Shown here piece after piece: positions 1 through 64,000 of a stretch of 64,000 bases of DNA. Where the stretch lies: assembly GCA_965216465.1 (NCBI GenBank), contig CBDCFW010000003.1, positions 224,001-288,000 of the forward strand. The letters are read 5' to 3'. This stretch comes from Bacteroidia bacterium. Lineage in GTDB: Bacteria; Bacteroidota; Bacteroidia; NS11-12g; UBA9320. The notes under the pieces are model-generated. The model saw only the letters and a program-made list of their open reading frames with translations, had not been told where the DNA came from and did not search any database. The position numbers and the translations under genes were made by a program. Positions within the stretch are counted from its first letter, which is position 1, and the number at the start of each line of letters is the position of its first letter.

Positions 1-26
1 CCATTAAACCAAGTCCTGATCTCAAC

Positions 27-2696
27 ATGAAATTGATCTCTAGCGATTCTCAATGCTTTAACTGGAATCAATTCTGTTTAATCGATAGCAGCACATCACA
101 AGCACCGATTGCATACGACAGCACGCGAACAAGTATTCTTGGTCATACTCAAACCTCTTATGGTAATGGAGATACAATATGTTTTACGCTCTATGAGCCC
201 AATGGAGGACATATCAGTATATTATCAAATGGGGGGCAAAGCAATGGCTGCACGAGCAGACAGGTCTATCACCACGTAATTTTTCTTACCCCGAGAATTG
301 GAGCAGACTTTGATTTTTTAAATACTCCAAATCCAGGCTGTGACAGCACAACAAATGTTGTGGTTCGATTGAACACTAAATCGCCAGCCTCGCGCTTATC
401 ATATTACCATTGGAAGCTTAATGATGATATAATAAGGAGTGGATCTTATGAGACCAATAAACACATTTGGGACGGCTGGCCAAATTCAGATACCTTAAAC
501 TTTGTATTTCCAAATCGTAAAAACTACAAGCTACAGCTAATGGCCCAGGATTCATTTGGATGTTTCGATAGTTTGGAATTAGAAGCCAAGGTTAGTCAAA
601 GGTTAAAAGGATCGATTAAGCTAGACAGTAATGGCAATTGCACAGCAGATGGCTTTGAGCAAGGAATTTACAAGCTAGTTGTTGGTCAAAACGCTTCATT
701 TACATCAGATAACAATGGAAACTTCTCCGTTGTCGCCGAAAATAACACGTCAATACGCATTGAACCCATTTTGAGTCAGCATCATAAAACGCTAGTTAAG
801 AAGATATGTCCGCCATTCTATGACGTTACCATAAATAATAATTCTGGTTGTGACAGCAGTGGGTTTGATTTTGCTGTGCAAATGCATGATGTCTCATACT
901 TGCGATGTGTTCTTGAATCATCACGAAGAAGACGATGTACTCGGGGATTTACTAAAATTGAATATATCAACGATGGGAAGGCAGATCAAGATTCTGTTAA
1001 GCTATTTGTGAAATATCCTCAATATCTAGTTCCGCTTTCAGCAGACCTACCTTATACTTTACAAAATGGCTTGCTTGTTTTTGATTTAGGTGAAATAAAA
1101 GGTTTAGCATCTGGAACAATTACCATTAGAGATTCTGTTGCATGTGTAAATGCTTCACGGGGCACTGAACAATGCGTCCATGCCTGGATGACTCCGGAGA
1201 ATCAGGCATTTAACCAACTTAATAGTGATTATTCAAACTGGGATGGATCGAGCTTAACAGTCTCTGCTAGGAAGGATACCGGTGACGCCCGTGTGTTTGT
1301 AATAACCAATACAAGCAACGCCGACATGACAAGCTCTAGCACCTATAGATTGTGGGTAGATGCCTGGAACGCTAACTATGGCAGCCTGACTCGTAGTTTC
1401 AAGTTGAATGCCGGCGATAGCCTCGTAGTGAATATTCCAAAGCTCAATCCTTGGGTGATTTGGAAGTACTGGTCTATGAAGGTAAATCAGCCTAGGTTTC
1501 ATCCAATTGGTAGACCAGCGTACATTAAATTTAGCTCTTGGGACACGAGACAAGTGAGTTTTCCTCCAAATTTTGAACTACAAAAAAGCTGCAACACTGT
1601 TGTAGATTCTTACGACCCGAATGACAAAAAAGTAAATGTGCAAATTGAACATGCACCGAATGTTACGCCAATGGGTTCGGCATTGACTTATACTATTCGA
1701 TTTCAAAATACAGGCACAGATACCGCATACCGTGTTGTTATTGAAGATCTTCTCGATCGCAATCTCGATTTAGCTAGTCTTGAACTTGGTGTTTCGAGCC
1801 ACGAGTATACCTGGCAAGTTGAATCCGAGAATGGTAGAAGCCTGTTAAGAATAACATTTGAAGACGTAAACTTACTTCCTAAATCCTGGGATGAAGCTAA
1901 GAGTCAAGGTTTTGTAATGCTTAAAGTTCATCCGAAAGCGGACTTACAAGACCCTACTTACGTTCAAAACTATGCGAGCATCTACTTCGATTACAATGAC
2001 CCCATTATCACCAATACTACTCAAATAAAGTACTCCGATAGAAAGATTGAAGGCATTCCTTTTGAGATCATTGAGAATGGTAAGTACATCCGTTATGTTC
2101 AAACGATCAAGGACACATTTTGCCATCAATACGAAGTACCTTGGAACAGCAATATCTACATTACACCGGGTGTCTTTTATGATACGTTAAGAACGGACCC
2201 AGATAGTATCGTAATAATTGAGCTGAAAAAGCTCTCCAACTATTCATCCTCAGCAGTTTTTGTGAATGATACACTTCATGCACAGCTAGGTGCAGAGAGC
2301 TATCAATGGCTAGACTGTGAGAATAATAACAAGCCTATTGTTGGAGCGAATAAGCAGTACTATGTTCCATCAAGCAATGGCAGCTTCGCGGTTGAAACTA
2401 AAAACTGGGATTGCATTGATACTTCAAAGTGTGTACATGTCGAAGGATTAAAGGTTTCTGACATTGGTAAAGACAGTCACTATCGTATTAGACCCAATCC
2501 GGCAGAAAGCAGTTTTCAGTTTGACCACGGAGTAAACATTAAGAAGGTTAACATCTATAACCAATATGGTCAACTGGTGAAAGTTTTTTCTGGAGGTCAG
2601 AAAGTATATCAAATAGGAGACCTAGCCAGTGGAATGTACGTGGTTCAATTTGAGGTAGACAATAGAACTTACTACTACAGGTTGGTAAAAAGATAG
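27..2696 (+). CDS. T9SS type A sorting domain protein with SYDPNDK/DUF11-like (DUF7619-type) domain; probably 5' truncated by the window edge
   Basis: Motif SYDPNDK...LTYTIRFQNTGTDTA...ASIYFDYNDPIITN; C-terminal PNPA..F...IYNQYGQLV...SGMYVV CTD; reading frame stays open back to position 3. Confidence 0.85.
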   Translation: MKLISSDSQCFNWNQFCLIDSSTSQAPIAYDSTRTSILGHTQTSYGNGDTICFTLYEPNGGHISILSNGGQSNGCTSRQVYHHVIFLTPRIGADFDFLNTPNPGCDSTTNVVVRLNTKSPASRLSYYHWKLNDDIIRSGSYETNKHIWDGWPNSDTLNFVFPNRKNYKLQLMAQDSFGCFDSLELEAKVSQRLKGSIKLDSNGNCTADGFEQGIYKLVVGQNASFTSDNNGNFSVVAENNTSIRIEPILSQHHKTLVKKICPPFYDVTINNNSGCDSSGFDFAVQMHDVSYLRCVLESSRRRRCTRGFTKIEYINDGKADQDSVKLFVKYPQYLVPLSADLPYTLQNGLLVFDLGEIKGLASGTITIRDSVACVNASRGTEQCVHAWMTPENQAFNQLNSDYSNWDGSSLTVSARKDTGDARVFVITNTSNADMTSSSTYRLWVDAWNANYGSLTRSFKLNAGDSLVVNIPKLNPWVIWKYWSMKVNQPRFHPIGRPAYIKFSSWDTRQVSFPPNFELQKSCNTVVDSYDPNDKKVNVQIEHAPNVTPMGSALTYTIRFQNTGTDTAYRVVIEDLLDRNLDLASLELGVSSHEYTWQVESENGRSLLRITFEDVNLLPKSWDEAKSQGFVMLKVHPKADLQDPTYVQNYASIYFDYNDPIITNTTQIKYSDRKIEGIPFEIIENGKYIRYVQTIKDTFCHQYEVPWNSNIYITPGVFYDTLRTDPDSIVIIELKKLSNYSSSAVFVNDTLHAQLGAESYQWLDCENNNKPIVGANKQYYVPSSNGSFAVETKNWDCIDTSKCVHVEGLKVSDIGKDSHYRIRPNPAESSFQFDHGVNIKKVNIYNQYGQLVKVFSGGQKVYQIGDLASGMYVVQFEVDNRTYYYRLVKR

Positions 2697-2724
2697 GGTA
2701 GGAGATCTAACACACCCCCTAACT

Positions 2725-3819
2725 CTAAGGCCTTAACAGGACTTTTTGTGTGTAGATTTCATCTCCAATGTGAACATGGATAATGTATATTCCTGCGGCA
2801 AATCTGTTTAAATCTAGTTTGTACGATTGGTCGTCTGTCTTTAAAAATGGAATGTTGGTATAATGACCTAAAAGACTATAAATCTGCACTTTATTAGGAT
2901 TTGAAGCGGAATTTAAGTTTAGGTTAACAGTTCCATCTGTAACAGGGTTCGGCGCAATCCAAATCTGGTTGGTTAATTCCTCAATGCTTACAGGTCCTAC
3001 ACTGATTAAATTACACTCTTCACTCCAACAAAATCCATTGTTTGTGGCCAAACACACCTCATACCCGCCATAATCTTGGTAAACATGGGTAACATCTTCC
3101 AGAGATGATGTGTTTCCGTCGTCAAATCGCCAATGATAGATCTCATTGCCTGGGGGGCCATCAAACTCAACGGTTTTGCCGTTGGCAGCTGCTGTGAAGC
3201 TAGCGTCGGGGTGGGCGTATATGGTTAAGGTTAGGGTATGTGTATCAGCACAGCCAATTAAAGAAGAGGTGATTAAAGTCACAGAAACAATTCGAGTATT
3301 TCCCATAATGGCATAAGTGTATTTAGGGGAAAATAGGTTAGAAGTATCAGTGTTTTCACCAAAAGACCATAAACTGGAAATGTTTCCTGTACTTAAAGAT
3401 GACTTGTTTGTAAACGCTACTTCTTCACCTTCACACTTATCGGAAACACTAAAATCAGCAACAGGTAGTTCATTGATGGTTACTTCTTTAGTTATTTTCA
3501 ACGAGTCTCCGGTTTGTAGAAACATGGTAAGTGTAATATCAACTTTTCGTGTGGTGCCTTTGTATTGCCATTTGGCAGTTGGGCTTGTAGTGTGCTCACT
3601 TTCAGCGTTTTCAAAATGCCACTGATAGGTAGCCGTATCGTTGTGGTCAACATAAGAAGTATTTTCAAATGTGATGGATTGTCCCTCACAAACTAAACTT
3701 GGAATTTTAAAATTTACTATAGATCCTGTAGATTGAGCATGAGTGGGCAGTGAACAAAAAAGGGTAAAGAGTGAAATAGTTAAATATGAAAGCCAATCCT
3801 CAGATTTAATTGTTTTCAT
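2725..3819 (-). CDS. PKD-domain T9SS type A secreted protein
   Basis: Signal peptide; PKD repeats (WSFGE, WRFDDG...HVY..YGGYEVCL); CTD IAPNPV...AGIYII. Confidence 0.85.
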   Translation of the reverse strand: MKTIKSEDWLSYLTISLFTLFCSLPTHAQSTGSIVNFKIPSLVCEGQSITFENTSYVDHNDTATYQWHFENAESEHTTSPTAKWQYKGTTRKVDITLTMFLQTGDSLKITKEVTINELPVADFSVSDKCEGEEVAFTNKSSLSTGNISSLWSFGENTDTSNLFSPKYTYAIMGNTRIVSVTLITSSLIGCADTHTLTLTIYAHPDASFTAAANGKTVEFDGPPGNEIYHWRFDDGNTSSLEDVTHVYQDYGGYEVCLATNNGFCWSEECNLISVGPVSIEELTNQIWIAPNPVTDGTVNLNLNSASNPNKVQIYSLLGHYTNIPFLKTDDQSYKLDLNRFAAGIYIIHVHIGDEIYTQKVLLRP

Positions 3820-3902
3820 TTCGTATCAAAGATAGCACTTTTAACAATTTTACTTCATCAGCTCATACTCAGTATTTATACATCGGCATTTTAAGCTTTG
3901 CT

Positions 3903-4646
3903 TCAGTGCAATAAAATTGACCTTCGGTATATCACATCACAATCCCAAAACCTTATCCAATAAACACCCGTTTTAAGGCCTATGAGGTCAATTTTAAAGT
4001 GGTTTTCGCTAACCTTTTTAGTCTCAAACACATCAATCTGTCCAAGAGAATTTATTAGCTCAATTTGTACAGGTATTAGGTCGAATTCTCCTTGTATATT
4101 TATAACTCCAGCAGCACTTGGATTGGGATAAACTATAACATCGCTAACCCTTATAGGTAATGATTCAGGAACAGATGTTGTCTCCTTAAACCTATGGAAT
4201 AATCGAATACTTGGATTGTTATCCTTTTGGCGGTCATCATAAAATTCACTGAAGAGGCGAGGACGGTCAGTTTGAAGACCGTAGCAACTGGGTGCTTTGG
4301 TAAATGTAAACAAAACGTCATCTCGCTCTTCATAAAAATCAATCGAAAAGGTGTCATAAACTATCATATATTCACTTGGAGCTAAATATCTGCCCACAGG
4401 AATATATACCGTAGGTAAATCGTACTTTGCTAGTTGACAATGTATCCGCCAGTTCATAGTGTCGTCAGGATATAAACTGTCAGGACCTTGATTTGTGTAC
4501 AAAAAGGACACTTTGTAAAGAGAGGGAGAGAACATGGTGTCATAAGGACTCGGCTCGATTAGTTCAACCTTGCCGTCAACATAGCGTTGAGCAAGCAGTC
4601 CTTTGGTTAAGAACCAGCAGATTGTGATTATGACGATTTTCCTCAT
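3903..4646 (-). CDS. T9SS type A secreted protein, uncharacterised IEPSP/TNQGPD family (paralog 1 of 4)
   Basis: Signal peptide; YPNPS CTD; clear similarity to 4657, 55068 and 55886 ORFs. Confidence 0.8.
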   Translation of the reverse strand: MRKIVIITICWFLTKGLLAQRYVDGKVELIEPSPYDTMFSPSLYKVSFLYTNQGPDSLYPDDTMNWRIHCQLAKYDLPTVYIPVGRYLAPSEYMIVYDTFSIDFYEERDDVLFTFTKAPSCYGLQTDRPRLFSEFYDDRQKDNNPSIRLFHRFKETTSVPESLPIRVSDVIVYPNPSAAGVINIQGEFDLIPVQIELINSLGQIDVFETKKVSENHFKIDLIGLKTGVYWIRFWDCDVIYRRSILLH

Positions 4647-4656
4647 AGCAATAATA

Positions 4657-5418
4657 TTAGTACCTTATAATCTGCTTTTTGTAAATAAAACTCCCATCCC
4701 AAAATCTTACCCAATAAATACCCGGTTGAAGGTCGATGAGGTCAATTCTAAAGTGATTCTTGTTAACCTTTTCGGTTTTAAACATATCAATCTGGCCAAT
4801 AGCATTTATTAGCTCAACACATTCAGGTATCTGGTCGAATTCTCCTTGTATATTTATAACTCCAGCAGCAATTGGATTCGGATAAACAATAACATCGCTA
4901 ATCCTTGTAGTTAATGATTCAGGAACAGTTGTGGTCTCTTTAAACCTGTGGAATAATCGAACACTTGGATTGTTGTCTTTTTGACGATCATCATAGAATT
5001 CATAGAGTAAAGAACTTTTATCATCATGTTGACCATAACAAGCTGGAGGGATACTAAATGTAAGTAATGCATTGTCCAGTTCGTAGGTTCCATTGAGATG
5101 AATTGTGTCAAAGAGAACAATGTGCCCACCTGGAGCAATATCTTTACCAAGTTGCCTATATAATCTTGGTCTTTCGCCTTTTGCAAGATCCCAAAAAACC
5201 TCCCATGTAACGATGTCATCTGAGTACAACGAGTCAGGTCCTTGGTTAGTCAGTAAAAATGAAATGTTCAAGACCCCTGGTGATCTTACGGTGTCAAATG
5301 GGCTTGGTTCAATGAACTCTACTTTGCTATCTACATAACGTAGCGGCCACTGCGCTAGGGCGTCAAAGGTTGCAATAAATGTAAAAGTTACTACGAGTGT
5401 TTTCTTTAGAACTTTCAT
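4657..5418 (-). CDS. T9SS type A secreted protein, uncharacterised IEPSP/TNQGPD family (paralog 2 of 4)
   Basis: Signal peptide; YPNP CTD; shared family motifs. Confidence 0.8.
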   Translation of the reverse strand: MKVLKKTLVVTFTFIATFDALAQWPLRYVDSKVEFIEPSPFDTVRSPGVLNISFLLTNQGPDSLYSDDIVTWEVFWDLAKGERPRLYRQLGKDIAPGGHIVLFDTIHLNGTYELDNALLTFSIPPACYGQHDDKSSLLYEFYDDRQKDNNPSVRLFHRFKETTTVPESLTTRISDVIVYPNPIAAGVINIQGEFDQIPECVELINAIGQIDMFKTEKVNKNHFRIDLIDLQPGIYWVRFWDGSFIYKKQIIRY

Positions 5419-5421
5419 ATT

Positions 5422-6333
5422 TTATTTTTTGAAATTTTGTTGGTCAAGCTTTGAATCGTCAAGTGTATGTTCTTCTTCACATTTACAACATATCTTAACT
5501 TCAAACTTTAAAAGATGGTCAGTACAATCTTCTAAGCTACGAAAACGACAAGGGATTATTCTTAGCTCCAAATGATAGTTTTCACAACCACTTGGGTAGG
5601 CTTGTCGATAGGTCATGTCATTGTCTTCAGACAAATTGCAATGATGTTGTAGGTCTGATACATTTGAAACTCCGTTAACAGAAATTTGTTGTGAGATGTT
5701 TTTCCAACCAAGTTCAGCATCTCTAGGGTGCGTACTTAGAAAAGCCTTTAAGTCTCCACAAAACCCATCGACCGTCGTATTCAGGTCAAGGTGAAAGTCT
5801 TCAAAGGTTCTACATTTTTGTAGGTCGATGTCGATTATATCCTCAACCCCTACAAAATTGATTTTTGTCGTATTTATGGCTTGTAGCGTTCCATCGTCAT
5901 TAAGTGTTATTGAAGTAATCTCCGCCGAGCCAATATTTTCATCAAACGCAAACCATTTGCTGTTTAAGGCGCCCTGAGTGTCTCTCATCTCCATAGTATT
6001 TAATCTCTTTGAAATAATTTCTCCATTCTCATCGAGAAACAAAACATCATCCAATCCCATGTAATAACCTTCTCCAACTAACCCGGCATAATCATAAGTG
6101 ATTTTATTGCCGTTCTTATCAAATGGAATGATGTTTACAAAGTCGAGGTCGTTGGATGTTCCTCCCGTTCCAAATCGCATTTTGGTATCTAGGAAGGTGT
6201 ATTCACCTCCGTCTAGGTAAATCAGTTGGAAGCAATTTTCAAGGTAAGAGCATCCATTTACATCTTGACTCAAACACGGCCTTATTAGGCCCAACAATAG
6301 AAGGGTGGTTATAAGTAGCTTCAGTTTATTCAT
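5422..6333 (-). CDS. Secreted cysteine-rich hypothetical protein (paralog of 56640..57566)
   Basis: Signal peptide; LENC, KCRTF, DGFCG, ICCKC motifs shared with 56640 ORF; no T9SS CTD visible. Confidence 0.8.
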   Translation of the reverse strand: MNKLKLLITTLLLLGLIRPCLSQDVNGCSYLENCFQLIYLDGGEYTFLDTKMRFGTGGTSNDLDFVNIIPFDKNGNKITYDYAGLVGEGYYMGLDDVLFLDENGEIISKRLNTMEMRDTQGALNSKWFAFDENIGSAEITSITLNDDGTLQAINTTKINFVGVEDIIDIDLQKCRTFEDFHLDLNTTVDGFCGDLKAFLSTHPRDAELGWKNISQQISVNGVSNVSDLQHHCNLSEDNDMTYRQAYPSGCENYHLELRIIPCRFRSLEDCTDHLLKFEVKICCKCEEEHTLDDSKLDQQNFKK

Positions 6334-6337
6334 GCCC

Positions 6338-6389
6338 CGAAACTACCCGTTCGGAGAAATGAAAATTGTAGTAAATCGTTGATGTTGAG
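6338..6389 (-). promoter_or_regulatory. -7 box plus conserved 24-bp upstream motif of cassette copy 1
   Basis: Minus strand TAGTTTCG 4 nt before ATG; plus-strand TTGTAGTAAATCGTTGATGTTGAG (6366-6389) matches 57599-57622 at 21/24. Confidence 0.65.
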
Positions 6390-6459
6390 TTAGTTGGTTT
6401 ACCAATGATATGGTTGACTTGACAACCGAGAGAATAATATCTCTAAAAAGAAAGGTCTA

Positions 6460-7311
6460 TTAGCGCAAACTCAAAATCTTCTTGTGTACAACCTGATCTG
6501 CATGAATTTCAAGTGTAAATATGCCTGAAGAAGGCAAGGTTATTTTGGTTGCTGTGGCATCAGGCGAAACTTCCTCAACTAACCTTCCTTGTGCGTCATA
6601 AATGCGAATCAATTGAATTTTTTGGGGAGCATTTATTTGCACACTTCCGAAGCTCGGATTGGGATGAACGTTCACCTGATAAGGCTCTATGGGTAACAAT
6701 GTTGCTGTACCTATTCGAATAATAAACCGAATTGAGTTAGACCAGTTATTACTTAGATCTTTGGTACGGTATTCAACAATATAAATACCGGGTTCATTGC
6801 GGTTCAAATCATTGTATACCAATTGCACTGAGTCTCTCAGTTGTTGAGGACTGTCATAGTTATCTGCATATAAAATCTCGTCAGGTAACGGCAATGGGTC
6901 TGGAATATTTCCAATTTGGAAATAAAAGATTGAATCCGACTTGTGAATCATAACCGGAGCAACGCGGTCTACTACGTTCAAAATCAATGTGGTATCTGTT
7001 CGGTTGTTGCTTGAATCTTGAATCTGTAAATAGAGGGGGTAATCGCCTATTACATAAGGGTTTACTGCTCCGAGATTTATGTAGAAGAATAAACTGTCTG
7101 ATGGCGTACAGTTGTCAGATAACGTAAAGATTGAATCAACAAGATCTGCGTTATTAATATATAATTGATCATTCACATCGTGTAGTAACGTGTCTTCAAT
7201 TATGACAATCTGAGGGGGCTCTGTATCATTTTGACATTGCCCAAAAGCTAAATTATAAAAGAAGAATAAGAGTAGAAAGCCAATCGTTTTGCATACCTGA
7301 AAACGACTCAT
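6460..7311 (-). CDS. T9SS type A secreted protein with DUF5011/Ig-like repeats
   Basis: DTEPPQI and DRVAPVM repeat starts; DNYD...PGIYIVEY..KDLSNN; HPNPS CTD. Confidence 0.8.
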   Translation of the reverse strand: MSRFQVCKTIGFLLLFFFYNLAFGQCQNDTEPPQIVIIEDTLLHDVNDQLYINNADLVDSIFTLSDNCTPSDSLFFYINLGAVNPYVIGDYPLYLQIQDSSNNRTDTTLILNVVDRVAPVMIHKSDSIFYFQIGNIPDPLPLPDEILYADNYDSPQQLRDSVQLVYNDLNRNEPGIYIVEYRTKDLSNNWSNSIRFIIRIGTATLLPIEPYQVNVHPNPSFGSVQINAPQKIQLIRIYDAQGRLVEEVSPDATATKITLPSSGIFTLEIHADQVVHKKILSLR

Positions 7312-7410
7312 AGCTTCAAAGTTAAAGCATTTTTTACACTAGTTATGAGTTATTTACGAGTTTTTAGAGGTCTAATTAAATACAATAACATTTTCTATCT
7401 TTGAATCCAC

Positions 7411-8412
7411 TTGACCAAGAAAAGAACAACACGCGAAAAGATTTGGTTGGCAGTTGCAGTTGTCGGGACTATAGTTACTTGGACCGTAACGGGTTCAATC
7501 GTTTTCAAATCTTTTCACCTCGAGAAAAGTCCTTTGTCTTTAGCCATGATTCCACTCTTATTGGGACTTGGTGTTGAGCACTTGAGACTAGGTACCAAGT
7601 TTAAAAATCTCTTTTACATCGTTACTGCTTCTCTTTTATTGAGTTTTATGGCGTTTATGCCAAATACGGAGGCCGTGAGTGATCCATTTTACAACAACGC
7701 TCTGTTTTGGCCATTTTTATTTTTGTTTTTCTTCCTCATTATTTCGATGATCTTTCATGATCAAAAACTTGTGCCCAAAATTACTGAAGGGATTACGCTA
7801 ATTCAATCAGTTGCAATTATTTATTGGATAGGGGAGTTTATTCAATTTCCTCTAGAGAAAAATTTATTGTACATCCCAATTTTATTGGCCTTATTGTTTG
7901 TGCTTTATTCTTTCATTCATGCTTTTTCGTATATTAAACTATCACGAACATCTCGGTTAGTTTTGAGCATTTGGAGTTCTCTAATTATGGTAATTTTAGC
8001 TGCGGATAATGTATATCAAATCTTCCATCAAGATTTAGATTTAAGTGCAGATATCAGTGTTATTCTGTACGTATGCTTAAGCTACTTCTTGTTGGGAGTT
8101 TCATTGATGTATATGTTACGTAATGCCTATCTCCTTATGGATTTTCTGCCGCAACGCGGTGCAAATAGAAAACAACGAAAGAAAGATCGAAAAGAGTTAA
8201 AAGATTTGCATGTCAAGCGATTTTCACGAGAACAAGTTAATGTTGTACACTCGCTAATTGTACTAGTATTAATCGCCTCATGGTTCCTCCTCAATCATCA
8301 TTACCAATTGCTTCCGAGAAACTTAGCTATCTGGATTGCCTTTTTGCTGTTTCCGTTTTTAAACATGGTATACGCTTTAACCATTGGCAAACTGATAAGA
8401 AAAAGAGAGTAA
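7411..8412 (+). CDS. Multi-pass membrane hypothetical protein
   Basis: About 9-10 hydrophobic segments; TATCTTTG box upstream of TTG start. Confidence 0.75.
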   Translation: MTKKRTTREKIWLAVAVVGTIVTWTVTGSIVFKSFHLEKSPLSLAMIPLLLGLGVEHLRLGTKFKNLFYIVTASLLLSFMAFMPNTEAVSDPFYNNALFWPFLFLFFFLIISMIFHDQKLVPKITEGITLIQSVAIIYWIGEFIQFPLEKNLLYIPILLALLFVLYSFIHAFSYIKLSRTSRLVLSIWSSLIMVILAADNVYQIFHQDLDLSADISVILYVCLSYFLLGVSLMYMLRNAYLLMDFLPQRGANRKQRKKDRKELKDLHVKRFSREQVNVVHSLIVLVLIASWFLLNHHYQLLPRNLAIWIAFLLFPFLNMVYALTIGKLIRKRE

Positions 8413-8419
8413 TCGATTT

Positions 8420-10912
8420 TTACTTGCTAAATCCTTTGTAAACTACACCTTGCTGTGTTTCAATTCTAAGCGAATAAACCCCGCTTGATAGTGCATTTAT
8501 ATGAAGAATAAGTTCTTTAGTTGAAGTGGTTGCAATTAAAGGAAATACCTGTCTTCCTTGAACATTAAAGCACTTTACCGATTTTATCGCTACTGGACTT
8601 TCAACTGTTATTTTATCTGTTGCCGGATTAGGGTATACCAAAACATCTGTGCTCAATAACTTTCCAACGCTGCCTGAGTAGCTAAACTTTGCTTTTAAAT
8701 TACGATCTTCCTCAGCTGTAAACTGATAGGTCTCATTGGTAGAGAATACGCTGCCGTCTTCTTCCCATCCTGCGAAGAGGTAGTTCGTTTTGCGAATAGC
8801 TTTAAGTGTAACTGTGCTTCCACAGTCTGCGTTACCGTCTCCTGAAACACTTCCACCAGCTACTGGGTCAACTACCACATTGATGGCATAAGTGATTTGT
8901 TTGTAGTAAGCCTTAATGGTATGATTGCGATCGATGTTGAATGTTAAAAAAGTATCTGTACCTAAAATATTTCCAGCTGCATCTTTCCAAGAATCAAACT
9001 CATAGCAATCGTTAGTAGTGGCAGTTAGTACTACTGTTGAATCGCATTTGTATGTTCCTCCACCAGAAACAACTCCAGCACCATTATGTGCTGCAGTAGC
9101 ATCAACGGTGTATTCAGCATATTCAAAGTGTGCAACCAAATCCATTGATTCTGTAACTGTTGTACTGTACGTTTCATCAGTTGAAACGGTATTCCCGTCT
9201 TTCGTCCATTTTACAAAGTTGTAACATCCTGCTGCGGTAGCGACAAAGCTTCTTACACTATCTACACTACACGCAAAAATGCCGTCCCCAGATGTACTTC
9301 CTCCCGCAACTGGATCTGAAGTGGTAGTAACGGTGTCCATTGCTTGAGTAAAAATGGCCGTAAATGTTCGATCACCTGTGGCAGTGGTCGAAACCGTTGC
9401 TAGATTAGAAAAGAGCGTATCGTCTTCTTCCCAATGCGAAAAGCTATAACACAAAGAACTAGCGGTTGCAGTAAGTGTTACTGCTGAATCTTTGAAATAT
9501 TGACCTCCTCCGGTAACCGTACCAGCGTTTTCGTCTTCGAGAAGTACATTCACCATATATGTAACAAAAGGAGATTCATAAGCTCCTATATCTGTTGTAC
9601 CTCCAATAATTCGATTCACTTCATTCAATGCAATGTTGTAACTCCCATAAACATAAGTGTTATTGCCTTGGTTTACCGCTGGAGAGCTCGAACTTAGATT
9701 GTAATTGTAAGATCCCAAATCAAATGGGGTAGAGGATGCTCCTGTTGCTGGACTAACAAATCCTGGATCCCCATAAATAATACCGGAACCAATTGTAATG
9801 GTGTCTTCCAATAAGCAATTCTTTATGGTTGGTTCTATAGCTGGAGGAAGATTATATAACTGTTTTGTTGCATGATTTCCATATACGATACAGTTGTATA
9901 CTGAGGTATAATCACTACCATATACCGTATAATTTGTTGAACTTGAGTTGTTCCAATTATGAGCAAACGTACATCCCGCAAAACGTTGTAGTTTAGTGTT
10001 TAGCGATGAACTGGTATAAATAGCGGCTCCAGTAGTGTGTGCATAGTTTCCAACAAATAAGGAGTTGTATACATACAAAGAAGACTCTGAACCATTGTCA
10101 ATAGCTCCTCCTCGTCCATTTGCTGCTTTATTCCCAGAAAATGCAGTACGATCGATGTAAATACTAGGTTGGAAGGATGATATAGCTCCTCCTTGCTTTG
10201 CAGTATTGTTACGGAAATCGCATTTTGTTATTCTTAAAGAACCCGCATTGCAAAAAATTGCTCCTCCCAAACTGCTTGATGTTCCTGCATTAGAAAGGTT
10301 GTTTTTAAATACACAATTTATAAGCTCTACGGAGGATGAAGACCCATAAATTGCCAAGGCTCCACCACGCATGTAGGTATAATTATCAGAAAACTCACAA
10401 TTCTCAAACTTAATTTTACCATTACTGATTCGGGCTCCGCCACCACCTACAGTTATAGAACCACCGATGATGTACGCATAGCCATTGCGAATTACAAATC
10501 CATCAACCACAACCTGGCTGGTGTTATTCGATAAAAACAATACCTGTCTTGAGTTATCAGTTGATGTTCCATTTGTTCCGATGTCTCCATCAAAGTAAGA
10601 CTGATTAGCAGCTATATCTCGGTCGTCTATATGACTTTCCGTTCCGGCGAAGCTTCCATAAATCTTTGCTCCATTGGGCAAGGTAATGTTTGAACTTGTG
10701 CCAGCGTCGTCGGGCTTGTATACTCCTGCAGTCATCCATATCGAGTCTCCAGTACTGTAGTGAGCTATAGCGGAGTCTAACGAGGTATAAGCGTCTGTCC
10801 AACTTGATCCATCTTCATTTCCTGAAGCCCCTGGATCTACGTAAATCACAGATTGAGCAAATAGTACAGACGAAAATAATAGTAGTAAAGCCGTAAGAGT
10901 GAGTTTGTTCAT
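8420..10912 (-). CDS. T9SS secreted beta-helix (GGAI repeat, choice-of-anchor Q-like) protein with Listeria-Bacteroides (InlB B-like) repeats
   Basis: DGSSW.DAY start; GGAI repeats; DIGAYE; four G.V.GGG.Y...VTL.A...Y.F..W repeats; YPNPA CTD. Confidence 0.85.
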   Translation of the reverse strand: MNKLTLTALLLLFSSVLFAQSVIYVDPGASGNEDGSSWTDAYTSLDSAIAHYSTGDSIWMTAGVYKPDDAGTSSNITLPNGAKIYGSFAGTESHIDDRDIAANQSYFDGDIGTNGTSTDNSRQVLFLSNNTSQVVVDGFVIRNGYAYIIGGSITVGGGGARISNGKIKFENCEFSDNYTYMRGGALAIYGSSSSVELINCVFKNNLSNAGTSSSLGGAIFCNAGSLRITKCDFRNNTAKQGGAISSFQPSIYIDRTAFSGNKAANGRGGAIDNGSESSLYVYNSLFVGNYAHTTGAAIYTSSSLNTKLQRFAGCTFAHNWNNSSSTNYTVYGSDYTSVYNCIVYGNHATKQLYNLPPAIEPTIKNCLLEDTITIGSGIIYGDPGFVSPATGASSTPFDLGSYNYNLSSSSPAVNQGNNTYVYGSYNIALNEVNRIIGGTTDIGAYESPFVTYMVNVLLEDENAGTVTGGGQYFKDSAVTLTATASSLCYSFSHWEEDDTLFSNLATVSTTATGDRTFTAIFTQAMDTVTTTSDPVAGGSTSGDGIFACSVDSVRSFVATAAGCYNFVKWTKDGNTVSTDETYSTTVTESMDLVAHFEYAEYTVDATAAHNGAGVVSGGGTYKCDSTVVLTATTNDCYEFDSWKDAAGNILGTDTFLTFNIDRNHTIKAYYKQITYAINVVVDPVAGGSVSGDGNADCGSTVTLKAIRKTNYLFAGWEEDGSVFSTNETYQFTAEEDRNLKAKFSYSGSVGKLLSTDVLVYPNPATDKITVESPVAIKSVKCFNVQGRQVFPLIATTSTKELILHINALSSGVYSLRIETQQGVVYKGFSK

Positions 10913-10991
10913 GCTACGAATGTAATAATATATGTGCTATGAATTAGGGGGTGTTTGATTTTTTTACAATTGGATAGAAACCAAATATAAA

Positions 10992-11414
10992 TTGAGCTTA
11001 AATAGTGAAAATAAGAGCTTTACTCATAGATTTGTGAGGGCAGATTTCGATATGGAAAATCTAGCAGAATTAAATCAAGCTTGGAAAGAATGGTTAGATC
11101 TTCATTCTCCCGTATCTAAGAATTTTCTGCATTTAAGTCTAGGATTACTCTTTTACATAGCTGCAATATTTACATTTAAGGGCAAATACAAGCAACCATT
11201 GTTAATTGCACTATGCCTCGCAGCACTGGGAAACGAAGTTTTAGATCTAGTGCTATACGGGATTCACAATTCAACCATTTGGGAAAGCATTAAAGACATA
11301 TACTATACACTAATTGTACCTGTATATTTTTATTACATCTTCGGTCAGACGCAATCCCAAATTAATGAAGCGTTAGTGAAACAAGAAATCAAACAAAATG
11401 GCCAAAGCGATTAA
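10992..11414 (+). CDS. Small membrane hypothetical protein
   Basis: Three hydrophobic segments; start uncertain (ATG 11052 possible). Confidence 0.55.
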   Translation: MSLNSENKSFTHRFVRADFDMENLAELNQAWKEWLDLHSPVSKNFLHLSLGLLFYIAAIFTFKGKYKQPLLIALCLAALGNEVLDLVLYGIHNSTIWESIKDIYYTLIVPVYFYYIFGQTQSQINEALVKQEIKQNGQSD

Positions 11415-11633
11415 GAGCAGAATTCCAATTCCTCCAGAGATACAGAACCGTCGCAATGTTTTCTTTCTGCGGTAGATTAAGTAGCCTATTCCGTTTATGA
11501 GGGCCACAAAGAGCAGTAAACCACATATGCCAACGGCCATTAGAATCAGCGTCCAAGTCCCTTCAGACAGCAAAGGAACATTTCCCCAAATGTCAGCCAA
11601 TATCCATGAAGATTTATATTTAAACAGGTTCAT
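11373..11633 (-). CDS. Two-TM hypothetical protein
   Basis: Hydrophobic ORF overlapping the stop of 11620..12459, suggesting an operon. Confidence 0.55.
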   Translation of the reverse strand: MNLFKYKSSWILADIWGNVPLLSEGTWTLILMAVGICGLLLFVALINGIGYLIYRRKKTLRRFCISGGIGILLLIALAILFDFLFH

Positions 11634-12459
11634 TGTTCAACCTTCGATTTCTTCGAAGATAAATGATCACTTCAATAACATTAGCTAGAATGAAGAGAAT
11701 ATTGATAATTAGAAATGGCAACCAGATGCTAAACACCAACGGTTTGAGCTGTTTTTGAATCTGTTTTGAAATCCATGCATCAACGCTATCCGTGCCTGAT
11801 CCTCCTTCGTTGTGTAACCAATTGTAAAAAGCTTTATCCAATTGATCTGCTTCAACAGCATCACCTAAACCTACTTGTTTCAAGCCTTCAGCAACAACAA
11901 AGAAGATGAAAGCTTTCTCCATTCCTTCAATTTGATGTACCAATTCACTTTTAGAATTCCTGAATAAGAATTTACCCATAAATCCTAGTCCATACTCTTT
12001 GCTCACGGCTTCAACCATGCCATCAGCCAACGCATGATTCATCTCATTCACTTTAGCTCCGCTTTCGTAAATGGTGACACCAGTTGCGAATACATCTTCA
12101 ATAAAAGCAACATCGTCGAAGTAGTTTGCTCTACAGAAATCCATGCTTTCAGAAACTAAAGCGTCAACTTCCTTCTTTATAATTTTGTTGCTGCCTATGT
12201 TAAGTGCTATGGTGGCTGATACTCCTATAACGGAAAGATAGAAACACGCCCTCAAAATAAAGTACAACACCTTTTTATAGGTTGCATCTGCATTTCGCTT
12301 GAACCAAGCCCTCTTTTTAATGATTCGCCAGAGAATGAAACATAGAATCATTCCGATTCCAAATCCAGCAAGTAAGTGTAAGCCAAGGGTTAGCACATCA
12401 CCAAGCAATACATGGGTGATAAATTTTAGAACAACATTTAAGGAGATATTAAAATCCAT
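11620..12459 (-). CDS. Membrane hypothetical protein
   Basis: 279-aa ORF with N- and C-terminal TM helices. Confidence 0.7.
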   Translation of the reverse strand: MDFNISLNVVLKFITHVLLGDVLTLGLHLLAGFGIGMILCFILWRIIKKRAWFKRNADATYKKVLYFILRACFYLSVIGVSATIALNIGSNKIIKKEVDALVSESMDFCRANYFDDVAFIEDVFATGVTIYESGAKVNEMNHALADGMVEAVSKEYGLGFMGKFLFRNSKSELVHQIEGMEKAFIFFVVAEGLKQVGLGDAVEADQLDKAFYNWLHNEGGSGTDSVDAWISKQIQKQLKPLVFSIWLPFLIINILFILANVIEVIIYLRRNRRLNNEPV

Positions 12460-12477
12460 AGCGGCTGTAAAAATAAT

Positions 12478-14289
12478 CTATTCCCATGTTTCTACTTCAT
12501 CTGCAATTGTGTTTATCCAGCGTCGAGCATCTTCAACCGAGATTACCTTATGAATGATTATAAGCCGGTCTACAAAGGCAGAAAGCTTACGCATATCATC
12601 AAGTTCACCGTGCATGTTCTTTCTAGCAAAGTCTATTTCGTGGTATTTGAGATATGTTTTGGTCTTTTCCAGATCGTAGTTGTTCATGTAGTCTTTAATG
12701 TAGCGTGCAATTTCTTTGTAGGTGTCCTTTACAATAGGGTTTAGATAGGTAAACGCTTTTTTAAACATAGGTCGAGCCCAATCCCAAGTAGCCTGACGAA
12801 GCTTTTCGCTCTGTAAAATTTCGAAGAAGGTTTTTTTCTTGTATTCTTCGAAGCCTCTTACGTTCATAGTGCTGTAATGAGAAACCATGCTTGATTTGCC
12901 AAGCTGTAGGCCATATGCAATACAAAGGGCGTTGAGGTTGTAGTACCTGTAGTAAGACTGCGGTTCCTCGCAGAATGCATTTAGTGAAAATCGTAAGACT
13001 TGTTCGATAGGAACAGCCACTGTGTCAAATTTAGGTTGCCATTTTTGATAAATTAAGGTCTTTGGCTTGGTTCTATTTTTAGTATCCCAATCATCCCAAT
13101 CACCCGAGCCATACGTAAAGTCTTCTAATTCTGAATTTTGATAGTACCACTGGTCCTCACTTCCATAGTACCAAACCTCTTCATCAAAATTTTCCTCTTT
13201 ACAATCATCTTCAATCAGCTCGTATCGTTTCTGGTTTTTTTGGATCAAATTTTGAAAATCTTGTTCACTTAATGTATCGACCCCTTTATCATGATAAATT
13301 TTATAGATATAGTAGTATCCATTTCTCTTGGTTAACTCTAATAAGTTTGAATTATCTGGTAATTCCCGAGGAGCTGAAGGAATATTCCATTGAACGGTAT
13401 CATACTGATGTTGTCTCGAGCTGTAAATATTTCCCGATGTATCCACATAGCCATGAACTTTGTTGTTTCCTTCACAATCAACAAAGTGAACAAAGCCATC
13501 GCGAATCTCGCTAACATATCTGTAGCTTAACTGAAGGATAGATTTTGTGTTGTAGTCTAAGATGTGGTACACTTTGTTTGAGTCTGGTAAGCAGATATAT
13601 CCATGGTTATATCCAGACCAGGAAGATGAAGAGTAGGGTCTGTCTGAAATTATAGTTCCTAAGGTATCTATGATGTAAAACGAAAAGTAATTGCTCGAAT
13701 CTTGTACCAGAGCCCTTCCATCTCTAAAATCCGATGACCTGTCTCCATATATAAGAGGAATAATGATCTCTCCTTTGGTATTGATGTAACCCGCTTTACG
13801 ACTTTTTTCGACCTTTATTAGTCCGTGATTGTCACTGTATCCAATACCGTCATAAACTTGCTTTGTAATTACAATGCCTTCATAATCCATCAGTCCAGCA
13901 CGTCCTCCTTTTTCAAATCCCAGACATTTGTCAAATCGATTTAATGAAGAAAATTCAAATGGCAAGACGGTGTCTCCATTAAAATTGAGAAGTCCATACA
14001 TATTTCCGTTGTATGCGAGCAATAAATTTTGGTTTTCTACAGGAAGCAGCCACCAGTAATCAAATGAGGTTAGGAGCTTTCCAGAAGGATTTAACAACGC
14101 ACTTTTACTCCATTGCTTGTTGACCACATAATAACCATCTTTCAAAGGTTTATGCTCTCTAAACTGGGGTTTAAGAACCACTGAATCATCATCACTTTTA
14201 AATCCATACAAACCATCATCAATGAACGGATAGATTTGGGCAAATAGGGAAGGAGCAAGGAATAGAAATAAAATTGTCAGTTTTCGCAT
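12478..14289 (-). CDS. WG-repeat protein with unknown helical C-terminal region
   Basis: Signal peptide; YGF, YGLLN..G, AGYIN.KGE..IP..Y...SDF.DG.A repeats. Confidence 0.8.
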   Translation of the reverse strand: MRKLTILFLFLAPSLFAQIYPFIDDGLYGFKSDDDSVVLKPQFREHKPLKDGYYVVNKQWSKSALLNPSGKLLTSFDYWWLLPVENQNLLLAYNGNMYGLLNFNGDTVLPFEFSSLNRFDKCLGFEKGGRAGLMDYEGIVITKQVYDGIGYSDNHGLIKVEKSRKAGYINTKGEIIIPLIYGDRSSDFRDGRALVQDSSNYFSFYIIDTLGTIISDRPYSSSSWSGYNHGYICLPDSNKVYHILDYNTKSILQLSYRYVSEIRDGFVHFVDCEGNNKVHGYVDTSGNIYSSRQHQYDTVQWNIPSAPRELPDNSNLLELTKRNGYYYIYKIYHDKGVDTLSEQDFQNLIQKNQKRYELIEDDCKEENFDEEVWYYGSEDQWYYQNSELEDFTYGSGDWDDWDTKNRTKPKTLIYQKWQPKFDTVAVPIEQVLRFSLNAFCEEPQSYYRYYNLNALCIAYGLQLGKSSMVSHYSTMNVRGFEEYKKKTFFEILQSEKLRQATWDWARPMFKKAFTYLNPIVKDTYKEIARYIKDYMNNYDLEKTKTYLKYHEIDFARKNMHGELDDMRKLSAFVDRLIIIHKVISVEDARRWINTIADEVETWE

Positions 14290-14385
14290 CGGTTATAGTC
14301 TTAACGGGAATTAGGTATTCCTATTATCTTATCTACAATATACGCTAGCAAGCAACGTTTTAATTCCAATAAGAGTCAAATCTAT

Positions 14386-15003
14386 ATGAAAACACTAAAA
14401 GCTACCAAGATTGGCATTCTGGCACTTTCCATTTTTTCGTTTACCTTTTTTGTTGGATGTAAGGATGATCCTCCAACACAATGCGATTGCGAGTATTTTG
14501 TTGGGTTTGAAGATTGGAAACTTGGCAACGTAGCGTTGCTGCCTGATGTCTACACCTCAGTTCACTATCAAGAAAGCGACATTAAATTCTGGGCTAAATT
14601 TGATTTGGGTGTTATGGATACAATTGCCATGAATATAGACAGCATGAAACTTGGTTCTTATGCCTTGGCCCCAAGTACCGGATGGACTACCGACGAATGC
14701 CTGAATTACGATGGAAGCATTTTAGTCTGTGGATTTGATAAAATTAAGGTTGACTTCGATGACATTCCATTTTCAAACAAAAAGGTTGAGTTCGATGTGA
14801 ATTTTGACCAATCTCACTGGCAAGCTAGTGCTAATCCCTTTGAAATAAATGGTAACGATATAAATACTATGCCTTCAGGCGTGACCATGAAAATAGATCA
14901 GTTGACCAACGGTTGCCACATAACCTTAGAAGGACCGATTGATTATATCGAATGGGATGGCTGGGAAACGGGCCACGATAATCTATGCGTAAATAAGCTT
15001 TAA
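14386..15003 (+). CDS. Putative lipoprotein
   Basis: Lipobox FVGC followed by KDD. Confidence 0.75.
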   Translation: MKTLKATKIGILALSIFSFTFFVGCKDDPPTQCDCEYFVGFEDWKLGNVALLPDVYTSVHYQESDIKFWAKFDLGVMDTIAMNIDSMKLGSYALAPSTGWTTDECLNYDGSILVCGFDKIKVDFDDIPFSNKKVEFDVNFDQSHWQASANPFEINGNDINTMPSGVTMKIDQLTNGCHITLEGPIDYIEWDGWETGHDNLCVNKL

Positions 15004-15035
15004 CCAACATGCTTAAATCTTCTTATATTTGAATA

Positions 15036-15188
15036 ATGATTATTTTAGGCACACCCAATGTAACATTAGGACTAGGAGCTACAGAAATTATCATAATTAT
15101 TGAGGCTCTCATTATTCTATACTTAGCTCAAAAACTGAACAAGGCCAATAAAACGATTCAGATATTGAGCAGCGATGAAGAAGAATGA
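15036..15188 (+). CDS. 50-aa single-TM protein with TatA-like N-terminus (not in ORF track)
   Basis: MIILGTPNVTLGLGATEIIIIIEALIILYLAQKLNKANKTIQILSSDEEE; TATATTTG box 4 nt upstream; ATGA overlap with next gene. Confidence 0.6.
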   Translation: MIILGTPNVTLGLGATEIIIIIEALIILYLAQKLNKANKTIQILSSDEEE

Positions 15189-15850
15189 AAGTCTTTTCCG
15201 GACAACCCTTACAACTTGTTGTAGCCGCTGCATTTGCATTTGGCTTGGCATTTCTCCTTAATCGCGATCCAATGGTTGCTGAAGGAGAGTGGTTTGGTTT
15301 AAGCACTGAAATGTGGTATTGGACCGCTTTCTTGGTTCCTATAGTTCATCAGATTTATGTTGCCGTTTGTTGGAGGCTGGAGTTGCACTACAAGAAACTA
15401 ACAAAATGGTTTGGTAAAAGAGGTTTTACGTTATACAAAATTGGTTTTGCCCTTCTTATACTGAGTAGACCGCTATCTATTATTGCCTTAGCCATCGCTA
15501 ATCAAGATACCCTTCAACTACCTTCTGCAGTTGCATATTTGTGTATTGTCCTATTGGCAGTTCCAGCAGTTTATCTGTTTTATTCAGTGCGGAAATACTT
15601 TGGGATTGACCGTGCTTTTGGCATTGATCATTTCAATCCCGAAGAAGCCAGCAAACAACCTATGGTTAAAGAAGGAATTTTTAAGTTGACCAGCAATGGT
15701 ATGTATGTTTACGGATTTCTCGCACTTTACATTCCTGGATTTATTTGGTACTCAAAAGCCGCTTTGATTCTTGCTCTGTACAACCATCTCTATATCTGGA
15801 CACACTATTACTGCACAGAACGTCCCGATATGGAGCACATCTACAAATAG
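15185..15850 (+). CDS. Phospholipid methyltransferase (PEMT/ICMT-like) membrane protein
   Basis: GIDRAFGIDHF...VKEGIFK..SNGMY...TERPDM pattern. Confidence 0.7.
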   Translation: MKVFSGQPLQLVVAAAFAFGLAFLLNRDPMVAEGEWFGLSTEMWYWTAFLVPIVHQIYVAVCWRLELHYKKLTKWFGKRGFTLYKIGFALLILSRPLSIIALAIANQDTLQLPSAVAYLCIVLLAVPAVYLFYSVRKYFGIDRAFGIDHFNPEEASKQPMVKEGIFKLTSNGMYVYGFLALYIPGFIWYSKAALILALYNHLYIWTHYYCTERPDMEHIYK

Positions 15851-15952
15851 GTCTAAAGTAGGTAGATATAAAATCAGTATAATTTAACATTAAAAATTGT
15901 CTCGCATCGGACAAATTGTGCTATATTTCGGCCATTAAATAAAGATCCGAAA

Positions 15953-16282
15953 ATGGCAAAATTTGAAATTTACAAAGACAAAAGAGGAGAGTTTAGATTT
16001 AGACTGAAAGCTGGAAACGGTCAGACTATTTTGACAGGCGAAGGTTACAAGGCTAAATCAGGCTGTATGAATGGAATTGAATCAATCAGAAAGAACTCAC
16101 AAGACGACGGAAACTTCGATCGTTTAGAGTCTAAAAAAGGTGATCCATATTTCAACTTAAAAGCAGGCAATGGACAAGTAATCGGAAACAGCGAGATGTA
16201 TTCTTCTTCAAGTGCAATGGAAAACGGAATTGAGTCTGTTAAAAAGAATGCACCTGAAGCATCTATTGACGACATAAGCTAA
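15953..16282 (+). CDS. yegP: YegP family protein (tandem DUF1508)
   Basis: Two F.LKAGNGQ.I...E.Y......NGIES repeats. Confidence 0.9.
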   Translation: MAKFEIYKDKRGEFRFRLKAGNGQTILTGEGYKAKSGCMNGIESIRKNSQDDGNFDRLESKKGDPYFNLKAGNGQVIGNSEMYSSSSAMENGIESVKKNAPEASIDDIS

Positions 16283-16347
16283 ATCTGAACATTAAGTTAT
16301 TTCAATTAACTAATCCCCGCAGTTGATTACTCTACATACTAATTGGA

Positions 16348-17049
16348 TTATTCCAGTTTTACAATTCTTTCATTTCTGATATCATAGATTAACCGATAAG
16401 GCTCGGACTTTAATGGTATAAACCGAAAATGTATGTGCTCCTTTGTCATCCGGATTTGAGGTTCGTAAGCCACACTATCACTTGTAAATAAGCAACACGG
16501 AACGGTATTAACCGTATCTTGAACTATTTCCATAATTGTAATAGAATAGATGTTCGGAAATAAAACACTTCTACACCCACTCTCCATTAATATGGTGTCC
16601 GAATAGATGTATCCAGCCTCATCAATTTTAATGAGGTATTTCACATGCTTTTCAATGTTAAGGAGTTTCGGTTGAATGCGAAGCTGAAAGCGTCCAGAAC
16701 GAGGCTGTGCCTGAACATCGAAATAGTTGCAGCACGTGTTGTAAGATAAGCAGTACGACTTTTTGGGCTCTATTTGCATCAATAAGGTATCTATCGGGGC
16801 GTTTTTACTGGCTCGATAGTACAATGTATCGAGATAGGAGTGTTTTTCGTATGCAAACTGGTTGACTGTAAAATCAAAAGTATCTCCATTGGCGATCCAA
16901 AATTGTCCCTTCATATAACCCGGTAAACTGTCGATGGTGTCGCTATGGTTACTGTAGATATATCTCGGACTGATATCGAATACCGCTTTCTGGGCATGGG
17001 CCGCATTGTAATAAAGTACAAGAGCAAATAAGACAGTCAGATTTTTCAT
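16348..17049 (-). CDS. Secreted hypothetical protein
   Basis: Signal peptide ending AHA-Q. Confidence 0.7.
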   Translation of the reverse strand: MKNLTVLFALVLYYNAAHAQKAVFDISPRYIYSNHSDTIDSLPGYMKGQFWIANGDTFDFTVNQFAYEKHSYLDTLYYRASKNAPIDTLLMQIEPKKSYCLSYNTCCNYFDVQAQPRSGRFQLRIQPKLLNIEKHVKYLIKIDEAGYIYSDTILMESGCRSVLFPNIYSITIMEIVQDTVNTVPCCLFTSDSVAYEPQIRMTKEHIHFRFIPLKSEPYRLIYDIRNERIVKLE

Positions 17050-17197
17050 AATCTGGTATAATAACTAATTATGCTAGTCATTAACTGCTTAGCAGCGCAA
17101 AACAGTTCATACATCTAAAATATTACTTGGTAGTAATTGTACTACAAATTGAGTTAAACAGCCCGCTAGCTTTGCAGTTCACTTATTACTTATTACT

Positions 17198-17800
17198 TTG
17201 ACTAAAATACACTTATTACTAGTTCTACTTGGCGTTTTAATGCTTTTTACCCAAGATTTGAAAGCACAACAACCTGAATTAATTATAGAAGCTACGGTTC
17301 GAAGCAAGCAGGCTTCAACCAAAAAGAGTATGCTATGCTTTAAAGAAGATATAAAGAAGCACTCTTTGCATTATATCTGGGACAGTATTACCAATCAATT
17401 GATTGCTAATCAGTACAGCACCGAACAGATTCAGACAATTACTAAAGACCGGAAAAGAACCAGACACAAACTGCGAAAGGATGAGATTCGATGGAAGAAA
17501 GCAATAACATCAAATCAACTTAATAAAATTTATCAGACATTCACAACAGACCGACTGGATATTGAGAAATCTCTGATTGTCAATAAGAAGGCTTACCAGC
17601 ATACGACATGGAATATCTATTTGAAATACAATGGAGAAGTTATTCAATTGATGAAATCCAATCCGCATAGCGATAAAACTCCTTGGACCACCCATGATAA
17701 TGGTTATGTACTGAATCCTGAAATTGAAGAAGTATTGCTGGAGCTATTGCCAAGTGATTTTTTACTTCGTAACGAATTGCTTCTGGCGAAAGGAGGGTAG
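17198..17800 (+). CDS. Secreted hypothetical protein
   Basis: Signal peptide ending LKA-Q; TTG start. Confidence 0.65.
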   Translation: MTKIHLLLVLLGVLMLFTQDLKAQQPELIIEATVRSKQASTKKSMLCFKEDIKKHSLHYIWDSITNQLIANQYSTEQIQTITKDRKRTRHKLRKDEIRWKKAITSNQLNKIYQTFTTDRLDIEKSLIVNKKAYQHTTWNIYLKYNGEVIQLMKSNPHSDKTPWTTHDNGYVLNPEIEEVLLELLPSDFLLRNELLLAKGG

Positions 17801-17875
17801 GAGGATAGCACTTAGGGATTAAGTGTATTGTGGCTTTAGACTGAATGGTCAGCAATTTTCCGTAAATTCGGAAGC

Positions 17876-18739
17876 ATGAAGCCAACCTCTAAATTACTAG
17901 CAGCAATACTTGTTATAACGATTGCCTCATGCTTTGAAGCAAAACCTAAAATCAATTTTGGTGATGGATTATCGGTGTTGAAGGATACGACCTTTGTGCT
18001 TGATAATTTAAATATAACACCTCAAGACAAAGGCATACTTATTGAAGACTTGGGAGGAGTTAATTGTGCAAATTGTCCCACCGCTGCACGAAGAGCTCAA
18101 GAAATAAAAGATGACTATCCAAAAAGAGTTGTTGTGGCCGCGTTGTATCCCAATGTCATGCCATTTGCTTATCGCTTAAACCCAAAGGACACCTTAGATA
18201 CTCCCGAAGCAACGGATGTGTTTCTGGAAATTTATGGGGGAGGAGGTCTGCCAGCTGGATCCGTTAACCGAAAAAGATTTCCTGGGCAAACTGCCTTTAC
18301 TTCACTTTCGTCCAAATGGCGAAATTTGACTGAACAAGAATTACCACTTAAATCCAGGATTAATATTGAGGCAGCAACTGTAAAGGAAAACGAGTCAATT
18401 TATGTTCTAAATGTGAAGTTTACTGCTAGTGAAACGGTTGATAATAAGTTGTTTATATCTATAATGTTACTCGAAGATGGTATAAATACAACTCAAGCTG
18501 ATGGATCAATTAAAGACCCTAACTACATCCACAACCATGTGTTAAGAAAGATGTATACTGCATATGACGGAGACTTGTTATATGATTCTCCAGAGAAAGG
18601 TCGTGTCATTGAACGTCGCATTGAAATTCCGATTCCTCAGAATGTGGATCCTTCTAAAGCAAGCATAGTTGTATTCGTAAATGAGAATACGGCTGAGTCT
18701 CGTGAAGTGCTCAATGTAAAAGAGATCAAGCTAAACTAA
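17876..18739 (+). CDS. Omp28-related outer membrane lipoprotein
   Basis: Lipobox IASC; LIEDLGGVNCANCP; HNHVLR motif. Confidence 0.85.
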   Translation: MKPTSKLLAAILVITIASCFEAKPKINFGDGLSVLKDTTFVLDNLNITPQDKGILIEDLGGVNCANCPTAARRAQEIKDDYPKRVVVAALYPNVMPFAYRLNPKDTLDTPEATDVFLEIYGGGGLPAGSVNRKRFPGQTAFTSLSSKWRNLTEQELPLKSRINIEAATVKENESIYVLNVKFTASETVDNKLFISIMLLEDGINTTQADGSIKDPNYIHNHVLRKMYTAYDGDLLYDSPEKGRVIERRIEIPIPQNVDPSKASIVVFVNENTAESREVLNVKEIKLN

Positions 18740-19020
18740 TGTTAGAAATTAGAACCAACTGCGAGAATTGCAACAAGCCACTGCCAAACGAAAGTACCGA
18801 GGCTATGATTTGCACATATGAATGTACATTTTGTGTAACCTGTGTTGATGAGGTTCTGCATAATGTTTGTCCAAACTGTGGTGGAGGATTTGAGAAAAGA
18901 CCGATACGGCCAAGTGCAGAAATAGTAAAGAATCCTGCTTCTCAAAAACACATATTAAAGCCTGTACAACACAACAAGTATTTAGTTCGGTTTAGAGGAG
19001 TGTCTCCAAAAGATAGGTAA
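18739..19020 (+). CDS. DUF1272 family protein
   Basis: MLEIR.NCE.C...AMICTYECTFC..C...CPNCGG. Confidence 0.9.
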   Translation: MLEIRTNCENCNKPLPNESTEAMICTYECTFCVTCVDEVLHNVCPNCGGGFEKRPIRPSAEIVKNPASQKHILKPVQHNKYLVRFRGVSPKDR

Positions 19021-19062
19021 ATTTAGCGTTTAATTTACACCAACTCGCCACTTTGTTAATGA

Positions 19063-19506
19063 CTACCTGCTAAACTCCCAACGCGTTCTTACGTCTTTGT
19101 CATCCGTAAAACGTAGCGTTGAGCGGTTGATTCGATCAATGTAATTCACCATTGAAATGTCAGAACCTCTATAGATACAGATTTCTAATCGGTTTCGAAC
19201 TGTGGTTGTAGCATCGTCTCCAAAACCAGTGGTTTCTTGAACATAGCGATTGTCCCATTCACCGTCGAAGGGTTGTGGATCATTAGAGTAAAATAACTCT
19301 AAAGTGTTGTCATCATAAAAAACAATTTTTTCAATGTCGTATTCATTGGATGCATCATCGAATCCGAACCATCGGTTAGCATGTTCTGCACTTTCGAATT
19401 GCCATTCGCCAACAAGTTTGTCTTTAAATCGCTCGTCTCGATCGCAAGAAGAAAATAAAAAAAGTGAAGCCAGAAGTATAAAAGTGTAGTGTGAAATTGA
19501 TCTCAT
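19063..19506 (-). CDS. Lipocalin-like lipoprotein
   Basis: Lipobox FSSC; LVGEW motif; start moved to ATG 19506 to give a normal signal peptide. Confidence 0.65.
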   Translation of the reverse strand: MRSISHYTFILLASLFLFSSCDRDERFKDKLVGEWQFESAEHANRWFGFDDASNEYDIEKIVFYDDNTLELFYSNDPQPFDGEWDNRYVQETTGFGDDATTTVRNRLEICIYRGSDISMVNYIDRINRSTLRFTDDKDVRTRWEFSR

Positions 19507-19629
19507 GACTTTATAAACACAAAAATCATTCCGTGGATATAACTTATTGATAGTCAATGATCAGTAAGCTGCAAAGCGATCAAATAATAATACCGCTAAA
19601 TAGGTTTTATTGAACAGTAAAAGAGAAAG

Positions 19630-19703
19630 TGCACCCGGGAGGATTCGAACCCCCAACCCCCAGAGCCGAAATCTGGTATTCTATCCAGTTGAACTACGGG
19701 TGC
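19630..19703 (-). tRNA. tRNA-Arg (anticodon TCG)
   Basis: GCACCCG acceptor stem; CCAGA-TT-TCG-GC-TCTGG anticodon arm; GGTTCGAATCC T-arm; CCA not encoded. Confidence 0.95.
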
Positions 19704-19777
19704 CGGTGGGCACAAATATAAAATGCAAATCCACACTTTCTTTTCATTTCTTTACAATTCATTCTATATTTACACCT

Positions 19778-21436
19778 ATGTCTGAAAATTTTGCTTGGTT
19801 AAATAGCTACCCCTCACATGTCCCTAAAACGGTAGATCCTTTAAAATACGAATCTATTGTTTCAGTTTTTGACAATGCCATAAAGAAATACGGTGATTTA
19901 GTTGCGTTCCAAAACATGGATGTTACCTTGACATTCAATGAGTTAAATGACTTAGTAAACGCTTTTGCTTGGTATCTACAAAACAAAACGAACCTGAAAA
20001 AAGGAGATAGGGTTGCCATTCAGATGCCAAACTTGTTGCAGTTTCCTGTAGCTATGTTTGGTGTGCTAAAGGCGGGTATGGTAGCGGTAAACACAAACCC
20101 TTTATACACCCCTGCCGAGATGCTTCACCAATACAAAGATTCTGGTGCGAAAGCCATTGTTATTCTTGAAAATTTTGGTAGCAACTACCAAGAAATTGAA
20201 AGCCAATTAGATATAGACGAAGTTATTGTTACACGAATAGGTGATCTTCTTGGTGGATTGAAAGGAAGCATTGTTAACCTTGTAGTGAAACATGTTAAAA
20301 AAATGGTTCCTCCATTTAAGCTTTCAAAAAGCACGAGTTTCAAAGAGGCCTTGGCAGCAGGAAAAGGAAAATCTCCAGAACCAATTGTAGTTGGCCACGA
20401 TGATATTGCATTCTTGCAATACACAGGAGGTACTACAGGATTATCGAAAGGAGCAATCCTAACACACGGAAATATTTGCGGAAATTTATCGCAAATTGAC
20501 GCTTGGTTGACAGGCTTGTTTACAGATGGTAAAGAAGTGGTAATCACAGCTTTACCTCTATATCACATCTTCGCATTAACAGCAAATTGCCTTACCTTCT
20601 TTAATTATGGAGCACGTAATGTTTTAATAACAAATCCGCGTGATATGAAGTCTTTCTTGAAAGATATGAAGAAGAACCCATTTTCATTAATAACAGGTGT
20701 AAATACCTTGTTTAATGGGATGCTGAATCAGCCTACTTTCAAAGACATCGACTTCTCGAAACTTAAGGTTTCTTTGGGTGGAGGTATGGCGGTACAAGAC
20801 TCTGTAGCTTTGAAATGGCAGGAGGTAACAAATTCTCCTTTACTTGAAGCTTATGGATTATCGGAGACGTCGCCTGCAGCAACCATAAATCCATGTGATG
20901 GCTCGCATAGAATGGGAACTATTGGACTTCCAATTCCGAATACTGATGTTAGAATTTTGGATGATGACAAGAATGAAGTACCAGTAGGAGAAAGAGGAGA
21001 AATTGCAATCAAAGGCCCTCAAGTTATGCCGGGCTATTGGGAAAAACCTGAAGCAACCGCCGAAGTATTGCACAACGGTTATTTCTTAACTGGCGATATT
21101 GGTATAATGAATGAAGACGGCTTCTTTAAAATTGTGGATAGGAAAAAAGAAATGGTCTGTGTATCAGGATTTAACGTTTATCCAAGTGAGGTAGAAGCGG
21201 TGATTTCTGACCATCCTAAAGTATTGGAAGTGGGAGTTAGAAGTGAGCCTGATGCTAAAACAACAGAAGCAGTTATGGCATTTGTTGTACGAAAAGATGA
21301 TAGCCTTACTGAGGATGAAGTTCGCGATTTCTGTCGCGAAAAATTAACCGCCTATAAGGTGCCAAAGATTGTAGTCTTCAGAGATGAATTGCCGAAGTCG
21401 AACGTTGGTAAGATCTTAAGAAGAAAGCTTGAGTAA
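19778..21436 (+). CDS. fadD: Long-chain fatty acid-CoA ligase
   Basis: LQYTGGTTG.SKG, YGLSETSP, TGDIG, PKSNVGKILRR; start set to ATG 19778 because the longer ORF overlaps the tRNA. Confidence 0.92.
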   Translation: MSENFAWLNSYPSHVPKTVDPLKYESIVSVFDNAIKKYGDLVAFQNMDVTLTFNELNDLVNAFAWYLQNKTNLKKGDRVAIQMPNLLQFPVAMFGVLKAGMVAVNTNPLYTPAEMLHQYKDSGAKAIVILENFGSNYQEIESQLDIDEVIVTRIGDLLGGLKGSIVNLVVKHVKKMVPPFKLSKSTSFKEALAAGKGKSPEPIVVGHDDIAFLQYTGGTTGLSKGAILTHGNICGNLSQIDAWLTGLFTDGKEVVITALPLYHIFALTANCLTFFNYGARNVLITNPRDMKSFLKDMKKNPFSLITGVNTLFNGMLNQPTFKDIDFSKLKVSLGGGMAVQDSVALKWQEVTNSPLLEAYGLSETSPAATINPCDGSHRMGTIGLPIPNTDVRILDDDKNEVPVGERGEIAIKGPQVMPGYWEKPEATAEVLHNGYFLTGDIGIMNEDGFFKIVDRKKEMVCVSGFNVYPSEVEAVISDHPKVLEVGVRSEPDAKTTEAVMAFVVRKDDSLTEDEVRDFCREKLTAYKVPKIVVFRDELPKSNVGKILRRKLE

Positions 21437-22426
21437 AGCATCAATCGATTCTTGAACTTCTTCTACCTGAATTGAAAATATGGTAGAATTTTCTAAGGTT
21501 TGCTGTTTATGTCCGCGTGCTAAGAAATAGTGATGAATCTTAACATTATCGCCTTTAGGATAGAATACATCTTTTACTCCGGGGCCAAACAAGGCGATTA
21601 CCGGTATTCCTTGTGCTGATGCAATGTGCAATGGACCGCTTTCATTTCCTAAAAATAAAGCTGCTCGCTCGCATAATGCTGTGAATTCCAGCAAGTTAAA
21701 ACTTCCAGCTACATTTATATTACGCTTGCTTTTTACATACGATAAACATTCATCATTAAGCGATTTATCGTCTGGACCTCCAGCTAATAAACATGCCATA
21801 CCATGAACTTCATTGATGTAATTGATGCATTTTGCAAAGCGTTCAGTTGGCCATCTTCTAGCGGCATCTCGTGCCCCTAAATGAAGCACCACAAATGGCT
21901 TAATATTTTCTTCTTCGATGAATTTATCGACCGTGTCATATTCTTGGGGAGAAAGGCTGATCTTATTGTTTAAACTTCCTGCATGCGAAAGAAGTGGAGC
22001 TATAACTTCTAGATTGGTGTCGAGCTCATTTTTTTGACCTCCAAAGAATTTATTTTTAAAGCGAATGGATCCACGATCTACCTTATACTTAGGCCTGTTC
22101 TTTAGGCTATAATTTAACGTTTGCTCATCACCCCGTAATTCAACAATTAAATCGTATTGCTCTTTTAAGTCATTAAACTCAGTAAAGCAATTCACATAGT
22201 CTAAATGCTTAAAAAACACCGTGTTAAATGGTTTGCAGTAGAGGTCAAATTTGGCATTGGGAAACTGTTCTTTGAGGTTATAAAACACGTGCATTGCTGT
22301 AATCATGTCACCAATTTCATCACGTTTTACAACCAAAATACTTGCAAATGGATACGACTTGTTTCCAAGTAAGTTGATGAACTTAGTAGTAATCCACGAT
22401 TTAAAATATAACAGTTTCTCGCTCAC
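21416..22426 (-). CDS. Glycosyltransferase family 9 (heptosyltransferase-like)
   Basis: DEIGDMI; RRWP.ERF; GNESGPLHIA...P.IALFGP. Confidence 0.88.
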   Translation of the reverse strand: MSEKLLYFKSWITTKFINLLGNKSYPFASILVVKRDEIGDMITAMHVFYNLKEQFPNAKFDLYCKPFNTVFFKHLDYVNCFTEFNDLKEQYDLIVELRGDEQTLNYSLKNRPKYKVDRGSIRFKNKFFGGQKNELDTNLEVIAPLLSHAGSLNNKISLSPQEYDTVDKFIEEENIKPFVVLHLGARDAARRWPTERFAKCINYINEVHGMACLLAGGPDDKSLNDECLSYVKSKRNINVAGSFNLLEFTALCERAALFLGNESGPLHIASAQGIPVIALFGPGVKDVFYPKGDNVKIHHYFLARGHKQQTLENSTIFSIQVEEVQESIDALLKLSS

Positions 22427-23176
22427 TTATTCTTTTACTAATGGGTAAAGTGTTGGTCTGCTTGGTGCCGCATCAGATTGAAAAGGTGCAATGTTAAGCT
22501 TTAGTAAATAGAGCCCGTCGGAAGCGGAATCATCAACGTAGGCAAACTCCGTAATAGAAGCATCTTTTCTGGGGTTTTCAGGATATTGCCAGAAAATATG
22601 ATGCGCAGCTAGTGCCCCGTCGTCCCATTCAGGGTCAACAGAAGGTAAATCTAGAATGAGGTGTTTTATTCCAGCTGTAACAATGGCTTGCATATCCTCC
22701 AAGCTAATAAAGGGAGTGTTTTCGCCAGAATAGTCTTTAGATCGTTTTGAATTTGCGTTTGGAAGCGTTCGAATCACTAAGGCGTCAACTGCTTCAAGGT
22801 CTTCAAAATTCAGATTACTAAAATCAACTATCTGTTGGCCTGATGTTGTCTGTTTTGCAGAGAAACTAAGCACCAAAGCGACATAGTGTTTATCTTTAAT
22901 GCAGTCGTTCACATGAAAAACTTCTTTTGAAATATGACCCAAACACTCAGAGTGAGTGCCATTTCCATGCGGAGTGAAGGTGATAGTCTCTAAATTACAT
23001 CCCGAACCTTGAGCAATAGAACCAATAAATCCTTGATCCTCATAAACTTTATATTGTGCGTTGGCAATACTAAAACAACTTACACCCTCGTTTCGTTGAA
23101 TAGGTATACCGATTTCAATGGCAGCGTTTAAATCTGCCGTATAATTGCTTTCTTTGTGTTTTACATGCACAATCAT
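22427..23176 (-). CDS. Cyclase family protein (kynurenine formamidase-like metal hydrolase)
   Basis: PHGNGTHSEC.GH; DLPSVD; DAAPSRP. Confidence 0.85.
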   Translation of the reverse strand: MIVHVKHKESNYTADLNAAIEIGIPIQRNEGVSCFSIANAQYKVYEDQGFIGSIAQGSGCNLETITFTPHGNGTHSECLGHISKEVFHVNDCIKDKHYVALVLSFSAKQTTSGQQIVDFSNLNFEDLEAVDALVIRTLPNANSKRSKDYSGENTPFISLEDMQAIVTAGIKHLILDLPSVDPEWDDGALAAHHIFWQYPENPRKDASITEFAYVDDSASDGLYLLKLNIAPFQSDAAPSRPTLYPLVKE

Positions 23177-23258
23177 TGCGGCAAAAATACTTTTTTGGGG
23201 CTTTTATGACTGACTTAAGTAATTTCGAACGAATAAAAATTGATTATCATTAGATAAC

Positions 23259-24425
23259 TTGAAAAGAAATAGCTACGAAATAAAACGGTTGGTCAAGGGT
23301 GTATTGCTTTTTTCGGCATTCCTCATTGGCTTTTTCTCACTGTGGTACACAAACAACTTAGTTGACAAACTAAAAGAGCAAGAGCGAGATAAAATTGAGA
23401 CTTGGGCAAACGCAACACGACTTATAGCTTCTACCAATTATGAAGGAGACTACGGTTTTCTTTTCCAAATAATTGAAGCAAATACAACAATTCCAGTAAT
23501 TCAGACTGATGCTGATGGCCACATTGTGAATACCAGAAACCTTGATTCAGCATTTAAAGACGATATGGCCTATCTCTTGAACAAGGTTGAAGAAATGAAG
23601 GAGCAGAACGAAGTAATTGAAATTGAATATCTGGAAGGCCAGAAGCTGTTTATATACTACGAAAATTCAACATTGTTAAATCAACTCAGGATTTATCCTT
23701 ACTTCCAGATTGCCGTTATCGGGCTCTTTTTGTTTGTGAGCTACTTTGCATTTAGTTACAGCAGAACATCCGAACAAAATAAGGTGTGGGCCGGTATGAG
23801 TAAAGAAACGGCTCATCAGCTGGGAACACCCATATCTTCGCTGATGGGGTGGATGGACTATATCAAATCGAGCGATACCAACTTATCACCTAAGGTAATT
23901 GATGAAATGGATCATGACATGAAACGCTTGGGGTTAATCACTGAACGGTTCTCAAAAATTGGATCAGAACCGATACTTGAACCCTGCAATTTGTTTGATG
24001 TGTTGAACGAAAGTGTAAGCTACATAAACTCTCGAACCTCAGATCAAGTTGAGATTTCTATTAAAAACACAGACCTGTTTCAAGGGATTAAGGTTCACGT
24101 TAATGTTCCGCTTTTTGCCTGGGTAATTGAAAATCTGTGTAAAAATGCGGTGGATGCGATGGATGGAAAAGGTAGCATCACCTTTGAGCTGGCAGAAAAC
24201 GGCAGCAAGGTGATTTTTGATGTTGTAGATACAGGAAAAGGAATTCCAACCAATAAGTACAAAACCATTTTCAAACCTGGGTATACGACTAAGAAAAGAG
24301 GATGGGGGCTTGGACTTTCGTTGGTGAAGCGAATTATCGAGAACTATCACAAAGGAAAAATTTACGTAAAGTCATCAGAATTGAACAAAGGAACACGGTT
24401 TAGGATTGAACTGAAATCGTATTAA
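23259..24425 (+). CDS. Membrane sensor histidine kinase
   Basis: ETAHQLGTP H-box; ENLCKNAVDA; DTGKG; GWGLGLSL. Confidence 0.92.
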   Translation: MKRNSYEIKRLVKGVLLFSAFLIGFFSLWYTNNLVDKLKEQERDKIETWANATRLIASTNYEGDYGFLFQIIEANTTIPVIQTDADGHIVNTRNLDSAFKDDMAYLLNKVEEMKEQNEVIEIEYLEGQKLFIYYENSTLLNQLRIYPYFQIAVIGLFLFVSYFAFSYSRTSEQNKVWAGMSKETAHQLGTPISSLMGWMDYIKSSDTNLSPKVIDEMDHDMKRLGLITERFSKIGSEPILEPCNLFDVLNESVSYINSRTSDQVEISIKNTDLFQGIKVHVNVPLFAWVIENLCKNAVDAMDGKGSITFELAENGSKVIFDVVDTGKGIPTNKYKTIFKPGYTTKKRGWGLGLSLVKRIIENYHKGKIYVKSSELNKGTRFRIELKSY

Positions 24426-24506
24426 ATGTTTATATCTCTATTGAAAATGATTATATGTAAAGTTGACCATTAGCTTTAACTTTGTACCTACATTTAATTT
24501 AAAATT

Positions 24507-24827
24507 ATGGCATTAGAATTTTCAGACTCAAATTTCGAAGCAGAAGTATTGAACAGTGACACCCCAGTATTAGTTGATTTCTGGGCAGAGTGGTGTGGAC
24601 CATGTAGAATGATTGGACCGATTGTAGAAGAGCTATCAACAGAATACGATGGTAAAGTGAAAATCGGAAAAATGAATGTAGACCATAATCCAAATGTACC
24701 AATGAAGTACGGTATTAGAAGCATCCCTACTTTGTTAGTGTTTAAAGGTGGTGAGCCGGTTGATAAAATCGTTGGTGCAGTACCAAAATCAAACTTGGTA
24801 AGCAAGTTAGAAGCACAATTAGCGTAA
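24507..24827 (+). CDS. trxA: Thioredoxin
   Basis: WAEWCGPC; SIPT. Confidence 0.95.
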
Positions 24828-24850
24828 GTAAAATACTATTTGTAATATTG

Positions 24851-24886
24851 AGCGGTAATTCTCGTTAGAGGGTTACCGCTTTTTTT
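24851..24886 (+). terminator. Intrinsic terminator after trxA
   Basis: AGCGGTAA...TTACCGCT stem followed by T run. Confidence 0.8.
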
Positions 24887-25798
24887 GTGAAGATCAAAAA
24901 GGAAGACATATTAAACACAGGAAACCTGGAGTTGCTTGCCAAAAAAGCGGTTGAAGGTTTCATTACAGGCTATCACAAAAGTCCGTTTCATGGTTTTTCT
25001 GTTGAATTTGCAGAGCATAGGCAATACAACAATGGAGAGTCTACCAAAAACATTGATTGGAAACTCTATGGAAGATCAGATAAGCTTTTTGTAAAGCGAT
25101 ATGAGGAAGAAACTAACCTTCGTTGTCAAATAATAATTGACACTTCATCTTCAATGCAGATAGAGCAGAAAGAGAGCTTAAGCAAATTGCAATTTTCCAT
25201 TTGGACTGCTGCGGTTTTTCTGCAAATGCTGAAGAAGCAACGAGACGCATCTGGACTTTGTTTTTTTGAAGAAGAAATTCAAGAGTATACCAAAATAGCC
25301 TCATCTTCAAGGCATTATAAGGAGTTGATTTTTAAGCTGGAGCCTTATTTGTCGTATCAAAGTCGCAATAAAAAAACCAATATAGCCTCGGTACTTCATA
25401 GCATCGCTAATCAGCTTCATAAACGTAGCTTGGTTGTGCTTTTTACAGACTTCTTTGAGCAGAATAGAGATGTTGAGCACCTTTTCGATGCTATTAAGCA
25501 TCTCAAATACAACAACCACGAAGTAATTGTATTTCACACCGTTCATAAACCTAGCGAGGTGGATTTTGATTTTCCCTCGGTTCCAGTTTCTTTCGAAGAT
25601 GCAGAATCTGGAGAGATTATTAAAGTTCAGCCCTCAGAGATTAAAGCCGATTATAAGCAGGCTATAGCTGACTACAATCAAGATATTAAGCTCAAAATGA
25701 GCCAGTATAAAGTCGATTTTGTAGTAGCTGATACGGCAGACAGCGTAGCTCACGCAATCATCCCATTTTTGGTTAAACGCAAGAAAATGAGCACTTAA
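24887..25798 (+). CDS. DUF58 domain protein
   Basis: G.H.SP.HGFSVEFAEHRQY...IDWK; FVKRYEEETN; DTSSSM. Confidence 0.92.
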   Translation: MKIKKEDILNTGNLELLAKKAVEGFITGYHKSPFHGFSVEFAEHRQYNNGESTKNIDWKLYGRSDKLFVKRYEEETNLRCQIIIDTSSSMQIEQKESLSKLQFSIWTAAVFLQMLKKQRDASGLCFFEEEIQEYTKIASSSRHYKELIFKLEPYLSYQSRNKKTNIASVLHSIANQLHKRSLVVLFTDFFEQNRDVEHLFDAIKHLKYNNHEVIVFHTVHKPSEVDFDFPSVPVSFEDAESGEIIKVQPSEIKADYKQAIADYNQDIKLKMSQYKVDFVVADTADSVAHAIIPFLVKRKKMST

Positions 25799-26826
25799 GC
25801 CTCAATCTTTGCATTCATGATCTTAAAGAAGAGTGGGGGGATTAGTGCAAGAATTATTGAACCAGGATAACCTGTTGGAAGGTCTCTTGCTTTTGGCATG
25901 CTTTCAAGTTCGTAATACTCACGGCTAGCATTCTCATGGTGATGCGAGTGTCTTGAAAGTTCAAAGAGTAAAAAACGTCCTAGAACGTGATCTGAATTCC
26001 ACGAGTGACTGGCATTAACCCGTTCAAATACATCTGGATGAATCTCTTTTCTAAATAAACCATAGTGCTCAACATAATTAATTGACTCGAGCAACAAAAA
26101 GCCAATTATTGCTGCGAATACGAAGAATACAAGGGCGTTAACTCCGATAAAAAGGTAGATGGCAAGAAGTGTTATTGCTTCCAAAAGCAGAAACCTAACA
26201 AATAGATTGTTAGGAGATAACCAGTGCTTATTGAGCTTGTTTAGGCGTTGTTTTTCAAGATTAAATGCCGAAGCAACACTTTGAACTACACAACGAATCC
26301 AAAATACATAAATCGCTTCATTTTTACGCGCTGTGGCGGCGTCGGCAAATGTTCCCACACGCTTGTGGTGGCCACGGTTATGCTCGATAAAGAAATGCTG
26401 GTACAAGCTGGTGAGCAGGAGGGCCTGAGCTACCAAGTGATATCCTTTCTGTTTTCGGTGTCCCAACTCATGGGCAACATTTATACCGTAAACCCCGCAA
26501 AGCAGCCCTAAAGTTGCAAGTGCACCAATCCACTCAGAGGTAGAGTAATCTCCAGCTTGAATAAAAAGTAAATACTTGATTAAAATGTAGATGTGAAACG
26601 GAGCAATTAAGACAATAGTTATGTTGTTTAATAATGGGTTTTTTACTTGGAAAAAGTCCTTGTTGGGTTTGAGAAATAGTTCCAAAATGGGAATAATTCC
26701 AAAAGCGGAAATAGGGGCGAAATAGAAGCTAAGGCCTTTGAATTCAAGGGCTAACAGTGCTAAAAAGCCAAAGATGTAGCTGGCTAAATAGAAATAAAAT
26801 GAGGTCGTTACTTGTATTTTCTTCAA
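25795..26826 (-). CDS. alkB: Alkane 1-monooxygenase (AlkB family)
   Basis: His boxes HELGH, EHNRGHH, NYVEHYG, SRHSHHH; LPTGYP. Confidence 0.88.
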   Translation of the reverse strand: MKKIQVTTSFYFYLASYIFGFLALLALEFKGLSFYFAPISAFGIIPILELFLKPNKDFFQVKNPLLNNITIVLIAPFHIYILIKYLLFIQAGDYSTSEWIGALATLGLLCGVYGINVAHELGHRKQKGYHLVAQALLLTSLYQHFFIEHNRGHHKRVGTFADAATARKNEAIYVFWIRCVVQSVASAFNLEKQRLNKLNKHWLSPNNLFVRFLLLEAITLLAIYLFIGVNALVFFVFAAIIGFLLLESINYVEHYGLFRKEIHPDVFERVNASHSWNSDHVLGRFLLFELSRHSHHHENASREYYELESMPKARDLPTGYPGSIILALIPPLFFKIMNAKIEA

Positions 26827-26865
26827 TTTTTGCGTTAATTTTGTAATATAAACTACTACTACTTA

Positions 26866-29256
26866 ATGAAACATTCATTAAAAACTATTCAAATAAATAG
26901 AAAAATTCCTTCATTCGCGAAGGTTCTTGAAGCTACTCCAGTTTCACTTTCTATTAAAAACATTCGACTCGAATATGTTTACTATAACAACCGATTTGTT
27001 GATCTGTTCGGAATAACCAAAAACATTGAAAACGATTTCGATTTATTCATTCCTGAAGTAGCCTTTGAGCTTAATCAAGAAGACTCAAATGTGCTTACAT
27101 CTGAATTAGAATGCGAGGTAGAAACAGCTGTAATTACCAAAGGTGGTGACCAGAAGGTGTTAACTATCTCTCGTTCAGTATATGAAGAAGATGGTGAAAA
27201 ATACATCATCTCCCTTATTCGCGATGTTACTGACAAGCTTCAAGACAAGCACTTTGCGGCCTATAAACAAGTTTTAACTGATGCAGAGGTTTACGAGAAA
27301 CTCTTAAACCGATTCTCAAATTTCATATTTGGAACAAACGATAAAGAAGAAATTATAAAAGGGGTAGGCAAGCTTTGTATTGACCTATTAAACCTTGATG
27401 ATCTTTCTATCTTTATTTATAATGAGCAGGAAGAAATCTTGGAGCAAAAGGCTTATGTTCTTCGTGATCAAGTCATTCATTATGATGAGACTGGGAGTCG
27501 ATTCAAGCGAATACCATTAAGTAGAGGAATTACAGGTCGTGCTGCTAGGCTTAGAGAAACTGTTGTTGTTGAAGATGTTTCGCAAGACTCTGATTTCATT
27601 ACAGATAATATCGATTGTCTCAGTGAAATTGCTGTTCCTATTATATACAAGAACAAACTGCTTGGTGTTTTAGATTCTGAATCAACAAGACCAAATTACT
27701 ATAACGATAAAATCAAATCGACATTTGAAGGAATTGCCTCGTTACTAGCGATTAAGCTGAACGAGCTTGATAATTTTAGAAAATTAAGTGCTAAGAACTA
27801 TGAGCTTGAGTCGTTGATAAAGCACAATCCACTTCCTGTGGTAATGCTTGATTCAGACTATAAGTATTTAGAAGCTTCACAAGTGTGGATTGACCAATTT
27901 GTTAAAGACCCTAGTCAATCGATAATTGGGATGAATCACTTCGAATTGAATCCAAACATTCCATTGCGTTGGAAAAGAGTGATTAATAAGGCAATGGCGG
28001 GTAGTTCTCAAGAACTAAAAAAGGAATACTACCGAAGAAAGAATGGAGAGTCAGATTGGTTTTATGCTAAAGTATCACCGTGGTTTACAGCTCAGAATGA
28101 GGTGGGAGGGGTGATTATAGTTGCTGAGATCATCTCTGAGCGTGTAGAGAACGAGGTTAAACTGCTCAAAACCAGTGAAGAACTTAACGACGCTCGCAAG
28201 ATTGGAAAGCTGTATACCTGGAACTTTAATCCTGAAACTGGACAGTTTTTATGGGATTCAGGAGTTATTGAAAACTCTGGTTTCGAGCAAAACAAGAGCT
28301 ACGAGATGGATGCAATCTTTGATTTGATTGATGAAGAATACCACGAAGACTTCAATCGTTCATTGAAGGATGCGATTGAGAATAAATCAGGATTTGAACT
28401 TATTCATCCCATTAATCTCAAAGGAAAGAAACATTGGATTCATAACCGAGCTAAGGTTGAAACCAACAATGGCGAAATAGTAAGAATACTGGGTACCGCA
28501 CAAGATATAACAGATCAGATGGACGCTCGCTCGGCTTACAAAGCAAAGAACGAGGAGCTTATGAAGATTAACGAAGAGTTAGATCAATTTGTGTACAAAA
28601 CGGCTCATGACCTTAGAGCACCATTAGCGAATTTGATTGGTTTAATAGGGGTAATGAGAAATGAAGCAGATTTGAACCTCCTGAATTCTTACTTTGATCT
28701 ACAAGAGCAAAGCATTACTAAGCTAGACGACTTTATTCAGAAAATTACAACTTATACAAAGAATGCACGACTTCCGATAGTAGAAGAGAAGCTGAACTTC
28801 AACATAATGATTGATGACATTTTAGGTTCTTTTATGTACTACGATAAATCGATGGAAGTTTCTAAAATTGTTCAAATTGACCCAAATTTGAGTTTCTACT
28901 CTGATGCTGAGCGTGTTGCAACCATATTGCGTAACTTAATATCTAATGCAATTAAGTTTAGCGATACACAAAAGACAAATTCAGAAATACGAATAGAAAT
29001 CAAGCCGGTGGGTAATTTCTTAAGTCTTACTGTTCGTGATAACGGAATTGGGATTTCAGAAAATATACAGAAAAGAGTATTCGATATGTTTTACAGAGGC
29101 CATAAGTCTGCAGATGGTGCAGGTATAGGCCTTTATATTGTGAACGAAACGGTACAAAAGCTTAACGGGAGCATTAAATTAGAGTCTAAAGAAGCGGAAT
29201 ACACCGAAGTTAAGCTTCTTTTGCCTAACTTAGACCCCAATCTATTGATGCAATGA
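26866..29256 (+). CDS. Cytoplasmic PAS-GAF-PAS sensor histidine kinase
   Basis: GAF (GITGRAA...SEIAVPI); PAS segments; AHDLRAPL; NLISNAIK; DNGIG; GAGIGL. Confidence 0.9.
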   Translation: MKHSLKTIQINRKIPSFAKVLEATPVSLSIKNIRLEYVYYNNRFVDLFGITKNIENDFDLFIPEVAFELNQEDSNVLTSELECEVETAVITKGGDQKVLTISRSVYEEDGEKYIISLIRDVTDKLQDKHFAAYKQVLTDAEVYEKLLNRFSNFIFGTNDKEEIIKGVGKLCIDLLNLDDLSIFIYNEQEEILEQKAYVLRDQVIHYDETGSRFKRIPLSRGITGRAARLRETVVVEDVSQDSDFITDNIDCLSEIAVPIIYKNKLLGVLDSESTRPNYYNDKIKSTFEGIASLLAIKLNELDNFRKLSAKNYELESLIKHNPLPVVMLDSDYKYLEASQVWIDQFVKDPSQSIIGMNHFELNPNIPLRWKRVINKAMAGSSQELKKEYYRRKNGESDWFYAKVSPWFTAQNEVGGVIIVAEIISERVENEVKLLKTSEELNDARKIGKLYTWNFNPETGQFLWDSGVIENSGFEQNKSYEMDAIFDLIDEEYHEDFNRSLKDAIENKSGFELIHPINLKGKKHWIHNRAKVETNNGEIVRILGTAQDITDQMDARSAYKAKNEELMKINEELDQFVYKTAHDLRAPLANLIGLIGVMRNEADLNLLNSYFDLQEQSITKLDDFIQKITTYTKNARLPIVEEKLNFNIMIDDILGSFMYYDKSMEVSKIVQIDPNLSFYSDAERVATILRNLISNAIKFSDTQKTNSEIRIEIKPVGNFLSLTVRDNGIGISENIQKRVFDMFYRGHKSADGAGIGLYIVNETVQKLNGSIKLESKEAEYTEVKLLLPNLDPNLLMQ

Positions 29257-29612
29257 TTTATCTTGTTGATGATGATCCAATTCAAAACTTGCTTACCAGC
29301 CAGTTGATCCAAAATGCCAACATTGATTTAGAATATAAGATCTTTAACAATGGCGAAGAGGTGATGGCAGAAATTGAGCAAGGAGGAAAACCCCATGTTA
29401 TCCTTCTCGATATTAATATGCCGATTATGGATGGCTGGGAATTCTTGGATGTTTACTCAACGAGAAAAAAACAAGCTGATGTTTACATGCTAACTTCTTC
29501 GTCTAATGGAGATGATTTGGCACGAGCAGACAATTACAAGTGTGTTAAAGGGTATTACACAAAGCCGATTAACGCAGAAACCATAAAGGGGATATTCAAA
29601 AAAGACGATTAA
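29253..29612 (+). CDS. Single-domain response regulator
   Basis: LVDDD; LLDINMP.MDGWEFL; MLTSS; KP. Confidence 0.92.
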   Translation: MIYLVDDDPIQNLLTSQLIQNANIDLEYKIFNNGEEVMAEIEQGGKPHVILLDINMPIMDGWEFLDVYSTRKKQADVYMLTSSSNGDDLARADNYKCVKGYYTKPINAETIKGIFKKDD

Positions 29613-29947
29613 TTGCCTTCACGACTGTTTAACTTGTCTTTAAGCAAGGCAATAATTTCATCTTTTTCAGCAATCAATTCTTTCAATAATTCATTCTCAA
29701 CCTGCAGTGTTTTGTAGGTTCCTTTGGGTTCGTTTAAGATTCCTCCTTCTGTAATATCCGAAACTCTACAGCCGAGCTCTTCGCAGATAGTTTGTAAATG
29801 GATTCCTTTGATTTTTCCGGAAGTGCGTTTAAGCTTATAGTAATTTTGAGAAGTCATGTCGACAGAACTCTTACTAAAAAAGCGACTGATTGTGCTGTAC
29901 TTGCTAGCGTGAATGAGGTCTTCTATTGCGTCGAAATTGATTGTCAT
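29609..29947 (-). CDS. XRE/Cro-like HTH protein with C-terminal coiled coil
   Basis: L..ICEELGC.VSDI HTH end; EP..TY linker; ENELLKELIAEKDEII coil. Confidence 0.6.
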   Translation of the reverse strand: MTINFDAIEDLIHASKYSTISRFFSKSSVDMTSQNYYKLKRTSGKIKGIHLQTICEELGCRVSDITEGGILNEPKGTYKTLQVENELLKELIAEKDEIIALLKDKLNSREGN

Positions 29948-30292
29948 TATTGTATTTGATACACTCTGTACAAATGCTATTGAAAACTAATTAGCTACTA
30001 CTTGTAAATAATTGATTTGAAACGTTTATACTTGTATTCTAAAATATAAGGCTTAAGCTGATAGATGAGCAATTCTTTGTTCATGAAATCAACAAGTAAG
30101 CTTAAATAAAGATTGAGACTTAATCATAAACCTCTGTATAAGTCTATTGCGTAGCTATTTATAAACCACTCGAGTTTCGAGCGATATAGCTGGACTGCAT
30201 TAATCCTGCCTGGAATCATTGACCCCTTCTTTGACCTCCTCATTGACCCCCTAATCCCTTCATAACAAAAATTTGTAATTATTGCTAGATTG

Positions 30293-30847
30293 TTTTCCCA
30301 TAGGTGGACCAGCAAGTAAAGCCTAGCACTGCGTGCTATTGTCTTTTTTATATCCAAATCGTTAAAGCAAATTGGGATTAAGCTCCCTCATTGACCCCCG
30401 GTCGCTTTTTTCCATATGGTGGGCCTAACAAGTAAGCCAGTGTGCTACGTGTTCTGTGCCTTTTATTTGTCAACAAATGATATAGGATTAAGCTACCTTT
30501 GGTCGCTTTTTCCCATATGGTGGTTCCTACATGCAAAGCCAGTGTGCTACGCGTTCTGTGCCTTTTATTTGTCAACAAATGATATGGGATTAAGCTCCCG
30601 CATTGACCCCCGGTCGCTTTTTCCCATGTGGTGGTTCCTACATGCTAAGCCAGTGTGCTACGCACTAGCTGTCTATTTTTTACCCATCTGCTTAAGCAAG
30701 CTTAGAAGGATTAACCTCCCTTCGTTATCACTTCAGTCGGTTTTTCCCATATGGTGGTTACTACAAGCAAAGCCTAGCACTACGTGCTATTGTCTTTTTT
30801 ATACCCAATGCTTAAAAGCGAGCTTTACGCATTGGGTATAAAAAAAG
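30293..30847. repeat. Degenerate tandem array of five structured units of about 100-125 bp
   Basis: Units start near 30293, 30406, 30507, 30618 and 30741 with a TTTCCCATATGGTGG...AAGCC-hairpin-T-run core; units 2 and 3 nearly identical over about 60 bp. Confidence 0.85.
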
Positions 30848-30871
30848 CCAGTCCCCTCTGGGACTGGCTTT
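30841..30871 (-). terminator. Intrinsic terminator of tRNA-Ser
   Basis: AAAGCCAGTCCC-ctct-GGGACTGGCTTT; U tail on minus strand. Confidence 0.85.
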
Positions 30872-30875
30872 GCTT

Positions 30876-30961
<86 letters not shown>

Positions 30962-31057
30962 AATGACATTTACTCGCTCCAAAAAGTTGATATTTTTACC
31001 CCCTTTTTGTTAGAGTGCTGCAAAAATAAACCAATACTTATTTTTTCAAACAAAAAT

Positions 31058-31972
31058 CTAAGAAGCTTTATCGATACTTTTATTTAACTCAAATCCGATG
31101 AGTACAACAAAGCAATTAAAGAAGATTAAAATCATGAGTACCAGTAGTGTTCCAACCGATCCGTATAGCTTGTTGTAAGAGTTAAAATTCTCTACATATT
31201 TGGTAAACCCATAGGTAGTAAGTATCGATAATATCGTTGCTAATGTGCTTCCCGCACTGAAAAATCGCCACTTGGTTGCTCGGCTCGATCCAAAGTAATA
31301 CAACGAGCTAAAAATCAAATACACCAACACCACTGTTAAGAAGTATTCAACTGCTAGCAGTGTGAAACGCATAACAGCTTCATTAACTGCCGTTTTTCCT
31401 TCTATATAATCTATTGAATATTGGAAAAGAATGGATACCAAAATTGTGGTAATCAATATGCTAACAACCAACACTAAGATTCCTGTACTTTTGATTCGAG
31501 TAGCAATCCAACTTCTTCTAAGCTTAGTTTCTATCCCCACCTCAAAGGCTGACAACATATTTGCAAAGCCCGTACTTGCAAAGTACAACGCTGCAACAAA
31601 ACCAAAAGATAGTAATCCGGCGTTTTGATTGTTCACTATGTCATCGATGGTGTCTTTCATAAATGAGTAAGCATTGTCGGGTAGAAAGATGGCAAGCAAG
31701 GCAGTAATTTGCTCACCAAAACTATCAATGGGTATATAGGGAATTAAGGTAAATAGAAAGATGATTAACGGAAAAATCGCAATAAAAAAGTTAAATGCTA
31801 ATGATGAGGCAATTAAACTAAGGTCTTCTTGAAATAATCCCTTAACAAAAAACTTCCCAACTTCATAAATCGACTTGCGTTTAAAGCCAGGCAAACTCAC
31901 ATTTCCAAGCTTGCTATCCAGAAATTTGTCGAGACGAATAAAAGCGGATATTATTTTTCTTTTAACTTTCAC
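31058..31972 (-). CDS. YihY/virulence factor BrkB family membrane protein
   Basis: ASSLAFNFF.AIFP; F..Y..NF.SYNKLYGS.G; start probably GTG 31972. Confidence 0.88.
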   Translation of the reverse strand: MKVKRKIISAFIRLDKFLDSKLGNVSLPGFKRKSIYEVGKFFVKGLFQEDLSLIASSLAFNFFIAIFPLIIFLFTLIPYIPIDSFGEQITALLAIFLPDNAYSFMKDTIDDIVNNQNAGLLSFGFVAALYFASTGFANMLSAFEVGIETKLRRSWIATRIKSTGILVLVVSILITTILVSILFQYSIDYIEGKTAVNEAVMRFTLLAVEYFLTVVLVYLIFSSLYYFGSSRATKWRFFSAGSTLATILSILTTYGFTKYVENFNSYNKLYGSVGTLLVLMILIFFNCFVVLIGFELNKSIDKAS

Positions 31973-32027
31973 AGAATAAGCGGTGCAAATTATAAGAAAT
32001 AAATAGCTTTGCCCCAATTTTAATCAT

Positions 32028-33080
32028 ATGTCAAAAGTACACAACTTTTCAGCCGGACCAGCAATTCTACCTCAGGAGGTAATTGATAACTGTGCTTCTG
32101 CAGTTCAGAATTTTAATGGATCCAATCTATCTTTAATTGAAGTGTCTCACAGAGGCAAAGATTTTGTTGAAGTAATGGACGAAGCTCGAAGCTTGGTTAA
32201 AAAAATCATGAAGCTTGGAGACGACTACGAAGTGCTTTATCTTCAAGGTGGAGCGAGCACCCAGTTTCTAATGGTAGCAATGAATCTTTTAGAAACGAAA
32301 GCTGCATATACCAACACAGGTACTTGGGCAGGAAAGGCAATAAAAGAGGCGGACTACTGCGGTCAAGTAGATGTGCTCGCTAGCTCAAAAGATGCTAATT
32401 TCAATTACATCCCGAAAGATTACAGCATTGCTGATGACTACGACTATTTTCACTGTACATCTAACAACACCATATTTGGTACGCAAATGAAGTCGTTCCC
32501 TGAAACGAATGTGCCTTTAGTATGTGATATGAGTTCAGATATATTCAGTAGAGAATTAGACTTTTCTAAGTTCGATTTGATTTATGCTGGAGCTCAGAAA
32601 AACATGGGACCTGCCGGAACGACATTAGTAGTGATTAAAAAAGACATTCTTGGAAAAGTAACACGAAGAATTCCAACTATGTTAAACTATCAAACACATA
32701 TTGATAAAGATTCAATGTTTAATACTCCATCTGTTTTTGCAGTATATGGATGCATGCAAACATTAAGATGGATTGATAAACAAGGCCTTGCTGAAATTGA
32801 AAGAATCAACGAAGCGAAAGGAGCTCTTCTTTATAATGAAATTGATAATAATGAGTTGTTTAAAGGTACAACTGCTATCGAAGATCGTTCGCTGATGAAT
32901 GTCACTTTTGTTTTAAAGGATGATTCATTAAACGATAAATTCTTTAAGGCTGCTACTGAAGCAAATATCAGTGGAATTAAAGGACACCGTTCTGTTGGAG
33001 GTTTTAGAGCAAGCACGTATAACGCTCTAGGCCAAGACAGCATTGAAGCTCTTGTTAATGTAATGCAAACGTTTAATTAA
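32028..33080 (+). CDS. serC: Phosphoserine aminotransferase
   Basis: NFSAGPA.LP; SHR; DMSSD; GAQKN.GPAG; GHRSVGG.RAS.YN. Confidence 0.96.
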   Translation: MSKVHNFSAGPAILPQEVIDNCASAVQNFNGSNLSLIEVSHRGKDFVEVMDEARSLVKKIMKLGDDYEVLYLQGGASTQFLMVAMNLLETKAAYTNTGTWAGKAIKEADYCGQVDVLASSKDANFNYIPKDYSIADDYDYFHCTSNNTIFGTQMKSFPETNVPLVCDMSSDIFSRELDFSKFDLIYAGAQKNMGPAGTTLVVIKKDILGKVTRRIPTMLNYQTHIDKDSMFNTPSVFAVYGCMQTLRWIDKQGLAEIERINEAKGALLYNEIDNNELFKGTTAIEDRSLMNVTFVLKDDSLNDKFFKAATEANISGIKGHRSVGGFRASTYNALGQDSIEALVNVMQTFN

Positions 33081-33088
33081 CTCGTAAC

Positions 33089-34042
33089 ATGAAAATATTA
33101 ATAAACGACGGTCTACATCAAGCTGGTCAAGACTTATTAGCTCAAGCCGGATTTGAATTGGATTTGAATACCATTCCACAAGACGAATTGGTAAATAAAT
33201 TGAATGACTACGACGCTATATTGGTTCGTAGTGCAACTAAAGTACGTCAAGAACATATAGACGCAGCCCCTAACTTAAAGTTGATTGGTAGAGGTGGAGT
33301 TGGACTTGATAATATTGATGTCGATTATGCCAAATCAAAAGGAGTGGCTGTACTAAATACTCCTGCTGCATCTTCACGATCAGTTGCTGAATTGGCAATG
33401 GCTCACTTGTTTTCAATCGTTCGATTTTTGCCAATGGTAAACAAGAAAATGGCCGTTGACGGAATTTCAGATTTCAAAACATTAAAGAAAACAGCTTCAA
33501 AGGGAATAGAGCTTAAAGGTAAGACACTTGGTTTAATCGGATTTGGAAGAATAGGAAAAGAAACAGCTTCTATCGCTCTTGGATGCGGAATGAAGATTAT
33601 GGCTTTTGATCCCTACCTGTCTAGCGGTGAAGTTAAGTTAAATCTTCATCCTGAGTACGACAATAATTACTCGATTCATATCGATACAGTTTCTAAAATA
33701 GATTTATTGAAACATGCAGACTTTATCAGCTTGCATATTCCAGGTGGCCAAGGCTACATCTTAGATACAGTAGATTTCAATATGATGAAAGAAGGAGTTG
33801 GTATTGTAAACTGTGCTCGCGGTGGGACTATTAATGAGAAGGCTTTAGTTGCTGCAATAGAATCTGGAAAGGTTAAATATGCTGCAACTGACGTTTTCGA
33901 ATCTGAACCTCCGGTAGACGAAGCAATTTTAAGAATTGACGAAGTTGGTTTAAGTCCACACATTGGTGCATCGACAAAAGAAGCTCAAGAAAGAGTGGGA
34001 GTTGAGCTAGCTGAGCAAATTATTGAGTACTTCGATAAGTAA
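33089..34042 (+). CDS. serA: D-3-phosphoglycerate dehydrogenase
   Basis: VRSATKV; RGGVGLDNID; GFGRIG; NCARGG; PHIGAST; follows serC. Confidence 0.9.
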   Translation: MKILINDGLHQAGQDLLAQAGFELDLNTIPQDELVNKLNDYDAILVRSATKVRQEHIDAAPNLKLIGRGGVGLDNIDVDYAKSKGVAVLNTPAASSRSVAELAMAHLFSIVRFLPMVNKKMAVDGISDFKTLKKTASKGIELKGKTLGLIGFGRIGKETASIALGCGMKIMAFDPYLSSGEVKLNLHPEYDNNYSIHIDTVSKIDLLKHADFISLHIPGGQGYILDTVDFNMMKEGVGIVNCARGGTINEKALVAAIESGKVKYAATDVFESEPPVDEAILRIDEVGLSPHIGASTKEAQERVGVELAEQIIEYFDK

Positions 34043-35226
34043 TGCCAAAGGTATTTCCATTCAAGGCCTTGCGGCCAATGCCTGAGTATGCCAGTAAGGT
34101 TTCTGCACGATCTTCAGATTTCAGCAATCAAAACCTTTTGGCAGAGGAGATTCGGACTAATCCGTTCACCTTTCATCATGTGACTAAAAATCACTTGAAT
34201 TATAGCGGTGCATTTCAAGAACCCGAAAAGTTCTTGCCCTTTGCAGCTCGCTTTGTTCAAGAAATGAAGGAGAAAGAAATCTTAATTACTGACGAAAAAG
34301 ATAGCTTTTACCTATACGAACAAATTAATCCAAAGGGTAGACACATAAAAGGTGTTATAGGTCTTTGTAGTGTTGATGACCTAAGAAATGATGTTATTAA
34401 AAAGCACGAAGAGATACGACCGAGCAGATTAAAATTTCTAGTAGAGCTGTTTAAGACAACAAAGGTAATGGGAGAACCAACCTTACTAGCTCACGCGGAG
34501 CCACTTGTTTTTGATGATAGTAAAGCTGTGGTTGTAAGTTCGTTTACTTCAATTGATGGTAAACATCACGAAATTAAGAGGATTGACGATGATGAGGTTG
34601 TTGCAGATATTAAACGTCAATACGACGAAATGAACGCCTTTTATATTGCAGATGGTCATCACCGCTCTGCATCTATAGAAGAATTCAACAACCAATATCC
34701 GACCTTACATAATGACAAGAGTCTAAGTCTTATCTTGCAAGAAGACGAACTTGGAATAAAACCTTTTCACAGACTGATAAAGCCGGTACTTCCAGTTGAT
34801 CACGTAGAATTGCTAGATCAACTGTCTGCAAGGTTTGTTATAACAAAGCTCGATGATCACCTGTATGACCCGGAACAGAAACACGATTTTGGTTTGTACA
34901 TGGATAAACAGTGGTATAAGCTGGTTTCTAAAGAAAAATCAGATCGAATGGATATGGAGATTTTAGAGGATGATGTCGTACGTGAAATTTTCAAAATTGC
35001 CGATAGCCGTACAGATTCTCAAATTTCGTTTCATCCCTATGGTGCGGGATTAACGAGCCTAGTAAATCTAGTAGATTCAGGAACTTTCGATATTGCTTTC
35101 ACTAGTAAGGCTTGCAATTTTAGAGAAGTGCGAAAGGTTTCAGATGAACATCACACACTTCCTGCAAAGTCAACATACATAGAGCCTAAGCTCAGAGCGG
35201 GTATGATCATACAAGAATTCTATTAA
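34042..35226 (+). CDS. DUF1015 family protein
   Basis: PFKALRP; IKKHE; YIADGHHR; KSTY.EPKLR.G; typical serC-serA neighbour. Confidence 0.9.
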   Translation: MPKVFPFKALRPMPEYASKVSARSSDFSNQNLLAEEIRTNPFTFHHVTKNHLNYSGAFQEPEKFLPFAARFVQEMKEKEILITDEKDSFYLYEQINPKGRHIKGVIGLCSVDDLRNDVIKKHEEIRPSRLKFLVELFKTTKVMGEPTLLAHAEPLVFDDSKAVVVSSFTSIDGKHHEIKRIDDDEVVADIKRQYDEMNAFYIADGHHRSASIEEFNNQYPTLHNDKSLSLILQEDELGIKPFHRLIKPVLPVDHVELLDQLSARFVITKLDDHLYDPEQKHDFGLYMDKQWYKLVSKEKSDRMDMEILEDDVVREIFKIADSRTDSQISFHPYGAGLTSLVNLVDSGTFDIAFTSKACNFREVRKVSDEHHTLPAKSTYIEPKLRAGMIIQEFY

Positions 35227-35227
35227 C

Positions 35228-35260
35228 AAAAAAAATCCCGCGAAGAGCGGGATTTTTTTT
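35228..35260. terminator. Bidirectional intrinsic terminator
   Basis: A run-ATCCCGC-gaaga-GCGGGAT-T run between convergent genes. Confidence 0.85.
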
Positions 35261-35276
35261 AATCTCATTTTTATGT

Positions 35277-35813
35277 TTAAGCCAAAGCGAACTTGCGTTG
35301 AGTAGCTAAGGTATATACGCCGTATATAGCAACACTGAATACAAGCTGACTTACTAAAGTTGCTCTAAAGAATGGAATACCAGCATCCATACAAGCGATT
35401 AAACCGCTAAAGGTTTTAGGATACATTTCAAGATACATCCATGCACCAAAGTTAGAAATCAAGAAGAATACAGCTGCAGCTCCAAGGCTTCCACCAATTA
35501 CGTTTAGAAGTGAAGGTTTCTTCGCTAAAAGCATTCCCAAACCTATAATCGCTGCAAATGCTAGATATACCATAAGAAATCCTGAAGAGAATAAGTAGCT
35601 GGCAGCGTCAGGGGAGGTAGAGGCTAATAATAAGTCACCAAAGAACAAAGCTCCTAAAGGAATTGCAAAAGCAATAGCTCTTCTTCCAAATAACAAGCCG
35701 CCCATCAGAGCAATAGCTCCAACAGGATTAAAATTCTCAATCGGAATTACCATTCTTAAAGTTACCAATGCTACAAACAGAAGGGTAAGGATAATTATTT
35801 CGCTTTTTTTCAT
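35277..35813 (-). CDS. DUF6580/BtuM-like S-component membrane transporter
   Basis: NF.PVGAIAL.GG; FFLISNFG.W...YPKT..GL..C..AGIPFFR. Confidence 0.8.
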   Translation of the reverse strand: MKKSEIIILTLLFVALVTLRMVIPIENFNPVGAIALMGGLLFGRRAIAFAIPLGALFFGDLLLASTSPDAASYLFSSGFLMVYLAFAAIIGLGMLLAKKPSLLNVIGGSLGAAAVFFLISNFGAWMYLEMYPKTFSGLIACMDAGIPFFRATLVSQLVFSVAIYGVYTLATQRKFALA

Positions 35814-35989
35814 TGAATTCGTATTGTTTCAACAAAGGTAAAAATCTTTTCATCTGATGAAAGTACGACATACTGACAGGTTGTTAATAAATGTTAAAAC
35901 ATCAACATTTAAACGCTAGTAGTCAGGGCGTTATACCTTTAATCGAAACCTAATTAAAACTTAAAAAATATATTTCATCCCATCAATGT

Positions 35990-36045
35990 TTAACAAATGT
36001 TAATTTAACAAATGTTAACTCTTTTACATTTGTAAACAATTGTAA
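35990..36045. promoter_or_regulatory. Array of palindromic operator-like sites overlapping the HTH gene promoter
   Basis: TTAACAAATGTTAA at 35990 and 36005; TTTACATTTGTAAA at 36023, which contains the -7 box TACATTTG. Confidence 0.6.
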
Positions 36046-36392
36046 TGAGTATCAATTCAAGGGTAGAGTCTCTAATTAAAAAGGTAGCTTCAACGAAGGC
36101 TAGCTTTTCTCAAGCTACGGGTATTAGCTCAGTAATTCTTTCGCACATAAGTTCAGGAAGAAATAAGGTGAGTTTGACTGCAGTTGAGCAAATTCTAAAA
36201 GCGTATCCAAGTGTAAACGCAGAATGGTTGATTTTAGGAAAAGGATCGATGTTTAAAGATGCCTTAAATCCAGACCTAATTAATGAGCTGCAGTCAACGA
36301 TAAAAGATCTTGAATCGGAATTAGACCAATCGGTTAAGTCTTTTAAAGGTAAAATTGATGCGCTGAGTGAGCAATTGAGGGAGCACCAATAG
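36045..36392 (+). CDS. XRE-family HTH transcriptional regulator
   Basis: SFSQATGISS..LSHI.SGRNK.SL...P.VN.EWL..GKG.M. Confidence 0.88.
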   Translation: MSINSRVESLIKKVASTKASFSQATGISSVILSHISSGRNKVSLTAVEQILKAYPSVNAEWLILGKGSMFKDALNPDLINELQSTIKDLESELDQSVKSFKGKIDALSEQLREHQ

Positions 36393-36442
36393 CACATCAG
36401 GCCCGAATCTGCTTCGAATTGACTATATTGCGGCTGCTAAAT

Positions 36443-39400
36443 ATGAGAAGTATTACTACTGTAATTTTAAGCCTTTGCGTTCTTGCAGGCTTTTCAATTC
36501 AAAATCCCAACATAAAATTAATAAAAGACCACATTAAATTGCAGGTTAAGAATGTTGATTCTGAACTTACATTTGAAATCACATCAGAAGTGCCTGGATC
36601 TAATGGTGTAGTACACTACTACGGAAATCAAACATACAGCGGACTACATATTCACAAGGCTACTTTTAATGCCAGTATCAAGAATAGTCAGGTTGTTAAT
36701 TTTCATCAAGCCTTTGTTACAAACCCCGAGTCGAGGGTGAAATCTGAAACTTTCAACTTAAAGCCACTTCAAGCACTTCAACGACTTGTTGCTGATTATC
36801 AATTAGATGAGAAGCTTATGGTAGAAATGGCTTCAGATGAGTTTATGTATTGGGATGTCGACTTATCTGATGAAGTGGTTAAGATTTACAAGCGTTGGTA
36901 TTTAAAAGAAAACCAGTTAATTCCAGTTTATGAAATTTCATTATATGAAATTGATCATGAACATTGGTACAGCACGCGTTTAGATGCCTCTACAGGAGAA
37001 ATCTTAGACCGCAACGATTGGGTTGTACACTGCAACTTAGAAGGAAGTCACAGCGTTTTACGTAATGCATTACCTGAGGTGAACGAGACTAACCAAGTAA
37101 ATAAAGTGGATGGAACGGCTAGCTATCGAGTGTTTGCCATGCCTCTTGAAAGCCCACGCCATGGAAATAGAACTATTGAGGTCGATCCTGATGATGCCGA
37201 CGCATCTCCATACGGATGGCATGATACCGATGGGAGTGATGGTGCTGAGTTTACCATTACAAGAGGAAACAATGTTTTTGCACGAGATGACAAAGACGGA
37301 AACAATTCGGGCGGTTCTAGCCCAGATGGAGGAAGCACCTTAACATTTAATGATAGTTTTGATATAAATCAAAGTGCTGCACTATTTACAGATGCTGCAA
37401 TTACCAATTTATTCTATTGGAATAACATCATGCACGACGTTTGGTGGCATTATGGTTTTGATGAGGCCTCAGGAAACTTTCAGGCCAATAATTATGGTAA
37501 TGGAGGTCGACAAAATGATTTTGTTCGTGCAGATGCCCAAGATGGTTCTGGAACGAACAATGCAAACTTTGCTACTCCTCCAGATGGCTCAAACCCAAGA
37601 ATGCAGATGTACTTATGGGGAAGTTCTTCGTCTTCGGATTATTTCCAAGTAAACGCACCACAGTCTGCTGCGGGCAAGTATGGGGCTAAAAGAGCTGCTT
37701 TTGGACCAAACCTAAGTACAACACCAATCACAGAGGATTTAGTTTTGGTTGATGACGGAACGGGCGTTACTCAAGATGGATGCGAAACAATTACCAATAC
37801 CACAGAAATTAGCGGTAAAATAGCAATGGTACAGCGAGGGTCTTGTCCATTCGTTCAGAAAGTTAAAAATGCCCAAAATGCAGGTGCCATTGGTGTTGTG
37901 GTTTACAATAATCAAACCGCCACAGTAACGGCAATGGGTGGTTCTGATGCTACAATAACCATTCCTTCAGTCTTTATAGAAAAGAATAATGGAGATTATA
38001 TCAGCGGACTTCTAGGCTCTGAAACAGTGAACGTTTCGTTGTACGATTCTTCGTTTTCAGATCCAAGTATAAAGGATAGTGACTTTGATAATGGAGTTAT
38101 TGCTCATGAATACGGACACGGAATTTCAAATCGATTAACCGGAGGACCTTTGGCAGCCGGTTGCCTTACCAATCAAGAACAGATGGGTGAAGGTTGGAGT
38201 GACTTCTTTTCGCTTGTAATGACGCATGAACCAGGTGACCAAGGAGCTGACAAAAGAGGAATAGGAACTTACGTAAGAGGCCAAGGCGTAAATGGTAATG
38301 GTATTCGACCTCATCCATACTCTACAAGCTTAGCCATCAGTCCTTACAATTATGATGATGTGAAGACATTCTCAGTGCCTCACGGTGTTGGAAGTGTTTG
38401 GTGTTCAATGCTTTGGGATATGTATTGGGCCATGATTGACGAACATGGTTACGATTCAGACATATACAACGGTACTGGAGGAAACAATATGGCTATGCAA
38501 CTTGTAATCGACGGAATGAAATTGCAACCTTGTAATCCAGGCTTTGTGGATGGTAGAGACGCAATTATTCTAGCTGATAAGTTGAATAACAATGGACAAA
38601 ATGAGCGGTTAATTTGGGAAGTGTTTGCAAGACGCGGATTGGGTTATGATGCTGATCAAGGGTCTACGTACGATCGTGGTGACGGTACAGAAGATTACTC
38701 GATGCCACCTTATTTAACCGATGAGCTAATAATAACGAAAACAGCAGTACTTGAATCTAAGAACGATTCTGCTCTGACCTATACAATCAAAGCAATCAAT
38801 TCTACTTTAAATACAATTTATAATGTTGAGTTAATTGACACCTTAGACCAAGCGGTATTGCTTAACGAAGGTTCTATTGGCTGTAATTCAAGCTATGACG
38901 ATATTAGTTCAACACTTGTTTTCTATCTGGATTCGATTGTTGCAGGAGACACCTTTGTATGTTTATTTTCGGTAATACCACAGTTTGAGACCAGCACAAA
39001 AGTTCTTATGACTGAAGATTTTGAATCAGGTGATGGCGGATGGGCTTCTGAGTTTTTATCAGGACGCTCTTCTTGGGTAAGATCTCAGGCTAATCCCAAC
39101 AGTGGAGATTATAGCTGGTATGCCGAGGAAGGAACTAGTATTACCGATTTCGGTCTGGTGAACAAAATAATGATTACCGACAGTCACGGTATACTTGGAT
39201 TCAGTCATTGGTATGATACCGAGTCTGGATGGGATGGAGGTGTGATTGAAATTCGTACACCGACAACCGATTGGGAAGATGCAGGCCCTTATTTCTATAT
39301 GAATGGCTACAATGGGGTAATTGGCCAGAATCAATGGGCTCTACTATCAGGAAGACCAGCATTTACTGGAAACAGTGGTGGGTATATTAATTCTAAGCTA

Positions 39401-39862
39401 GATGTTAGTGATTTTGTTGGTGAAGAGCTTGAAGTTCGGTTCAGATTTTCTTGCGACTCAGGAACAGCAGGAAATGGCTGGTACATTGATGACATTATCT
39501 TAGAAACAGGCTTTTTAGTAGAGAATAAGCTAAATGCCTCTTACGACCCCAATAAAGAAGACGAGGTCGGAGTTGTTACCTACATCTTTGGTGATGCTTA
39601 CGTTCCAAATGTGTCAATTAAAACGTTTAAAGCACATCAATTGAACATCTATCCAAATCCGACATCCGATAAAATCACGATCGAATCGAGCATTGAGAAA
39701 TCATACAATGTTGAAATTCTTGATGCCAATGGTCGATTAGTCTTTGGCGATAAATTTGAAAACACGACAACTATTGACGTTGAATCGTGGGCTACAGGAG
39801 TTTATTTGATTAAACTAGAAAACGAGAACGAAATCGTTCAAGGGAAATTTATTAAGAAGTAA
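36443..39862 (+). CDS. T9SS-secreted M36 (fungalysin) metallopeptidase with PA domain
   Basis: GFDE.SGNFQ; NNANF.TPPDG; HEYGHGIS.RLTGG; MGEGWSD; PA insert RG.C.F..K..NAQ.AGA; YPNP CTD. Confidence 0.92.
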   Translation: MRSITTVILSLCVLAGFSIQNPNIKLIKDHIKLQVKNVDSELTFEITSEVPGSNGVVHYYGNQTYSGLHIHKATFNASIKNSQVVNFHQAFVTNPESRVKSETFNLKPLQALQRLVADYQLDEKLMVEMASDEFMYWDVDLSDEVVKIYKRWYLKENQLIPVYEISLYEIDHEHWYSTRLDASTGEILDRNDWVVHCNLEGSHSVLRNALPEVNETNQVNKVDGTASYRVFAMPLESPRHGNRTIEVDPDDADASPYGWHDTDGSDGAEFTITRGNNVFARDDKDGNNSGGSSPDGGSTLTFNDSFDINQSAALFTDAAITNLFYWNNIMHDVWWHYGFDEASGNFQANNYGNGGRQNDFVRADAQDGSGTNNANFATPPDGSNPRMQMYLWGSSSSSDYFQVNAPQSAAGKYGAKRAAFGPNLSTTPITEDLVLVDDGTGVTQDGCETITNTTEISGKIAMVQRGSCPFVQKVKNAQNAGAIGVVVYNNQTATVTAMGGSDATITIPSVFIEKNNGDYISGLLGSETVNVSLYDSSFSDPSIKDSDFDNGVIAHEYGHGISNRLTGGPLAAGCLTNQEQMGEGWSDFFSLVMTHEPGDQGADKRGIGTYVRGQGVNGNGIRPHPYSTSLAISPYNYDDVKTFSVPHGVGSVWCSMLWDMYWAMIDEHGYDSDIYNGTGGNNMAMQLVIDGMKLQPCNPGFVDGRDAIILADKLNNNGQNERLIWEVFARRGLGYDADQGSTYDRGDGTEDYSMPPYLTDELIITKTAVLESKNDSALTYTIKAINSTLNTIYNVELIDTLDQAVLLNEGSIGCNSSYDDISSTLVFYLDSIVAGDTFVCLFSVIPQFETSTKVLMTEDFESGDGGWASEFLSGRSSWVRSQANPNSGDYSWYAEEGTSITDFGLVNKIMITDSHGILGFSHWYDTESGWDGGVIEIRTPTTDWEDAGPYFYMNGYNGVIGQNQWALLSGRPAFTGNSGGYINSKLDVSDFVGEELEVRFRFSCDSGTAGNGWYIDDIILETGFLVENKLNASYDPNKEDEVGVVTYIFGDAYVPNVSIKTFKAHQLNIYPNPTSDKITIESSIEKSYNVEILDANGRLVFGDKFENTTTIDVESWATGVYLIKLENENEIVQGKFIKK

Positions 39863-39902
39863 AAAGAATTTTGAACTACGAGAGGGTAATGCTGATTTAG
39901 CT

Positions 39903-40493
39903 TTATCCTCTCGAGTTAATTTCATCACGAATTAGAGCTGCACGATCGTAATCTTCGATTTGAATCGCTTTTTCCAATTCTTTATTAAGTTCATTTAATG
40001 AAAGTGACTGTAAGTCATTTTTAGAACTCTTAACTTTTGGTTCTTTGATGTGCTCTGGCTGATCGTGATCTTGAGTTTCTTTCTCGTAAATTATTCCAGC
40101 ATCATCAAGGATGTTCTTATAAGTATAAATCGGGCAGTTTGCACGTAAAGCCAAAGCAATAGCATCGGATGTTCTCGAATCAAGCTCGTTAACAATTCCG
40201 TTTTGCTCAGTTATAAGCTTAGCATAGAAAACACCTTCCTTTAGATTGTCGATAATAACCTCTTGAAGCAAAATCTCATACTTCGAGAATGCATCGTGCA
40301 TAAGGTCATGCGTAAGCGGTCGTTGAGGTTTAAGACCTTCAATAACCAATGCAATAGACTGAGCTTCGTATGATCCAATAACAACAGGTAGCTTTAGTTC
40401 GCCATCGACCTCTCCAAGAATTAGCGTATAACTGTTCTTTTGAGAATGACCGGTAGTCAACCCGATGATGTTTAATTGAATCTTTTCAGCCAT
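39903..40493 (-). CDS. Bifunctional nuclease (DUF151) with UvrB/C motif
   Basis: LP..IG..EAQSI; RPLTHDL; DSR.SDAIALA; EDY.RAA.IRDE. Confidence 0.92.
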   Translation of the reverse strand: MAEKIQLNIIGLTTGHSQKNSYTLILGEVDGELKLPVVIGSYEAQSIALVIEGLKPQRPLTHDLMHDAFSKYEILLQEVIIDNLKEGVFYAKLITEQNGIVNELDSRTSDAIALALRANCPIYTYKNILDDAGIIYEKETQDHDQPEHIKEPKVKSSKNDLQSLSLNELNKELEKAIQIEDYDRAALIRDEINSRG

Positions 40494-41458
40494 TAAGCAA
40501 GTCCTTTAATCTCTTTCGCTCTTTTAATTAATCGAGGTACAACCTCAAATGCGTCACCAATAATTCCATAATCAGCTGCTTTAAAGAAAGGAGCTTCTGG
40601 ATCGGTATTAATCACACAAATAACCTTGCTGCTACCAACACCAGCTAGGTGTTGAATTGCTCCTGATATTCCTACGGCAATATACAGATTCGGCTTAATG
40701 GTGATACCGGTTTGTCCTACGTGTTCGTTATGTGGTCTCCAGTCCATATCACTAACAGGTTTAGAACAAGCGGTAGCTGCTCCAAGAATATCTGCTAATT
40801 CTTCTATCATTCCCCAGTTTTCAGGACCTTTCATCCCTCTACCTGCAGAAACAACCAGTTCAGCTTCCGTTAAAACAACTTTGCCAGTTACTTTATTTAC
40901 TGAATCGACCGTGGTATTAACATCACTATCAGAAACGCTAGTGCTGCCAGCAGATTGACCTGCATCAGCGCCACCTTCGTTGATTTGGTACGAGTTAGGA
41001 ACCAAAGTTAAGACTCTCTTATCGTGGTTTACATTAACAGTTGAATATGCTTTACTGGAGAAGCAAGTCTTTTTAAGCTTAAATCCTCCGTCAGTATCAA
41101 CCATATCAATAACTCCGGTCACCAAAGCTGCATTAGCCTTAACTGCTAACAAAGGAGCGGTTGACTTCCCAACGTAAGTTTGAGAAATTACAACTGTATC
41201 TGCACTTGAGCTCGCTGCAATTTCACTTAATGCTTTTGCATAGGCCTGAGGATTGAACGTTCCAAATACATCACCTGTTACGTTTACTTCTTCGTCAGCA
41301 CCATATTTACCCAAGTTTTCGCTTCCTTTTTCGCCAATAGTAACTGCAACACAGTTAGTTCCAAGCTTGGTTGCTAGATCTTTTCCATAGCTAACCGCTT
41401 CAAAACTTGATTTTTTATATACTCCGTTATCGCTTTCCGCGAATACCAATACTGCCAT
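40493..41458 (-). CDS. etfA: Electron transfer flavoprotein alpha subunit
   Basis: VVSAGRG; VGQTG; LYIAVGISGAIQHLAG; INTD.EAP. Confidence 0.95.
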   Translation of the reverse strand: MAVLVFAESDNGVYKKSSFEAVSYGKDLATKLGTNCVAVTIGEKGSENLGKYGADEEVNVTGDVFGTFNPQAYAKALSEIAASSSADTVVISQTYVGKSTAPLLAVKANAALVTGVIDMVDTDGGFKLKKTCFSSKAYSTVNVNHDKRVLTLVPNSYQINEGGADAGQSAGSTSVSDSDVNTTVDSVNKVTGKVVLTEAELVVSAGRGMKGPENWGMIEELADILGAATACSKPVSDMDWRPHNEHVGQTGITIKPNLYIAVGISGAIQHLAGVGSSKVICVINTDPEAPFFKAADYGIIGDAFEVVPRLIKRAKEIKGLA

Positions 41459-41464
41459 TTCTAA

Positions 41465-42202
41465 TTAAAATAATTTGTTTTCGTTGTGTAAGAGATCCAT
41501 TAATTCTTCCGCATTGTCAGCATCGATCATGCGAACTCCACTTTTAACTGGAGGAAGTTCATATTGAACATAAGAGGTGTAGTTGTACTGATCAAGAGCA
41601 GGAACTACATTTAATGGCTTTGAACGGGCCATCATAATTCCACGCATATTAGGAATGCGAGGCTCGCATAAATCCTTTTGAGCACTTACAACACATGGTA
41701 AGCCACTTGAAACAGTTTCTCTACCACCATCAATATCGCGGGTGGCTGTAACTTTATCGCCTTCTACATCAAGTTCCATGGCAACATTAATCAATGGACA
41801 TCCCATCATTTCTGCTACTAATCCTGCAACTTGACCACCATTATAATCAATAGACTCTCTTCCTGTTAGAACCAGGTCGTAGCCTCCAGCTTTAGCTTGT
41901 TCTGCAATTTGAGCTGCAACGAACATACCATCAGCAGGAGCGGCATCCACACGGATTGCATCTGCTGCACCAATAGCTAGAGCTTTTCTAATTACGGGTT
42001 CTGCATCAGCACCACCAACAGTAATTACGCTTACGCTACCGCCATTCTTTTCTGTGATTTCCAACGCTCGAGTTAGCGCTAATTCATCATAAGGATTTAT
42101 TATAAACTGAACACCAGCCGTGTTAAACTTAGTGTCGTTATCAGTAAATGTTATCTTAGTTGTGGTATCAGGAACCACACTTACACAAACTAATATCTTC
42201 AT
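41465..42202 (-). CDS. etfB: Electron transfer flavoprotein beta subunit
   Basis: ILVC...VPD; INPYDE.A; R.ALAIGA; EPR.P. Confidence 0.95.
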   Translation of the reverse strand: MKILVCVSVVPDTTTKITFTDNDTKFNTAGVQFIINPYDELALTRALEITEKNGGSVSVITVGGADAEPVIRKALAIGAADAIRVDAAPADGMFVAAQIAEQAKAGGYDLVLTGRESIDYNGGQVAGLVAEMMGCPLINVAMELDVEGDKVTATRDIDGGRETVSSGLPCVVSAQKDLCEPRIPNMRGIMMARSKPLNVVPALDQYNYTSYVQYELPPVKSGVRMIDADNAEELMDLLHNENKLF

Positions 42203-42257
42203 TCAAAAAAATTGTATTAAAATTGAGGTGCAAAAGTACAATTATTAGCTGAAGATT

Positions 42258-42578
42258 ATGGCAAGTTTGGAGAGAATCGAACAGATTAAAAACTTTTTAT
42301 CGCAAACACCCGACGATGCCTTTCTTAAATATGCTCTTGCCATAGAGTATGTTGGCCTGCAAGACGACGATTCTGCACTTTCTATTTTTAAAGAATTAAT
42401 CCACAGTACTCCTAATTATTTTGCAACTTACTATCACCTCGCCAAGCTTTATGAAAGGCAAGACCATGAAGAATTGGCTATATCAACATACGAGGAAGGC
42501 ATGAAAATAACACAGCAACTTGGAGAACGTCATGCATATGGTGAGTTGCGTAGTGCTCTTGAAGAATTGACTTTTTAA
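42258..42578 (+). CDS. Tetratricopeptide repeat protein
   Basis: P.D.FL.YALA.EY; Y.ATYYHLAKLYE. Confidence 0.85.
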   Translation: MASLERIEQIKNFLSQTPDDAFLKYALAIEYVGLQDDDSALSIFKELIHSTPNYFATYYHLAKLYERQDHEELAISTYEEGMKITQQLGERHAYGELRSALEELTF

Positions 42579-42647
42579 ATATTTTTTTGTCGATTATAAC
42601 AATTTAAGGCAACCTATTTCTGTTTTAAGGGTCTAATAAATATAGAC

Positions 42648-44585
42648 GTGAAAAACTTGCGTTTTTTTATATTGACCTTATTGCTTTTCCTCCTTTATTC
42701 GGTTAGGGCAACTCACATTGTGGGAGGAGATATTGGTTATAAACATCTCGAGTCTGACAACTATCAAATTTATTTAGATCTCTATATCGATTGTGTAAAT
42801 GGTGCACAAGGAGCTATCGACCAAGACTTAAAAGCCATTTTTACTTTTTTTAATGCTACTGACGGCTCTTTTATTGAGACTATAGAAATTGACCGAACCG
42901 AAGTCGAAAGGGTAGAAGAATTGCATTACAAATGCCTAAGCAACGAACCAAACGCATGTGTTCAGCGATTTGGTTTTTCATTTACGAAAGAGTTAGATCC
43001 AGGTAGCGATGGAATAATTATTTCTTTTCAACGCTGCTGCCGTAATAAGACTATTAGCAACTTAGTCGATCCAGAAAGTACAGGTGCAACATTTTTTACG
43101 CATATTCCTCCTAGAAATATTGTAGAAGATAATTCAAGTGCACGCTTTAAACGATTGCCTCCTAATTTCTTATGTACGAACGCTCCTTTAATATTTGATC
43201 ATTCGGCAGTAGATGATGATGGAGATTCATTGGTCTATGAACTTTCAACCCCATTTGTTGGGGCTACATATTCGTCTCCGCGTCCTGCACGATCAAGCAA
43301 TCCTCCCTTTAATAAGGTAATGTACAAGTCGCCCTATCATTTGAACGATATGATGGGTGGAACAACATTGCTCCAAATGAATCGCGAAACCGGCGAGTTA
43401 AGAGTAACCCCAAGTCAGGTAGGCCAATTCGTTGTTGGAATGAAGGTTAGCGAGTACCGCAACGGTGTTAAAATTGGAGAAACTTACCGTGACTATCAAT
43501 TTAATGTTATTGATTGTGACCTTAACGTTGTGGCAAATTTTAATGCACCTGAACGTGTTTGTGAACGCAAAGTTGATTTTACAGACCGAAGCTCAGGCGA
43601 TCAACTCCGTTACCAATGGGATTTTGGAGAAGAGCAAATCAACAATGATATATCGTCAAACCAAAACACTTCGTGGGTGTATAGCAATCCAGGAACGTAT
43701 AAGGTACGATTAGTAGTTTCCAATGATGGTTGCAGAGACACGTTCTACAAGTTTGTAGAAATCGTAGGAAGAGACTCGATTTTTGCACGTTTTGAGGTGG
43801 GACCTAAGATTGGATGTGATAGCCTAACGGTTAACATCGTTAATTACAGTGATGATGCAGAATGGTTTCAGTGGAATATGGGCGATGGTAGTTTGCATGC
43901 TGTCGATCAAGATGTCACAATGTATACCTATAAAGAGCCTGGTGAATATCCGATTTCATTGCTTATTGAAGATTCGAGCTCTTGCAATATTCTTCATAAC
44001 GCATTTGATACAGTTAAAGTCGTAGAATCGGAACATCATGAAGCACGATTTGATATCAACTTTAAACAAGATTGCGAAGCTGATGGTAAGGTGAATATTA
44101 CGGGAATTACACCCAATGATAATTTTACGTGGGATTATGGAGATGGAAGTACTTCGACAAATGAAGTTGATAATCCGCACTATTATAGCGAAGAAGGAAA
44201 TTATACGATCAAGTATGTTACGCAAGAAGAAGGCCTGTGTGTTTTTAACGACAGCTTCGAAATATCCTTTTTTGTCAGCAATTCAAAGGCAATAGTTGAT
44301 GGAATAACCCTGTACAACTTTTTTTCTCCAAACGATGATGCATTTAACAACTGTTTTAAAGTTGATGTAGACCGTTTTGATTGTGTAGAGGTGACCTTCC
44401 AAATATTTAACCGTTGGGGTGAATTGGTATATGAATCTAACGATGTAAATGGATGCTGGGATGGCCGTCATTATAAAACAAAAGAAGAATTACCATCAAG
44501 TGAATACTTCGGGATTTATTTCTTTGACATCCACGGAAGATCAAACCGACTTGAGCTCAGTAATGTTATTTCTTTGGTGAGATAG
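42648..44585 (+). CDS. PKD-repeat protein with gliding motility-associated (T9SS type B) C-terminal domain
   Basis: ATHIVGG; RCCRN; D.DGDSL.Y; PKD WDFG/WDYGDG; FSPN.D..N...IFNRWG...WDG. Confidence 0.9.
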   Translation: MKNLRFFILTLLLFLLYSVRATHIVGGDIGYKHLESDNYQIYLDLYIDCVNGAQGAIDQDLKAIFTFFNATDGSFIETIEIDRTEVERVEELHYKCLSNEPNACVQRFGFSFTKELDPGSDGIIISFQRCCRNKTISNLVDPESTGATFFTHIPPRNIVEDNSSARFKRLPPNFLCTNAPLIFDHSAVDDDGDSLVYELSTPFVGATYSSPRPARSSNPPFNKVMYKSPYHLNDMMGGTTLLQMNRETGELRVTPSQVGQFVVGMKVSEYRNGVKIGETYRDYQFNVIDCDLNVVANFNAPERVCERKVDFTDRSSGDQLRYQWDFGEEQINNDISSNQNTSWVYSNPGTYKVRLVVSNDGCRDTFYKFVEIVGRDSIFARFEVGPKIGCDSLTVNIVNYSDDAEWFQWNMGDGSLHAVDQDVTMYTYKEPGEYPISLLIEDSSSCNILHNAFDTVKVVESEHHEARFDINFKQDCEADGKVNITGITPNDNFTWDYGDGSTSTNEVDNPHYYSEEGNYTIKYVTQEEGLCVFNDSFEISFFVSNSKAIVDGITLYNFFSPNDDAFNNCFKVDVDRFDCVEVTFQIFNRWGELVYESNDVNGCWDGRHYKTKEELPSSEYFGIYFFDIHGRSNRLELSNVISLVR

Positions 44586-44612
44586 ACAATTTTCAATTGT
44601 TTTGCACTCGCG

Positions 44613-45053
44613 ATGAGCAAGTTTGAGATAAAAAATCCCAATTTTAAGGAAACCATTAGGGAGAAACTGAAAGGCCAGCATTTTATGCACCACATTGGCT
44701 TTGACCTGACAGAAATTGAGGTAGGAAGAGTTGTTGGTGAAATGGAGCTTGATCAAATTCACATGCAACAATTTGGTTTTGTTCATGGAGGAGTGATAGC
44801 TACATTGATGGACATTACCATGGGTTTCTCAGCTTATTCGTTAATGCCTATTGATTGTGGTGTTGTAACGGCCAATCTGAGTGTTGATTACATGAATCCA
44901 GGAATTGGAGACCGCATCAAAGCAATTGGTGAAGTTGAAAAAGTAGGAGGGAAGATTGTGTTTTGCAACGCTAAGGTATACACCTATTCAAATGGCGTGG
45001 AAACTCAAATTGCTTCTGCTCGAAGCCTTATGGCTGTTGTTCAGAAGCGATAG
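44613..45053 (+). CDS. PaaI family thioesterase
   Basis: Q..G.VHGGVIATLMD. Confidence 0.9.
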   Translation: MSKFEIKNPNFKETIREKLKGQHFMHHIGFDLTEIEVGRVVGEMELDQIHMQQFGFVHGGVIATLMDITMGFSAYSLMPIDCGVVTANLSVDYMNPGIGDRIKAIGEVEKVGGKIVFCNAKVYTYSNGVETQIASARSLMAVVQKR

Positions 45054-46527
45054 CCGGTGAAAGAATTTCGTCGAACTTGTATTTCAAGTTGTTGTCAACT
45101 TCTTCATTCTTATGATGAATGATGTTCTTTGCGTAATCGACCACGTAGTCATCTTTCCAAGTATTAAATTCTCGAGCTAAGGTTTGAATTGCATCAACCA
45201 TATAGTGTGCTTCTTCGTTGGTGGTTGTAGGGTGGATAGACATTCTAATCCAACCAGGTTTTGTAGAGCAGTCACCATGATATATTAATCTAGCAATTTC
45301 ATGAGACACGCCTTCACTAAGTTTTAGCAAATAGTGGCCGTAAGTTCCAGCACATGAACAACCACCTCTAGTTTGAATTCCATATTTGTCGTTTAGCATC
45401 TTAACTCCAAGATTGTAATGTAAGTCATCTATATAGAATGATATTACACCTAAGCGATCTCGATGTTCGTCAGCCAATATGTGAAGATTAGGAATGTCGT
45501 TAAGACCTTCCCAAACAATGTCTAAAAGTTCTTCTTCTCGTTGATGAATCTTGTCAACTCCCATTTCGTCTTTTAGATTGATGCACATAGCAACCTTCAT
45601 AGTCTGCAGAAATGCGGGAGTTCCTCCATCTTCTCGAACTTCGATATCGTCGTTGTAGCGGTGCACACCCCAGGGATCAGTCCAAACCACAGTTCCTCCA
45701 CCAGGATTATCGGGAACAGCATTATCATACAGGCTGTCGTTAAAGATTAAAACCCCTGAAGTTCCAGGACCTCCTAAAAATTTATGGGGCGAAAAATAGA
45801 TTGCATCTAAGTGAGCTCCCTCTTTATCGGGATGCATGTCGATGTTTATATAAGGTGCAGAGCAAGCGAAATCAACAAAACATAATCCGTTTACCGCGTG
45901 AATTTCTTCAGCTATACCATGGTAGTCAGTCATGATACCAGTTACATTAGAACACGATGTTATAGCTGCAATTTTATGTTTACGATTGCTGTATTGAGGT
46001 AAGATCTTTTTGAGCTCATTTCGGCTTACAAGCCCTTTTTCATCAGGAGGAATAATAACCACATCGGCGATGGTTTCTAACCAACTGGTCTGATTTGAAT
46101 GATGCTCCATATGCGTTACAAACACAATAGGGCGTTCTTCTTCAGTAAGTTCGATAAGGTCTTTGTACTTCTCGTGAACACGAAACCCTAAAATGCGTTG
46201 GAACTTATTAATAACCCCAGTCATTCCACTATTTGCACATATTAAGACGTCATTGGCGTTGGCATTTACATGAGACTTTATAATTTCTCTTGCCATGTGG
46301 TATGCATGGGTCATAGCCATCCCCGTCGAGTTAGTTTCGGTGTGCGTGTTTGCAACGAAAGGCATAATCTCGTAGCACATCTTTTTTTCGATGGGCAGAT
46401 AGTTTCTCCCACTAGCTGTCCAATCCGCATAAATAATGCGTTTATCGGTGCCATAAGGGGTGTCGATGGTGTGATTTAACCCTATGATTTCATCTCGAAA
46501 TGATTTAAAGTAGTGTTCTAAGCTCAT
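45028..46527 (-). CDS. Class V aminotransferase (cysteine desulfurase-like PLP enzyme)
   Basis: YADWTASGR; EHHSN; FSPHKFLGGPG; RGGCSCAG.YGH. Confidence 0.9.
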   Translation of the reverse strand: MSLEHYFKSFRDEIIGLNHTIDTPYGTDKRIIYADWTASGRNYLPIEKKMCYEIMPFVANTHTETNSTGMAMTHAYHMAREIIKSHVNANANDVLICANSGMTGVINKFQRILGFRVHEKYKDLIELTEEERPIVFVTHMEHHSNQTSWLETIADVVIIPPDEKGLVSRNELKKILPQYSNRKHKIAAITSCSNVTGIMTDYHGIAEEIHAVNGLCFVDFACSAPYINIDMHPDKEGAHLDAIYFSPHKFLGGPGTSGVLIFNDSLYDNAVPDNPGGGTVVWTDPWGVHRYNDDIEVREDGGTPAFLQTMKVAMCINLKDEMGVDKIHQREEELLDIVWEGLNDIPNLHILADEHRDRLGVISFYIDDLHYNLGVKMLNDKYGIQTRGGCSCAGTYGHYLLKLSEGVSHEIARLIYHGDCSTKPGWIRMSIHPTTTNEEAHYMVDAIQTLAREFNTWKDDYVVDYAKNIIHHKNEEVDNNLKYKFDEILSPAIASEQQP

Positions 46528-46655
46528 TTTATATTACAAGTTTAATGCAAATCTCAGATTTAAATAGAATGAATATGAAAAATAAGGGTATTCATAATAA
46601 TTTTTGATTTTGCTCGGAAGTTGTGCTATTTATAACTATACATTTGCATCAGTTA

Positions 46656-47996
46656 ATGAAGATAATAATTGCTGGTGCAGGTGAGGTTGGCTACCATTTG
46701 GCGAAGTTATTGAGCAAGGAGAGTCACTCCATTGTATTAATTGATACCAATGCCAAGGTGTTGCAAAGGGCCGACTCTGAAATGGACTTATTAACCATTC
46801 AAGGGAATGCTTATTCACTGAGTGTTTTGGATCAAGCAGGTATTGAAAATACAGACTTGGTTATTGCTGTTACCTCTAGTGAAACGAGTAATCTGACCAT
46901 TGCTACTCTTGGTAAACAGCTCGGTGCCAAGAAAACCATCTCTCGTGTAAACAACGAAGAATTTCTAAAACTAAAAGATCGACTTGATCTTCAACGCCTG
47001 GGAATTGATGTGTTAATTTCTCCTGAAGAACTCGCATCTAAAGAAATTATTCGCCTTTTGAGAAGATCTTCGTTCTCCGATGCGTTCGACTTTGAGTTTG
47101 GTATGCTAACCTTACTTGGGTCATACCTTAAAAAGAAAAGCAAACTGGTTGGCAAATCGATCGTTGATTTTATGAAGATCGATCAGGCTAAAGACTTTAT
47201 CACCATTGCTGTAGATAGAGGAGGAGAGACCTTAATTCCAGACGAGAACTTTGTTTTTGACGTGAACGACCACGTTTTCTTCTTATGTAAGCCAACAGGA
47301 ATAGATCAAATCAGAGACCTCTGTGCTGGTAAGCGTGTTGAAGTTAAGAACGTTATGTTGATGGGTGGAGGTAATGTAGGCTTCAATACGGCCAAACGTT
47401 TGAGCAGACGAAAGAATGTGAAGCTCATTGAATCTAATTCAGAGCGTTGCTCAGTTCTTGCCGATAAGCTTCCAGAGACGCTAATCATAAACGACGATGG
47501 CCATGATGTCAATTTGTTAGAAGATGAAAACATCTCACAAATGGATGCGTTTATTGCTGTTACCGGAAACTCTGAAACCAATATAATGAGTTGTTTAGTA
47601 GCTAAGAATCATGGCGTTGAAAAGACGATTGCTATGGTTGAGAATATTGACTATATCAACTTATCTCAAACCATTGGAATTGATACCTTAATAAACAAGA
47701 AGCTAATTGCAGCTAATAATATCTTTAGGTATGTTCGCCATGCTGATATTGTAAATATTGCAGGCTTACACGGTATCGATGCCGAGATATTTGAAATATA
47801 TGTTAAAGAAGGATCTAAGGTAACTGAGGGCCCAATTAAGCAGCTAAACCTTCCTAAAGATGCCATAATTGGTGGAATTATAAGAGACAACAAAGCCTTT
47901 ATCGCAGGCCCAAACTATCAAATTCAAGCCAAAGACAAAGTAGTGGTTTTCGCACTACCCGACGCACTTAAGAAAACACTAGATTACTTCAGTTAA
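46656..47996 (+). CDS. trkA: Trk potassium uptake NAD-binding subunit
   Basis: MKIII.GAGEVG; two RCK modules; start set to ATG 46656. Confidence 0.93.
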   Translation: MKIIIAGAGEVGYHLAKLLSKESHSIVLIDTNAKVLQRADSEMDLLTIQGNAYSLSVLDQAGIENTDLVIAVTSSETSNLTIATLGKQLGAKKTISRVNNEEFLKLKDRLDLQRLGIDVLISPEELASKEIIRLLRRSSFSDAFDFEFGMLTLLGSYLKKKSKLVGKSIVDFMKIDQAKDFITIAVDRGGETLIPDENFVFDVNDHVFFLCKPTGIDQIRDLCAGKRVEVKNVMLMGGGNVGFNTAKRLSRRKNVKLIESNSERCSVLADKLPETLIINDDGHDVNLLEDENISQMDAFIAVTGNSETNIMSCLVAKNHGVEKTIAMVENIDYINLSQTIGIDTLINKKLIAANNIFRYVRHADIVNIAGLHGIDAEIFEIYVKEGSKVTEGPIKQLNLPKDAIIGGIIRDNKAFIAGPNYQIQAKDKVVVFALPDALKKTLDYFS

Positions 47997-49447
47997 TGTT
48001 TCATTTTAAAGCCATACTAAATGTTTTAGGCATCTTAATGCTTCTAAATGGCTTTTTTATGTCGACCGTATTGCCCGTTAGCTATTACACGGGAGCGGAA
48101 GATTTTAATGCAATTCTCTTTTCTGCAGCTATATCGGCGAACTTAGGTTTAATCATTTGGTTTTTAACCCGAAAAGTTAGGAAGGAAGTAGGCAAGCGTG
48201 ACGGCTATTTAATTGTGACCTTTGGTTGGATAATCTTAGGTATATCGGGCTCTTTACCGTTTCTGCTTAGTCAAACAATAGACTCAATACCTTCTGCCAT
48301 ATTTGAAACCATATCAGGGTATACCACCACCGGAGCGTCGATATTAACCAATATAGAAGCGATGCCTGCTGGACTTTTACTCTGGCGGAGCATGACACAG
48401 TGGATAGGTGGTATGGGAATTATAGTATTAACGGTGGCGATTCTTCCTCTTTTTGGAGTAGGCGGGATGGAGCTTTTTATGGCCGAGTCACCGGGACCTT
48501 CTTCAAGCAAACTGCATCCTCGAATTACCGACACCGCAAAACGCCTTTGGATTATTTATGTATTACTTACACTTGTCGAAACAATTTGTTTAAGGATTGC
48601 AGGCATGTCGTGGTATGACGCTGTTAACCACTCATTTACCACCATGAGTACAGGTGGGTTTTCAACCAAAAATGCCAGTATTGCCGCTTATAATAGCCCA
48701 GCTATTGAATATATTATCTCCGCTTTTATGATGGTTGGAGGGATCAATTTCAGTATGCTCTACTTTTTAGCAAAAGGAAGAATTGGAAGAGCATTCAAGA
48801 ACGAAGAATTTAGAACTTATATTGGTGTCTTATTTGGCTTTGTAATTGTGATTACTTGGGTGCTTTACAACTCAACAAACTCTGACGTTGAAGGAAGCTT
48901 TAGAGAAAGCTTGTTTCAGGTAACATCAATAATTACGACTACTGGATTTTCTACGGCCAATTATGCCAAATGGGTACCTTTTGCGTATATGCTAATCTTG
49001 TTCTTAATGTTTACCGGCGGATCAGCTGGATCAACGGCAGGAGGAGTGAAAATTGTACGTCATCTGCTTATCCTAAAGAATGGCTATATGGAATTTAAAA
49101 GATTGCTTCATCCTAGAGCAATAGTTCCTGTGCGAATTAATGGAAAAGCGGTAGACCAACGGATTGTTTATAACGTACTGGCGTTCTTCTTTATCTATTT
49201 GCTAACCTTTATAATGGGTGCACTGATAATCAGCGGGTTTGGCTACGATATAATTACATCTGCAGGTGCCAGTATAGCTTGTTTAGGTAACATCGGACCG
49301 GGTATAGGAGATGTAGATCCCAGCCACAATTTCGCCTTCTTTTCAGAAGGAGCACAACTCTTTCTCTCTTTCTTAATGCTTTTAGGTAGGTTGGAGCTTT
49401 TCACTGTATTAATTCTATTTACGCCTTCTTTCTGGCAGAAAGTATAA
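47996..49447 (+). CDS. trkH: Trk potassium uptake membrane subunit
   Basis: SG.TTTG; STGGF; TTTGF; GSTAGG.K; LGNIGPG; GRLE. Confidence 0.93.
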   Translation: MFHFKAILNVLGILMLLNGFFMSTVLPVSYYTGAEDFNAILFSAAISANLGLIIWFLTRKVRKEVGKRDGYLIVTFGWIILGISGSLPFLLSQTIDSIPSAIFETISGYTTTGASILTNIEAMPAGLLLWRSMTQWIGGMGIIVLTVAILPLFGVGGMELFMAESPGPSSSKLHPRITDTAKRLWIIYVLLTLVETICLRIAGMSWYDAVNHSFTTMSTGGFSTKNASIAAYNSPAIEYIISAFMMVGGINFSMLYFLAKGRIGRAFKNEEFRTYIGVLFGFVIVITWVLYNSTNSDVEGSFRESLFQVTSIITTTGFSTANYAKWVPFAYMLILFLMFTGGSAGSTAGGVKIVRHLLILKNGYMEFKRLLHPRAIVPVRINGKAVDQRIVYNVLAFFFIYLLTFIMGALIISGFGYDIITSAGASIACLGNIGPGIGDVDPSHNFAFFSEGAQLFLSFLMLLGRLELFTVLILFTPSFWQKV

Positions 49448-49538
49448 GGAATCGCTAAAAAAATATCTGTTTCAAACCAAACTTTGTCGAAGTTTTATAG
49501 TTTATCCGTTTATAGACTATAACATTGTTTGTTAATTC

Positions 49539-50024
49539 ATGAGGTTATTATACATCGCATTACTACTGAGCTTGGTTTCTTGCACAACAAAACCAGGAGA
49601 TAAACTTCCAGATTTTAATTTTAACACCTTAAATGGTGAAACGGTTAGCCGTTCAGCATTAGAAGGAAAAGCAACCGTAATTGCTGTTTGGGCTACATGG
49701 TGTGGTGATTGCATTCGCGAGATTCCAGAATTGAATGCATTGGCTGATAAGTACAAAGACAATGACAATGTAGAATTCTTGGCCTTTAGCGATGAAGATG
49801 AATCTACGGTACGCACTTCGCTTAATCGTTTTCCTTTTGCGTTTAAGCACGTGGTGAATACCAAATCTTATACAGATCAGATTAAATCTGGCGTAACCAA
49901 GCACTTTCCACAAGTTTTGGTCATAAATGACGATTTGGAGATTGTTTTCGAGGTTACTGAAAACAAAGAACCTATCTTTACGGTTCTAGATAATCATATA
50001 CAAACTATATTAGGAAAATTGTGA
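49539..50024 (+). CDS. TlpA-like thiol-disulfide oxidoreductase lipoprotein
   Basis: Lipobox LVSC; WATWCGDC..E.P. Confidence 0.85.
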   Translation: MRLLYIALLLSLVSCTTKPGDKLPDFNFNTLNGETVSRSALEGKATVIAVWATWCGDCIREIPELNALADKYKDNDNVEFLAFSDEDESTVRTSLNRFPFAFKHVVNTKSYTDQIKSGVTKHFPQVLVINDDLEIVFEVTENKEPIFTVLDNHIQTILGKL

Positions 50025-51208
50025 TAACTCATTGTAAGACAACAGATTTAGGTATTGACACAACCATATTCTCTTCTGTTGATCAAATCAACCCACAAGA
50101 GTGGACTAGCGTAAATAATGGAAGAAATATTTATCTCACCATTCCATATTTGAAGGCCATTGAATACAGTCTTCCTTCTTTTGATTTTAGATACATTGTA
50201 TTTTATAATGAATTAAAACAACCGATAGGAATTGGTTACTGCCAAATCGTTAAGATTACCTCGAACGAAATAAATGTAGAAGCTCTCTCTACCCGAATGG
50301 GTGGGATACTTCCAAAGCATTTAATCAATTCGCTTGATCTGCGTGTTTTAATTTGCGGTAATGCTTTTGCAAGCGGCGAAAATGGCTACATGTTTTCCCC
50401 TAAGCTCGATCAACGTGTCGGGTTTGAGGTTTTAGCCAACACCATTGATGAAATCAACTTTTCTGAAAAAAGACACAATCGAAAAATAGCGATATCAATT
50501 ATCAAAGAATTTTGGCCAGAAACGTTTGAATCGTCAGATTACCTGAAGGCAGCTGGATGCTCTGAGGTAAGTATCGATGTAAATATGATACTTCACCTTC
50601 ATCCTGACTGGCAAAGTTTCGATGACTATTTGAATGCCATGAACTCCAAGTTCAGAACAAAGGTCAAGCACGTAGACAAAATATCGCATGATTTAGAAGT
50701 CGTTAATTTTACTATAGAAGAGATTGAAAATAGATTAGACGAGATAAATGCTTTATATAACTCGATAGTGGACAAGGCAAATTTTAGCTTTGGGAGACTA
50801 AATGCCAACACACTGCTGAACATTAAAAAAGCACTAGGAGATCAATTTTTCTTTAGAGGCTACTACTTGGAGGGTGAGTTTGTTGCATTTGGTACGGCAA
50901 CCTCATTCGATGAAGTTTTGGATGGAAACTTTATAGGATTGAATTACACCTACAATCAAGATCACGGGATTTATCAGCGTATACTGTACGATTTTGTTCG
51001 CCATGCCTTCAAAATTGGTGCACGAGAGATTCGAATTGGTCGAACAGCTGAAGAAATAAAAAGTGGAGTAGGAGCCACACCGACTGAAATGAAATTCTAT
51101 GCAAAGCACAGAAACAAGGTTACAAACGCCATTTTGAGACCATTCGTACAGAATTTAAAACCAAGTGATTTTGATTTACGTAGACCTTTTAAGGCGATTT
51201 ACTATTAA
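50021..51208 (+). CDS. GNAT/FemAB-like fold protein
   Basis: W.SF.DYL..M.SK.R; GRTA.EIKS.VGA pattern. Confidence 0.7.
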   Translation: MITHCKTTDLGIDTTIFSSVDQINPQEWTSVNNGRNIYLTIPYLKAIEYSLPSFDFRYIVFYNELKQPIGIGYCQIVKITSNEINVEALSTRMGGILPKHLINSLDLRVLICGNAFASGENGYMFSPKLDQRVGFEVLANTIDEINFSEKRHNRKIAISIIKEFWPETFESSDYLKAAGCSEVSIDVNMILHLHPDWQSFDDYLNAMNSKFRTKVKHVDKISHDLEVVNFTIEEIENRLDEINALYNSIVDKANFSFGRLNANTLLNIKKALGDQFFFRGYYLEGEFVAFGTATSFDEVLDGNFIGLNYTYNQDHGIYQRILYDFVRHAFKIGAREIRIGRTAEEIKSGVGATPTEMKFYAKHRNKVTNAILRPFVQNLKPSDFDLRRPFKAIYY

Positions 51209-52348
51209 ATGGATTCGTTAACCCAAATTGTTCTTGGAGCTGCCGTTGGTGAAGTTGTACTTGGCAGAAAAGTCGGAAATAAAGCTATGTTATGGGGTGC
51301 CATTGCAGGTACCATTCCAGATCTTGATGTGTATCAAGGTTTGATCTTCGATGGTTTACGAGCAAGCGAGCTGCATCGGGGAGTTTCACACTCCTTGTTA
51401 TTTAGTATTTTCATCGCACCTGTATTAGCGTGGCTGATAAAACACAAAGAAAAAGGCTTTCTTATTGCAATTTTGGGCATCATTTTAGGTTATCCTATTT
51501 TGAGTATGGATAATATCTCAGGTCGCTTAATAATTGGAGGGATCTATGCTGCATTAGCCTATGTGATCTATCGATCAAAGTTTAACAGTGAATCTGCTTC
51601 ACGAAAAGATTGGACGAAGCTGGCATTTTGGGCATTGGTTACCCATCCTTTATTAGACTGCCACACCACTTGGGGAACTCAGTTTTTATGGCCTTTGCCG
51701 CATCGCCTTGCATGGAATAACATTTTTGTTGCAGACCCAGCATACACCATACCTTTTTTGATTTTTGTTGCTTTGGCGATGTTCTATAGAAGAGAGTCGC
51801 GTACACGTAGAAGATTGAATGCGATTGGAATTGCTGTAAGTTCACTCTATATGGTTTGGACACTAGGAGTGAAGTGGCACGTTCATACTGTATTTACAAA
51901 AAGCTTAAATGAGCAACATCTCTTGTTTTCAAGACTTACAACGGTACCCACTCCGTTTAACAGTATACTATGGTCGGGAACAGCAGAGAGTGATAGCAGT
52001 TATCATGTAGGTCTTTATTCACTATTGGATAAAGATCAAGAAATTAAGTTTCACGAAGTGGAACATGACCACCATAAATTAGCTGATTTAGAGGATGAAG
52101 ATGTGGTAAAAAGAGTTAAGTTTTTAGCCAAAGAGTGGTACGTTGTGACCAAAGATAGCAACGATTTGGTTATGTATGATGCCCGTTATGGGCCAATGTT
52201 TACGAGTTTAGATGGTGAACCAAAGTATGCATTTGGATATCGACTCGTAAATAAAGAAGGAGAGTGGGTCGCCGAATCTGTAGAGCCCAAAGATCTTAAG
52301 ATGGATGGCATGTTTGATGCGTTAATTAAACGTATTCAGGGCGAATAA
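51209..52348 (+). CDS. YdjM-like membrane metal-dependent hydrolase
   Basis: MDSLTQ.VLGAA; PDLD; HRG.SHS; THPLLD..T.WG. Confidence 0.88.
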   Translation: MDSLTQIVLGAAVGEVVLGRKVGNKAMLWGAIAGTIPDLDVYQGLIFDGLRASELHRGVSHSLLFSIFIAPVLAWLIKHKEKGFLIAILGIILGYPILSMDNISGRLIIGGIYAALAYVIYRSKFNSESASRKDWTKLAFWALVTHPLLDCHTTWGTQFLWPLPHRLAWNNIFVADPAYTIPFLIFVALAMFYRRESRTRRRLNAIGIAVSSLYMVWTLGVKWHVHTVFTKSLNEQHLLFSRLTTVPTPFNSILWSGTAESDSSYHVGLYSLLDKDQEIKFHEVEHDHHKLADLEDEDVVKRVKFLAKEWYVVTKDSNDLVMYDARYGPMFTSLDGEPKYAFGYRLVNKEGEWVAESVEPKDLKMDGMFDALIKRIQGE

Positions 52349-52374
52349 AAAAAGGAGACCGAAGCCTCCTTTTC
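52347..52374. terminator. Intrinsic terminator between convergent genes
   Basis: AAAAGGAG...CTCCTTTT hairpin. Confidence 0.7.
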
Positions 52375-52394
52375 GTTGATTTCTTTTAGCATTC

Positions 52395-52874
52395 TTATGG
52401 CCATGCACAGATTATTCCGCCCATTATGGTTATAGTAATAGTCCAATATCCGGCGTTTATCCAGATATATTTCCAGCCCTTTTGCTCAAATAAAGCATTG
52501 GTACCTAAAATTGGAAGAACTAAGAAAACTGACGTGATGAAACCATGAAAAGCCCCATGCTTGAATGTTCTAAAAGCGTCACCTTTTTCTCCCAGTACTT
52601 GTGCAAACAGGTCGTTTTCCCAGTCTTGAAAGAAAAGCGATTGTAATCCAAGCTGGTGAATCACTACTGACTGTAAAATAATGGCTAACATCAATGAAAA
52701 TAAAAAGCTAACTCCGAAAATTACGGCCATGTTTCCTTCTTTAGCCTTTTCTTCGGTCATGCCTGTAACTTTCATCCAAGCCCCTCCAACTACCTTTTTG
52801 TGGTAGTAAATAAAACCGATTACCATCGGTACTAAAGCTGCTACAATAAGAGCAGCCCAGTTAAATTCTATCAT
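52395..52874 (-). CDS. DUF1761 family membrane protein
   Basis: NW.A..VAA...GFIYY...G..WM; FRTFKHG; INAGYW; start set to ATG 52874. Confidence 0.85.
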   Translation of the reverse strand: MIEFNWAALIVAALVPMVIGFIYYHKKVVGGAWMKVTGMTEEKAKEGNMAVIFGVSFLFSLMLAIILQSVVIHQLGLQSLFFQDWENDLFAQVLGEKGDAFRTFKHGAFHGFITSVFLVLPILGTNALFEQKGWKYIWINAGYWTITITIMGGIICAWP

Positions 52875-52916
52875 ATTTAATATTTGTTGGTTCTTTACAA
52901 ATATATGTAAGTACAA

Positions 52917-53525
52917 CTAAAGTCCTAAAGCTAACAGAATCAGCCGAATAGAAAACCCAAGTAGAATAAATCCAATTGTTTTGTACGCAATAAGTAACGT
53001 TTTTTCCTTTAAATAGGGCTTAATTTTATGGGCTAAGAACGACTTGAGTAAGTCAGTAGTAAAGATGCCAACTAAGATCGCGACGAGAAAGATATATAAG
53101 TTGGTTTCTTGGTAGTTATTTCTTCCAATGGTTATGAAGCCAATCCATACGACAAACACAAAGGGGTTTACTCCGTTAACCAATAATCCTTGTGTAAAAT
53201 AGCCGAGGTAATCGCGTTTTCGTATTTTCTCTTCACCGTTTGATTTAAACAACACAGGTCGAAGAATGTATTTGAGTCCAAGAGCAATCAGAATTGCCGC
53301 ACCAACCCATTTAACTATGGGTTCTGACTTAATGCTTTCGAGTAATGATGCTGTACTAAAGAAACAGATATATAGAACAATTATATCGCTAACTATGATT
53401 CCTAACGCGGTAGAAACTCCAGCTTTTTGTCCGAATTGAACGGCATTTTTGATCAGTGTAAAGAATACGGGCCCTAAGAATAATGCGGTTCCCAAGCCAA
53501 GAAGTAAACCTTTGATAAAGGGCAT
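52917..53525 (-). CDS. LysE family translocator
   Basis: GPVFF......G.KAG...ALG...SD; G...N..NP....W. Confidence 0.85.
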   Translation of the reverse strand: MPFIKGLLLGLGTALFLGPVFFTLIKNAVQFGQKAGVSTALGIIVSDIIVLYICFFSTASLLESIKSEPIVKWVGAAILIALGLKYILRPVLFKSNGEEKIRKRDYLGYFTQGLLVNGVNPFVFVVWIGFITIGRNNYQETNLYIFLVAILVGIFTTDLLKSFLAHKIKPYLKEKTLLIAYKTIGFILLGFSIRLILLALGL

Positions 53526-53539
53526 GCACAAAGAAAACA

Positions 53540-53569
53540 AAAAAAGCCCACAAAGCGAACATTGTGGGC
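53540..53569 (-). terminator. Intrinsic terminator after SnoaL-like gene
   Basis: GCCCACAA/TTGTGGGC stem with minus-strand U tail. Confidence 0.7.
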
Positions 53570-53590
53570 GACCAGAAAATGTGTGAAGTA

Positions 53591-53956
53591 TTACGCGTTT
53601 ACTTCATAGAAAAATTGCTCTTTAACAATTTTACCATCTTTAACTTCATAGAGGCAGATTTCGTCCATTTGGGCACGATTGCCATCTTTGAAAGTAATGT
53701 CGTTCCACATTCTGCAGGTGAAGTAGTTTCCTGCAATTATGGGTTCTGATACTTCGGCACCGTGCATTTCTTGCACCATGTCGTTCCACTGTTTTCCTTT
53801 AGCTGCGAATTCTTCCATGCCCTGAGCTACTTCCCATTGAGCACCTTTAGGTTCTTGACTAATAGCGTCTGGACTGAAGAGTTCGGCGTAACATTTTTCA
53901 AATTGCCCTGTGCGGCAATAGGTTACGAGTTTGTTTGCAATTTCTTGTGTCGTCAT
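53591..53956 (-). CDS. SnoaL-like (NTF2 fold) protein
   Basis: EL.S.DA.S.EP; M.E...Y.VKDGKIV.EQFFY. Confidence 0.88.
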   Translation of the reverse strand: MTTQEIANKLVTYCRTGQFEKCYAELFSPDAISQEPKGAQWEVAQGMEEFAAKGKQWNDMVQEMHGAEVSEPIIAGNYFTCRMWNDITFKDGNRAQMDEICLYEVKDGKIVKEQFFYEVNA

Positions 53957-54088
53957 TGTTAATATAATTATCAAATTGTATGATCATAATATAGTCATGA
54001 AAATTGAAGCACAAAGAGAAATTCCAAAATAGTTGAAATATTTTTTGGAAGCTGAGGAGTGCGTTAGGAGGGGTAAAGTATGAACTTT

Positions 54089-54376
54089 TTAGGCAGATGC
54101 TGGTTTGATGTACTTCTTATCGGCGTAAAACGTTCCAAAAGGAATAATTGCGCACAATAGCACGATTGCAAAGCTGCGGTTATCCCACTTCAATCGATCG
54201 CGAAGTACTATAGCAAGAAAGAGGTAAATGATGAATAAAACACCGTGGGGCATGCCTAGGGCTTTTACCCATGAGTCATTGTTAGCTAGATACTTAAGTG
54301 GACTTCCTACAAGAGCAAGAAGGATAAGCGAAATACCTTCTAAGTAGCTTATAATTCTGAAAAAATTGACAATCAT
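54089..54376 (-). CDS. DUF3817 family membrane protein
   Basis: FR...YLEG.S; G..HG.LF..Y; IPFGTF. Confidence 0.88.
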   Translation of the reverse strand: MIVNFFRIISYLEGISLILLALVGSPLKYLANNDSWVKALGMPHGVLFIIYLFLAIVLRDRLKWDNRSFAIVLLCAIIPFGTFYADKKYIKPASA

Positions 54377-54432
54377 TTTAGTGTTGACAAAACTAGTAGA
54401 AATATTGGTACAAGGCAGCCTAATTTTGTACC

Positions 54433-54529
54433 GTTAACAAAGTTAAGTAGTAGAACGCTTTTGTGTTTTATTTTAAAATTTTGTTACTAATAATGGTTAG
54501 AGGGCCTGGGTGCAAACCCAGGCCTTTTT
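54433..54529 (+). ncRNA. Putative small RNA
   Basis: TAATTTTG -7 box at 54421-54428; no meaningful ORF; ends in GGCCTGGG/CCCAGGCC-T5 terminator. Confidence 0.5.
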
Positions 54530-54710
54530 ATTAGGATGTTTTTATGATTCTTACCCAATTTTGAGTGTTAACTTGATAATTAGGAATTAAAGGTTATATT
54601 TTTGCGTATGAGACTCATAACAAGAGGGTTAGTGTGGGTCTCAAAAATTGTTTAAAGCGTTTAACGATTTAAACTTTGTAGAGCTTGGCAGGGGGTTGGA
54701 AGTACGCTAC

Positions 54711-54825
54711 TAGAAACATAATGTGGTTATTATGTTGTTGTAAGGTGACCAAGCTCTTACATACCTTCTTATGATGGCGATTAACGGCCGGACGTACCTG
54801 CATAACGTTTAGAATTATGTTAAAT
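54711..54825 (+). other. Pair of Xer/dif-like sites with non-canonical spacers
   Basis: AACATAA-N8-TTATGTT at 54715-54736; GCATAA-N9-TTATGTTAAAT, whose right arm 54815-54825 equals the E. coli XerD arm. Confidence 0.35.
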
Positions 54826-55050
54826 CAAAAAACGCTCACCGGCAACGACAAACTCATGTACGATTTCATTAAGTCAAGTGATACCGTTTCAATCGACACG
54901 GGGTATATCACCTGGTTCTCAAAAACAAATTATTTCCGAGTGGTTTATGAGGGAGTTGACAACCTTACAGAGGATATATACTCCGAGATCGAAGCAGTAT
55001 TCGCAAGAATTTATCCTTTATATTTAGAGGATAAGATGTATCCTCATTAG
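54817..55050 (+). CDS. Hypothetical protein
   Basis: 77-aa ORF; ATG lies inside the XerD-like arm. Confidence 0.45.
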   Translation: MLNQKTLTGNDKLMYDFIKSSDTVSIDTGYITWFSKTNYFRVVYEGVDNLTEDIYSEIEAVFARIYPLYLEDKMYPH

Positions 55051-55067
55051 TGAGTTTATAACTCTAA

Positions 55068-55799
55068 CTAGTAGATTACCAGCGTTCTGACGGAAATTTT
55101 ATCATCTTGACGAATGCGAACTGCATACAAGCCGGGTTTGAGTTTTCCAAAATCGAGCTTTAGCCTGTTGCTTCCTAAATCTTCAAAAATTTGGAAGCTG
55201 TGCGTTACTCCAAGACCATCAATGAGTTCAATATCCGATTCGGTTATTGGGTTATTAGATTGTATGAATATGATTCCATTTGAAGGGTTTGGGAAAATGT
55301 TGACTTCATATTTAGGAGTGTTAATTGAAGTCGAAACTTTGTGTACTAAAGGAATAAATGGCCTATTGTCTTTTAATCTGTCAACGTAAAGTTCTGCTCT
55401 CAAAGCACGTTTGTCTGTTTGTCTTCCATAGCATTGCGGACTAATACTAAATCCAAGCAAAGCATCGCTGCTGTTTTGATCACTATTAACGAAAAGAATG
55501 TCATTCAATATAAAGTGAGCTCCAGGAACAATGTATTGACCTATTGCTTTTCGAACTTCAGGATAGTCTTCTGGAATCAAATCAAACCAAGTTTGCCAGA
55601 TAATTGTGTCGTCTGGATACAAGGTGTCAGGACCTTGATTGGTGAATAGAAATGAAATTTTCAGATTTACAGGAGATTGAATGGTCTGAAATGGGCTTGG
55701 TTCAATAAACTCCACTTTGCCGTCAATATAACGGTCAATGTACTGAGCGCTTAAATATGGACTTAAGAGGAGCGTTAAAATCGGTATTATTTCTCTCAT
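55068..55799 (-). CDS. T9SS type A secreted protein, IEPSP/TNQGPD family (paralog 3 of 4)
   Basis: Signal peptide; family motifs; FPNPSNG CTD. Confidence 0.8.
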   Translation of the reverse strand: MREIIPILTLLLSPYLSAQYIDRYIDGKVEFIEPSPFQTIQSPVNLKISFLFTNQGPDTLYPDDTIIWQTWFDLIPEDYPEVRKAIGQYIVPGAHFILNDILFVNSDQNSSDALLGFSISPQCYGRQTDKRALRAELYVDRLKDNRPFIPLVHKVSTSINTPKYEVNIFPNPSNGIIFIQSNNPITESDIELIDGLGVTHSFQIFEDLGSNRLKLDFGKLKPGLYAVRIRQDDKISVRTLVIY

Positions 55800-55885
55800 G
55801 TAAGGATTTATTTTATCATCAGTGTTTTACAGATTAAAATTTCAGCATGACCATAGCCGTAGTTATTAATATTAATCTCATGGCT

Positions 55886-56635
55886 TTATTGAATAATAAT
55901 GGGTTTAGATTCAATGTACTTATCAAGCTTGATTCGAATAATGTATAGTCCTGGACTGATGTCGCCGAAATCCAGCTTATAAGTATTGTTCATTTGGGTT
56001 TCAATTGTCCGGCAGTTGTGCTTTACTCCAAGACCATCAATGAGTTCAATACTCCAGTCAACTATTGCTTTATTCGATTGTATGAAAATGACTCCGTTTG
56101 AAGGATTTGGGAAAACGTTGATTTTATTTTCTAAATTCAGAATGGATGCAGAGTTAGGTGCTTTATGAATAAGACGAATTGCTGGTGAATTATCCTTCAT
56201 GTAATCTTCATAAAACTCAGGGTGTAACGATCTCTTGTCTGTCTGTAAACCATATGCTCGTGGTTCAATTTGAAATGTGAACAGCATATTGTCGTTATTG
56301 AATTTACTGTTAATAAAAACTGTATCAAAATATACTAAGTGTTGGTCAGGTGCAACAAAGCTACCGATTGCAACTTTTCTAATTGGAGGTAAAGATTCTT
56401 CTCTCATTGAACTATAGTAATATTGCCAGACTAGTGTGTCATCAGGGTATAAAGTGTCAGGTCCTTGGTTGGTCATTAGGAAGGAGGAAGGTAAGTAAAT
56501 AGGAGACTGGATCTCGGTTAAAGGACTAGGTTCAATAAACTCAATTTTGAGATCAGCATACCGTGGGATGAATACTTGTCCATCAGAATTCAGAAACAGA
56601 AAAATCAAGATGAGGAATATTATATTTCTATGCAT
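55886..56635 (-). CDS. T9SS type A secreted protein, IEPSP/TNQGPD family (paralog 4 of 4)
   Basis: Signal peptide; family motifs; FPNPSNG CTD. Confidence 0.8.
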   Translation of the reverse strand: MHRNIIFLILIFLFLNSDGQVFIPRYADLKIEFIEPSPLTEIQSPIYLPSSFLMTNQGPDTLYPDDTLVWQYYYSSMREESLPPIRKVAIGSFVAPDQHLVYFDTVFINSKFNNDNMLFTFQIEPRAYGLQTDKRSLHPEFYEDYMKDNSPAIRLIHKAPNSASILNLENKINVFPNPSNGVIFIQSNKAIVDWSIELIDGLGVKHNCRTIETQMNNTYKLDFGDISPGLYIIRIKLDKYIESKPIIIQ

Positions 56636-56639
56636 GGTA

Positions 56640-57566
56640 TTATTTTTTTAGTTGGTTAAAATTTTCGTTTTTTTCGTCAATGTCTTTTTGAGTCGAGCAC
56701 TTGCAACATATTTCAATTGGTATTTCGATATGTAGGTCAGGGCATTCATCAGGTGATTTATTTATGCACGGAAGAATAGCTATATTTAATCTATAGCTCT
56801 TGCAACCTTTGGGCACTGAATTATCATCTACTTGTGATTGATCTTGATTATGATAAGTTTTGCAGTGTCTCTGTAAATGTGAAACATTTTCAGATCTACC
56901 CAATCTATATCTTTCCGAAAGTTTAGCCCAACCCAGGTCAACTTCATCTTTTGGAGTGCCTATAGTTATAGAAGTTGTACCACAAAACCCATCCAAATTC
57001 ACTATGGCATCCAACTTAAAGTCCTTGAACGTTCTGCATTTGCGTGTATCAATGGTGTAGATGTCTTCAGGTTTTATAATGTTTAAGGTTGTGGTTGTAC
57101 CTGTTTTCTTACCGAATTGATCTTCTTCAATGATGGTTGTTACCTCAATGCGATGCACATCATCCTCAAATTCGAACCAGTTGTTGTTGAACGAACCGTC
57201 TTCTTCGAGAATCATATCAATAATGTTTACCTTTTTGGGAATGTATTCCATCCGAAGAGAGTCATACCAATTAACTAATGCTGGACCTTTTTGGTGGTCT
57301 CCTAGATCGAGGCCTTCATAATTGTGAGAAATAGAATTTCCTGCAGCGTCGTATAGTTCAATATAGACATAATCGAGATTGTTGCTCGATAAAGCTTGCC
57401 TGAATCGGAAGGATGCATCAAGCACGTTGTAGGAATTTCCATCGAGCTCTATCGACTGGTAGCAGTTTTCGAGCCGAGAGTTTGCGAATCCATCGCGTTG
57501 TGCAAAAGAGTGTAGGGTTATGAAATAGAGGATTAAGCTTGAAGAAAGTTTAATGGCTGTTTTCAT
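56640..57566 (-). CDS. Secreted cysteine-rich hypothetical protein (paralog of 5422..6333)
   Basis: Signal peptide; 10 Cys align with the 5422 ORF. Confidence 0.8.
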   Translation of the reverse strand: MKTAIKLSSSLILYFITLHSFAQRDGFANSRLENCYQSIELDGNSYNVLDASFRFRQALSSNNLDYVYIELYDAAGNSISHNYEGLDLGDHQKGPALVNWYDSLRMEYIPKKVNIIDMILEEDGSFNNNWFEFEDDVHRIEVTTIIEEDQFGKKTGTTTTLNIIKPEDIYTIDTRKCRTFKDFKLDAIVNLDGFCGTTSITIGTPKDEVDLGWAKLSERYRLGRSENVSHLQRHCKTYHNQDQSQVDDNSVPKGCKSYRLNIAILPCINKSPDECPDLHIEIPIEICCKCSTQKDIDEKNENFNQLKK

Positions 57567-57570
57567 ACTA

Positions 57571-57622
57571 CAAGGCTAGGAGAGGGGCAAGCCTGATTTT
57601 GTAGTAAATCATTGAACTTGAG
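57571..57622 (-). promoter_or_regulatory. -7 box plus conserved 24-bp upstream motif of cassette copy 2
   Basis: Minus strand TAGCCTTG 4 nt before ATG; TTGTAGTAAATCATTGAACTTGAG at 57599-57622. Confidence 0.65.
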
Positions 57623-57656
57623 AAGCGGCCATTTTGACCAACAAACGAGCAATAAC

Positions 57657-57741
57657 AAAAAAGCCGCTCCAGTAGGAACGGCCCGTTTTAAGGTTAGTTA
57701 GGTTAAATTTTCATATGGCTAGAGTTTTCTAGGGGTATGTC
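57657..57741 (-). ncRNA. Putative sRNA A (carries UAACCUAACUAACC)
   Basis: Minus-strand TATCTTTG box at 57746-57753; terminator GCCGTTCC-tact-GGAGCGGC-T6. Confidence 0.5.
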
Positions 57742-57921
57742 ATTTCAAAGATAAGAAGAGGTTATAGGAGCAGATATATACATTTCTATATAAAAAAGTG
57801 TGTAAAAGGATATTTGCTGTAGACTGAGCAAATACCATTGATGATGGGCTTTTAGGTGGTAATGTGGGTATAACATGACAGTTTTATTTGAAACTTAGCA
57901 ACATAACAAATACTATTGCCG

Positions 57922-58018
57922 CAATCTTAACTAGGGGTTAGTTTAGGTTAGTACTAATATTATAGTTAAGGTTATAATTTATAGCCATCCTGTTTTAGGT
58001 TATCGGGATGGCTTTTTT
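57922..58018 (+). ncRNA. Putative sRNA B (carries GGUUAGUUUAGGUUAG)
   Basis: TTTG(57887)-N20-TACTATTG(57911) promoter; terminator AGCCATCCTG/CGGGATGGCT-T run. Confidence 0.55.
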
Positions 58019-58095
58019 GTGCCTGAAACACGCAAGTTTTGTCTGGCGAAGCCCTAAATGAATGATATAAGCTCCACAAATGCTACATTCGGAAA

Positions 58096-58395
58096 GTGTT
58101 AGTCAAAATCTTACAAGACAGAACAGATCGAAAGCCGCCGAATAACTTGTCGTGGTTGGAGTGGTGGAAGCAGCAAAAAAGTGTCAGTACAGCGAATGTC
58201 CGGTGTAGAGCGACAGGCTGTATAAACTACGCTAGTCAAGCTTCACAGGTTATAAGTTGTGATGCTCGCAGCACAGCACGAAGGTGGTATATTGTACCCT
58301 TATGTGCATCGCATATTAAGCAAGAAGACTGTTTTAATGTGCCGCATGGGCAGCTTGAGGGGTATAATGCGTGCACAAAACTAGTTAAGTTATGA
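58096..58395 (+). CDS. Small Cys-rich hypothetical protein (SWL..W...C...GC...WYIVPLC)
   Basis: 99 aa; TACATTCG box 4 nt before GTG. Confidence 0.65.
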   Translation: MLVKILQDRTDRKPPNNLSWLEWWKQQKSVSTANVRCRATGCINYASQASQVISCDARSTARRWYIVPLCASHIKQEDCFNVPHGQLEGYNACTKLVKL

Positions 58396-58547
58396 AATTT
58401 AGTTAACGAAGATGGGCATTACATTGGAATTTGGCGATTTGAGCAAGCTATATTTTGAATAGAATCAGATGTTAATGTATTAATGTTACATGAAATAATG
58501 TGCTTTTATATAACGTAGAGAACACCGCATTAAGATAGGTTTGTAAT

Positions 58548-59477
58548 ATGAGTAGTGAGAGTACAAATTGGGTAGAGTCATTTTACGATGCATTAAAGGA
58601 AAGAGTTAAAAGTCCATATACTGGGGCGTATATATTTTCATGGATAGGGTATAATTATGATTTGTTCATATTATTATTTTTCGTGGATGGAACAAAAAAG
58701 GGATTAGACAAGATTGAAGAAGCTAAAAGAATACTTGGAAATTCATTCATCGCTGATTTGGATAAAGATTTTGGATTTTGGGGAACGTTCTGGATTCCTG
58801 CAGTTGCCGCATTAACATTGATGTTGCTATTTCCAATTATTAATATGGCTGCATCTATGTATAGTAATTGGATGAAGAAGGTTACTCGATCCAAAATATT
58901 AAAGCAAGGGAAGAAGTTTACTGTTTCAGGCGAGGAATATTTTGATAAACTAATGGAAATTCAGAGGTTAAATGATGAAGCAATTGCAGAATCAAAAAGA
59001 GTCCAAGAATTATCAAATATTTGGAAGAAAGAAAAGAAGGAGAGTGAGAGAGTAAAAGATAAGTATATTATGTTGATTAGAGCAGAATCCGCGATTAAGG
59101 AACCCTATCAATTTGCGACAGATGGAATAATTCTAGATCATTATATACGTGGCAAAGAAATAGGTGAACATATGGAAGCACTTAGAACGTTTTATATTTT
59201 GTACGGGGCAATGAAGGGTTTTATAAATAGAGATGAGGAAGTACTGACGTCGATCATATATTCTAAATGGGCTACTAGATTCGAAACTGATGGAATATTT
59301 GTTTATGAAATAGAAACAAAATTAACAGGACGCACAGGATTGGCTAATGTAGTTAGAGTAAATGTATTAAGAGGAACTAGATTTAAGAAGACTGGTTTAG
59401 CTTTGCTAGTCAGAATGTTGATAAAAGAGGAATACCAAGAGATATATAAAAGGGCAAGTTTAAATGATTTGGGATGA
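58548..59477 (+). CDS. Membrane plus coiled-coil hypothetical protein
   Basis: ERVKSP..GA.IFSW...N N-terminus; two TMs; coiled segment. Confidence 0.75.
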   Translation: MSSESTNWVESFYDALKERVKSPYTGAYIFSWIGYNYDLFILLFFVDGTKKGLDKIEEAKRILGNSFIADLDKDFGFWGTFWIPAVAALTLMLLFPIINMAASMYSNWMKKVTRSKILKQGKKFTVSGEEYFDKLMEIQRLNDEAIAESKRVQELSNIWKKEKKESERVKDKYIMLIRAESAIKEPYQFATDGIILDHYIRGKEIGEHMEALRTFYILYGAMKGFINRDEEVLTSIIYSKWATRFETDGIFVYEIETKLTGRTGLANVVRVNVLRGTRFKKTGLALLVRMLIKEEYQEIYKRASLNDLG

Positions 59478-59489
59478 TAATTTTGCGAT

Positions 59490-59771
59490 ATGGATACAAT
59501 AAATAAAGAAGAATTTGCGGCCCTATTTGGAATGATAGGATGGATGTGTAATGAGCTTGCAATGATAAAGGGAATGAATCAAGTCCTGCTAAAAATGATT
59601 GCAACTGACAAGGGTTTTGAATTAGAAAATGTGAAAAAAGAGATAGAGTCTTTTTATGCATCTTACAATTTGATCAGTGCAGACAAGCTAGACCAAATAG
59701 TGAGATATGCAACAGATGAAGATTATAGGAATGAACAAGGTGCCGACTTCTATAAGAAGTTATTTAAGTGA
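59490..59771 (+). CDS. Hypothetical protein
   Basis: 93 aa; TAATTTTG box 4 nt before ATG. Confidence 0.65.
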   Translation: MDTINKEEFAALFGMIGWMCNELAMIKGMNQVLLKMIATDKGFELENVKKEIESFYASYNLISADKLDQIVRYATDEDYRNEQGADFYKKLFK

Positions 59772-59968
59772 TATCAAATACCCGACTTCCTAAAGATCTG
59801 CAGCTGAAAATACGATATCAATTTGTATTTCGGAAACCAGGAGCTTCAGGAGAAAATGACATCATTTAATCTTCTGAACCTCTCATAAATGATTAAGGAA
59901 GTTCTGGATCCACAAACTGTAGAATCAAGATAGGCCCTATAAACAGGGGCAATTTATATATTTGAGTT

Positions 59969-60871
59969 ATGATTATTTGGAAATTACTATTATGGTTGAT
60001 GGAGGCTAGCTCTGAGATTGTGGGAATACTAGGGCAAATGACAAGTGTTGTTTTTTCAACTCTGCTTACTCTTTTTATTGTTTGGTTAAGACAGTTCTAT
60101 GTAAAAAGATATGATGCTCAGAAAGTGGCAAAGGAATTGGAAGAGAAAAGAAGGTACTACTTAAAAATGGCTCGACTAGGTGCCGAAAGTTTAAAGAAAT
60201 ACTCAAAGATTCTTAAAGATAATAGAAACCTGTTCAAACGAATGGCTAGTGGTAAACTTGGAGTGTTTAATACTATGCAAATAAGTGCAATAATTGAATT
60301 AGAAAAAATGGATTTATTGAGATACAATAAGGCATTTAATGTTGTTAATGAAGGTCGAAAAGTTGAAGTTGAAGAGTGTCAAATAAACATTGCCAATCAT
60401 GCCAGATTTATTATTGCGATACATGAAAGATATTTAGAAGAGGTAAAAGAATTTATAAGTGCTTACAACGAACATAGAAAGGAACATGACGAAGAAATTA
60501 GAAGGATGATTGGTTTGGATGAGAATGTTAGAGTCAAAATACAAAAGATGTCACCGACGCGAGAAGAACAACGGTATTTTATGGAAGTTCACGGCATTAT
60601 AGATGAGTATATGAAGGTAGATGAGGAGGTTAGAATTTACAGCTCACAAGAATTATTAGTAAAACCATTATCAGAAGCTTGTATGAAGTATTATTCTTTG
60701 TCTTGGGCATCAGATATGCAAAAGGCAATTGGAAAAAGTAGAGATGCTGATGCCCAAATATTAACCGTGGTCAAAGCTGCTAGTACACAGTCTAAAATAT
60801 ATGCGGATAATGCTACAAATGCTGCTAAGAAGGTAGAAGAAAATATTAAGTTGCTTGAGAGTTTGTTGTAA
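59969..60871 (+). CDS. TM-anchored helical hypothetical protein
   Basis: N-terminal TM; TATATTTG box 4 nt before ATG. Confidence 0.75.
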   Translation: MIIWKLLLWLMEASSEIVGILGQMTSVVFSTLLTLFIVWLRQFYVKRYDAQKVAKELEEKRRYYLKMARLGAESLKKYSKILKDNRNLFKRMASGKLGVFNTMQISAIIELEKMDLLRYNKAFNVVNEGRKVEVEECQINIANHARFIIAIHERYLEEVKEFISAYNEHRKEHDEEIRRMIGLDENVRVKIQKMSPTREEQRYFMEVHGIIDEYMKVDEEVRIYSSQELLVKPLSEACMKYYSLSWASDMQKAIGKSRDADAQILTVVKAASTQSKIYADNATNAAKKVEENIKLLESLL

Positions 60872-60922
60872 TTGGTTAATATTGGCCACATAACAGATCA
60901 AAGATTTAATATCAATAGAACT

Positions 60923-60950
60923 TGTGCCTATAATTTATAGTATGTTCCTA
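60923..60950 (+). other. dif-like XerC/D site, candidate left attachment site
   Basis: TGTGCCTATAA-TTTATA-GTATGTTCCTA versus E. coli dif GGTGCGCATAA-TGTATA-TTATGTTAAAT; 58 bp before rep. Confidence 0.5.
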
Positions 60951-61008
60951 GTCTTTATAAACCTCTGAATATGAAAACTTTAGGTTAATTCTCGAAAGAG
61001 TAGGCCTG

Positions 61009-62202
61009 TTGATAAAAAAAGAAACTTTACTTGATCATACATACCTTGAAGAGAACACTTTAAAAGTCGCATCAATCGACAGTTTAAAGTTGAGAATCCC
61101 TTTCGAAGAGGTAAAGTTAATAAAAACTGACTTAGACGACAATTGGAAATATCTAAACGACTCCACCGGAGAGATTGACGAGAAGGAATATTTAAAACGA
61201 GCTTACTGGTCAAGAGCCAAAGGAATAGCCACTAAATATGCAGTAGAACACCAAACAATAGAAGGTGGCCACATCAGAAAATACTTGGTAATCCTGGTAA
61301 GTTCTAAAGTTCTCAAAGAACTTTATTTCTATGGCATCAGCAAGAAAACAATCTTCCATCTTTTAAAGGAGATCAATAATCAAAATGTTGTAAATCTTGA
61401 AATGTATCAGCTCCTTCAGGCTGAATGCGTAGATATTGATTTCAAAGTAGATTATGAAATGACAATCCATGAGTTTGAAGGATTAATTGAATTGTCTAAA
61501 CACATGACCATCCCAAAGCAACGCCTTAAAACAGGATATCAAGTTTTCTTGGGAAAAGGTAATAAAGGTATTGCTTGGGGAACACGTCAAACACAATCTC
61601 CAAAAACAAATCCATTCTGGAAACACTACCACAAAGGATTAGAGCTAAAAGAAAAATCCTATGAATTCACTGACGAATACCTAACAGACCAGGTATTTGA
61701 AAACAGATGCCGGACCGAGTTTACCATCAAAAACCGCCAACACTTAAACGCAGTATTCGGAAGTCCGCAAAGTGATTTAAACTATTTGATCAATCTTCCT
61801 CAAGATAAGCTGTTTGCAGCCTTAAATATGTGCATCGATGCACACTTATATCGTCCTGACGGATACAAACCTATTGAAGAACGGACCTATAAAAACCCTG
61901 CTGACACCATCATAAGCAATTTAATCCAGGTAGCAATCATGTCCAAGTTTTCTGAAACACACATCATAGAAATAGCCTTAAATGGAATAACGGACAAACA
62001 TCGAAGAACCAGGCAGAAGAAAAGAGTGCGATTCTTGATCAGGCAACTGGTACATCAGCATCCATCCACACAAAATCAATTGGCCAAGAATAAAGCGGGC
62101 CACGAGTTATATAAATGGCTAACAGACGAAGGTAAGGATAACAGAAGTGTCTCAACGGAGTTAACCCAACAATTACTTTTCTATAAAACGATGTATGACT
62201 AG
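61009..62202 (+). CDS. Rolling-circle replication initiator, Rep_trans/phage CRI-like
   Basis: SIDSLKLRIP; DIDFKVD; WGTR; K.Y.K..E; R.EFTIK in the family order. Confidence 0.7.
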   Translation: MIKKETLLDHTYLEENTLKVASIDSLKLRIPFEEVKLIKTDLDDNWKYLNDSTGEIDEKEYLKRAYWSRAKGIATKYAVEHQTIEGGHIRKYLVILVSSKVLKELYFYGISKKTIFHLLKEINNQNVVNLEMYQLLQAECVDIDFKVDYEMTIHEFEGLIELSKHMTIPKQRLKTGYQVFLGKGNKGIAWGTRQTQSPKTNPFWKHYHKGLELKEKSYEFTDEYLTDQVFENRCRTEFTIKNRQHLNAVFGSPQSDLNYLINLPQDKLFAALNMCIDAHLYRPDGYKPIEERTYKNPADTIISNLIQVAIMSKFSETHIIEIALNGITDKHRRTRQKKRVRFLIRQLVHQHPSTQNQLAKNKAGHELYKWLTDEGKDNRSVSTELTQQLLFYKTMYD

Positions 62203-62359
62203 ACTTGAAAAACTAAAGGCCAAAAGAGCAACTCTCCAGGACTACATAAAAAAGACTGGAAGCACTCAATTTGCAGAAAGGTTATCCAACCTAAATAAGG
62301 CAATATTTTGTCTTGAATGGCTTGAAAACAACCAAAAAATAATTGATGAGCTGATTTAG
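62195..62359 (+). CDS. 54-aa hypothetical protein (not in ORF track)
   Basis: MTRLEKLKAKRATLQDYIKK...DELI; overlaps rep stop by 8 nt. Confidence 0.55.
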   Translation: MTRLEKLKAKRATLQDYIKKTGSTQFAERLSNLNKAIFCLEWLENNQKIIDELI

Positions 62360-62364
62360 GCTCC

Positions 62365-62446
62365 AGGGTCATTTCTAGATAATGACCCTAAGTTGCGTTG
62401 GACCGCAACCACGATGCAAAGCGAGTGGGCGTCCAACCACTTAGGG
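62365..62446. other. Hairpin-rich non-coding segment, candidate replication origin
   Basis: AGGGTCATT/AATGACCCT, CCCTAAGT/ACTTAGGG, GTTGGAC/GTCCAAC and GTTGCG/CGCAAC inverted repeats. Confidence 0.45.
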
Positions 62447-62585
62447 CTAAATCATCCTATACATCTATAATAAACTCAATACTAGTGTGTTACGCTGAAA
62501 TATTACTCAAACCTTCAAAAAAGCCTTGAAGTACATATATGTAATAGCAGATTACATAAGAATTTATTAATAACACATAGCAATT

Positions 62586-63317
62586 ATGGCCGAAATTTTA
62601 AATACCACGGGAGTGGTATCAGCAAAAGCAAAAATCGCAACTTCAGTTATAAAACTGGGTATGACGATTGAAGACCAAACTGCAGGTTTGGCAAAGGCAG
62701 ACTTGGAAAACATTCTAGTAAAAATCATTGATGCAGGAAATGGTTCAAATCCTGTAATCCACAGCGTGGATTTATGGACCTTACTGGAAGAAAGTGCTGA
62801 GACTGTAGGAGTGTTCATGTTGGCAGCTAACAAATTGACTGGAAGTGTTGACCTTGTAGTGGATGAAATGCCATTTAACGCAAGAGAAATTAACTTCCTT
62901 GAAGTTCAATTATCAGGATTGGTTGCAACGCAAACCGTAAAACTTTATGCTATCGATGGATGGGGTAATGATGGAGCATTAAGAAACTTACAGCTCAAAT
63001 CAATTGTAGGAAGTGCAATGAATGACATTAGTTTAATGGGAGTTAAACGCATGATTATTCCAATTTCTAAGATTGACTCTGTAACACTTGATTATCCAGC
63101 TTTAGGCAATCTAAAAGCAAAATCAGTAACCTACACAGAAGAGGAGCTTGAAATCTTACAGCTTGAAGACCCTGGTATTGTTTACCTAAAAGGTAAATCA
63201 GCAACACCACAGTATCTGGTAGAAAACAATTGGATTCTAGCCTGTAACAATGCAGTTAGAGCCAAAGTACAACCTAAAGCTGCTGCGGGAGACTTCAACA
63301 TCCTACTGGACAAGTAA
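62586..63317 (+). CDS. Candidate major capsid protein (beta-rich, possible small double jelly-roll)
   Basis: 243 aa; no signal peptide or TM; alternating hydrophobic beta pattern; first gene of the structural-looking block; fold is inference only. Confidence 0.5.
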   Translation: MAEILNTTGVVSAKAKIATSVIKLGMTIEDQTAGLAKADLENILVKIIDAGNGSNPVIHSVDLWTLLEESAETVGVFMLAANKLTGSVDLVVDEMPFNAREINFLEVQLSGLVATQTVKLYAIDGWGNDGALRNLQLKSIVGSAMNDISLMGVKRMIIPISKIDSVTLDYPALGNLKAKSVTYTEEELEILQLEDPGIVYLKGKSATPQYLVENNWILACNNAVRAKVQPKAAAGDFNILLDK

Positions 63318-63412
63318 TGGCACTCAAATTCATTTACAAAACCAAAGCACAGCGGCGTAAGATTTTACGCAACATTGCTTTAAGCAAGAAGAAAGGAAAT
63401 GGGAAAGGGTAG
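63317..63412 (+). CDS. 31-aa highly basic peptide (not in ORF track)
   Basis: MALKFIYKTKAQRRKILRNIALSKKKGNGKG; TAATG coupling to upstream gene. Confidence 0.5.
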   Translation: MALKFIYKTKAQRRKILRNIALSKKKGNGKG

Positions 63413-63803
63413 ATTAAAAAAATGGTTCAAGGAAAAAGGAGCTAAGAAGATTTTAGGTGGCCTGGAGAAATTCGGGACACTTATTCCTGGAGTGGGTGGA
63501 ATTGTTTCTACTGGAGCTGCTCAATTAAAAGAGCGCTTAGGCGACAAGGAAGCACAAAAAGCAATGGCAGCAACGTACGCAGGTGCGGTTGCTGAATCAG
63601 TGGACAACGCTCAAGGAATAGTATCTAGACAAGGCTCATTTGAAGAACAAGTTGAGATGGAAGCAAAAAAGCAGAGAATCAAAAGAATTTTAGGACAAGT
63701 AGGTATGGTGTTAGCGGGGCTAACTGTCGTACTTATTCCAATTATTCTAATTGTTAGATCACGCAAACGAAAAGGTTTTGCACGTAAAAAAAGAAGAAGA
63801 TAA
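63399..63803 (+). CDS. Putative virion membrane protein
   Basis: Basic N-terminus; IPGVGGIV amphipathic segment; C-terminal TM then RSRKRKGFARKKRRR. Confidence 0.6.
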   Translation: MGKGRLKKWFKEKGAKKILGGLEKFGTLIPGVGGIVSTGAAQLKERLGDKEAQKAMAATYAGAVAESVDNAQGIVSRQGSFEEQVEMEAKKQRIKRILGQVGMVLAGLTVVLIPIILIVRSRKRKGFARKKRRR

Positions 63804-63805
63804 TC

Positions 63806-64000
63806 ATGTTGAAATTAGACGGAAAAAACAACGGAACACTGTGGCTTGAAGAGAAAGACCGCAAGGTGTTCAAAGGAGACAGAAAAGGAGAAACTTACCA
63901 GTGCTTTGAAGGCACAATCGACACTGGAGGCGGTAAAATGATTACAATAAAAATGTATTCAAACACCGATCCAGTAGATAAAGACGGTAAGACATTACTG
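63806..64000 (+). CDS. Partial ORF, possibly ssDNA-binding protein (3' truncated)
   Basis: MLKLDGKNNGTLWLEEKDRKVFKGDRKGETYQCFEGTID... open to window end; starts 2 nt after previous stop. Confidence 0.55.
   Translation, partial: MLKLDGKNNGTLWLEEKDRKVFKGDRKGETYQCFEGTIDTGGGKMITIKMYSNTDPVDKDGKTLL

Follow-up and report, generated by a model that had tools for sequence, protein, structure and literature searches.

Organization of the Locus

The window, which is the whole 64,000-nt stretch of DNA that was analyzed, ends within an 8,292-bp element, E1, that begins inside it at a dif-like site. E1 is followed in tandem by a second element, E2, of 7,370 bp, which is syntenic with E1 and divergent from it, and then by the chromosomal dif. 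The region extends to the position equivalent to 76612 of the window, and the window covers its left third. Coordinates are those of the window; features beyond it are given in the numbering of the locus L001, which equals the window coordinate minus 58000.

57970..57994, plus strand: candidate degenerate dif-like site 0, GGTTATAATTTATA with a degenerate right arm
57995..60925, plus strand: unit E0, four co-oriented ORFs of 99, 309, 93 and 300 aa
60926..60950, plus strand: dif-like site 1, attL of E1, GCCTATAA-TTTATA-GTATGTTCCTA
61009..62202, plus strand: Rep, 397 aa, putative divergent Rep_trans-type rolling-circle initiator
62195..62359, plus strand: 54-aa ORF, translationally coupled to Rep by an 8-nt overlap
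62360..62585, plus strand: hairpin-rich non-coding spacer
62586..63317, plus strand: major capsid protein (MCP), 243 aa, with a minimal double jelly roll like that of phiCjT23 P5
63317..63412, plus strand: ORF for a 31-aa basic peptide
63399..63803, plus strand: candidate virion membrane protein, 134 aa, its C-terminal TM helix spanning residues 94-112
63806..64000, plus strand: 5' part of an 86-aa ORF with its stop at window-equivalent 64066, in the position held by gp07 in phiCjT23 and gp6 in phi18:4
L001 6250-6906, beyond the window: GH108 lysin of E1
L001 6903-7539, beyond the window: TM proteins of E1
L001 7460-7930, beyond the window: 156-aa protein of E1
L001 11218, beyond the window: dif-like site 2
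L001 11218-18587, beyond the window: E2
L001 18588-18612, beyond the window: site 3, the chromosomal dif

A preliminary description of this DNA had listed the dif-like site, the Rep-like gene, the 54-aa ORF, the spacer, the 243-, 31- and 134-aa proteins and the truncated last ORF. All of these were recovered, and the ORFs of E1 in the window are all on the plus strand and overlap or abut one another. Its remark that the window lacks an integrase holds for the entire contig. It had also named a capsid-like fold, a right boundary site, a downstream lysis gene and an empty locus in related genomes among the points to check, and all four were found, the boundary being provided by sites 2 and 3. 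A Zot/pI ATPase, which it regarded as the mark of an inovirus, was not found among the ORFs.

The gene content shared by E1 and E2 consists of a Rep, a small ORF, a minimal double-jelly-roll MCP of ~240 aa, small membrane or structural proteins, a peptidoglycan hydrolase, additional small TM proteins and a regulatory gene on the minus strand. It is likely, with a probability of about 85%, that positions 60926-64000 are the left end of a prophage, E1, which is followed by the tandem prophage E2 and the chromosomal dif, and that both belong, as temperate phages without an integrase, to the type of phiCjT23 and Cellulophaga phage phi18:4 ('Obscuriviridae').

Insertion at the Chromosomal dif Site

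The 14-nt core GCCTATAATTTATA occurs exactly three times in the 3.23-Mb genome, always at the E1/E2 locus and at spacings of 8,292 and 7,370 bp, while the reversed control gave no copy. Site 1 possesses an intact XerC-type arm and centre, and its right arm is degenerate and derived from the element. Among the three sites, the arm TTATGTTAAC is present on site 3 alone. This 20-mer was found in 22 of 28 genomes of the genus, in a single copy each except for one genome with two, and a homologous TPR gene adjoins it at 8 of 12 loci of the genus. Site 3 is identified as the chromosomal dif because no other site retains this arm, which is single-copy in the genus. The cumulative GC skew, which climbs up to ~300 kb of the contig and levels off thereafter, weakly backs the location of the terminus.

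Comparison with related genomes also reveals the empty locus. In two relatives without the elements (G007 and G016), a LysE gene, dif and the TPR gene lie within ~0.7 kb, while in the genome under study the LysE and TPR genes are ~23 kb apart. In addition, a metagenomic contig of 6,420 nt from run X2 joins L001 position 2925 to 18588; the 15,662 nt in between are missing, and 14 letters are common to both sides of the junction. This contig connects site 1 to site 3 and omits E1 and E2 exactly, the junction falling inside the 14-nt core of site 1. It could represent a strain that never carried the elements instead of an excision product; a population variant lacking exactly E1 and E2 indicates recent gain or loss at these sites. 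Furthermore, in a related MAG the same element is bounded by dif-like sites, and here too the true dif is the right-hand one; the Rep and MCP of this element are 62 and 61% identical, respectively.

No recombinase families were found among the ORFs of E1 and E2, and Pfam Phage_integrase detected four genes genome-wide and none on their contig. Other parts of the host genome encode two tyrosine recombinases (304 and 306 aa) of the size of XerC/D. These are candidates for XerC and XerD, and the host enzymes would catalyze recombination at the sites.

Although phiCjT23-like in origin, E1 and E2 might have become defective, cryptic prophages that have lost the capacity to form virions and persist at dif only as Xer-mobilizable or immobile passengers. 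No circle ('go-back') junction was seen in the metagenomic contigs, which left some bins without cover and cannot exclude a circle, and the depth in the sequencing runs was low, ~2-3. The absence of a detected spike homologue and the ~1.7 kb of additional genes in E1 relative to the related 6.5-kb element in L005 would also fit decay. However, none of the syntenic ORFs of E1, E2 and L005-B is disrupted, their translational coupling is preserved, and the proteins of E1 and L005-B are 54-62% identical with the gene order kept, which therefore argues for purifying selection. Considering also the recent gain or loss of exactly these two elements, the defective state appears improbable, and the prophages may still be active.

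The neighboring unit E0 contains neither a Rep nor a capsid gene and looks like a cargo-like or remnant unit flanking the prophages. It is retained on the metagenomic contig that lacks E1 and E2. Site 0, which would be its left end, has two mismatches to the 14-nt core and was the sole extra match at two or fewer mismatches in the 42 kb scanned; it is a weak candidate and could have arisen by chance. The 309-aa protein matched only PHROGs of unknown function, and PADLOC returned no match for the E0 proteins. One copy of a 55-nt repeat, D1, is located in E0 at 59768-59822.

The Major Capsid Protein

The 243-aa protein of E1 is identified, both from its sequence family and from its structural model, as a double-jelly-roll MCP of the phiCjT23 type. 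The family profile (A3) matched phiCjT23 P5 (PDB 7zzz_J) over its full length with an E-value of 1.1e-31. The AlphaFold model (pLDDT 95.1, pTM 0.90) was matched by Foldseek to 7zzz_A with an E-value of 5.4e-14 and TM-scores of 0.81/0.82, and the subsequent matches were the capsid proteins of STIV, PRD1, FLiP, PM2 and PBCV-1.

The similarity is remote at the level of individual sequences. A narrow profile of four MCP sequences did not reach 7ZZZ or any other relevant match in the PDB, and its alignment with phiCjT23 gp05 by hhalign had an E-value of 0.006; the sequence link between the E1 MCP and phiCjT23 therefore runs via intermediate family members and E2. The E2 MCP matched phi18:4 gp4 (E 6.5e-9) and phrog_20547 (1.8e-5), while PHROGs and Pfam gave nothing significant for the E1 MCP. 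In tblastn searches of 50,697 phage records, the E1 MCP gave chance-level matches, and the E2 MCP and the 135-aa protein of E2 gave chance-level matches or none. The MCP profile A1 found 0 of 38 in IMG/VR, and in an even sample of the phylum the MCP family occurred, besides this lineage, in one family (f4) alone.

Capsid proteins of dsDNA viruses among the fold matches, including PM2 P2 (2vvf, TM 0.61), raise the question of a small membrane-containing dsDNA phage like PM2 or others of the Vinavirales type, which would likewise combine a double jelly roll, an internal membrane and a rolling-circle Rep, and the type of genome is not readable from the sequence. Nevertheless, the ssDNA phage phiCjT23 is by far the best match, at a TM-score of 0.81 compared to at most 0.61 and a profile E-value of 1e-31, and the direct homologies point to the ssDNA phage phi18:4. 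Moreover, neither a packaging ATPase of the FtsK/HerA type nor any P-loop protein was found among the ORFs, and the units, at 7.4-8.3 kb, are inside the range of 6.0-8.4 kb given for phiCjT23-like prophages (PMC9719478). A dsDNA phage is thus highly unlikely. By analogy with their relatives (PMC9719478; PMC11946311), and given four small TM proteins in E1, the phages of the phiCjT23 type proposed here would possess an ssDNA genome and an internal membrane.

The Replication Initiator and the Putative Origin

The 397-aa protein appears to be a very divergent Rep_trans-type initiator and a distant superfamily relative of the phage Reps that belongs to another family. Its AlphaFold model (pLDDT 78) resembles RepSTK1/RepDE, with Z-scores of 8.7/7.8/7.5 (8.7 for 4cij) compared to 5.1 for the next group. 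The proposed catalytic tyrosine is Y207, within an invariant K-x-Y-x-K motif. In an hhalign comparison, the 47-member Rep family is distantly homologous to the Reps of phi18:4 and phiCjT23 (89%, E 2.3e-6, 131 columns), and the top match of the Rep profile among proteins of isolates was phi18:4 gp2. Pfam and PHROGs gave nothing significant for the E1 Rep, and Pfam Rep_trans (PF02486) detected neither Rep in their own genome, even at E <= 10. Likewise, the Rep profiles A2 and A5 (the latter built from 47 sequences) had no match among PDB sequences, and tblastn of the E1 Rep against the 50,697 phage records gave chance-level matches.

The profile of this Rep family found one locus in 185,579 species genomes and was present in 2 of 41 relatives, the genome under study included; IMG/VR yielded no relatives among 87 pattern matches, and 135 metagenomic relatives were identified. 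Elsewhere, the Rep is the sole large ORF on circular contigs of 1.7-2.6 kb. These mini-circles share with the prophages only the Rep protein, and lack both the D1 repeat and any convincing dif site. No MCP was found beside 80 metagenomic Rep loci, only 22 of which extend at least 1,200 nt downstream of the Rep. The ESM Atlas gave a weak lead to Phage_CRI, the filamentous-phage G2P family, in 10% of one cluster. The resemblance of the Rep-only circles to mini-plasmids and weak Phage_CRI matches in 5 of the 47 family members would suit an integrated rolling-circle plasmid, a non-viral integrative mobile element exploiting Xer (IMEX) with phage-like cargo, or a filamentous phage (inovirus), but this can be set aside with near certainty, given a confident double-jelly-roll capsid protein that largely refutes it, homologues of virion proteins verified by MS/MS, an endolysin-type hydrolase in each unit and no Zot/pI ATPase.

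The 54-aa ORF occupies the position of phiCjT23 gp04 (55 aa) and phi18:4 gp3 (73 aa) and has no significant homology in Pfam, PHROGs or the phiCjT23 proteins. The spacer that follows, when folded as ssDNA, has a minimum free energy of -28.9 kcal/mol compared to -16.2 +/- 3.0 for shuffled sequences (z = -4.21), and none of 200 shuffles folded equally well. It may contain the replication origin and nick region.

Other Virion, Lysis and Regulatory Genes

The 134-aa protein is the positional equivalent of phiCjT23 gp06 and matches the structural protein gp5 of phi18:4 (phmmer E 8.6e-5 in a database of 51 proteins). Its E2 orthologue of 135 aa gives E-values of 4e-11 against gp5 and 5e-7 against phrog_20088, a 'virion structural protein', while PHROGs and Pfam found nothing significant for the E1 protein. 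Similarly, the 124-aa counterpart in E2 of the 86-aa ORF matched phiCjT23 gp07 (3e-6) and phi18:4 gp6 (1e-6), and the same comparison for the E1 ORF was not significant (E 0.29). Several of the phi18:4 proteins with homologues in E1 and E2 are marked in its record as virion proteins by MS/MS.

The peptidoglycan hydrolase is a GH108 enzyme in E1 and an M15 peptidase in E2. No prophage protein matched the phiCjT23 spike gp13 by sequence. A conserved protein of 156/122/126 aa occupies the equivalent position; the ESM Atlas returned nothing usable for the 156-aa spike candidate. The minus-strand regulator of 102 aa looks like a ribbon-helix-helix protein, and a search of the PDB gave only chance matches.

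Comparison with Known Phages and Mobile Elements

IMEXs such as CTXphi and other dif-integrating phages of Vibrio possess no integrase of their own and integrate at the chromosomal dif. In their tandem arrays, a functional dif is regenerated at one side, and the hybrid sites at the other side are degenerate. E1 and E2 share the lack of a recombinase, the location at the chromosomal dif and the arrangement of a degenerate site on one side and dif on the other. In contrast to filamentous IMEXs with Zot-type assembly such as CTXphi, they are of the icosahedral double-jelly-roll type, and they would probably depend on Xer. They do not group with the Inoviridae, as they contain a double-jelly-roll MCP and neither a Zot/pI ATPase nor the small TM coat family.

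PhiCjT23 (ON067806; capsid PDB 7ZZZ) is a temperate, lipid-containing phage with circular ssDNA whose prophages lie between dif motifs (PMC9719478). E1 and E2 are distant relatives of phiCjT23 and of phi18:4, which also contains an internal lipid membrane (PMC11946311). In addition to the capsid fold, E1 and phiCjT23 share the order of their genes: Rep (397 aa) is followed by a small ORF (54/55 aa), the MCP (243/239 aa), a protein with a C-terminal TM helix and a gp07-like protein. The lack of an integrase, the dif-like flanks and the size are shared with the 57 phiCjT23-like prophages of 6.0-8.4 kb described from Flavobacterium (Kejzar et al., 2022; PMC9719478). However, the MCPs are only 18% identical, the Rep comes from another sequence family, one missed by Pfam Rep_trans, the gp13 spike has no detected homologue, Pfam finds no hydrolase in phiCjT23, the host belongs to another family and two divergent copies are present in tandem.

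The isolated Cellulophaga phages with this capsid family are phi18:4, phi12:2, phi12a:1, phi48:1 and Omtje. These ssDNA phages (candidatus Obscuriviridae; phi18:4, KC821628) have their genes in the order seen in E1 and E2, with a peptidoglycan hydrolase likewise placed midway through the structural module. Further, the MCP and the 135- and 124-aa proteins of E2 are homologous to gp4, gp5 and gp6 of phi18:4, and the 134-aa protein of E1 to gp5. Unlike E1 and E2, these are lytic isolates of 6.5 kb, for which the available text of PMC11946311 reports neither dif sites nor lysogeny; their own Rep is a recognizable Rep_trans and their hydrolase a glucosaminidase. FLiP (Finnlakeviridae; MCP PDB 5OAC), according to the papers describing it, also combines ssDNA, an internal membrane, a double-jelly-roll MCP and a Bacteroidota host. 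Nevertheless, E1 and E2 fall outside the Finnlakeviridae: the fold match to 5oac has TM-scores of 0.55/0.45 compared to 0.81 for 7zzz, the FLiP MCP is larger (310 aa), and the gene order differs, with the FLiP Rep close to the end of the genome (PMC13269007).

These comparisons also place the preliminary description, which had seen the left part of a small prophage like phiCjT23 or phi48:2, possibly of a new kind. The phiCjT23-like left part stands, while the locus contains two tandem prophages and a third, cargo-like unit, and phi48:2 is not among the capsid-family matches. The suggestion of novelty was overstated, considering the published Flavobacterium prophages. E1 and E2 are a known kind of phage in a host lineage not previously described for it in the literature cited; the prophage list of PMC9719478 may itself include hosts other than Flavobacterium.

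Proposed Life Cycle

The attP on the circular replicative form would combine a TTTATA centre with an XerC-type arm on one side and a degenerate XerD-type arm on the other. Recombination of attP with dif by the host XerC/XerD would leave the left side with a hybrid, degenerate site and restore a functional dif on the right, which a second phage could then enter. Since the restored dif on the right would accept the next phage, E1 would have come first and E2 second. Excision or loss would occur via recombination between these sites. After excision, the Rep would nick the origin, probably the hairpin-rich spacer, and rolling-circle synthesis would yield circular ssDNA, which may be packaged into a membrane-lined pseudo-T=21 capsid. 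The hydrolase would act in entry and/or lysis.

Implications

The locus extends the phages of the phiCjT23 and Obscuriviridae type to a MAG-rich genus of Bacteroidota. This type is important because these ssDNA viruses possess a double-jelly-roll capsid, which links them to the dsDNA Bamfordvirae, and two divergent capsid sequences, 18-25% identical to known ones, are now available for structural and evolutionary work. The locus is also a clean natural case, in Bacteroidota, of what appears to be repeated Xer-type integration at dif, and a population variant misses both phages exactly.

In addition, modules appear to be exchanged within the group. Three non-homologous peptidoglycan hydrolases (glucosaminidase, GH108 and M15) occupy one slot, and the initiator of E1 and E2 is from a separate orphan branch common to the tiny Rep-only circles. 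A bolder and improbable idea is that membrane-containing ssDNA phages have these mini-circles as satellites, packaged in the double-jelly-roll capsid of a helper, or alternatively that the phage lineage arose when a mini-replicon captured a morphogenesis module of the phiCjT23 type. If the former were true, the circles would correspond in bacteria to the Rep-only alphasatellites that accompany plant ssDNA viruses; if the latter, the lineage would illustrate, as a live case, how ssDNA viruses arise by the 'plasmid plus capsid' route.

Tandem Prophage Units at dif

The features listed by the preliminary description at the right end of the window, namely the ORFs, the spacer and the dif-like site, are all present in the sequence. 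They form the left end of a prophage unit, E1, whose ORFs within the window lie on the plus strand throughout and overlap or abut.

Features at the left end of E1 (window positions; coding features from ORF reading)
60926-60950, dif-like site 1, the left end of E1
61009-62202, plus strand, 397-aa ORF, the putative replication initiator (Rep)
62195-62359, plus strand, 54-aa ORF overlapping the end of the 397-aa ORF by 8 nt
62360-62585, hairpin-rich spacer of 226 nt between the 54-aa and 243-aa ORFs
62586-63317, plus strand, 243-aa ORF, the major capsid protein (MCP)
63317-63412, plus strand, basic 31-aa ORF
63399-63803, plus strand, 134-aa ORF with a single hydrophobic helix at the C-terminus
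63806-64000, plus strand, ORF truncated by the window end

As ssDNA, the spacer folds far above chance (z = -4.21, with 0 of 200 shuffles as good), and it is a candidate replication origin of E1.

The full extent of the locus was read on L001, a 20-kb stretch across the window end whose coordinates equal those of the window minus 58000. A genome-wide count over 3.23 Mb gave exactly three copies of the 14-nt core GCCTATAATTTATA and none of its reversed control. The core copies lie at L001 2926 (site 1), 11218 (site 2) and 18588 (site 3) and bracket two units, E1 of 8,292 bp and E2 of 7,370 bp. The second dif-like site sought to the right of the window was found twice, at L001 11218 and 18588. 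The window does hold the left part of a small prophage, as had been proposed, but that prophage is followed in tandem by a second one.

E1 and E2 retain synteny while being distant in sequence, with identities of about 30% for Rep, about 25% for the 243/245-aa protein and less for further pairs. The expected lysis gene is present downstream in each unit as a hydrolase at an equivalent position, GH108 + PG_binding_3 in E1 and Peptidase_M15_3 in E2, both of which match endolysin PHROGs. A minus-strand gene of 102/78 aa (L001 9726-10034 in E1 and 13132-13368 in E2) is 55% identical between the units, and its DNA is 71% identical over 92 nt. Because the other common genes are only about 25-30% identical, this similarity suggests a common regulator or immunity function, or a recent exchange between co-resident prophages. 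By eye and without tool confirmation, the N-terminus of the product looks like a ribbon-helix-helix.

E1 also carries accessory genes at L001 8355-9152 that are absent from its 6.5-kb relative in L005, the locus of a related metagenome-assembled genome (MAG). One is an ORF of 95 aa; the other encodes a protein of 169 aa with a SEC-C zinc motif at its end, to which weak PADLOC matches named 'E2' are confined. The repeat D1 is 55 nt long, with ATGATATCAAA at either end and a central palindrome rich in CTGCAG. It occurs once in the neighbouring upstream unit E0 (window 59768-59822), twice in E1 (L001 9154-9208 and 9242-9296) and once in E2 (L001 13082-13136), and is found neither in the related element of L005 nor in the Rep-only mini-circles described below. 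Its role might be that of an operator or of a minus-strand origin, or it could be a hotspot of recombination.

Integration Sites and Chromosomal Location

Sites 1 and 2 agree in their left arm and TTTATA centre, and each has a degenerate right arm of its own. The right arm of site 3, TTATGTTAACC, is similar to the XerD arm of dif in E. coli. With two mismatches or fewer, the 20-mer ATAATTTATATTATGTTAAC was found in 22 of the 28 genus genomes, in single copy except for one genome with two, while the reversed control matched 2/28. The genus consensus is (G/T)CCTATAA-TTTATA-TTATGTTAAC, and in 8 of 12 loci the genus site adjoins the orthologue of the TPR gene flanking site 3. Comparison with an empty locus, which had been proposed as a check, was possible in G007 and G016, two relatives with good assemblies, where a LysE gene, dif and the TPR gene lie within about 0.7 kb; the distance from LysE to TPR gene is about 23 kb in the genome studied. 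The cumulative GC skew of the contig climbs to about 300 kb, the position of site 3, and is flat beyond, weakly indicating that site 3 lies at the replication terminus. Site 3 is dif, and sites 1 and 2 are dif-derived hybrids.

The reported lack of an integrase holds for the whole contig, since the Pfam Phage_integrase model finds four genes in the genome and none on the contig of the element. Two of the four encode proteins of XerC/XerD size (304 and 306 aa), and integration of E1 and E2 is presumably Xer-dependent.

Two further segments lie to the left of E1. E0 (window 57970-60925), between the weak dif-like site GGTTATAATTTATA (site 0) and site 1, contains four co-oriented ORFs of 99, 309, 93 and 300 aa and has a strong GC skew. 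In two of the four, the product has a TM helix at its N-terminus. Neither a Rep gene nor a capsid gene is among these ORFs, and E0 may be a remnant or an IMEX with cargo. The roughly 4.4 kb that separate the LysE gene from site 0 (window 53541-57969) are likewise missing in G007 and G016 at their empty loci. This segment, which is not bounded by dif-like sites, encodes SnoaL_5 and DUF3817 proteins, two T9SS-sorting-domain proteins and a 308-aa ORF.

A Population Form without E1 and E2

The locus was present as contigs in four sequencing runs of one study, which were placed on L001. In run X2, a contig of 6,420 nt (depth 3.26) joins L001 2925 to 18588, skipping 15,662 nt. At the junction, 14 letters fit either side, exactly the shared core, and E0 is retained. 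The same run also has an E1 contig (L001 3272-7886), and the other runs yielded continuous contigs from E0 into E1 (L001 1-4521) and from E1 through E2 to the host (L001 7340-20000). Because the junction contig occurs alongside E1-bearing contigs, populations with and without E1 and E2 coexist, and the difference between them is a precise recombination of site 1 with site 3. The form without the prophages could be an excision product or a strain that was never lysogenised. No circle junction of E1 or E2 was among the placed contigs of the four runs, which could miss one. The two prophages may still be active. One sample gave, in three runs, contigs that agree with L001 as far as 3063 and 2215 and then run on for 255 letters unlike the locus, so the population may contain further variants, or a different element, at this site.

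The Capsid Protein and Relationship to Isolated Phages

An MCP profile of four sequences (E1, E2 and two relatives) was searched exhaustively against 1.84 billion representatives. With a cut-off of E <= 1e-3 this gave 94 proteins, of which nearly all have 230-270 aa. The resulting 93-sequence alignment, with E1 first, matched the 239-aa 'Major capsid protein P5' (PDB 7zzz) from end to end at E 1.1e-31. This entry is the phiCjT23 capsid, according to the relevant passage of PMC9719478. In addition, 29 of the 93 family members matched phrog_20547 'virion structural protein', the E2 MCP directly so (1.8e-5). The narrow four-sequence profile alone did not reach 7ZZZ and gave only E 0.006 against phiCjT23 gp05 by hhalign, and tblastn of the MCP against phage records found nothing. 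Therefore, the sequence link depends on intermediates.

The fold match, as modelled, is independent of intermediate sequences. The AlphaFold model of the E1 MCP (pLDDT 95.1, pTM 0.90) bears out the capsid-like fold that had been anticipated: the best Foldseek match was 7zzz_A (E 5.4e-14, TM 0.81/0.82, rmsd 3.0, 18% identity), followed by the capsid proteins of STIV, PRD1, FLiP, PM2 and PBCV-1. The BFVD matches were viral double-jelly-roll proteins.

Gene order in isolated phages
phiCjT23 (ON067806): Rep 397 aa - 55 aa - MCP 239 aa - gp06 (C-terminal TM) - gp07 ... spike gp13 - minus-strand gp14
phi18:4 (KC821628): Rep - 73 aa - gp4 (241 aa) - gp5 - gp6 - gp7 - glucosaminidase gp8 - gp9 ...

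In the phi18:4 record, MS/MS marks most of the listed proteins as virion proteins. About 36% identity links the phiCjT23 MCP to the 241-aa protein in 11 records of the Cellulophaga phages phi12:2, phi18:4, phi48:1, phi12a:1 and Omtje_1-5. The prophage had been described as phiCjT23/phi48:2-like; MCP fold and gene order uphold the resemblance to phiCjT23, but phi48:2 is absent from the matches of the phiCjT23 MCP. When the phi18:4 proteins were compared with those of E1, E2 and L005 by local phmmer (51 proteins), gp4 matched the E2 MCP (6.5e-9), gp5 the 135-aa protein of E2 (4e-11), the 134-aa protein of E1 (8.6e-5) and the 135-aa protein of L005 (1.4e-4), and gp6 the 124-aa protein of E2 (1e-6). 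E2 proteins were also matched by phiCjT23 gp05 (8e-6) and gp07 (3e-6). No homologue of the phiCjT23 spike was found among the element proteins.

The Rep Family

Rep matched no Pfam and no PHROG family, and the Pfam Rep_trans model found nothing in the Rep genes of E1 and E2 even at E <= 10. The Rep of phiCjT23 itself reaches only 24.2 bits with this model, under the 29.6-bit cut-off. A word-based search returned six family members, and a metagenome scan 135 relatives, of which 80 contigs were kept, with GC contents from 25 to 47%. Terminal direct repeats on 30 of the 80 imply circles of 1,738-4,992 nt; 25 of these 30 are 1.7-2.6 kb long, with Rep as the sole large ORF. None of the 80 carries a capsid gene (only 22 have at least 1,200 nt downstream of Rep). 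The mini-circles lack a dif site, have nothing besides Rep in common with the prophages and are very small Rep-only replicons. Being the sole large gene on minimal circles is good evidence that this family is a replication initiator.

The AlphaFold model built from six sequences (pLDDT 77.9) was closest by Foldseek to the Rep_trans initiators RepDE and RepSTK1 (E 2e-4 to 7e-4, low TM), and VIA-align gave Z of 8.7, 7.8 and 7.5 against these versus 5.1 for the next group, TBP folds. An alignment of 47 sequences contains 18 invariant residues, including D142, D144, D148, K205-x-Y207-x-K209 and R235-x-E237. Among 28 isolate proteins, its HMM ranked phi18:4 gp2 first (3.2e-7) and phiCjT23 gp03 second (1.2e-3), and hhalign joined the family to the two phage Reps with 89% probability (E 2.3e-6, 131 columns). 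In this alignment Y207 falls on the Tyr of 'RIYNKT', a motif of these two Reps that bears the catalytic Tyr in the pT181-type Rep family. Phage_CRI was matched weakly by 5 of the 47 members. We conclude that Rep belongs to the Rep_trans superfamily as a distant, very divergent relative and lies outside the family of the phiCjT23 Rep.

A Related Element in the Same Genus

A search of 185,579 species with the Rep profile turned up a single further genome, the MAG of the same genus that carries L005, so that Rep carriers number 2 of 41 relatives with the genome studied counted. L005 has three dif-like sites, with the TTATGTTAAC arm on the rightmost only. Its right-hand unit (6.5 kb) corresponds to E1, with identities of 62% for Rep, 61% for MCP, 54% for the TM protein, 54% for the GH108 lysin and 31% for the 156/126-aa protein, and its phage-derived right arm ATATGTACCTA is similar to the GTATGTTCCTA of E1. 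The left-hand unit (L005 2831-9922), also between dif-like sites, encodes an IetA/IetS defence pair (E 2.5e-124 and 1.5e-281) and PDC-S16. It is not a phage and has the look of a defence island that exploits the Xer/dif system.

Known and New Aspects

Kejzar et al. 2022 (PMC9719478) describe phiCjT23 as a temperate, lipid-containing phage with a circular ssDNA genome of 7,642 nt, and report 57 putative Flavobacterium prophages of 6,021-8,407 bp in which Rep precedes MCP. These prophages lie between dif motifs of 28 nt, which points to integration by XerC/XerD. FLiP-, phiCjT23- and phi48:2-like sequences have been noted in Bacteroidota genomes (PMC13269007), and phi18:4 is reported to have an internal membrane (PMC11946311). 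Because phiCjT23, the Flavobacterium dif prophages and phi18:4 are published, the kind of phage that E1 and E2 represent is already known. The initial interpretation of the E1 region is supported, and E1 and E2 would likewise have an ssDNA genome and an internal membrane.

In an even sample of the phylum, the capsid family occurs in 5 of 401 genomes, the one studied and four of one other family. What appears to be new is the host lineage of E1 and E2, their degree of divergence, the orphan Rep family with its mini-circle relatives, the hydrolase swaps, and the occurrence of two prophages in tandem at dif together with a deletion variant in the population.

Follow-up and report, generated by a model that had tools for sequence, protein, structure and literature searches.

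The 243-aa open reading frame at positions 62586-63317 (+ strand) of the window, i.e. the whole 64,000-nt stretch of Bacteroidia DNA under analysis, is very probably the major capsid gene of a small integrated phage of the same type as phiCjT23 and Cellulophaga phage phi18:4. An earlier note had described it as a candidate compact double jelly-roll (DJR) capsid protein, and this description is supported by a profile match to protein P5 of phiCjT23, by the predicted fold and by synteny. The DJR capsid fold otherwise marks dsDNA viruses of the PRD1-adenovirus lineage; among ssDNA viruses, it has been structurally characterised in phiCjT23 and FLiP only. PMC9719478 describes phiCjT23 (7,642-nt circular ssDNA genome, inner membrane, pseudo T=21) and gives its P5, with 239 residues, as the smallest known DJR capsid protein, so that the size of about 240 aa given in the earlier note was right. 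The same paper also reports, in Flavobacterium genomes, prophages of ~6-8 kb in which Rep is followed by the major capsid protein (MCP), with 28-nt dif sites implying XerC/XerD (PMC9719478). More generally, FLiP-, phiCjT23- and phi48:2-like sequences are reported from Bacteroidota genomes (PMC13269007).

Sequence family and predicted fold of the capsid protein

In the list of open reading frames, the gene begins with an ATG at 62586 and its stop codon ends at 63317, in agreement with the position, strand and length first claimed for it. In favour of the start codon, M1 is the sole invariant column of the 83-row family alignment (see below); the frame is also more than a chance one, because a profile search returned 94 representatives, 84 of which measure 230-270 aa. 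The highest mean Kyte-Doolittle hydrophobicity over 19 residues is 1.45 (at residue 74), which is under the usual transmembrane level and far under the 2.9 of the adjacent membrane ORFs, and the N-terminus is non-hydrophobic; thus no signal peptide or transmembrane helix is indicated, as the earlier note had maintained. The alternating hydrophobic segments to which it had drawn attention correspond to beta-strands in the structural model (19 strands and 4 short helices overall).

Queried alone, the 243-aa sequence matches no Pfam or NCBIfam family, has no phmmer match in the PDB and finds just phrog_18435 among the PHROGs (E 0.029; phrog_20547 is not matched). Similarly, tblastn against 50,697 phage records returned no match for this protein, for the 397-aa Rep encoded upstream or for P0005 (nearest outside relative). 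Neither BLAST nor PHROG comparison linked the 243-aa protein directly to the Cellulophaga phages, and BLASTP with a relative 81% identical to P5 gave E 0.13 only. A word-indexed search of 5.8 billion proteins found only two close homologues (59-61% identical), one of them from a Bacteroidetes MAG. Another relative resides in the same genome: MCP2, a 245-aa ORF of a second prophage located 9.8 kb downstream (L002 16432-17169, where L002 positions are window positions minus 56000), is 25% identical to the 243-aa protein (BLASTP, E 1e-11).

Alignment A1, which consists of the 243-aa protein and its three nearest relatives, was run as a profile against 1.84 billion cluster representatives and matched the 94 proteins mentioned above at E <= 1e-3 (32 at <= 1e-10 and three at <= 1e-30). 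Alignment A2 (83 rows) comprises the query, P0002 and 81 of these 94 matches; the 13 left out are the fragment P0019, the 611-aa multi-stretch P0094, the 161-aa piece P0085 and the long, partial or weak matches P0054, P0064, P0073, P0075, P0083, P0084, P0087, P0091, P0092 and P0093. In the PDB, the best match of the A2 profile (E 3.2e-28) is 7zzz, 'Major capsid protein P5' (239 aa), with positions 1-234 aligned to 1-231; the runner-up reaches only E 0.52. As the four-sequence A1 profile did not reach P5 in the same comparison, the link to P5 takes two iterations. A BLASTP chain through MCP2 leads to the same proteins: MCP2 matches phiCjT23 gp05 (E 1.2e-4, 23.6% identity over 229 aa) and gp04 of Cellulophaga phage phi18:4 (E 6.8e-7), whose record annotates it as structural on the basis of MS/MS proteomics. 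Of the 83 family members, 24 match phrog_20547 ('virion structural protein'), the query not being one of them. Judged by this profile match and BLASTP chain, the 243-aa protein is homologous to P5, the major capsid protein of phiCjT23, although very divergent from it.

The monomer modelling and the structure comparison proposed in the earlier note both bore out its fold assignment. AlphaFold2, run on the A2 alignment without templates, gave a confident model with two jelly rolls (mean pLDDT 94.1, pTM 0.89). The first jelly roll (V1) spans residues 1-127 (62586..62966, + strand), with about nine strands and a helix at 63-73, and the second (V2) spans residues 128-243 plus the stop codon (62967..63317, + strand), with about ten strands and a helix at 185-193. 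Their boundary follows single-jelly-roll alignments, which stop at residues 125-130; V1 of phiCjT23 P5 is given as M1-T126 (PMC9719478). As modelled, one chain of ~240 aa thus holds two tandem upright eight-stranded jelly rolls and lacks a tower. A Foldseek search of the PDB ranked the phiCjT23 capsid protein first (E 6.4e-16, TM 0.80/0.82, rmsd 3.0), followed by the capsid proteins of FLiP, PR772/PRD1 P3, STIV, PM2 P2 and PBCV-1, and in BFVD, capsid proteins make up most of the named rows in the top ten, with some rows farther down being of other kinds. Structural identity to P5 (gp05, PDB 7zzz) is only 15-17%, and pairwise searches fail to connect the two proteins.

The three-copy prediction scored 0.83, against 0.00 for the best of three controls; this mark is reached by 20 of 30 proteins solved as one-chain pairs and by one of 23 solved as single chains, in a calibration made for two copies, not three. 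Contacts agree at >= 85% among the trimer runs, with a partner pLDDT of >= 88, and the three chains are predicted to close into a ring through contacts between V1 of each chain and V2 of its neighbour, V2 residues 168-223 making up one face of the interface. A homotrimer is thereby predicted for the 243-aa protein, but as solved phiCjT23 trimers exist, the score may reflect likeness instead of proving assembly. By analogy with phiCjT23, the modelled protein (a minimal upright double jelly-roll with one short helix per half) would assemble head-to-tail into pseudo-hexameric trimers tiling an icosahedral shell, and this shell would enclose an internal lipid membrane holding a circular ssDNA genome.

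Gene order and comparison with known phages

The capsid gene is part of prophage 1, an element of 8,292 bp between dif-like sites (60923 to window-equivalent 69214), which slightly exceeds the range of ~6,000-8,000 bp given in PMC9719478. Its first gene encodes a putative rolling-circle replication initiator of 397 aa (61009..62202, + strand), Rep_trans-like and very divergent, in which Y207 is the candidate catalytic tyrosine. This Rep matches no Pfam family at E <= 0.1, the Rep_trans model (PF02486) included, and a six-sequence Rep profile found no Rep in the PDB. Its assignment as an HUH protein was considered and rejected, as its profile gave no match when compared with the PF23343 Reps from two further prophages. 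Rolling-circle replication would most likely be begun by this protein. The end of the Rep gene is overlapped by a 54-aa ORF (62195..62359, + strand) located at the same position as phiCjT23 gp04 (55 aa) and phi18:4 gp3 (73 aa), and no sequence similarity between the ORF and these phage counterparts was found. A 226-bp spacer follows (62360..62585, + strand), with an inverted repeat directly after the 54-aa ORF and only one listed ORF (43 aa, TTG start, 62398-62529), and it immediately precedes the capsid gene, in agreement with the place after a spacer that had been claimed for it. In phiCjT23 and phi18:4, the spacers at this place are of ~100 bp.

Downstream of the capsid gene come a 134-aa ORF (63399..63803, + strand), an 86-aa ORF that crosses the window end (63806..64000, on to window-equivalent 64066, + strand), a 63-aa ORF and a 218-aa GH108 + PG_binding_3 lysin, and beyond the lysin two membrane ORFs, a 156-aa ORF with a hydrophobic N-terminus and small ORFs, among which is a SEC-C-motif protein. 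The 134-aa ORF may encode an internal-membrane protein: in its C-terminal part, a single transmembrane helix (19-residue Kyte-Doolittle mean of 2.88, residue 101) precedes a tail rich in Arg and Lys. It is the positional equivalent of phiCjT23 gp06 and phi18:4 gp5; its counterpart in prophage 2 (135 aa) matches phi18:4 gp5, an annotated structural protein from MS/MS proteomics, at E 2.5e-5. The 86-aa ORF occupies the position of phiCjT23 gp07 and itself reaches only E 0.18 against the phage counterparts; its own counterpart in prophage 2 (124 aa) matches phiCjT23 gp07 (E 7e-5) and phi18:4 gp6 (E 1e-3). For the 156-aa ORF, the ESM Atlas returned only unnamed clusters plus weak fimbrial leads, and a PADLOC search for defence genes among 10 accessory ORFs gave SEC-C-motif matches only. 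No protein of spike size (283 aa in phiCjT23) or spike homologue was recognised in prophage 1, none of its ORFs matches phiCjT23 gp13 and no penton protein was identified in it; the virion module of prophage 1 may therefore be incomplete or built differently.

The gene order of prophage 1 (Rep, small ORF, spacer, capsid, membrane protein, small structural ORFs, lysin) matches that of phiCjT23 and phi18:4, the former (ON067806.1) having Rep gp03 (1,194 nt), gp04 (168 nt), a 106-nt spacer, MCP gp05, gp06 and gp07; in the present locus too, the capsid gene lies just 3' of Rep, here within a dif-flanked prophage. Differences from phiCjT23 are a Rep below the Pfam Rep_trans threshold and another lysin type, and the host belongs to a different order from that of the genomes with phiCjT23-like copies, although to the same class. 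The same capsid family includes the 'structural protein' gp4 (241 aa, phrog_20547) of the Cellulophaga ssDNA phages phi18:4, phi12:2, phi12a:1, phi48:1 and Omtje_1-5, which are lytic isolates with 6.5-kb genomes, the same gene order, a PF02486 Rep and a PF01832 glucosaminidase as lysin. The capsid protein of one phiCjT23-like prophage (81% identical to gp05) is 38-40% identical to these Cellulophaga gp4 proteins, the figure being 40% for phi18:4 gp04. The phi18:4 record (KC821628.1) carries a Microviridae taxonomy line, yet its gp04 falls in the phiCjT23 DJR capsid family. The lysins of the two tandem prophages are unrelated to each other (GH108 + PG_binding_3 at L002 8250-8906 and Peptidase_M15_3 at L002 18313-18837), that of phi18:4 being of a third type.

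Integration at the chromosomal dif site

On its left side, prophage 1 ends in a degenerate dif-like site (60923..60950, + strand), which retains the 14-nt GCCTATAATTTATA, the equivalent of the XerC-arm plus central region, and has a degenerate right arm. Prophage 2 is placed in tandem, also between dif-like sites (7,370 bp, window-equivalent 69215-76584, L002 13213-20584), and encodes Rep2 (416 aa), MCP2, a membrane protein and a Peptidase_M15 lysin, along with three small ORFs on the minus strand; the Reps of the two prophages are 30% identical and their capsid proteins 25%. Following prophage 2, at window-equivalent 76585, is the 28-nt dif-like site TTAGCCTATAATTTATATTATGTTAACC, the 24-nt core of which has exactly one copy in the 3.23-Mb genome and is its sole perfect dif. 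The degenerate copies at 60926 and 69218 keep GCCTATAATTTATA and lie 83 and 132 bp upstream of the two Reps, and a weaker dif-like copy is located at 57970. The cumulative GC skew of the contig rises throughout and flattens near the dif site without changing sign, and is thus uninformative on the position of the terminus.

Another genome of the same genus (G331) carries an identical dif 24-mer with no prophage and no capsid homologue; its dif is located directly between a homologue of the window gene 54089-54376 and the TPR/gyrA genes. The prophage is found as contigs in four public runs, all from one study, and one of these runs (X2) provides both states. Besides prophage-bearing contigs, it contains a contig of 6,420 nt (depth 3.26) in which window position 60925 is joined to 76588 (L026 1925 to 17588), skipping exactly 15,662 bp (8,292 + 7,370), i.e. 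both prophages, with 14 letters common to both sides of the joint, inside GCCTATAATTTATA. This prophage-free joint comes from one low-depth contig of a single study examined at the level of contigs, and an absence of precisely 15,662 bp is what recombination inside the shared dif core leaves behind. The run contigs show, in addition, a second joint downstream of dif, which skips 228 letters and has 55 letters between, as well as several loose ends.

Pfam scans of the ORFs found no integrase in either prophage, and the four tyrosine recombinase genes of the genome (two of them 304-306 aa) are all on other contigs. Given the lack of an integrase and the tandem arrangement at the chromosomal dif, integration and loss would most likely depend on host XerC/XerD, as in integrative mobile elements exploiting Xer (IMEX). 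The prophages have the features of such elements: they are without their own recombinase, are flanked by dif and dif-like sites and are located at the chromosomal dif. The likeness to IMEX elements such as CTXphi extends to the tandem arrangement and to flanks that keep one arm and the central region, and a precise loss variant has been found for the present prophages; CTXphi is, however, a filamentous inovirus, whereas the present element would be an icosahedral DJR phage. The CTXphi-type comparison for Xer-exploiting elements is also drawn in PMC9719478.

Several other features surround the prophages. A 55-nt repeat occurs in four copies of 69-100% identity (L002 3768-3822, 11154-11208, 11242-11296 and 15082-15136, the first being window 59768-59822) and consists of two GATATCAAA words ~43 nt apart around a short palindrome. 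Copies lie between convergent genes of both prophages and also to the left of prophage 1, in the adjoining segment; that the two prophages share the repeat is notable, given that identity between their proteins is no more than 25-30%. The repeat could serve as an origin or operator, and folding it as ssDNA gave no convincing hairpin (z-scores +0.19 to -2.75). The 3 kb between the weak dif-like site and prophage 1 (window 57970-60922) hold four ORFs on the + strand, with lengths of 99, 309, 93 and 300 aa; one has a match to phrog_4780 (E 1.1e-10). The prophage-free contig retains this segment, which is therefore separate from prophage 1 and could be the remnant of an older dif-integrated element. 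Farther left, two paralogous proteins of ~245 aa are encoded at 55068-55799 and 55886-56635 (both - strand), the latter with a T9SS C-terminal sorting domain, and are followed by a 308-aa ORF at 56640-57566; at the corresponding locus of G331, no tblastx match of >= 70 aa at 40% identity to this stretch (55068-57566) was found.

Alternative readings and breadth of the family

That the 243-aa protein is a cellular DJR-like protein sharing the fold only (a DUF2961/GH172 glycosidase or a PNGase F-like lectin or enzyme) is scarcely conceivable and largely refuted. Such enzymes do appear in the structural comparison, yet they rank below the phage capsid proteins: DUF2961 and GH172 score 10.3 and PNGase F 6.6, which leaves them 13 Z units short of phiCjT23 P5 and 4-5 short of the other minimal capsid proteins. 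With 310-375 residues, they are also longer than the present protein (243); in addition, the profile homology is to P5 only, the family includes a Cellulophaga phage structural protein annotated from MS/MS proteomics, and the context is one of Rep, capsid and lysin within a dif-flanked mobile element. It is also very improbable that the prophage belongs to the FLiP lineage (Finnlakeviridae) or is a PM2-like dsDNA corticovirus prophage rather than a member of the phiCjT23 lineage. The capsid proteins of FLiP (PDB 5oac, 310 residues) and PM2 (P2, PDB 2vvf, 269 residues; PM2 having a dsDNA genome, PMC9719478) are larger than P5 and much less similar to the present protein, neither was found in the PDB by the A2 sequence profile, and the locus has neither a FLiP gp8-like capsid protein of 310 residues nor a FLiP-like genome of ~9.2 kb.

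A more serious possibility, which we still consider rather unlikely, is that a true capsid homologue persists in a defective or domesticated prophage remnant that makes no virions, either as a relic or for another use. The absence of a recognised spike or penton in prophage 1 would fit such a remnant, but the prophage ORFs form a compact, mostly same-strand series. Likewise, no close relative was found in the viral contigs searched, whereas the confident capsid model and a 62%-identical orthologue of the same genus, which retains full length and the same gene order, argue against decay. Finally, the one informative contig lacks the two prophages as a block, not singly, but the exactness of presence and absence at the dif cores shows that these sites work or worked recently. 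The preferred reading thus remains an integrated phage of the phiCjT23 / phi18:4 type, of which the prophage 1 copy may be active at present. Concerning the tandem pair, the loss of two prophages with 25%-identical capsid proteins as a single block could mean that the two are mobilised together or that one depends on the other as a helper.

When 400 other genomes of the class were searched in six frames, the capsid family was detected in five. One is the same-genus genome with the 62%-identical capsid protein, which has the same Rep type. Two, from other families, have Reps matching PF23343 (REP_ORF2-G2P). The last two, from one genus, have capsid proteins near that of phiCjT23 (one of them 81% identical to gp05) and Reps matching PF02486, one above the Pfam cut-off and one just below; these two genomes are labelled 'same class', not 'same order', and the present host is therefore in a different order. 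The Rep genes in capsid-family prophages are located at L012 10560-11609, L013 10424-11464, L014 8141-9424 and L015 8478-9659. Three initiator types hence travel with the capsid family (PF23343, PF02486 and the unclassified Rep_trans-like type of the present genus), a pattern that suggests exchange of the replication module among capsid-family prophages. In two distant genomes of the class, capsid-family prophages likewise adjoin TPR protein and gyrA genes (L012 1756-5604 and L013 2073-4484), so that the dif neighbourhood seems conserved across families.

In a FastTree phylogeny of 89 rows (midpoint-rooted for drawing only), phiCjT23, phi18:4 and the two phiCjT23-like prophages form one small clade within a half of 46 rows, and both capsid proteins of the present genome fall in the other half (43 rows), which is without a cultured member; the split between the halves has an SH-like support of 97. 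The capsid protein of prophage 1 is thus a new, deep-branching member of its family, and the kind of phage is already known. A pattern search of viral contigs with the four-row alignment matched 38 stretches and no relatives. Among the literature titles retrieved, none names a divergent, non-Flavobacterium lineage, and the supplement of PMC9719478 may already list non-Flavobacterium hosts. It is conceivable, although we hold it doubtful, that prophage 1 and its same-genus relative represent an uncultured, deep-branching and possibly family-level lineage of phiCjT23-like membrane-containing ssDNA phages. If so, this lineage would live in a Bacteroidota order other than that of all cultured members, its rolling-circle initiator would be so far from Rep_trans that family models miss it, and it may differ in vertex architecture, as no spike homologue was found.

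The locus leaves the existing picture of what such phages are unchanged. It does show a P5 family much broader than the cultured phages (94 representative clusters), which reaches beyond the order hosting the phiCjT23-like prophages and is associated with at least three replication-initiator types. The locus is, moreover, a natural pair of distant relatives in one lysogen, and its clean dif-based presence/absence polymorphism makes it useful for the study of how such phages integrate.
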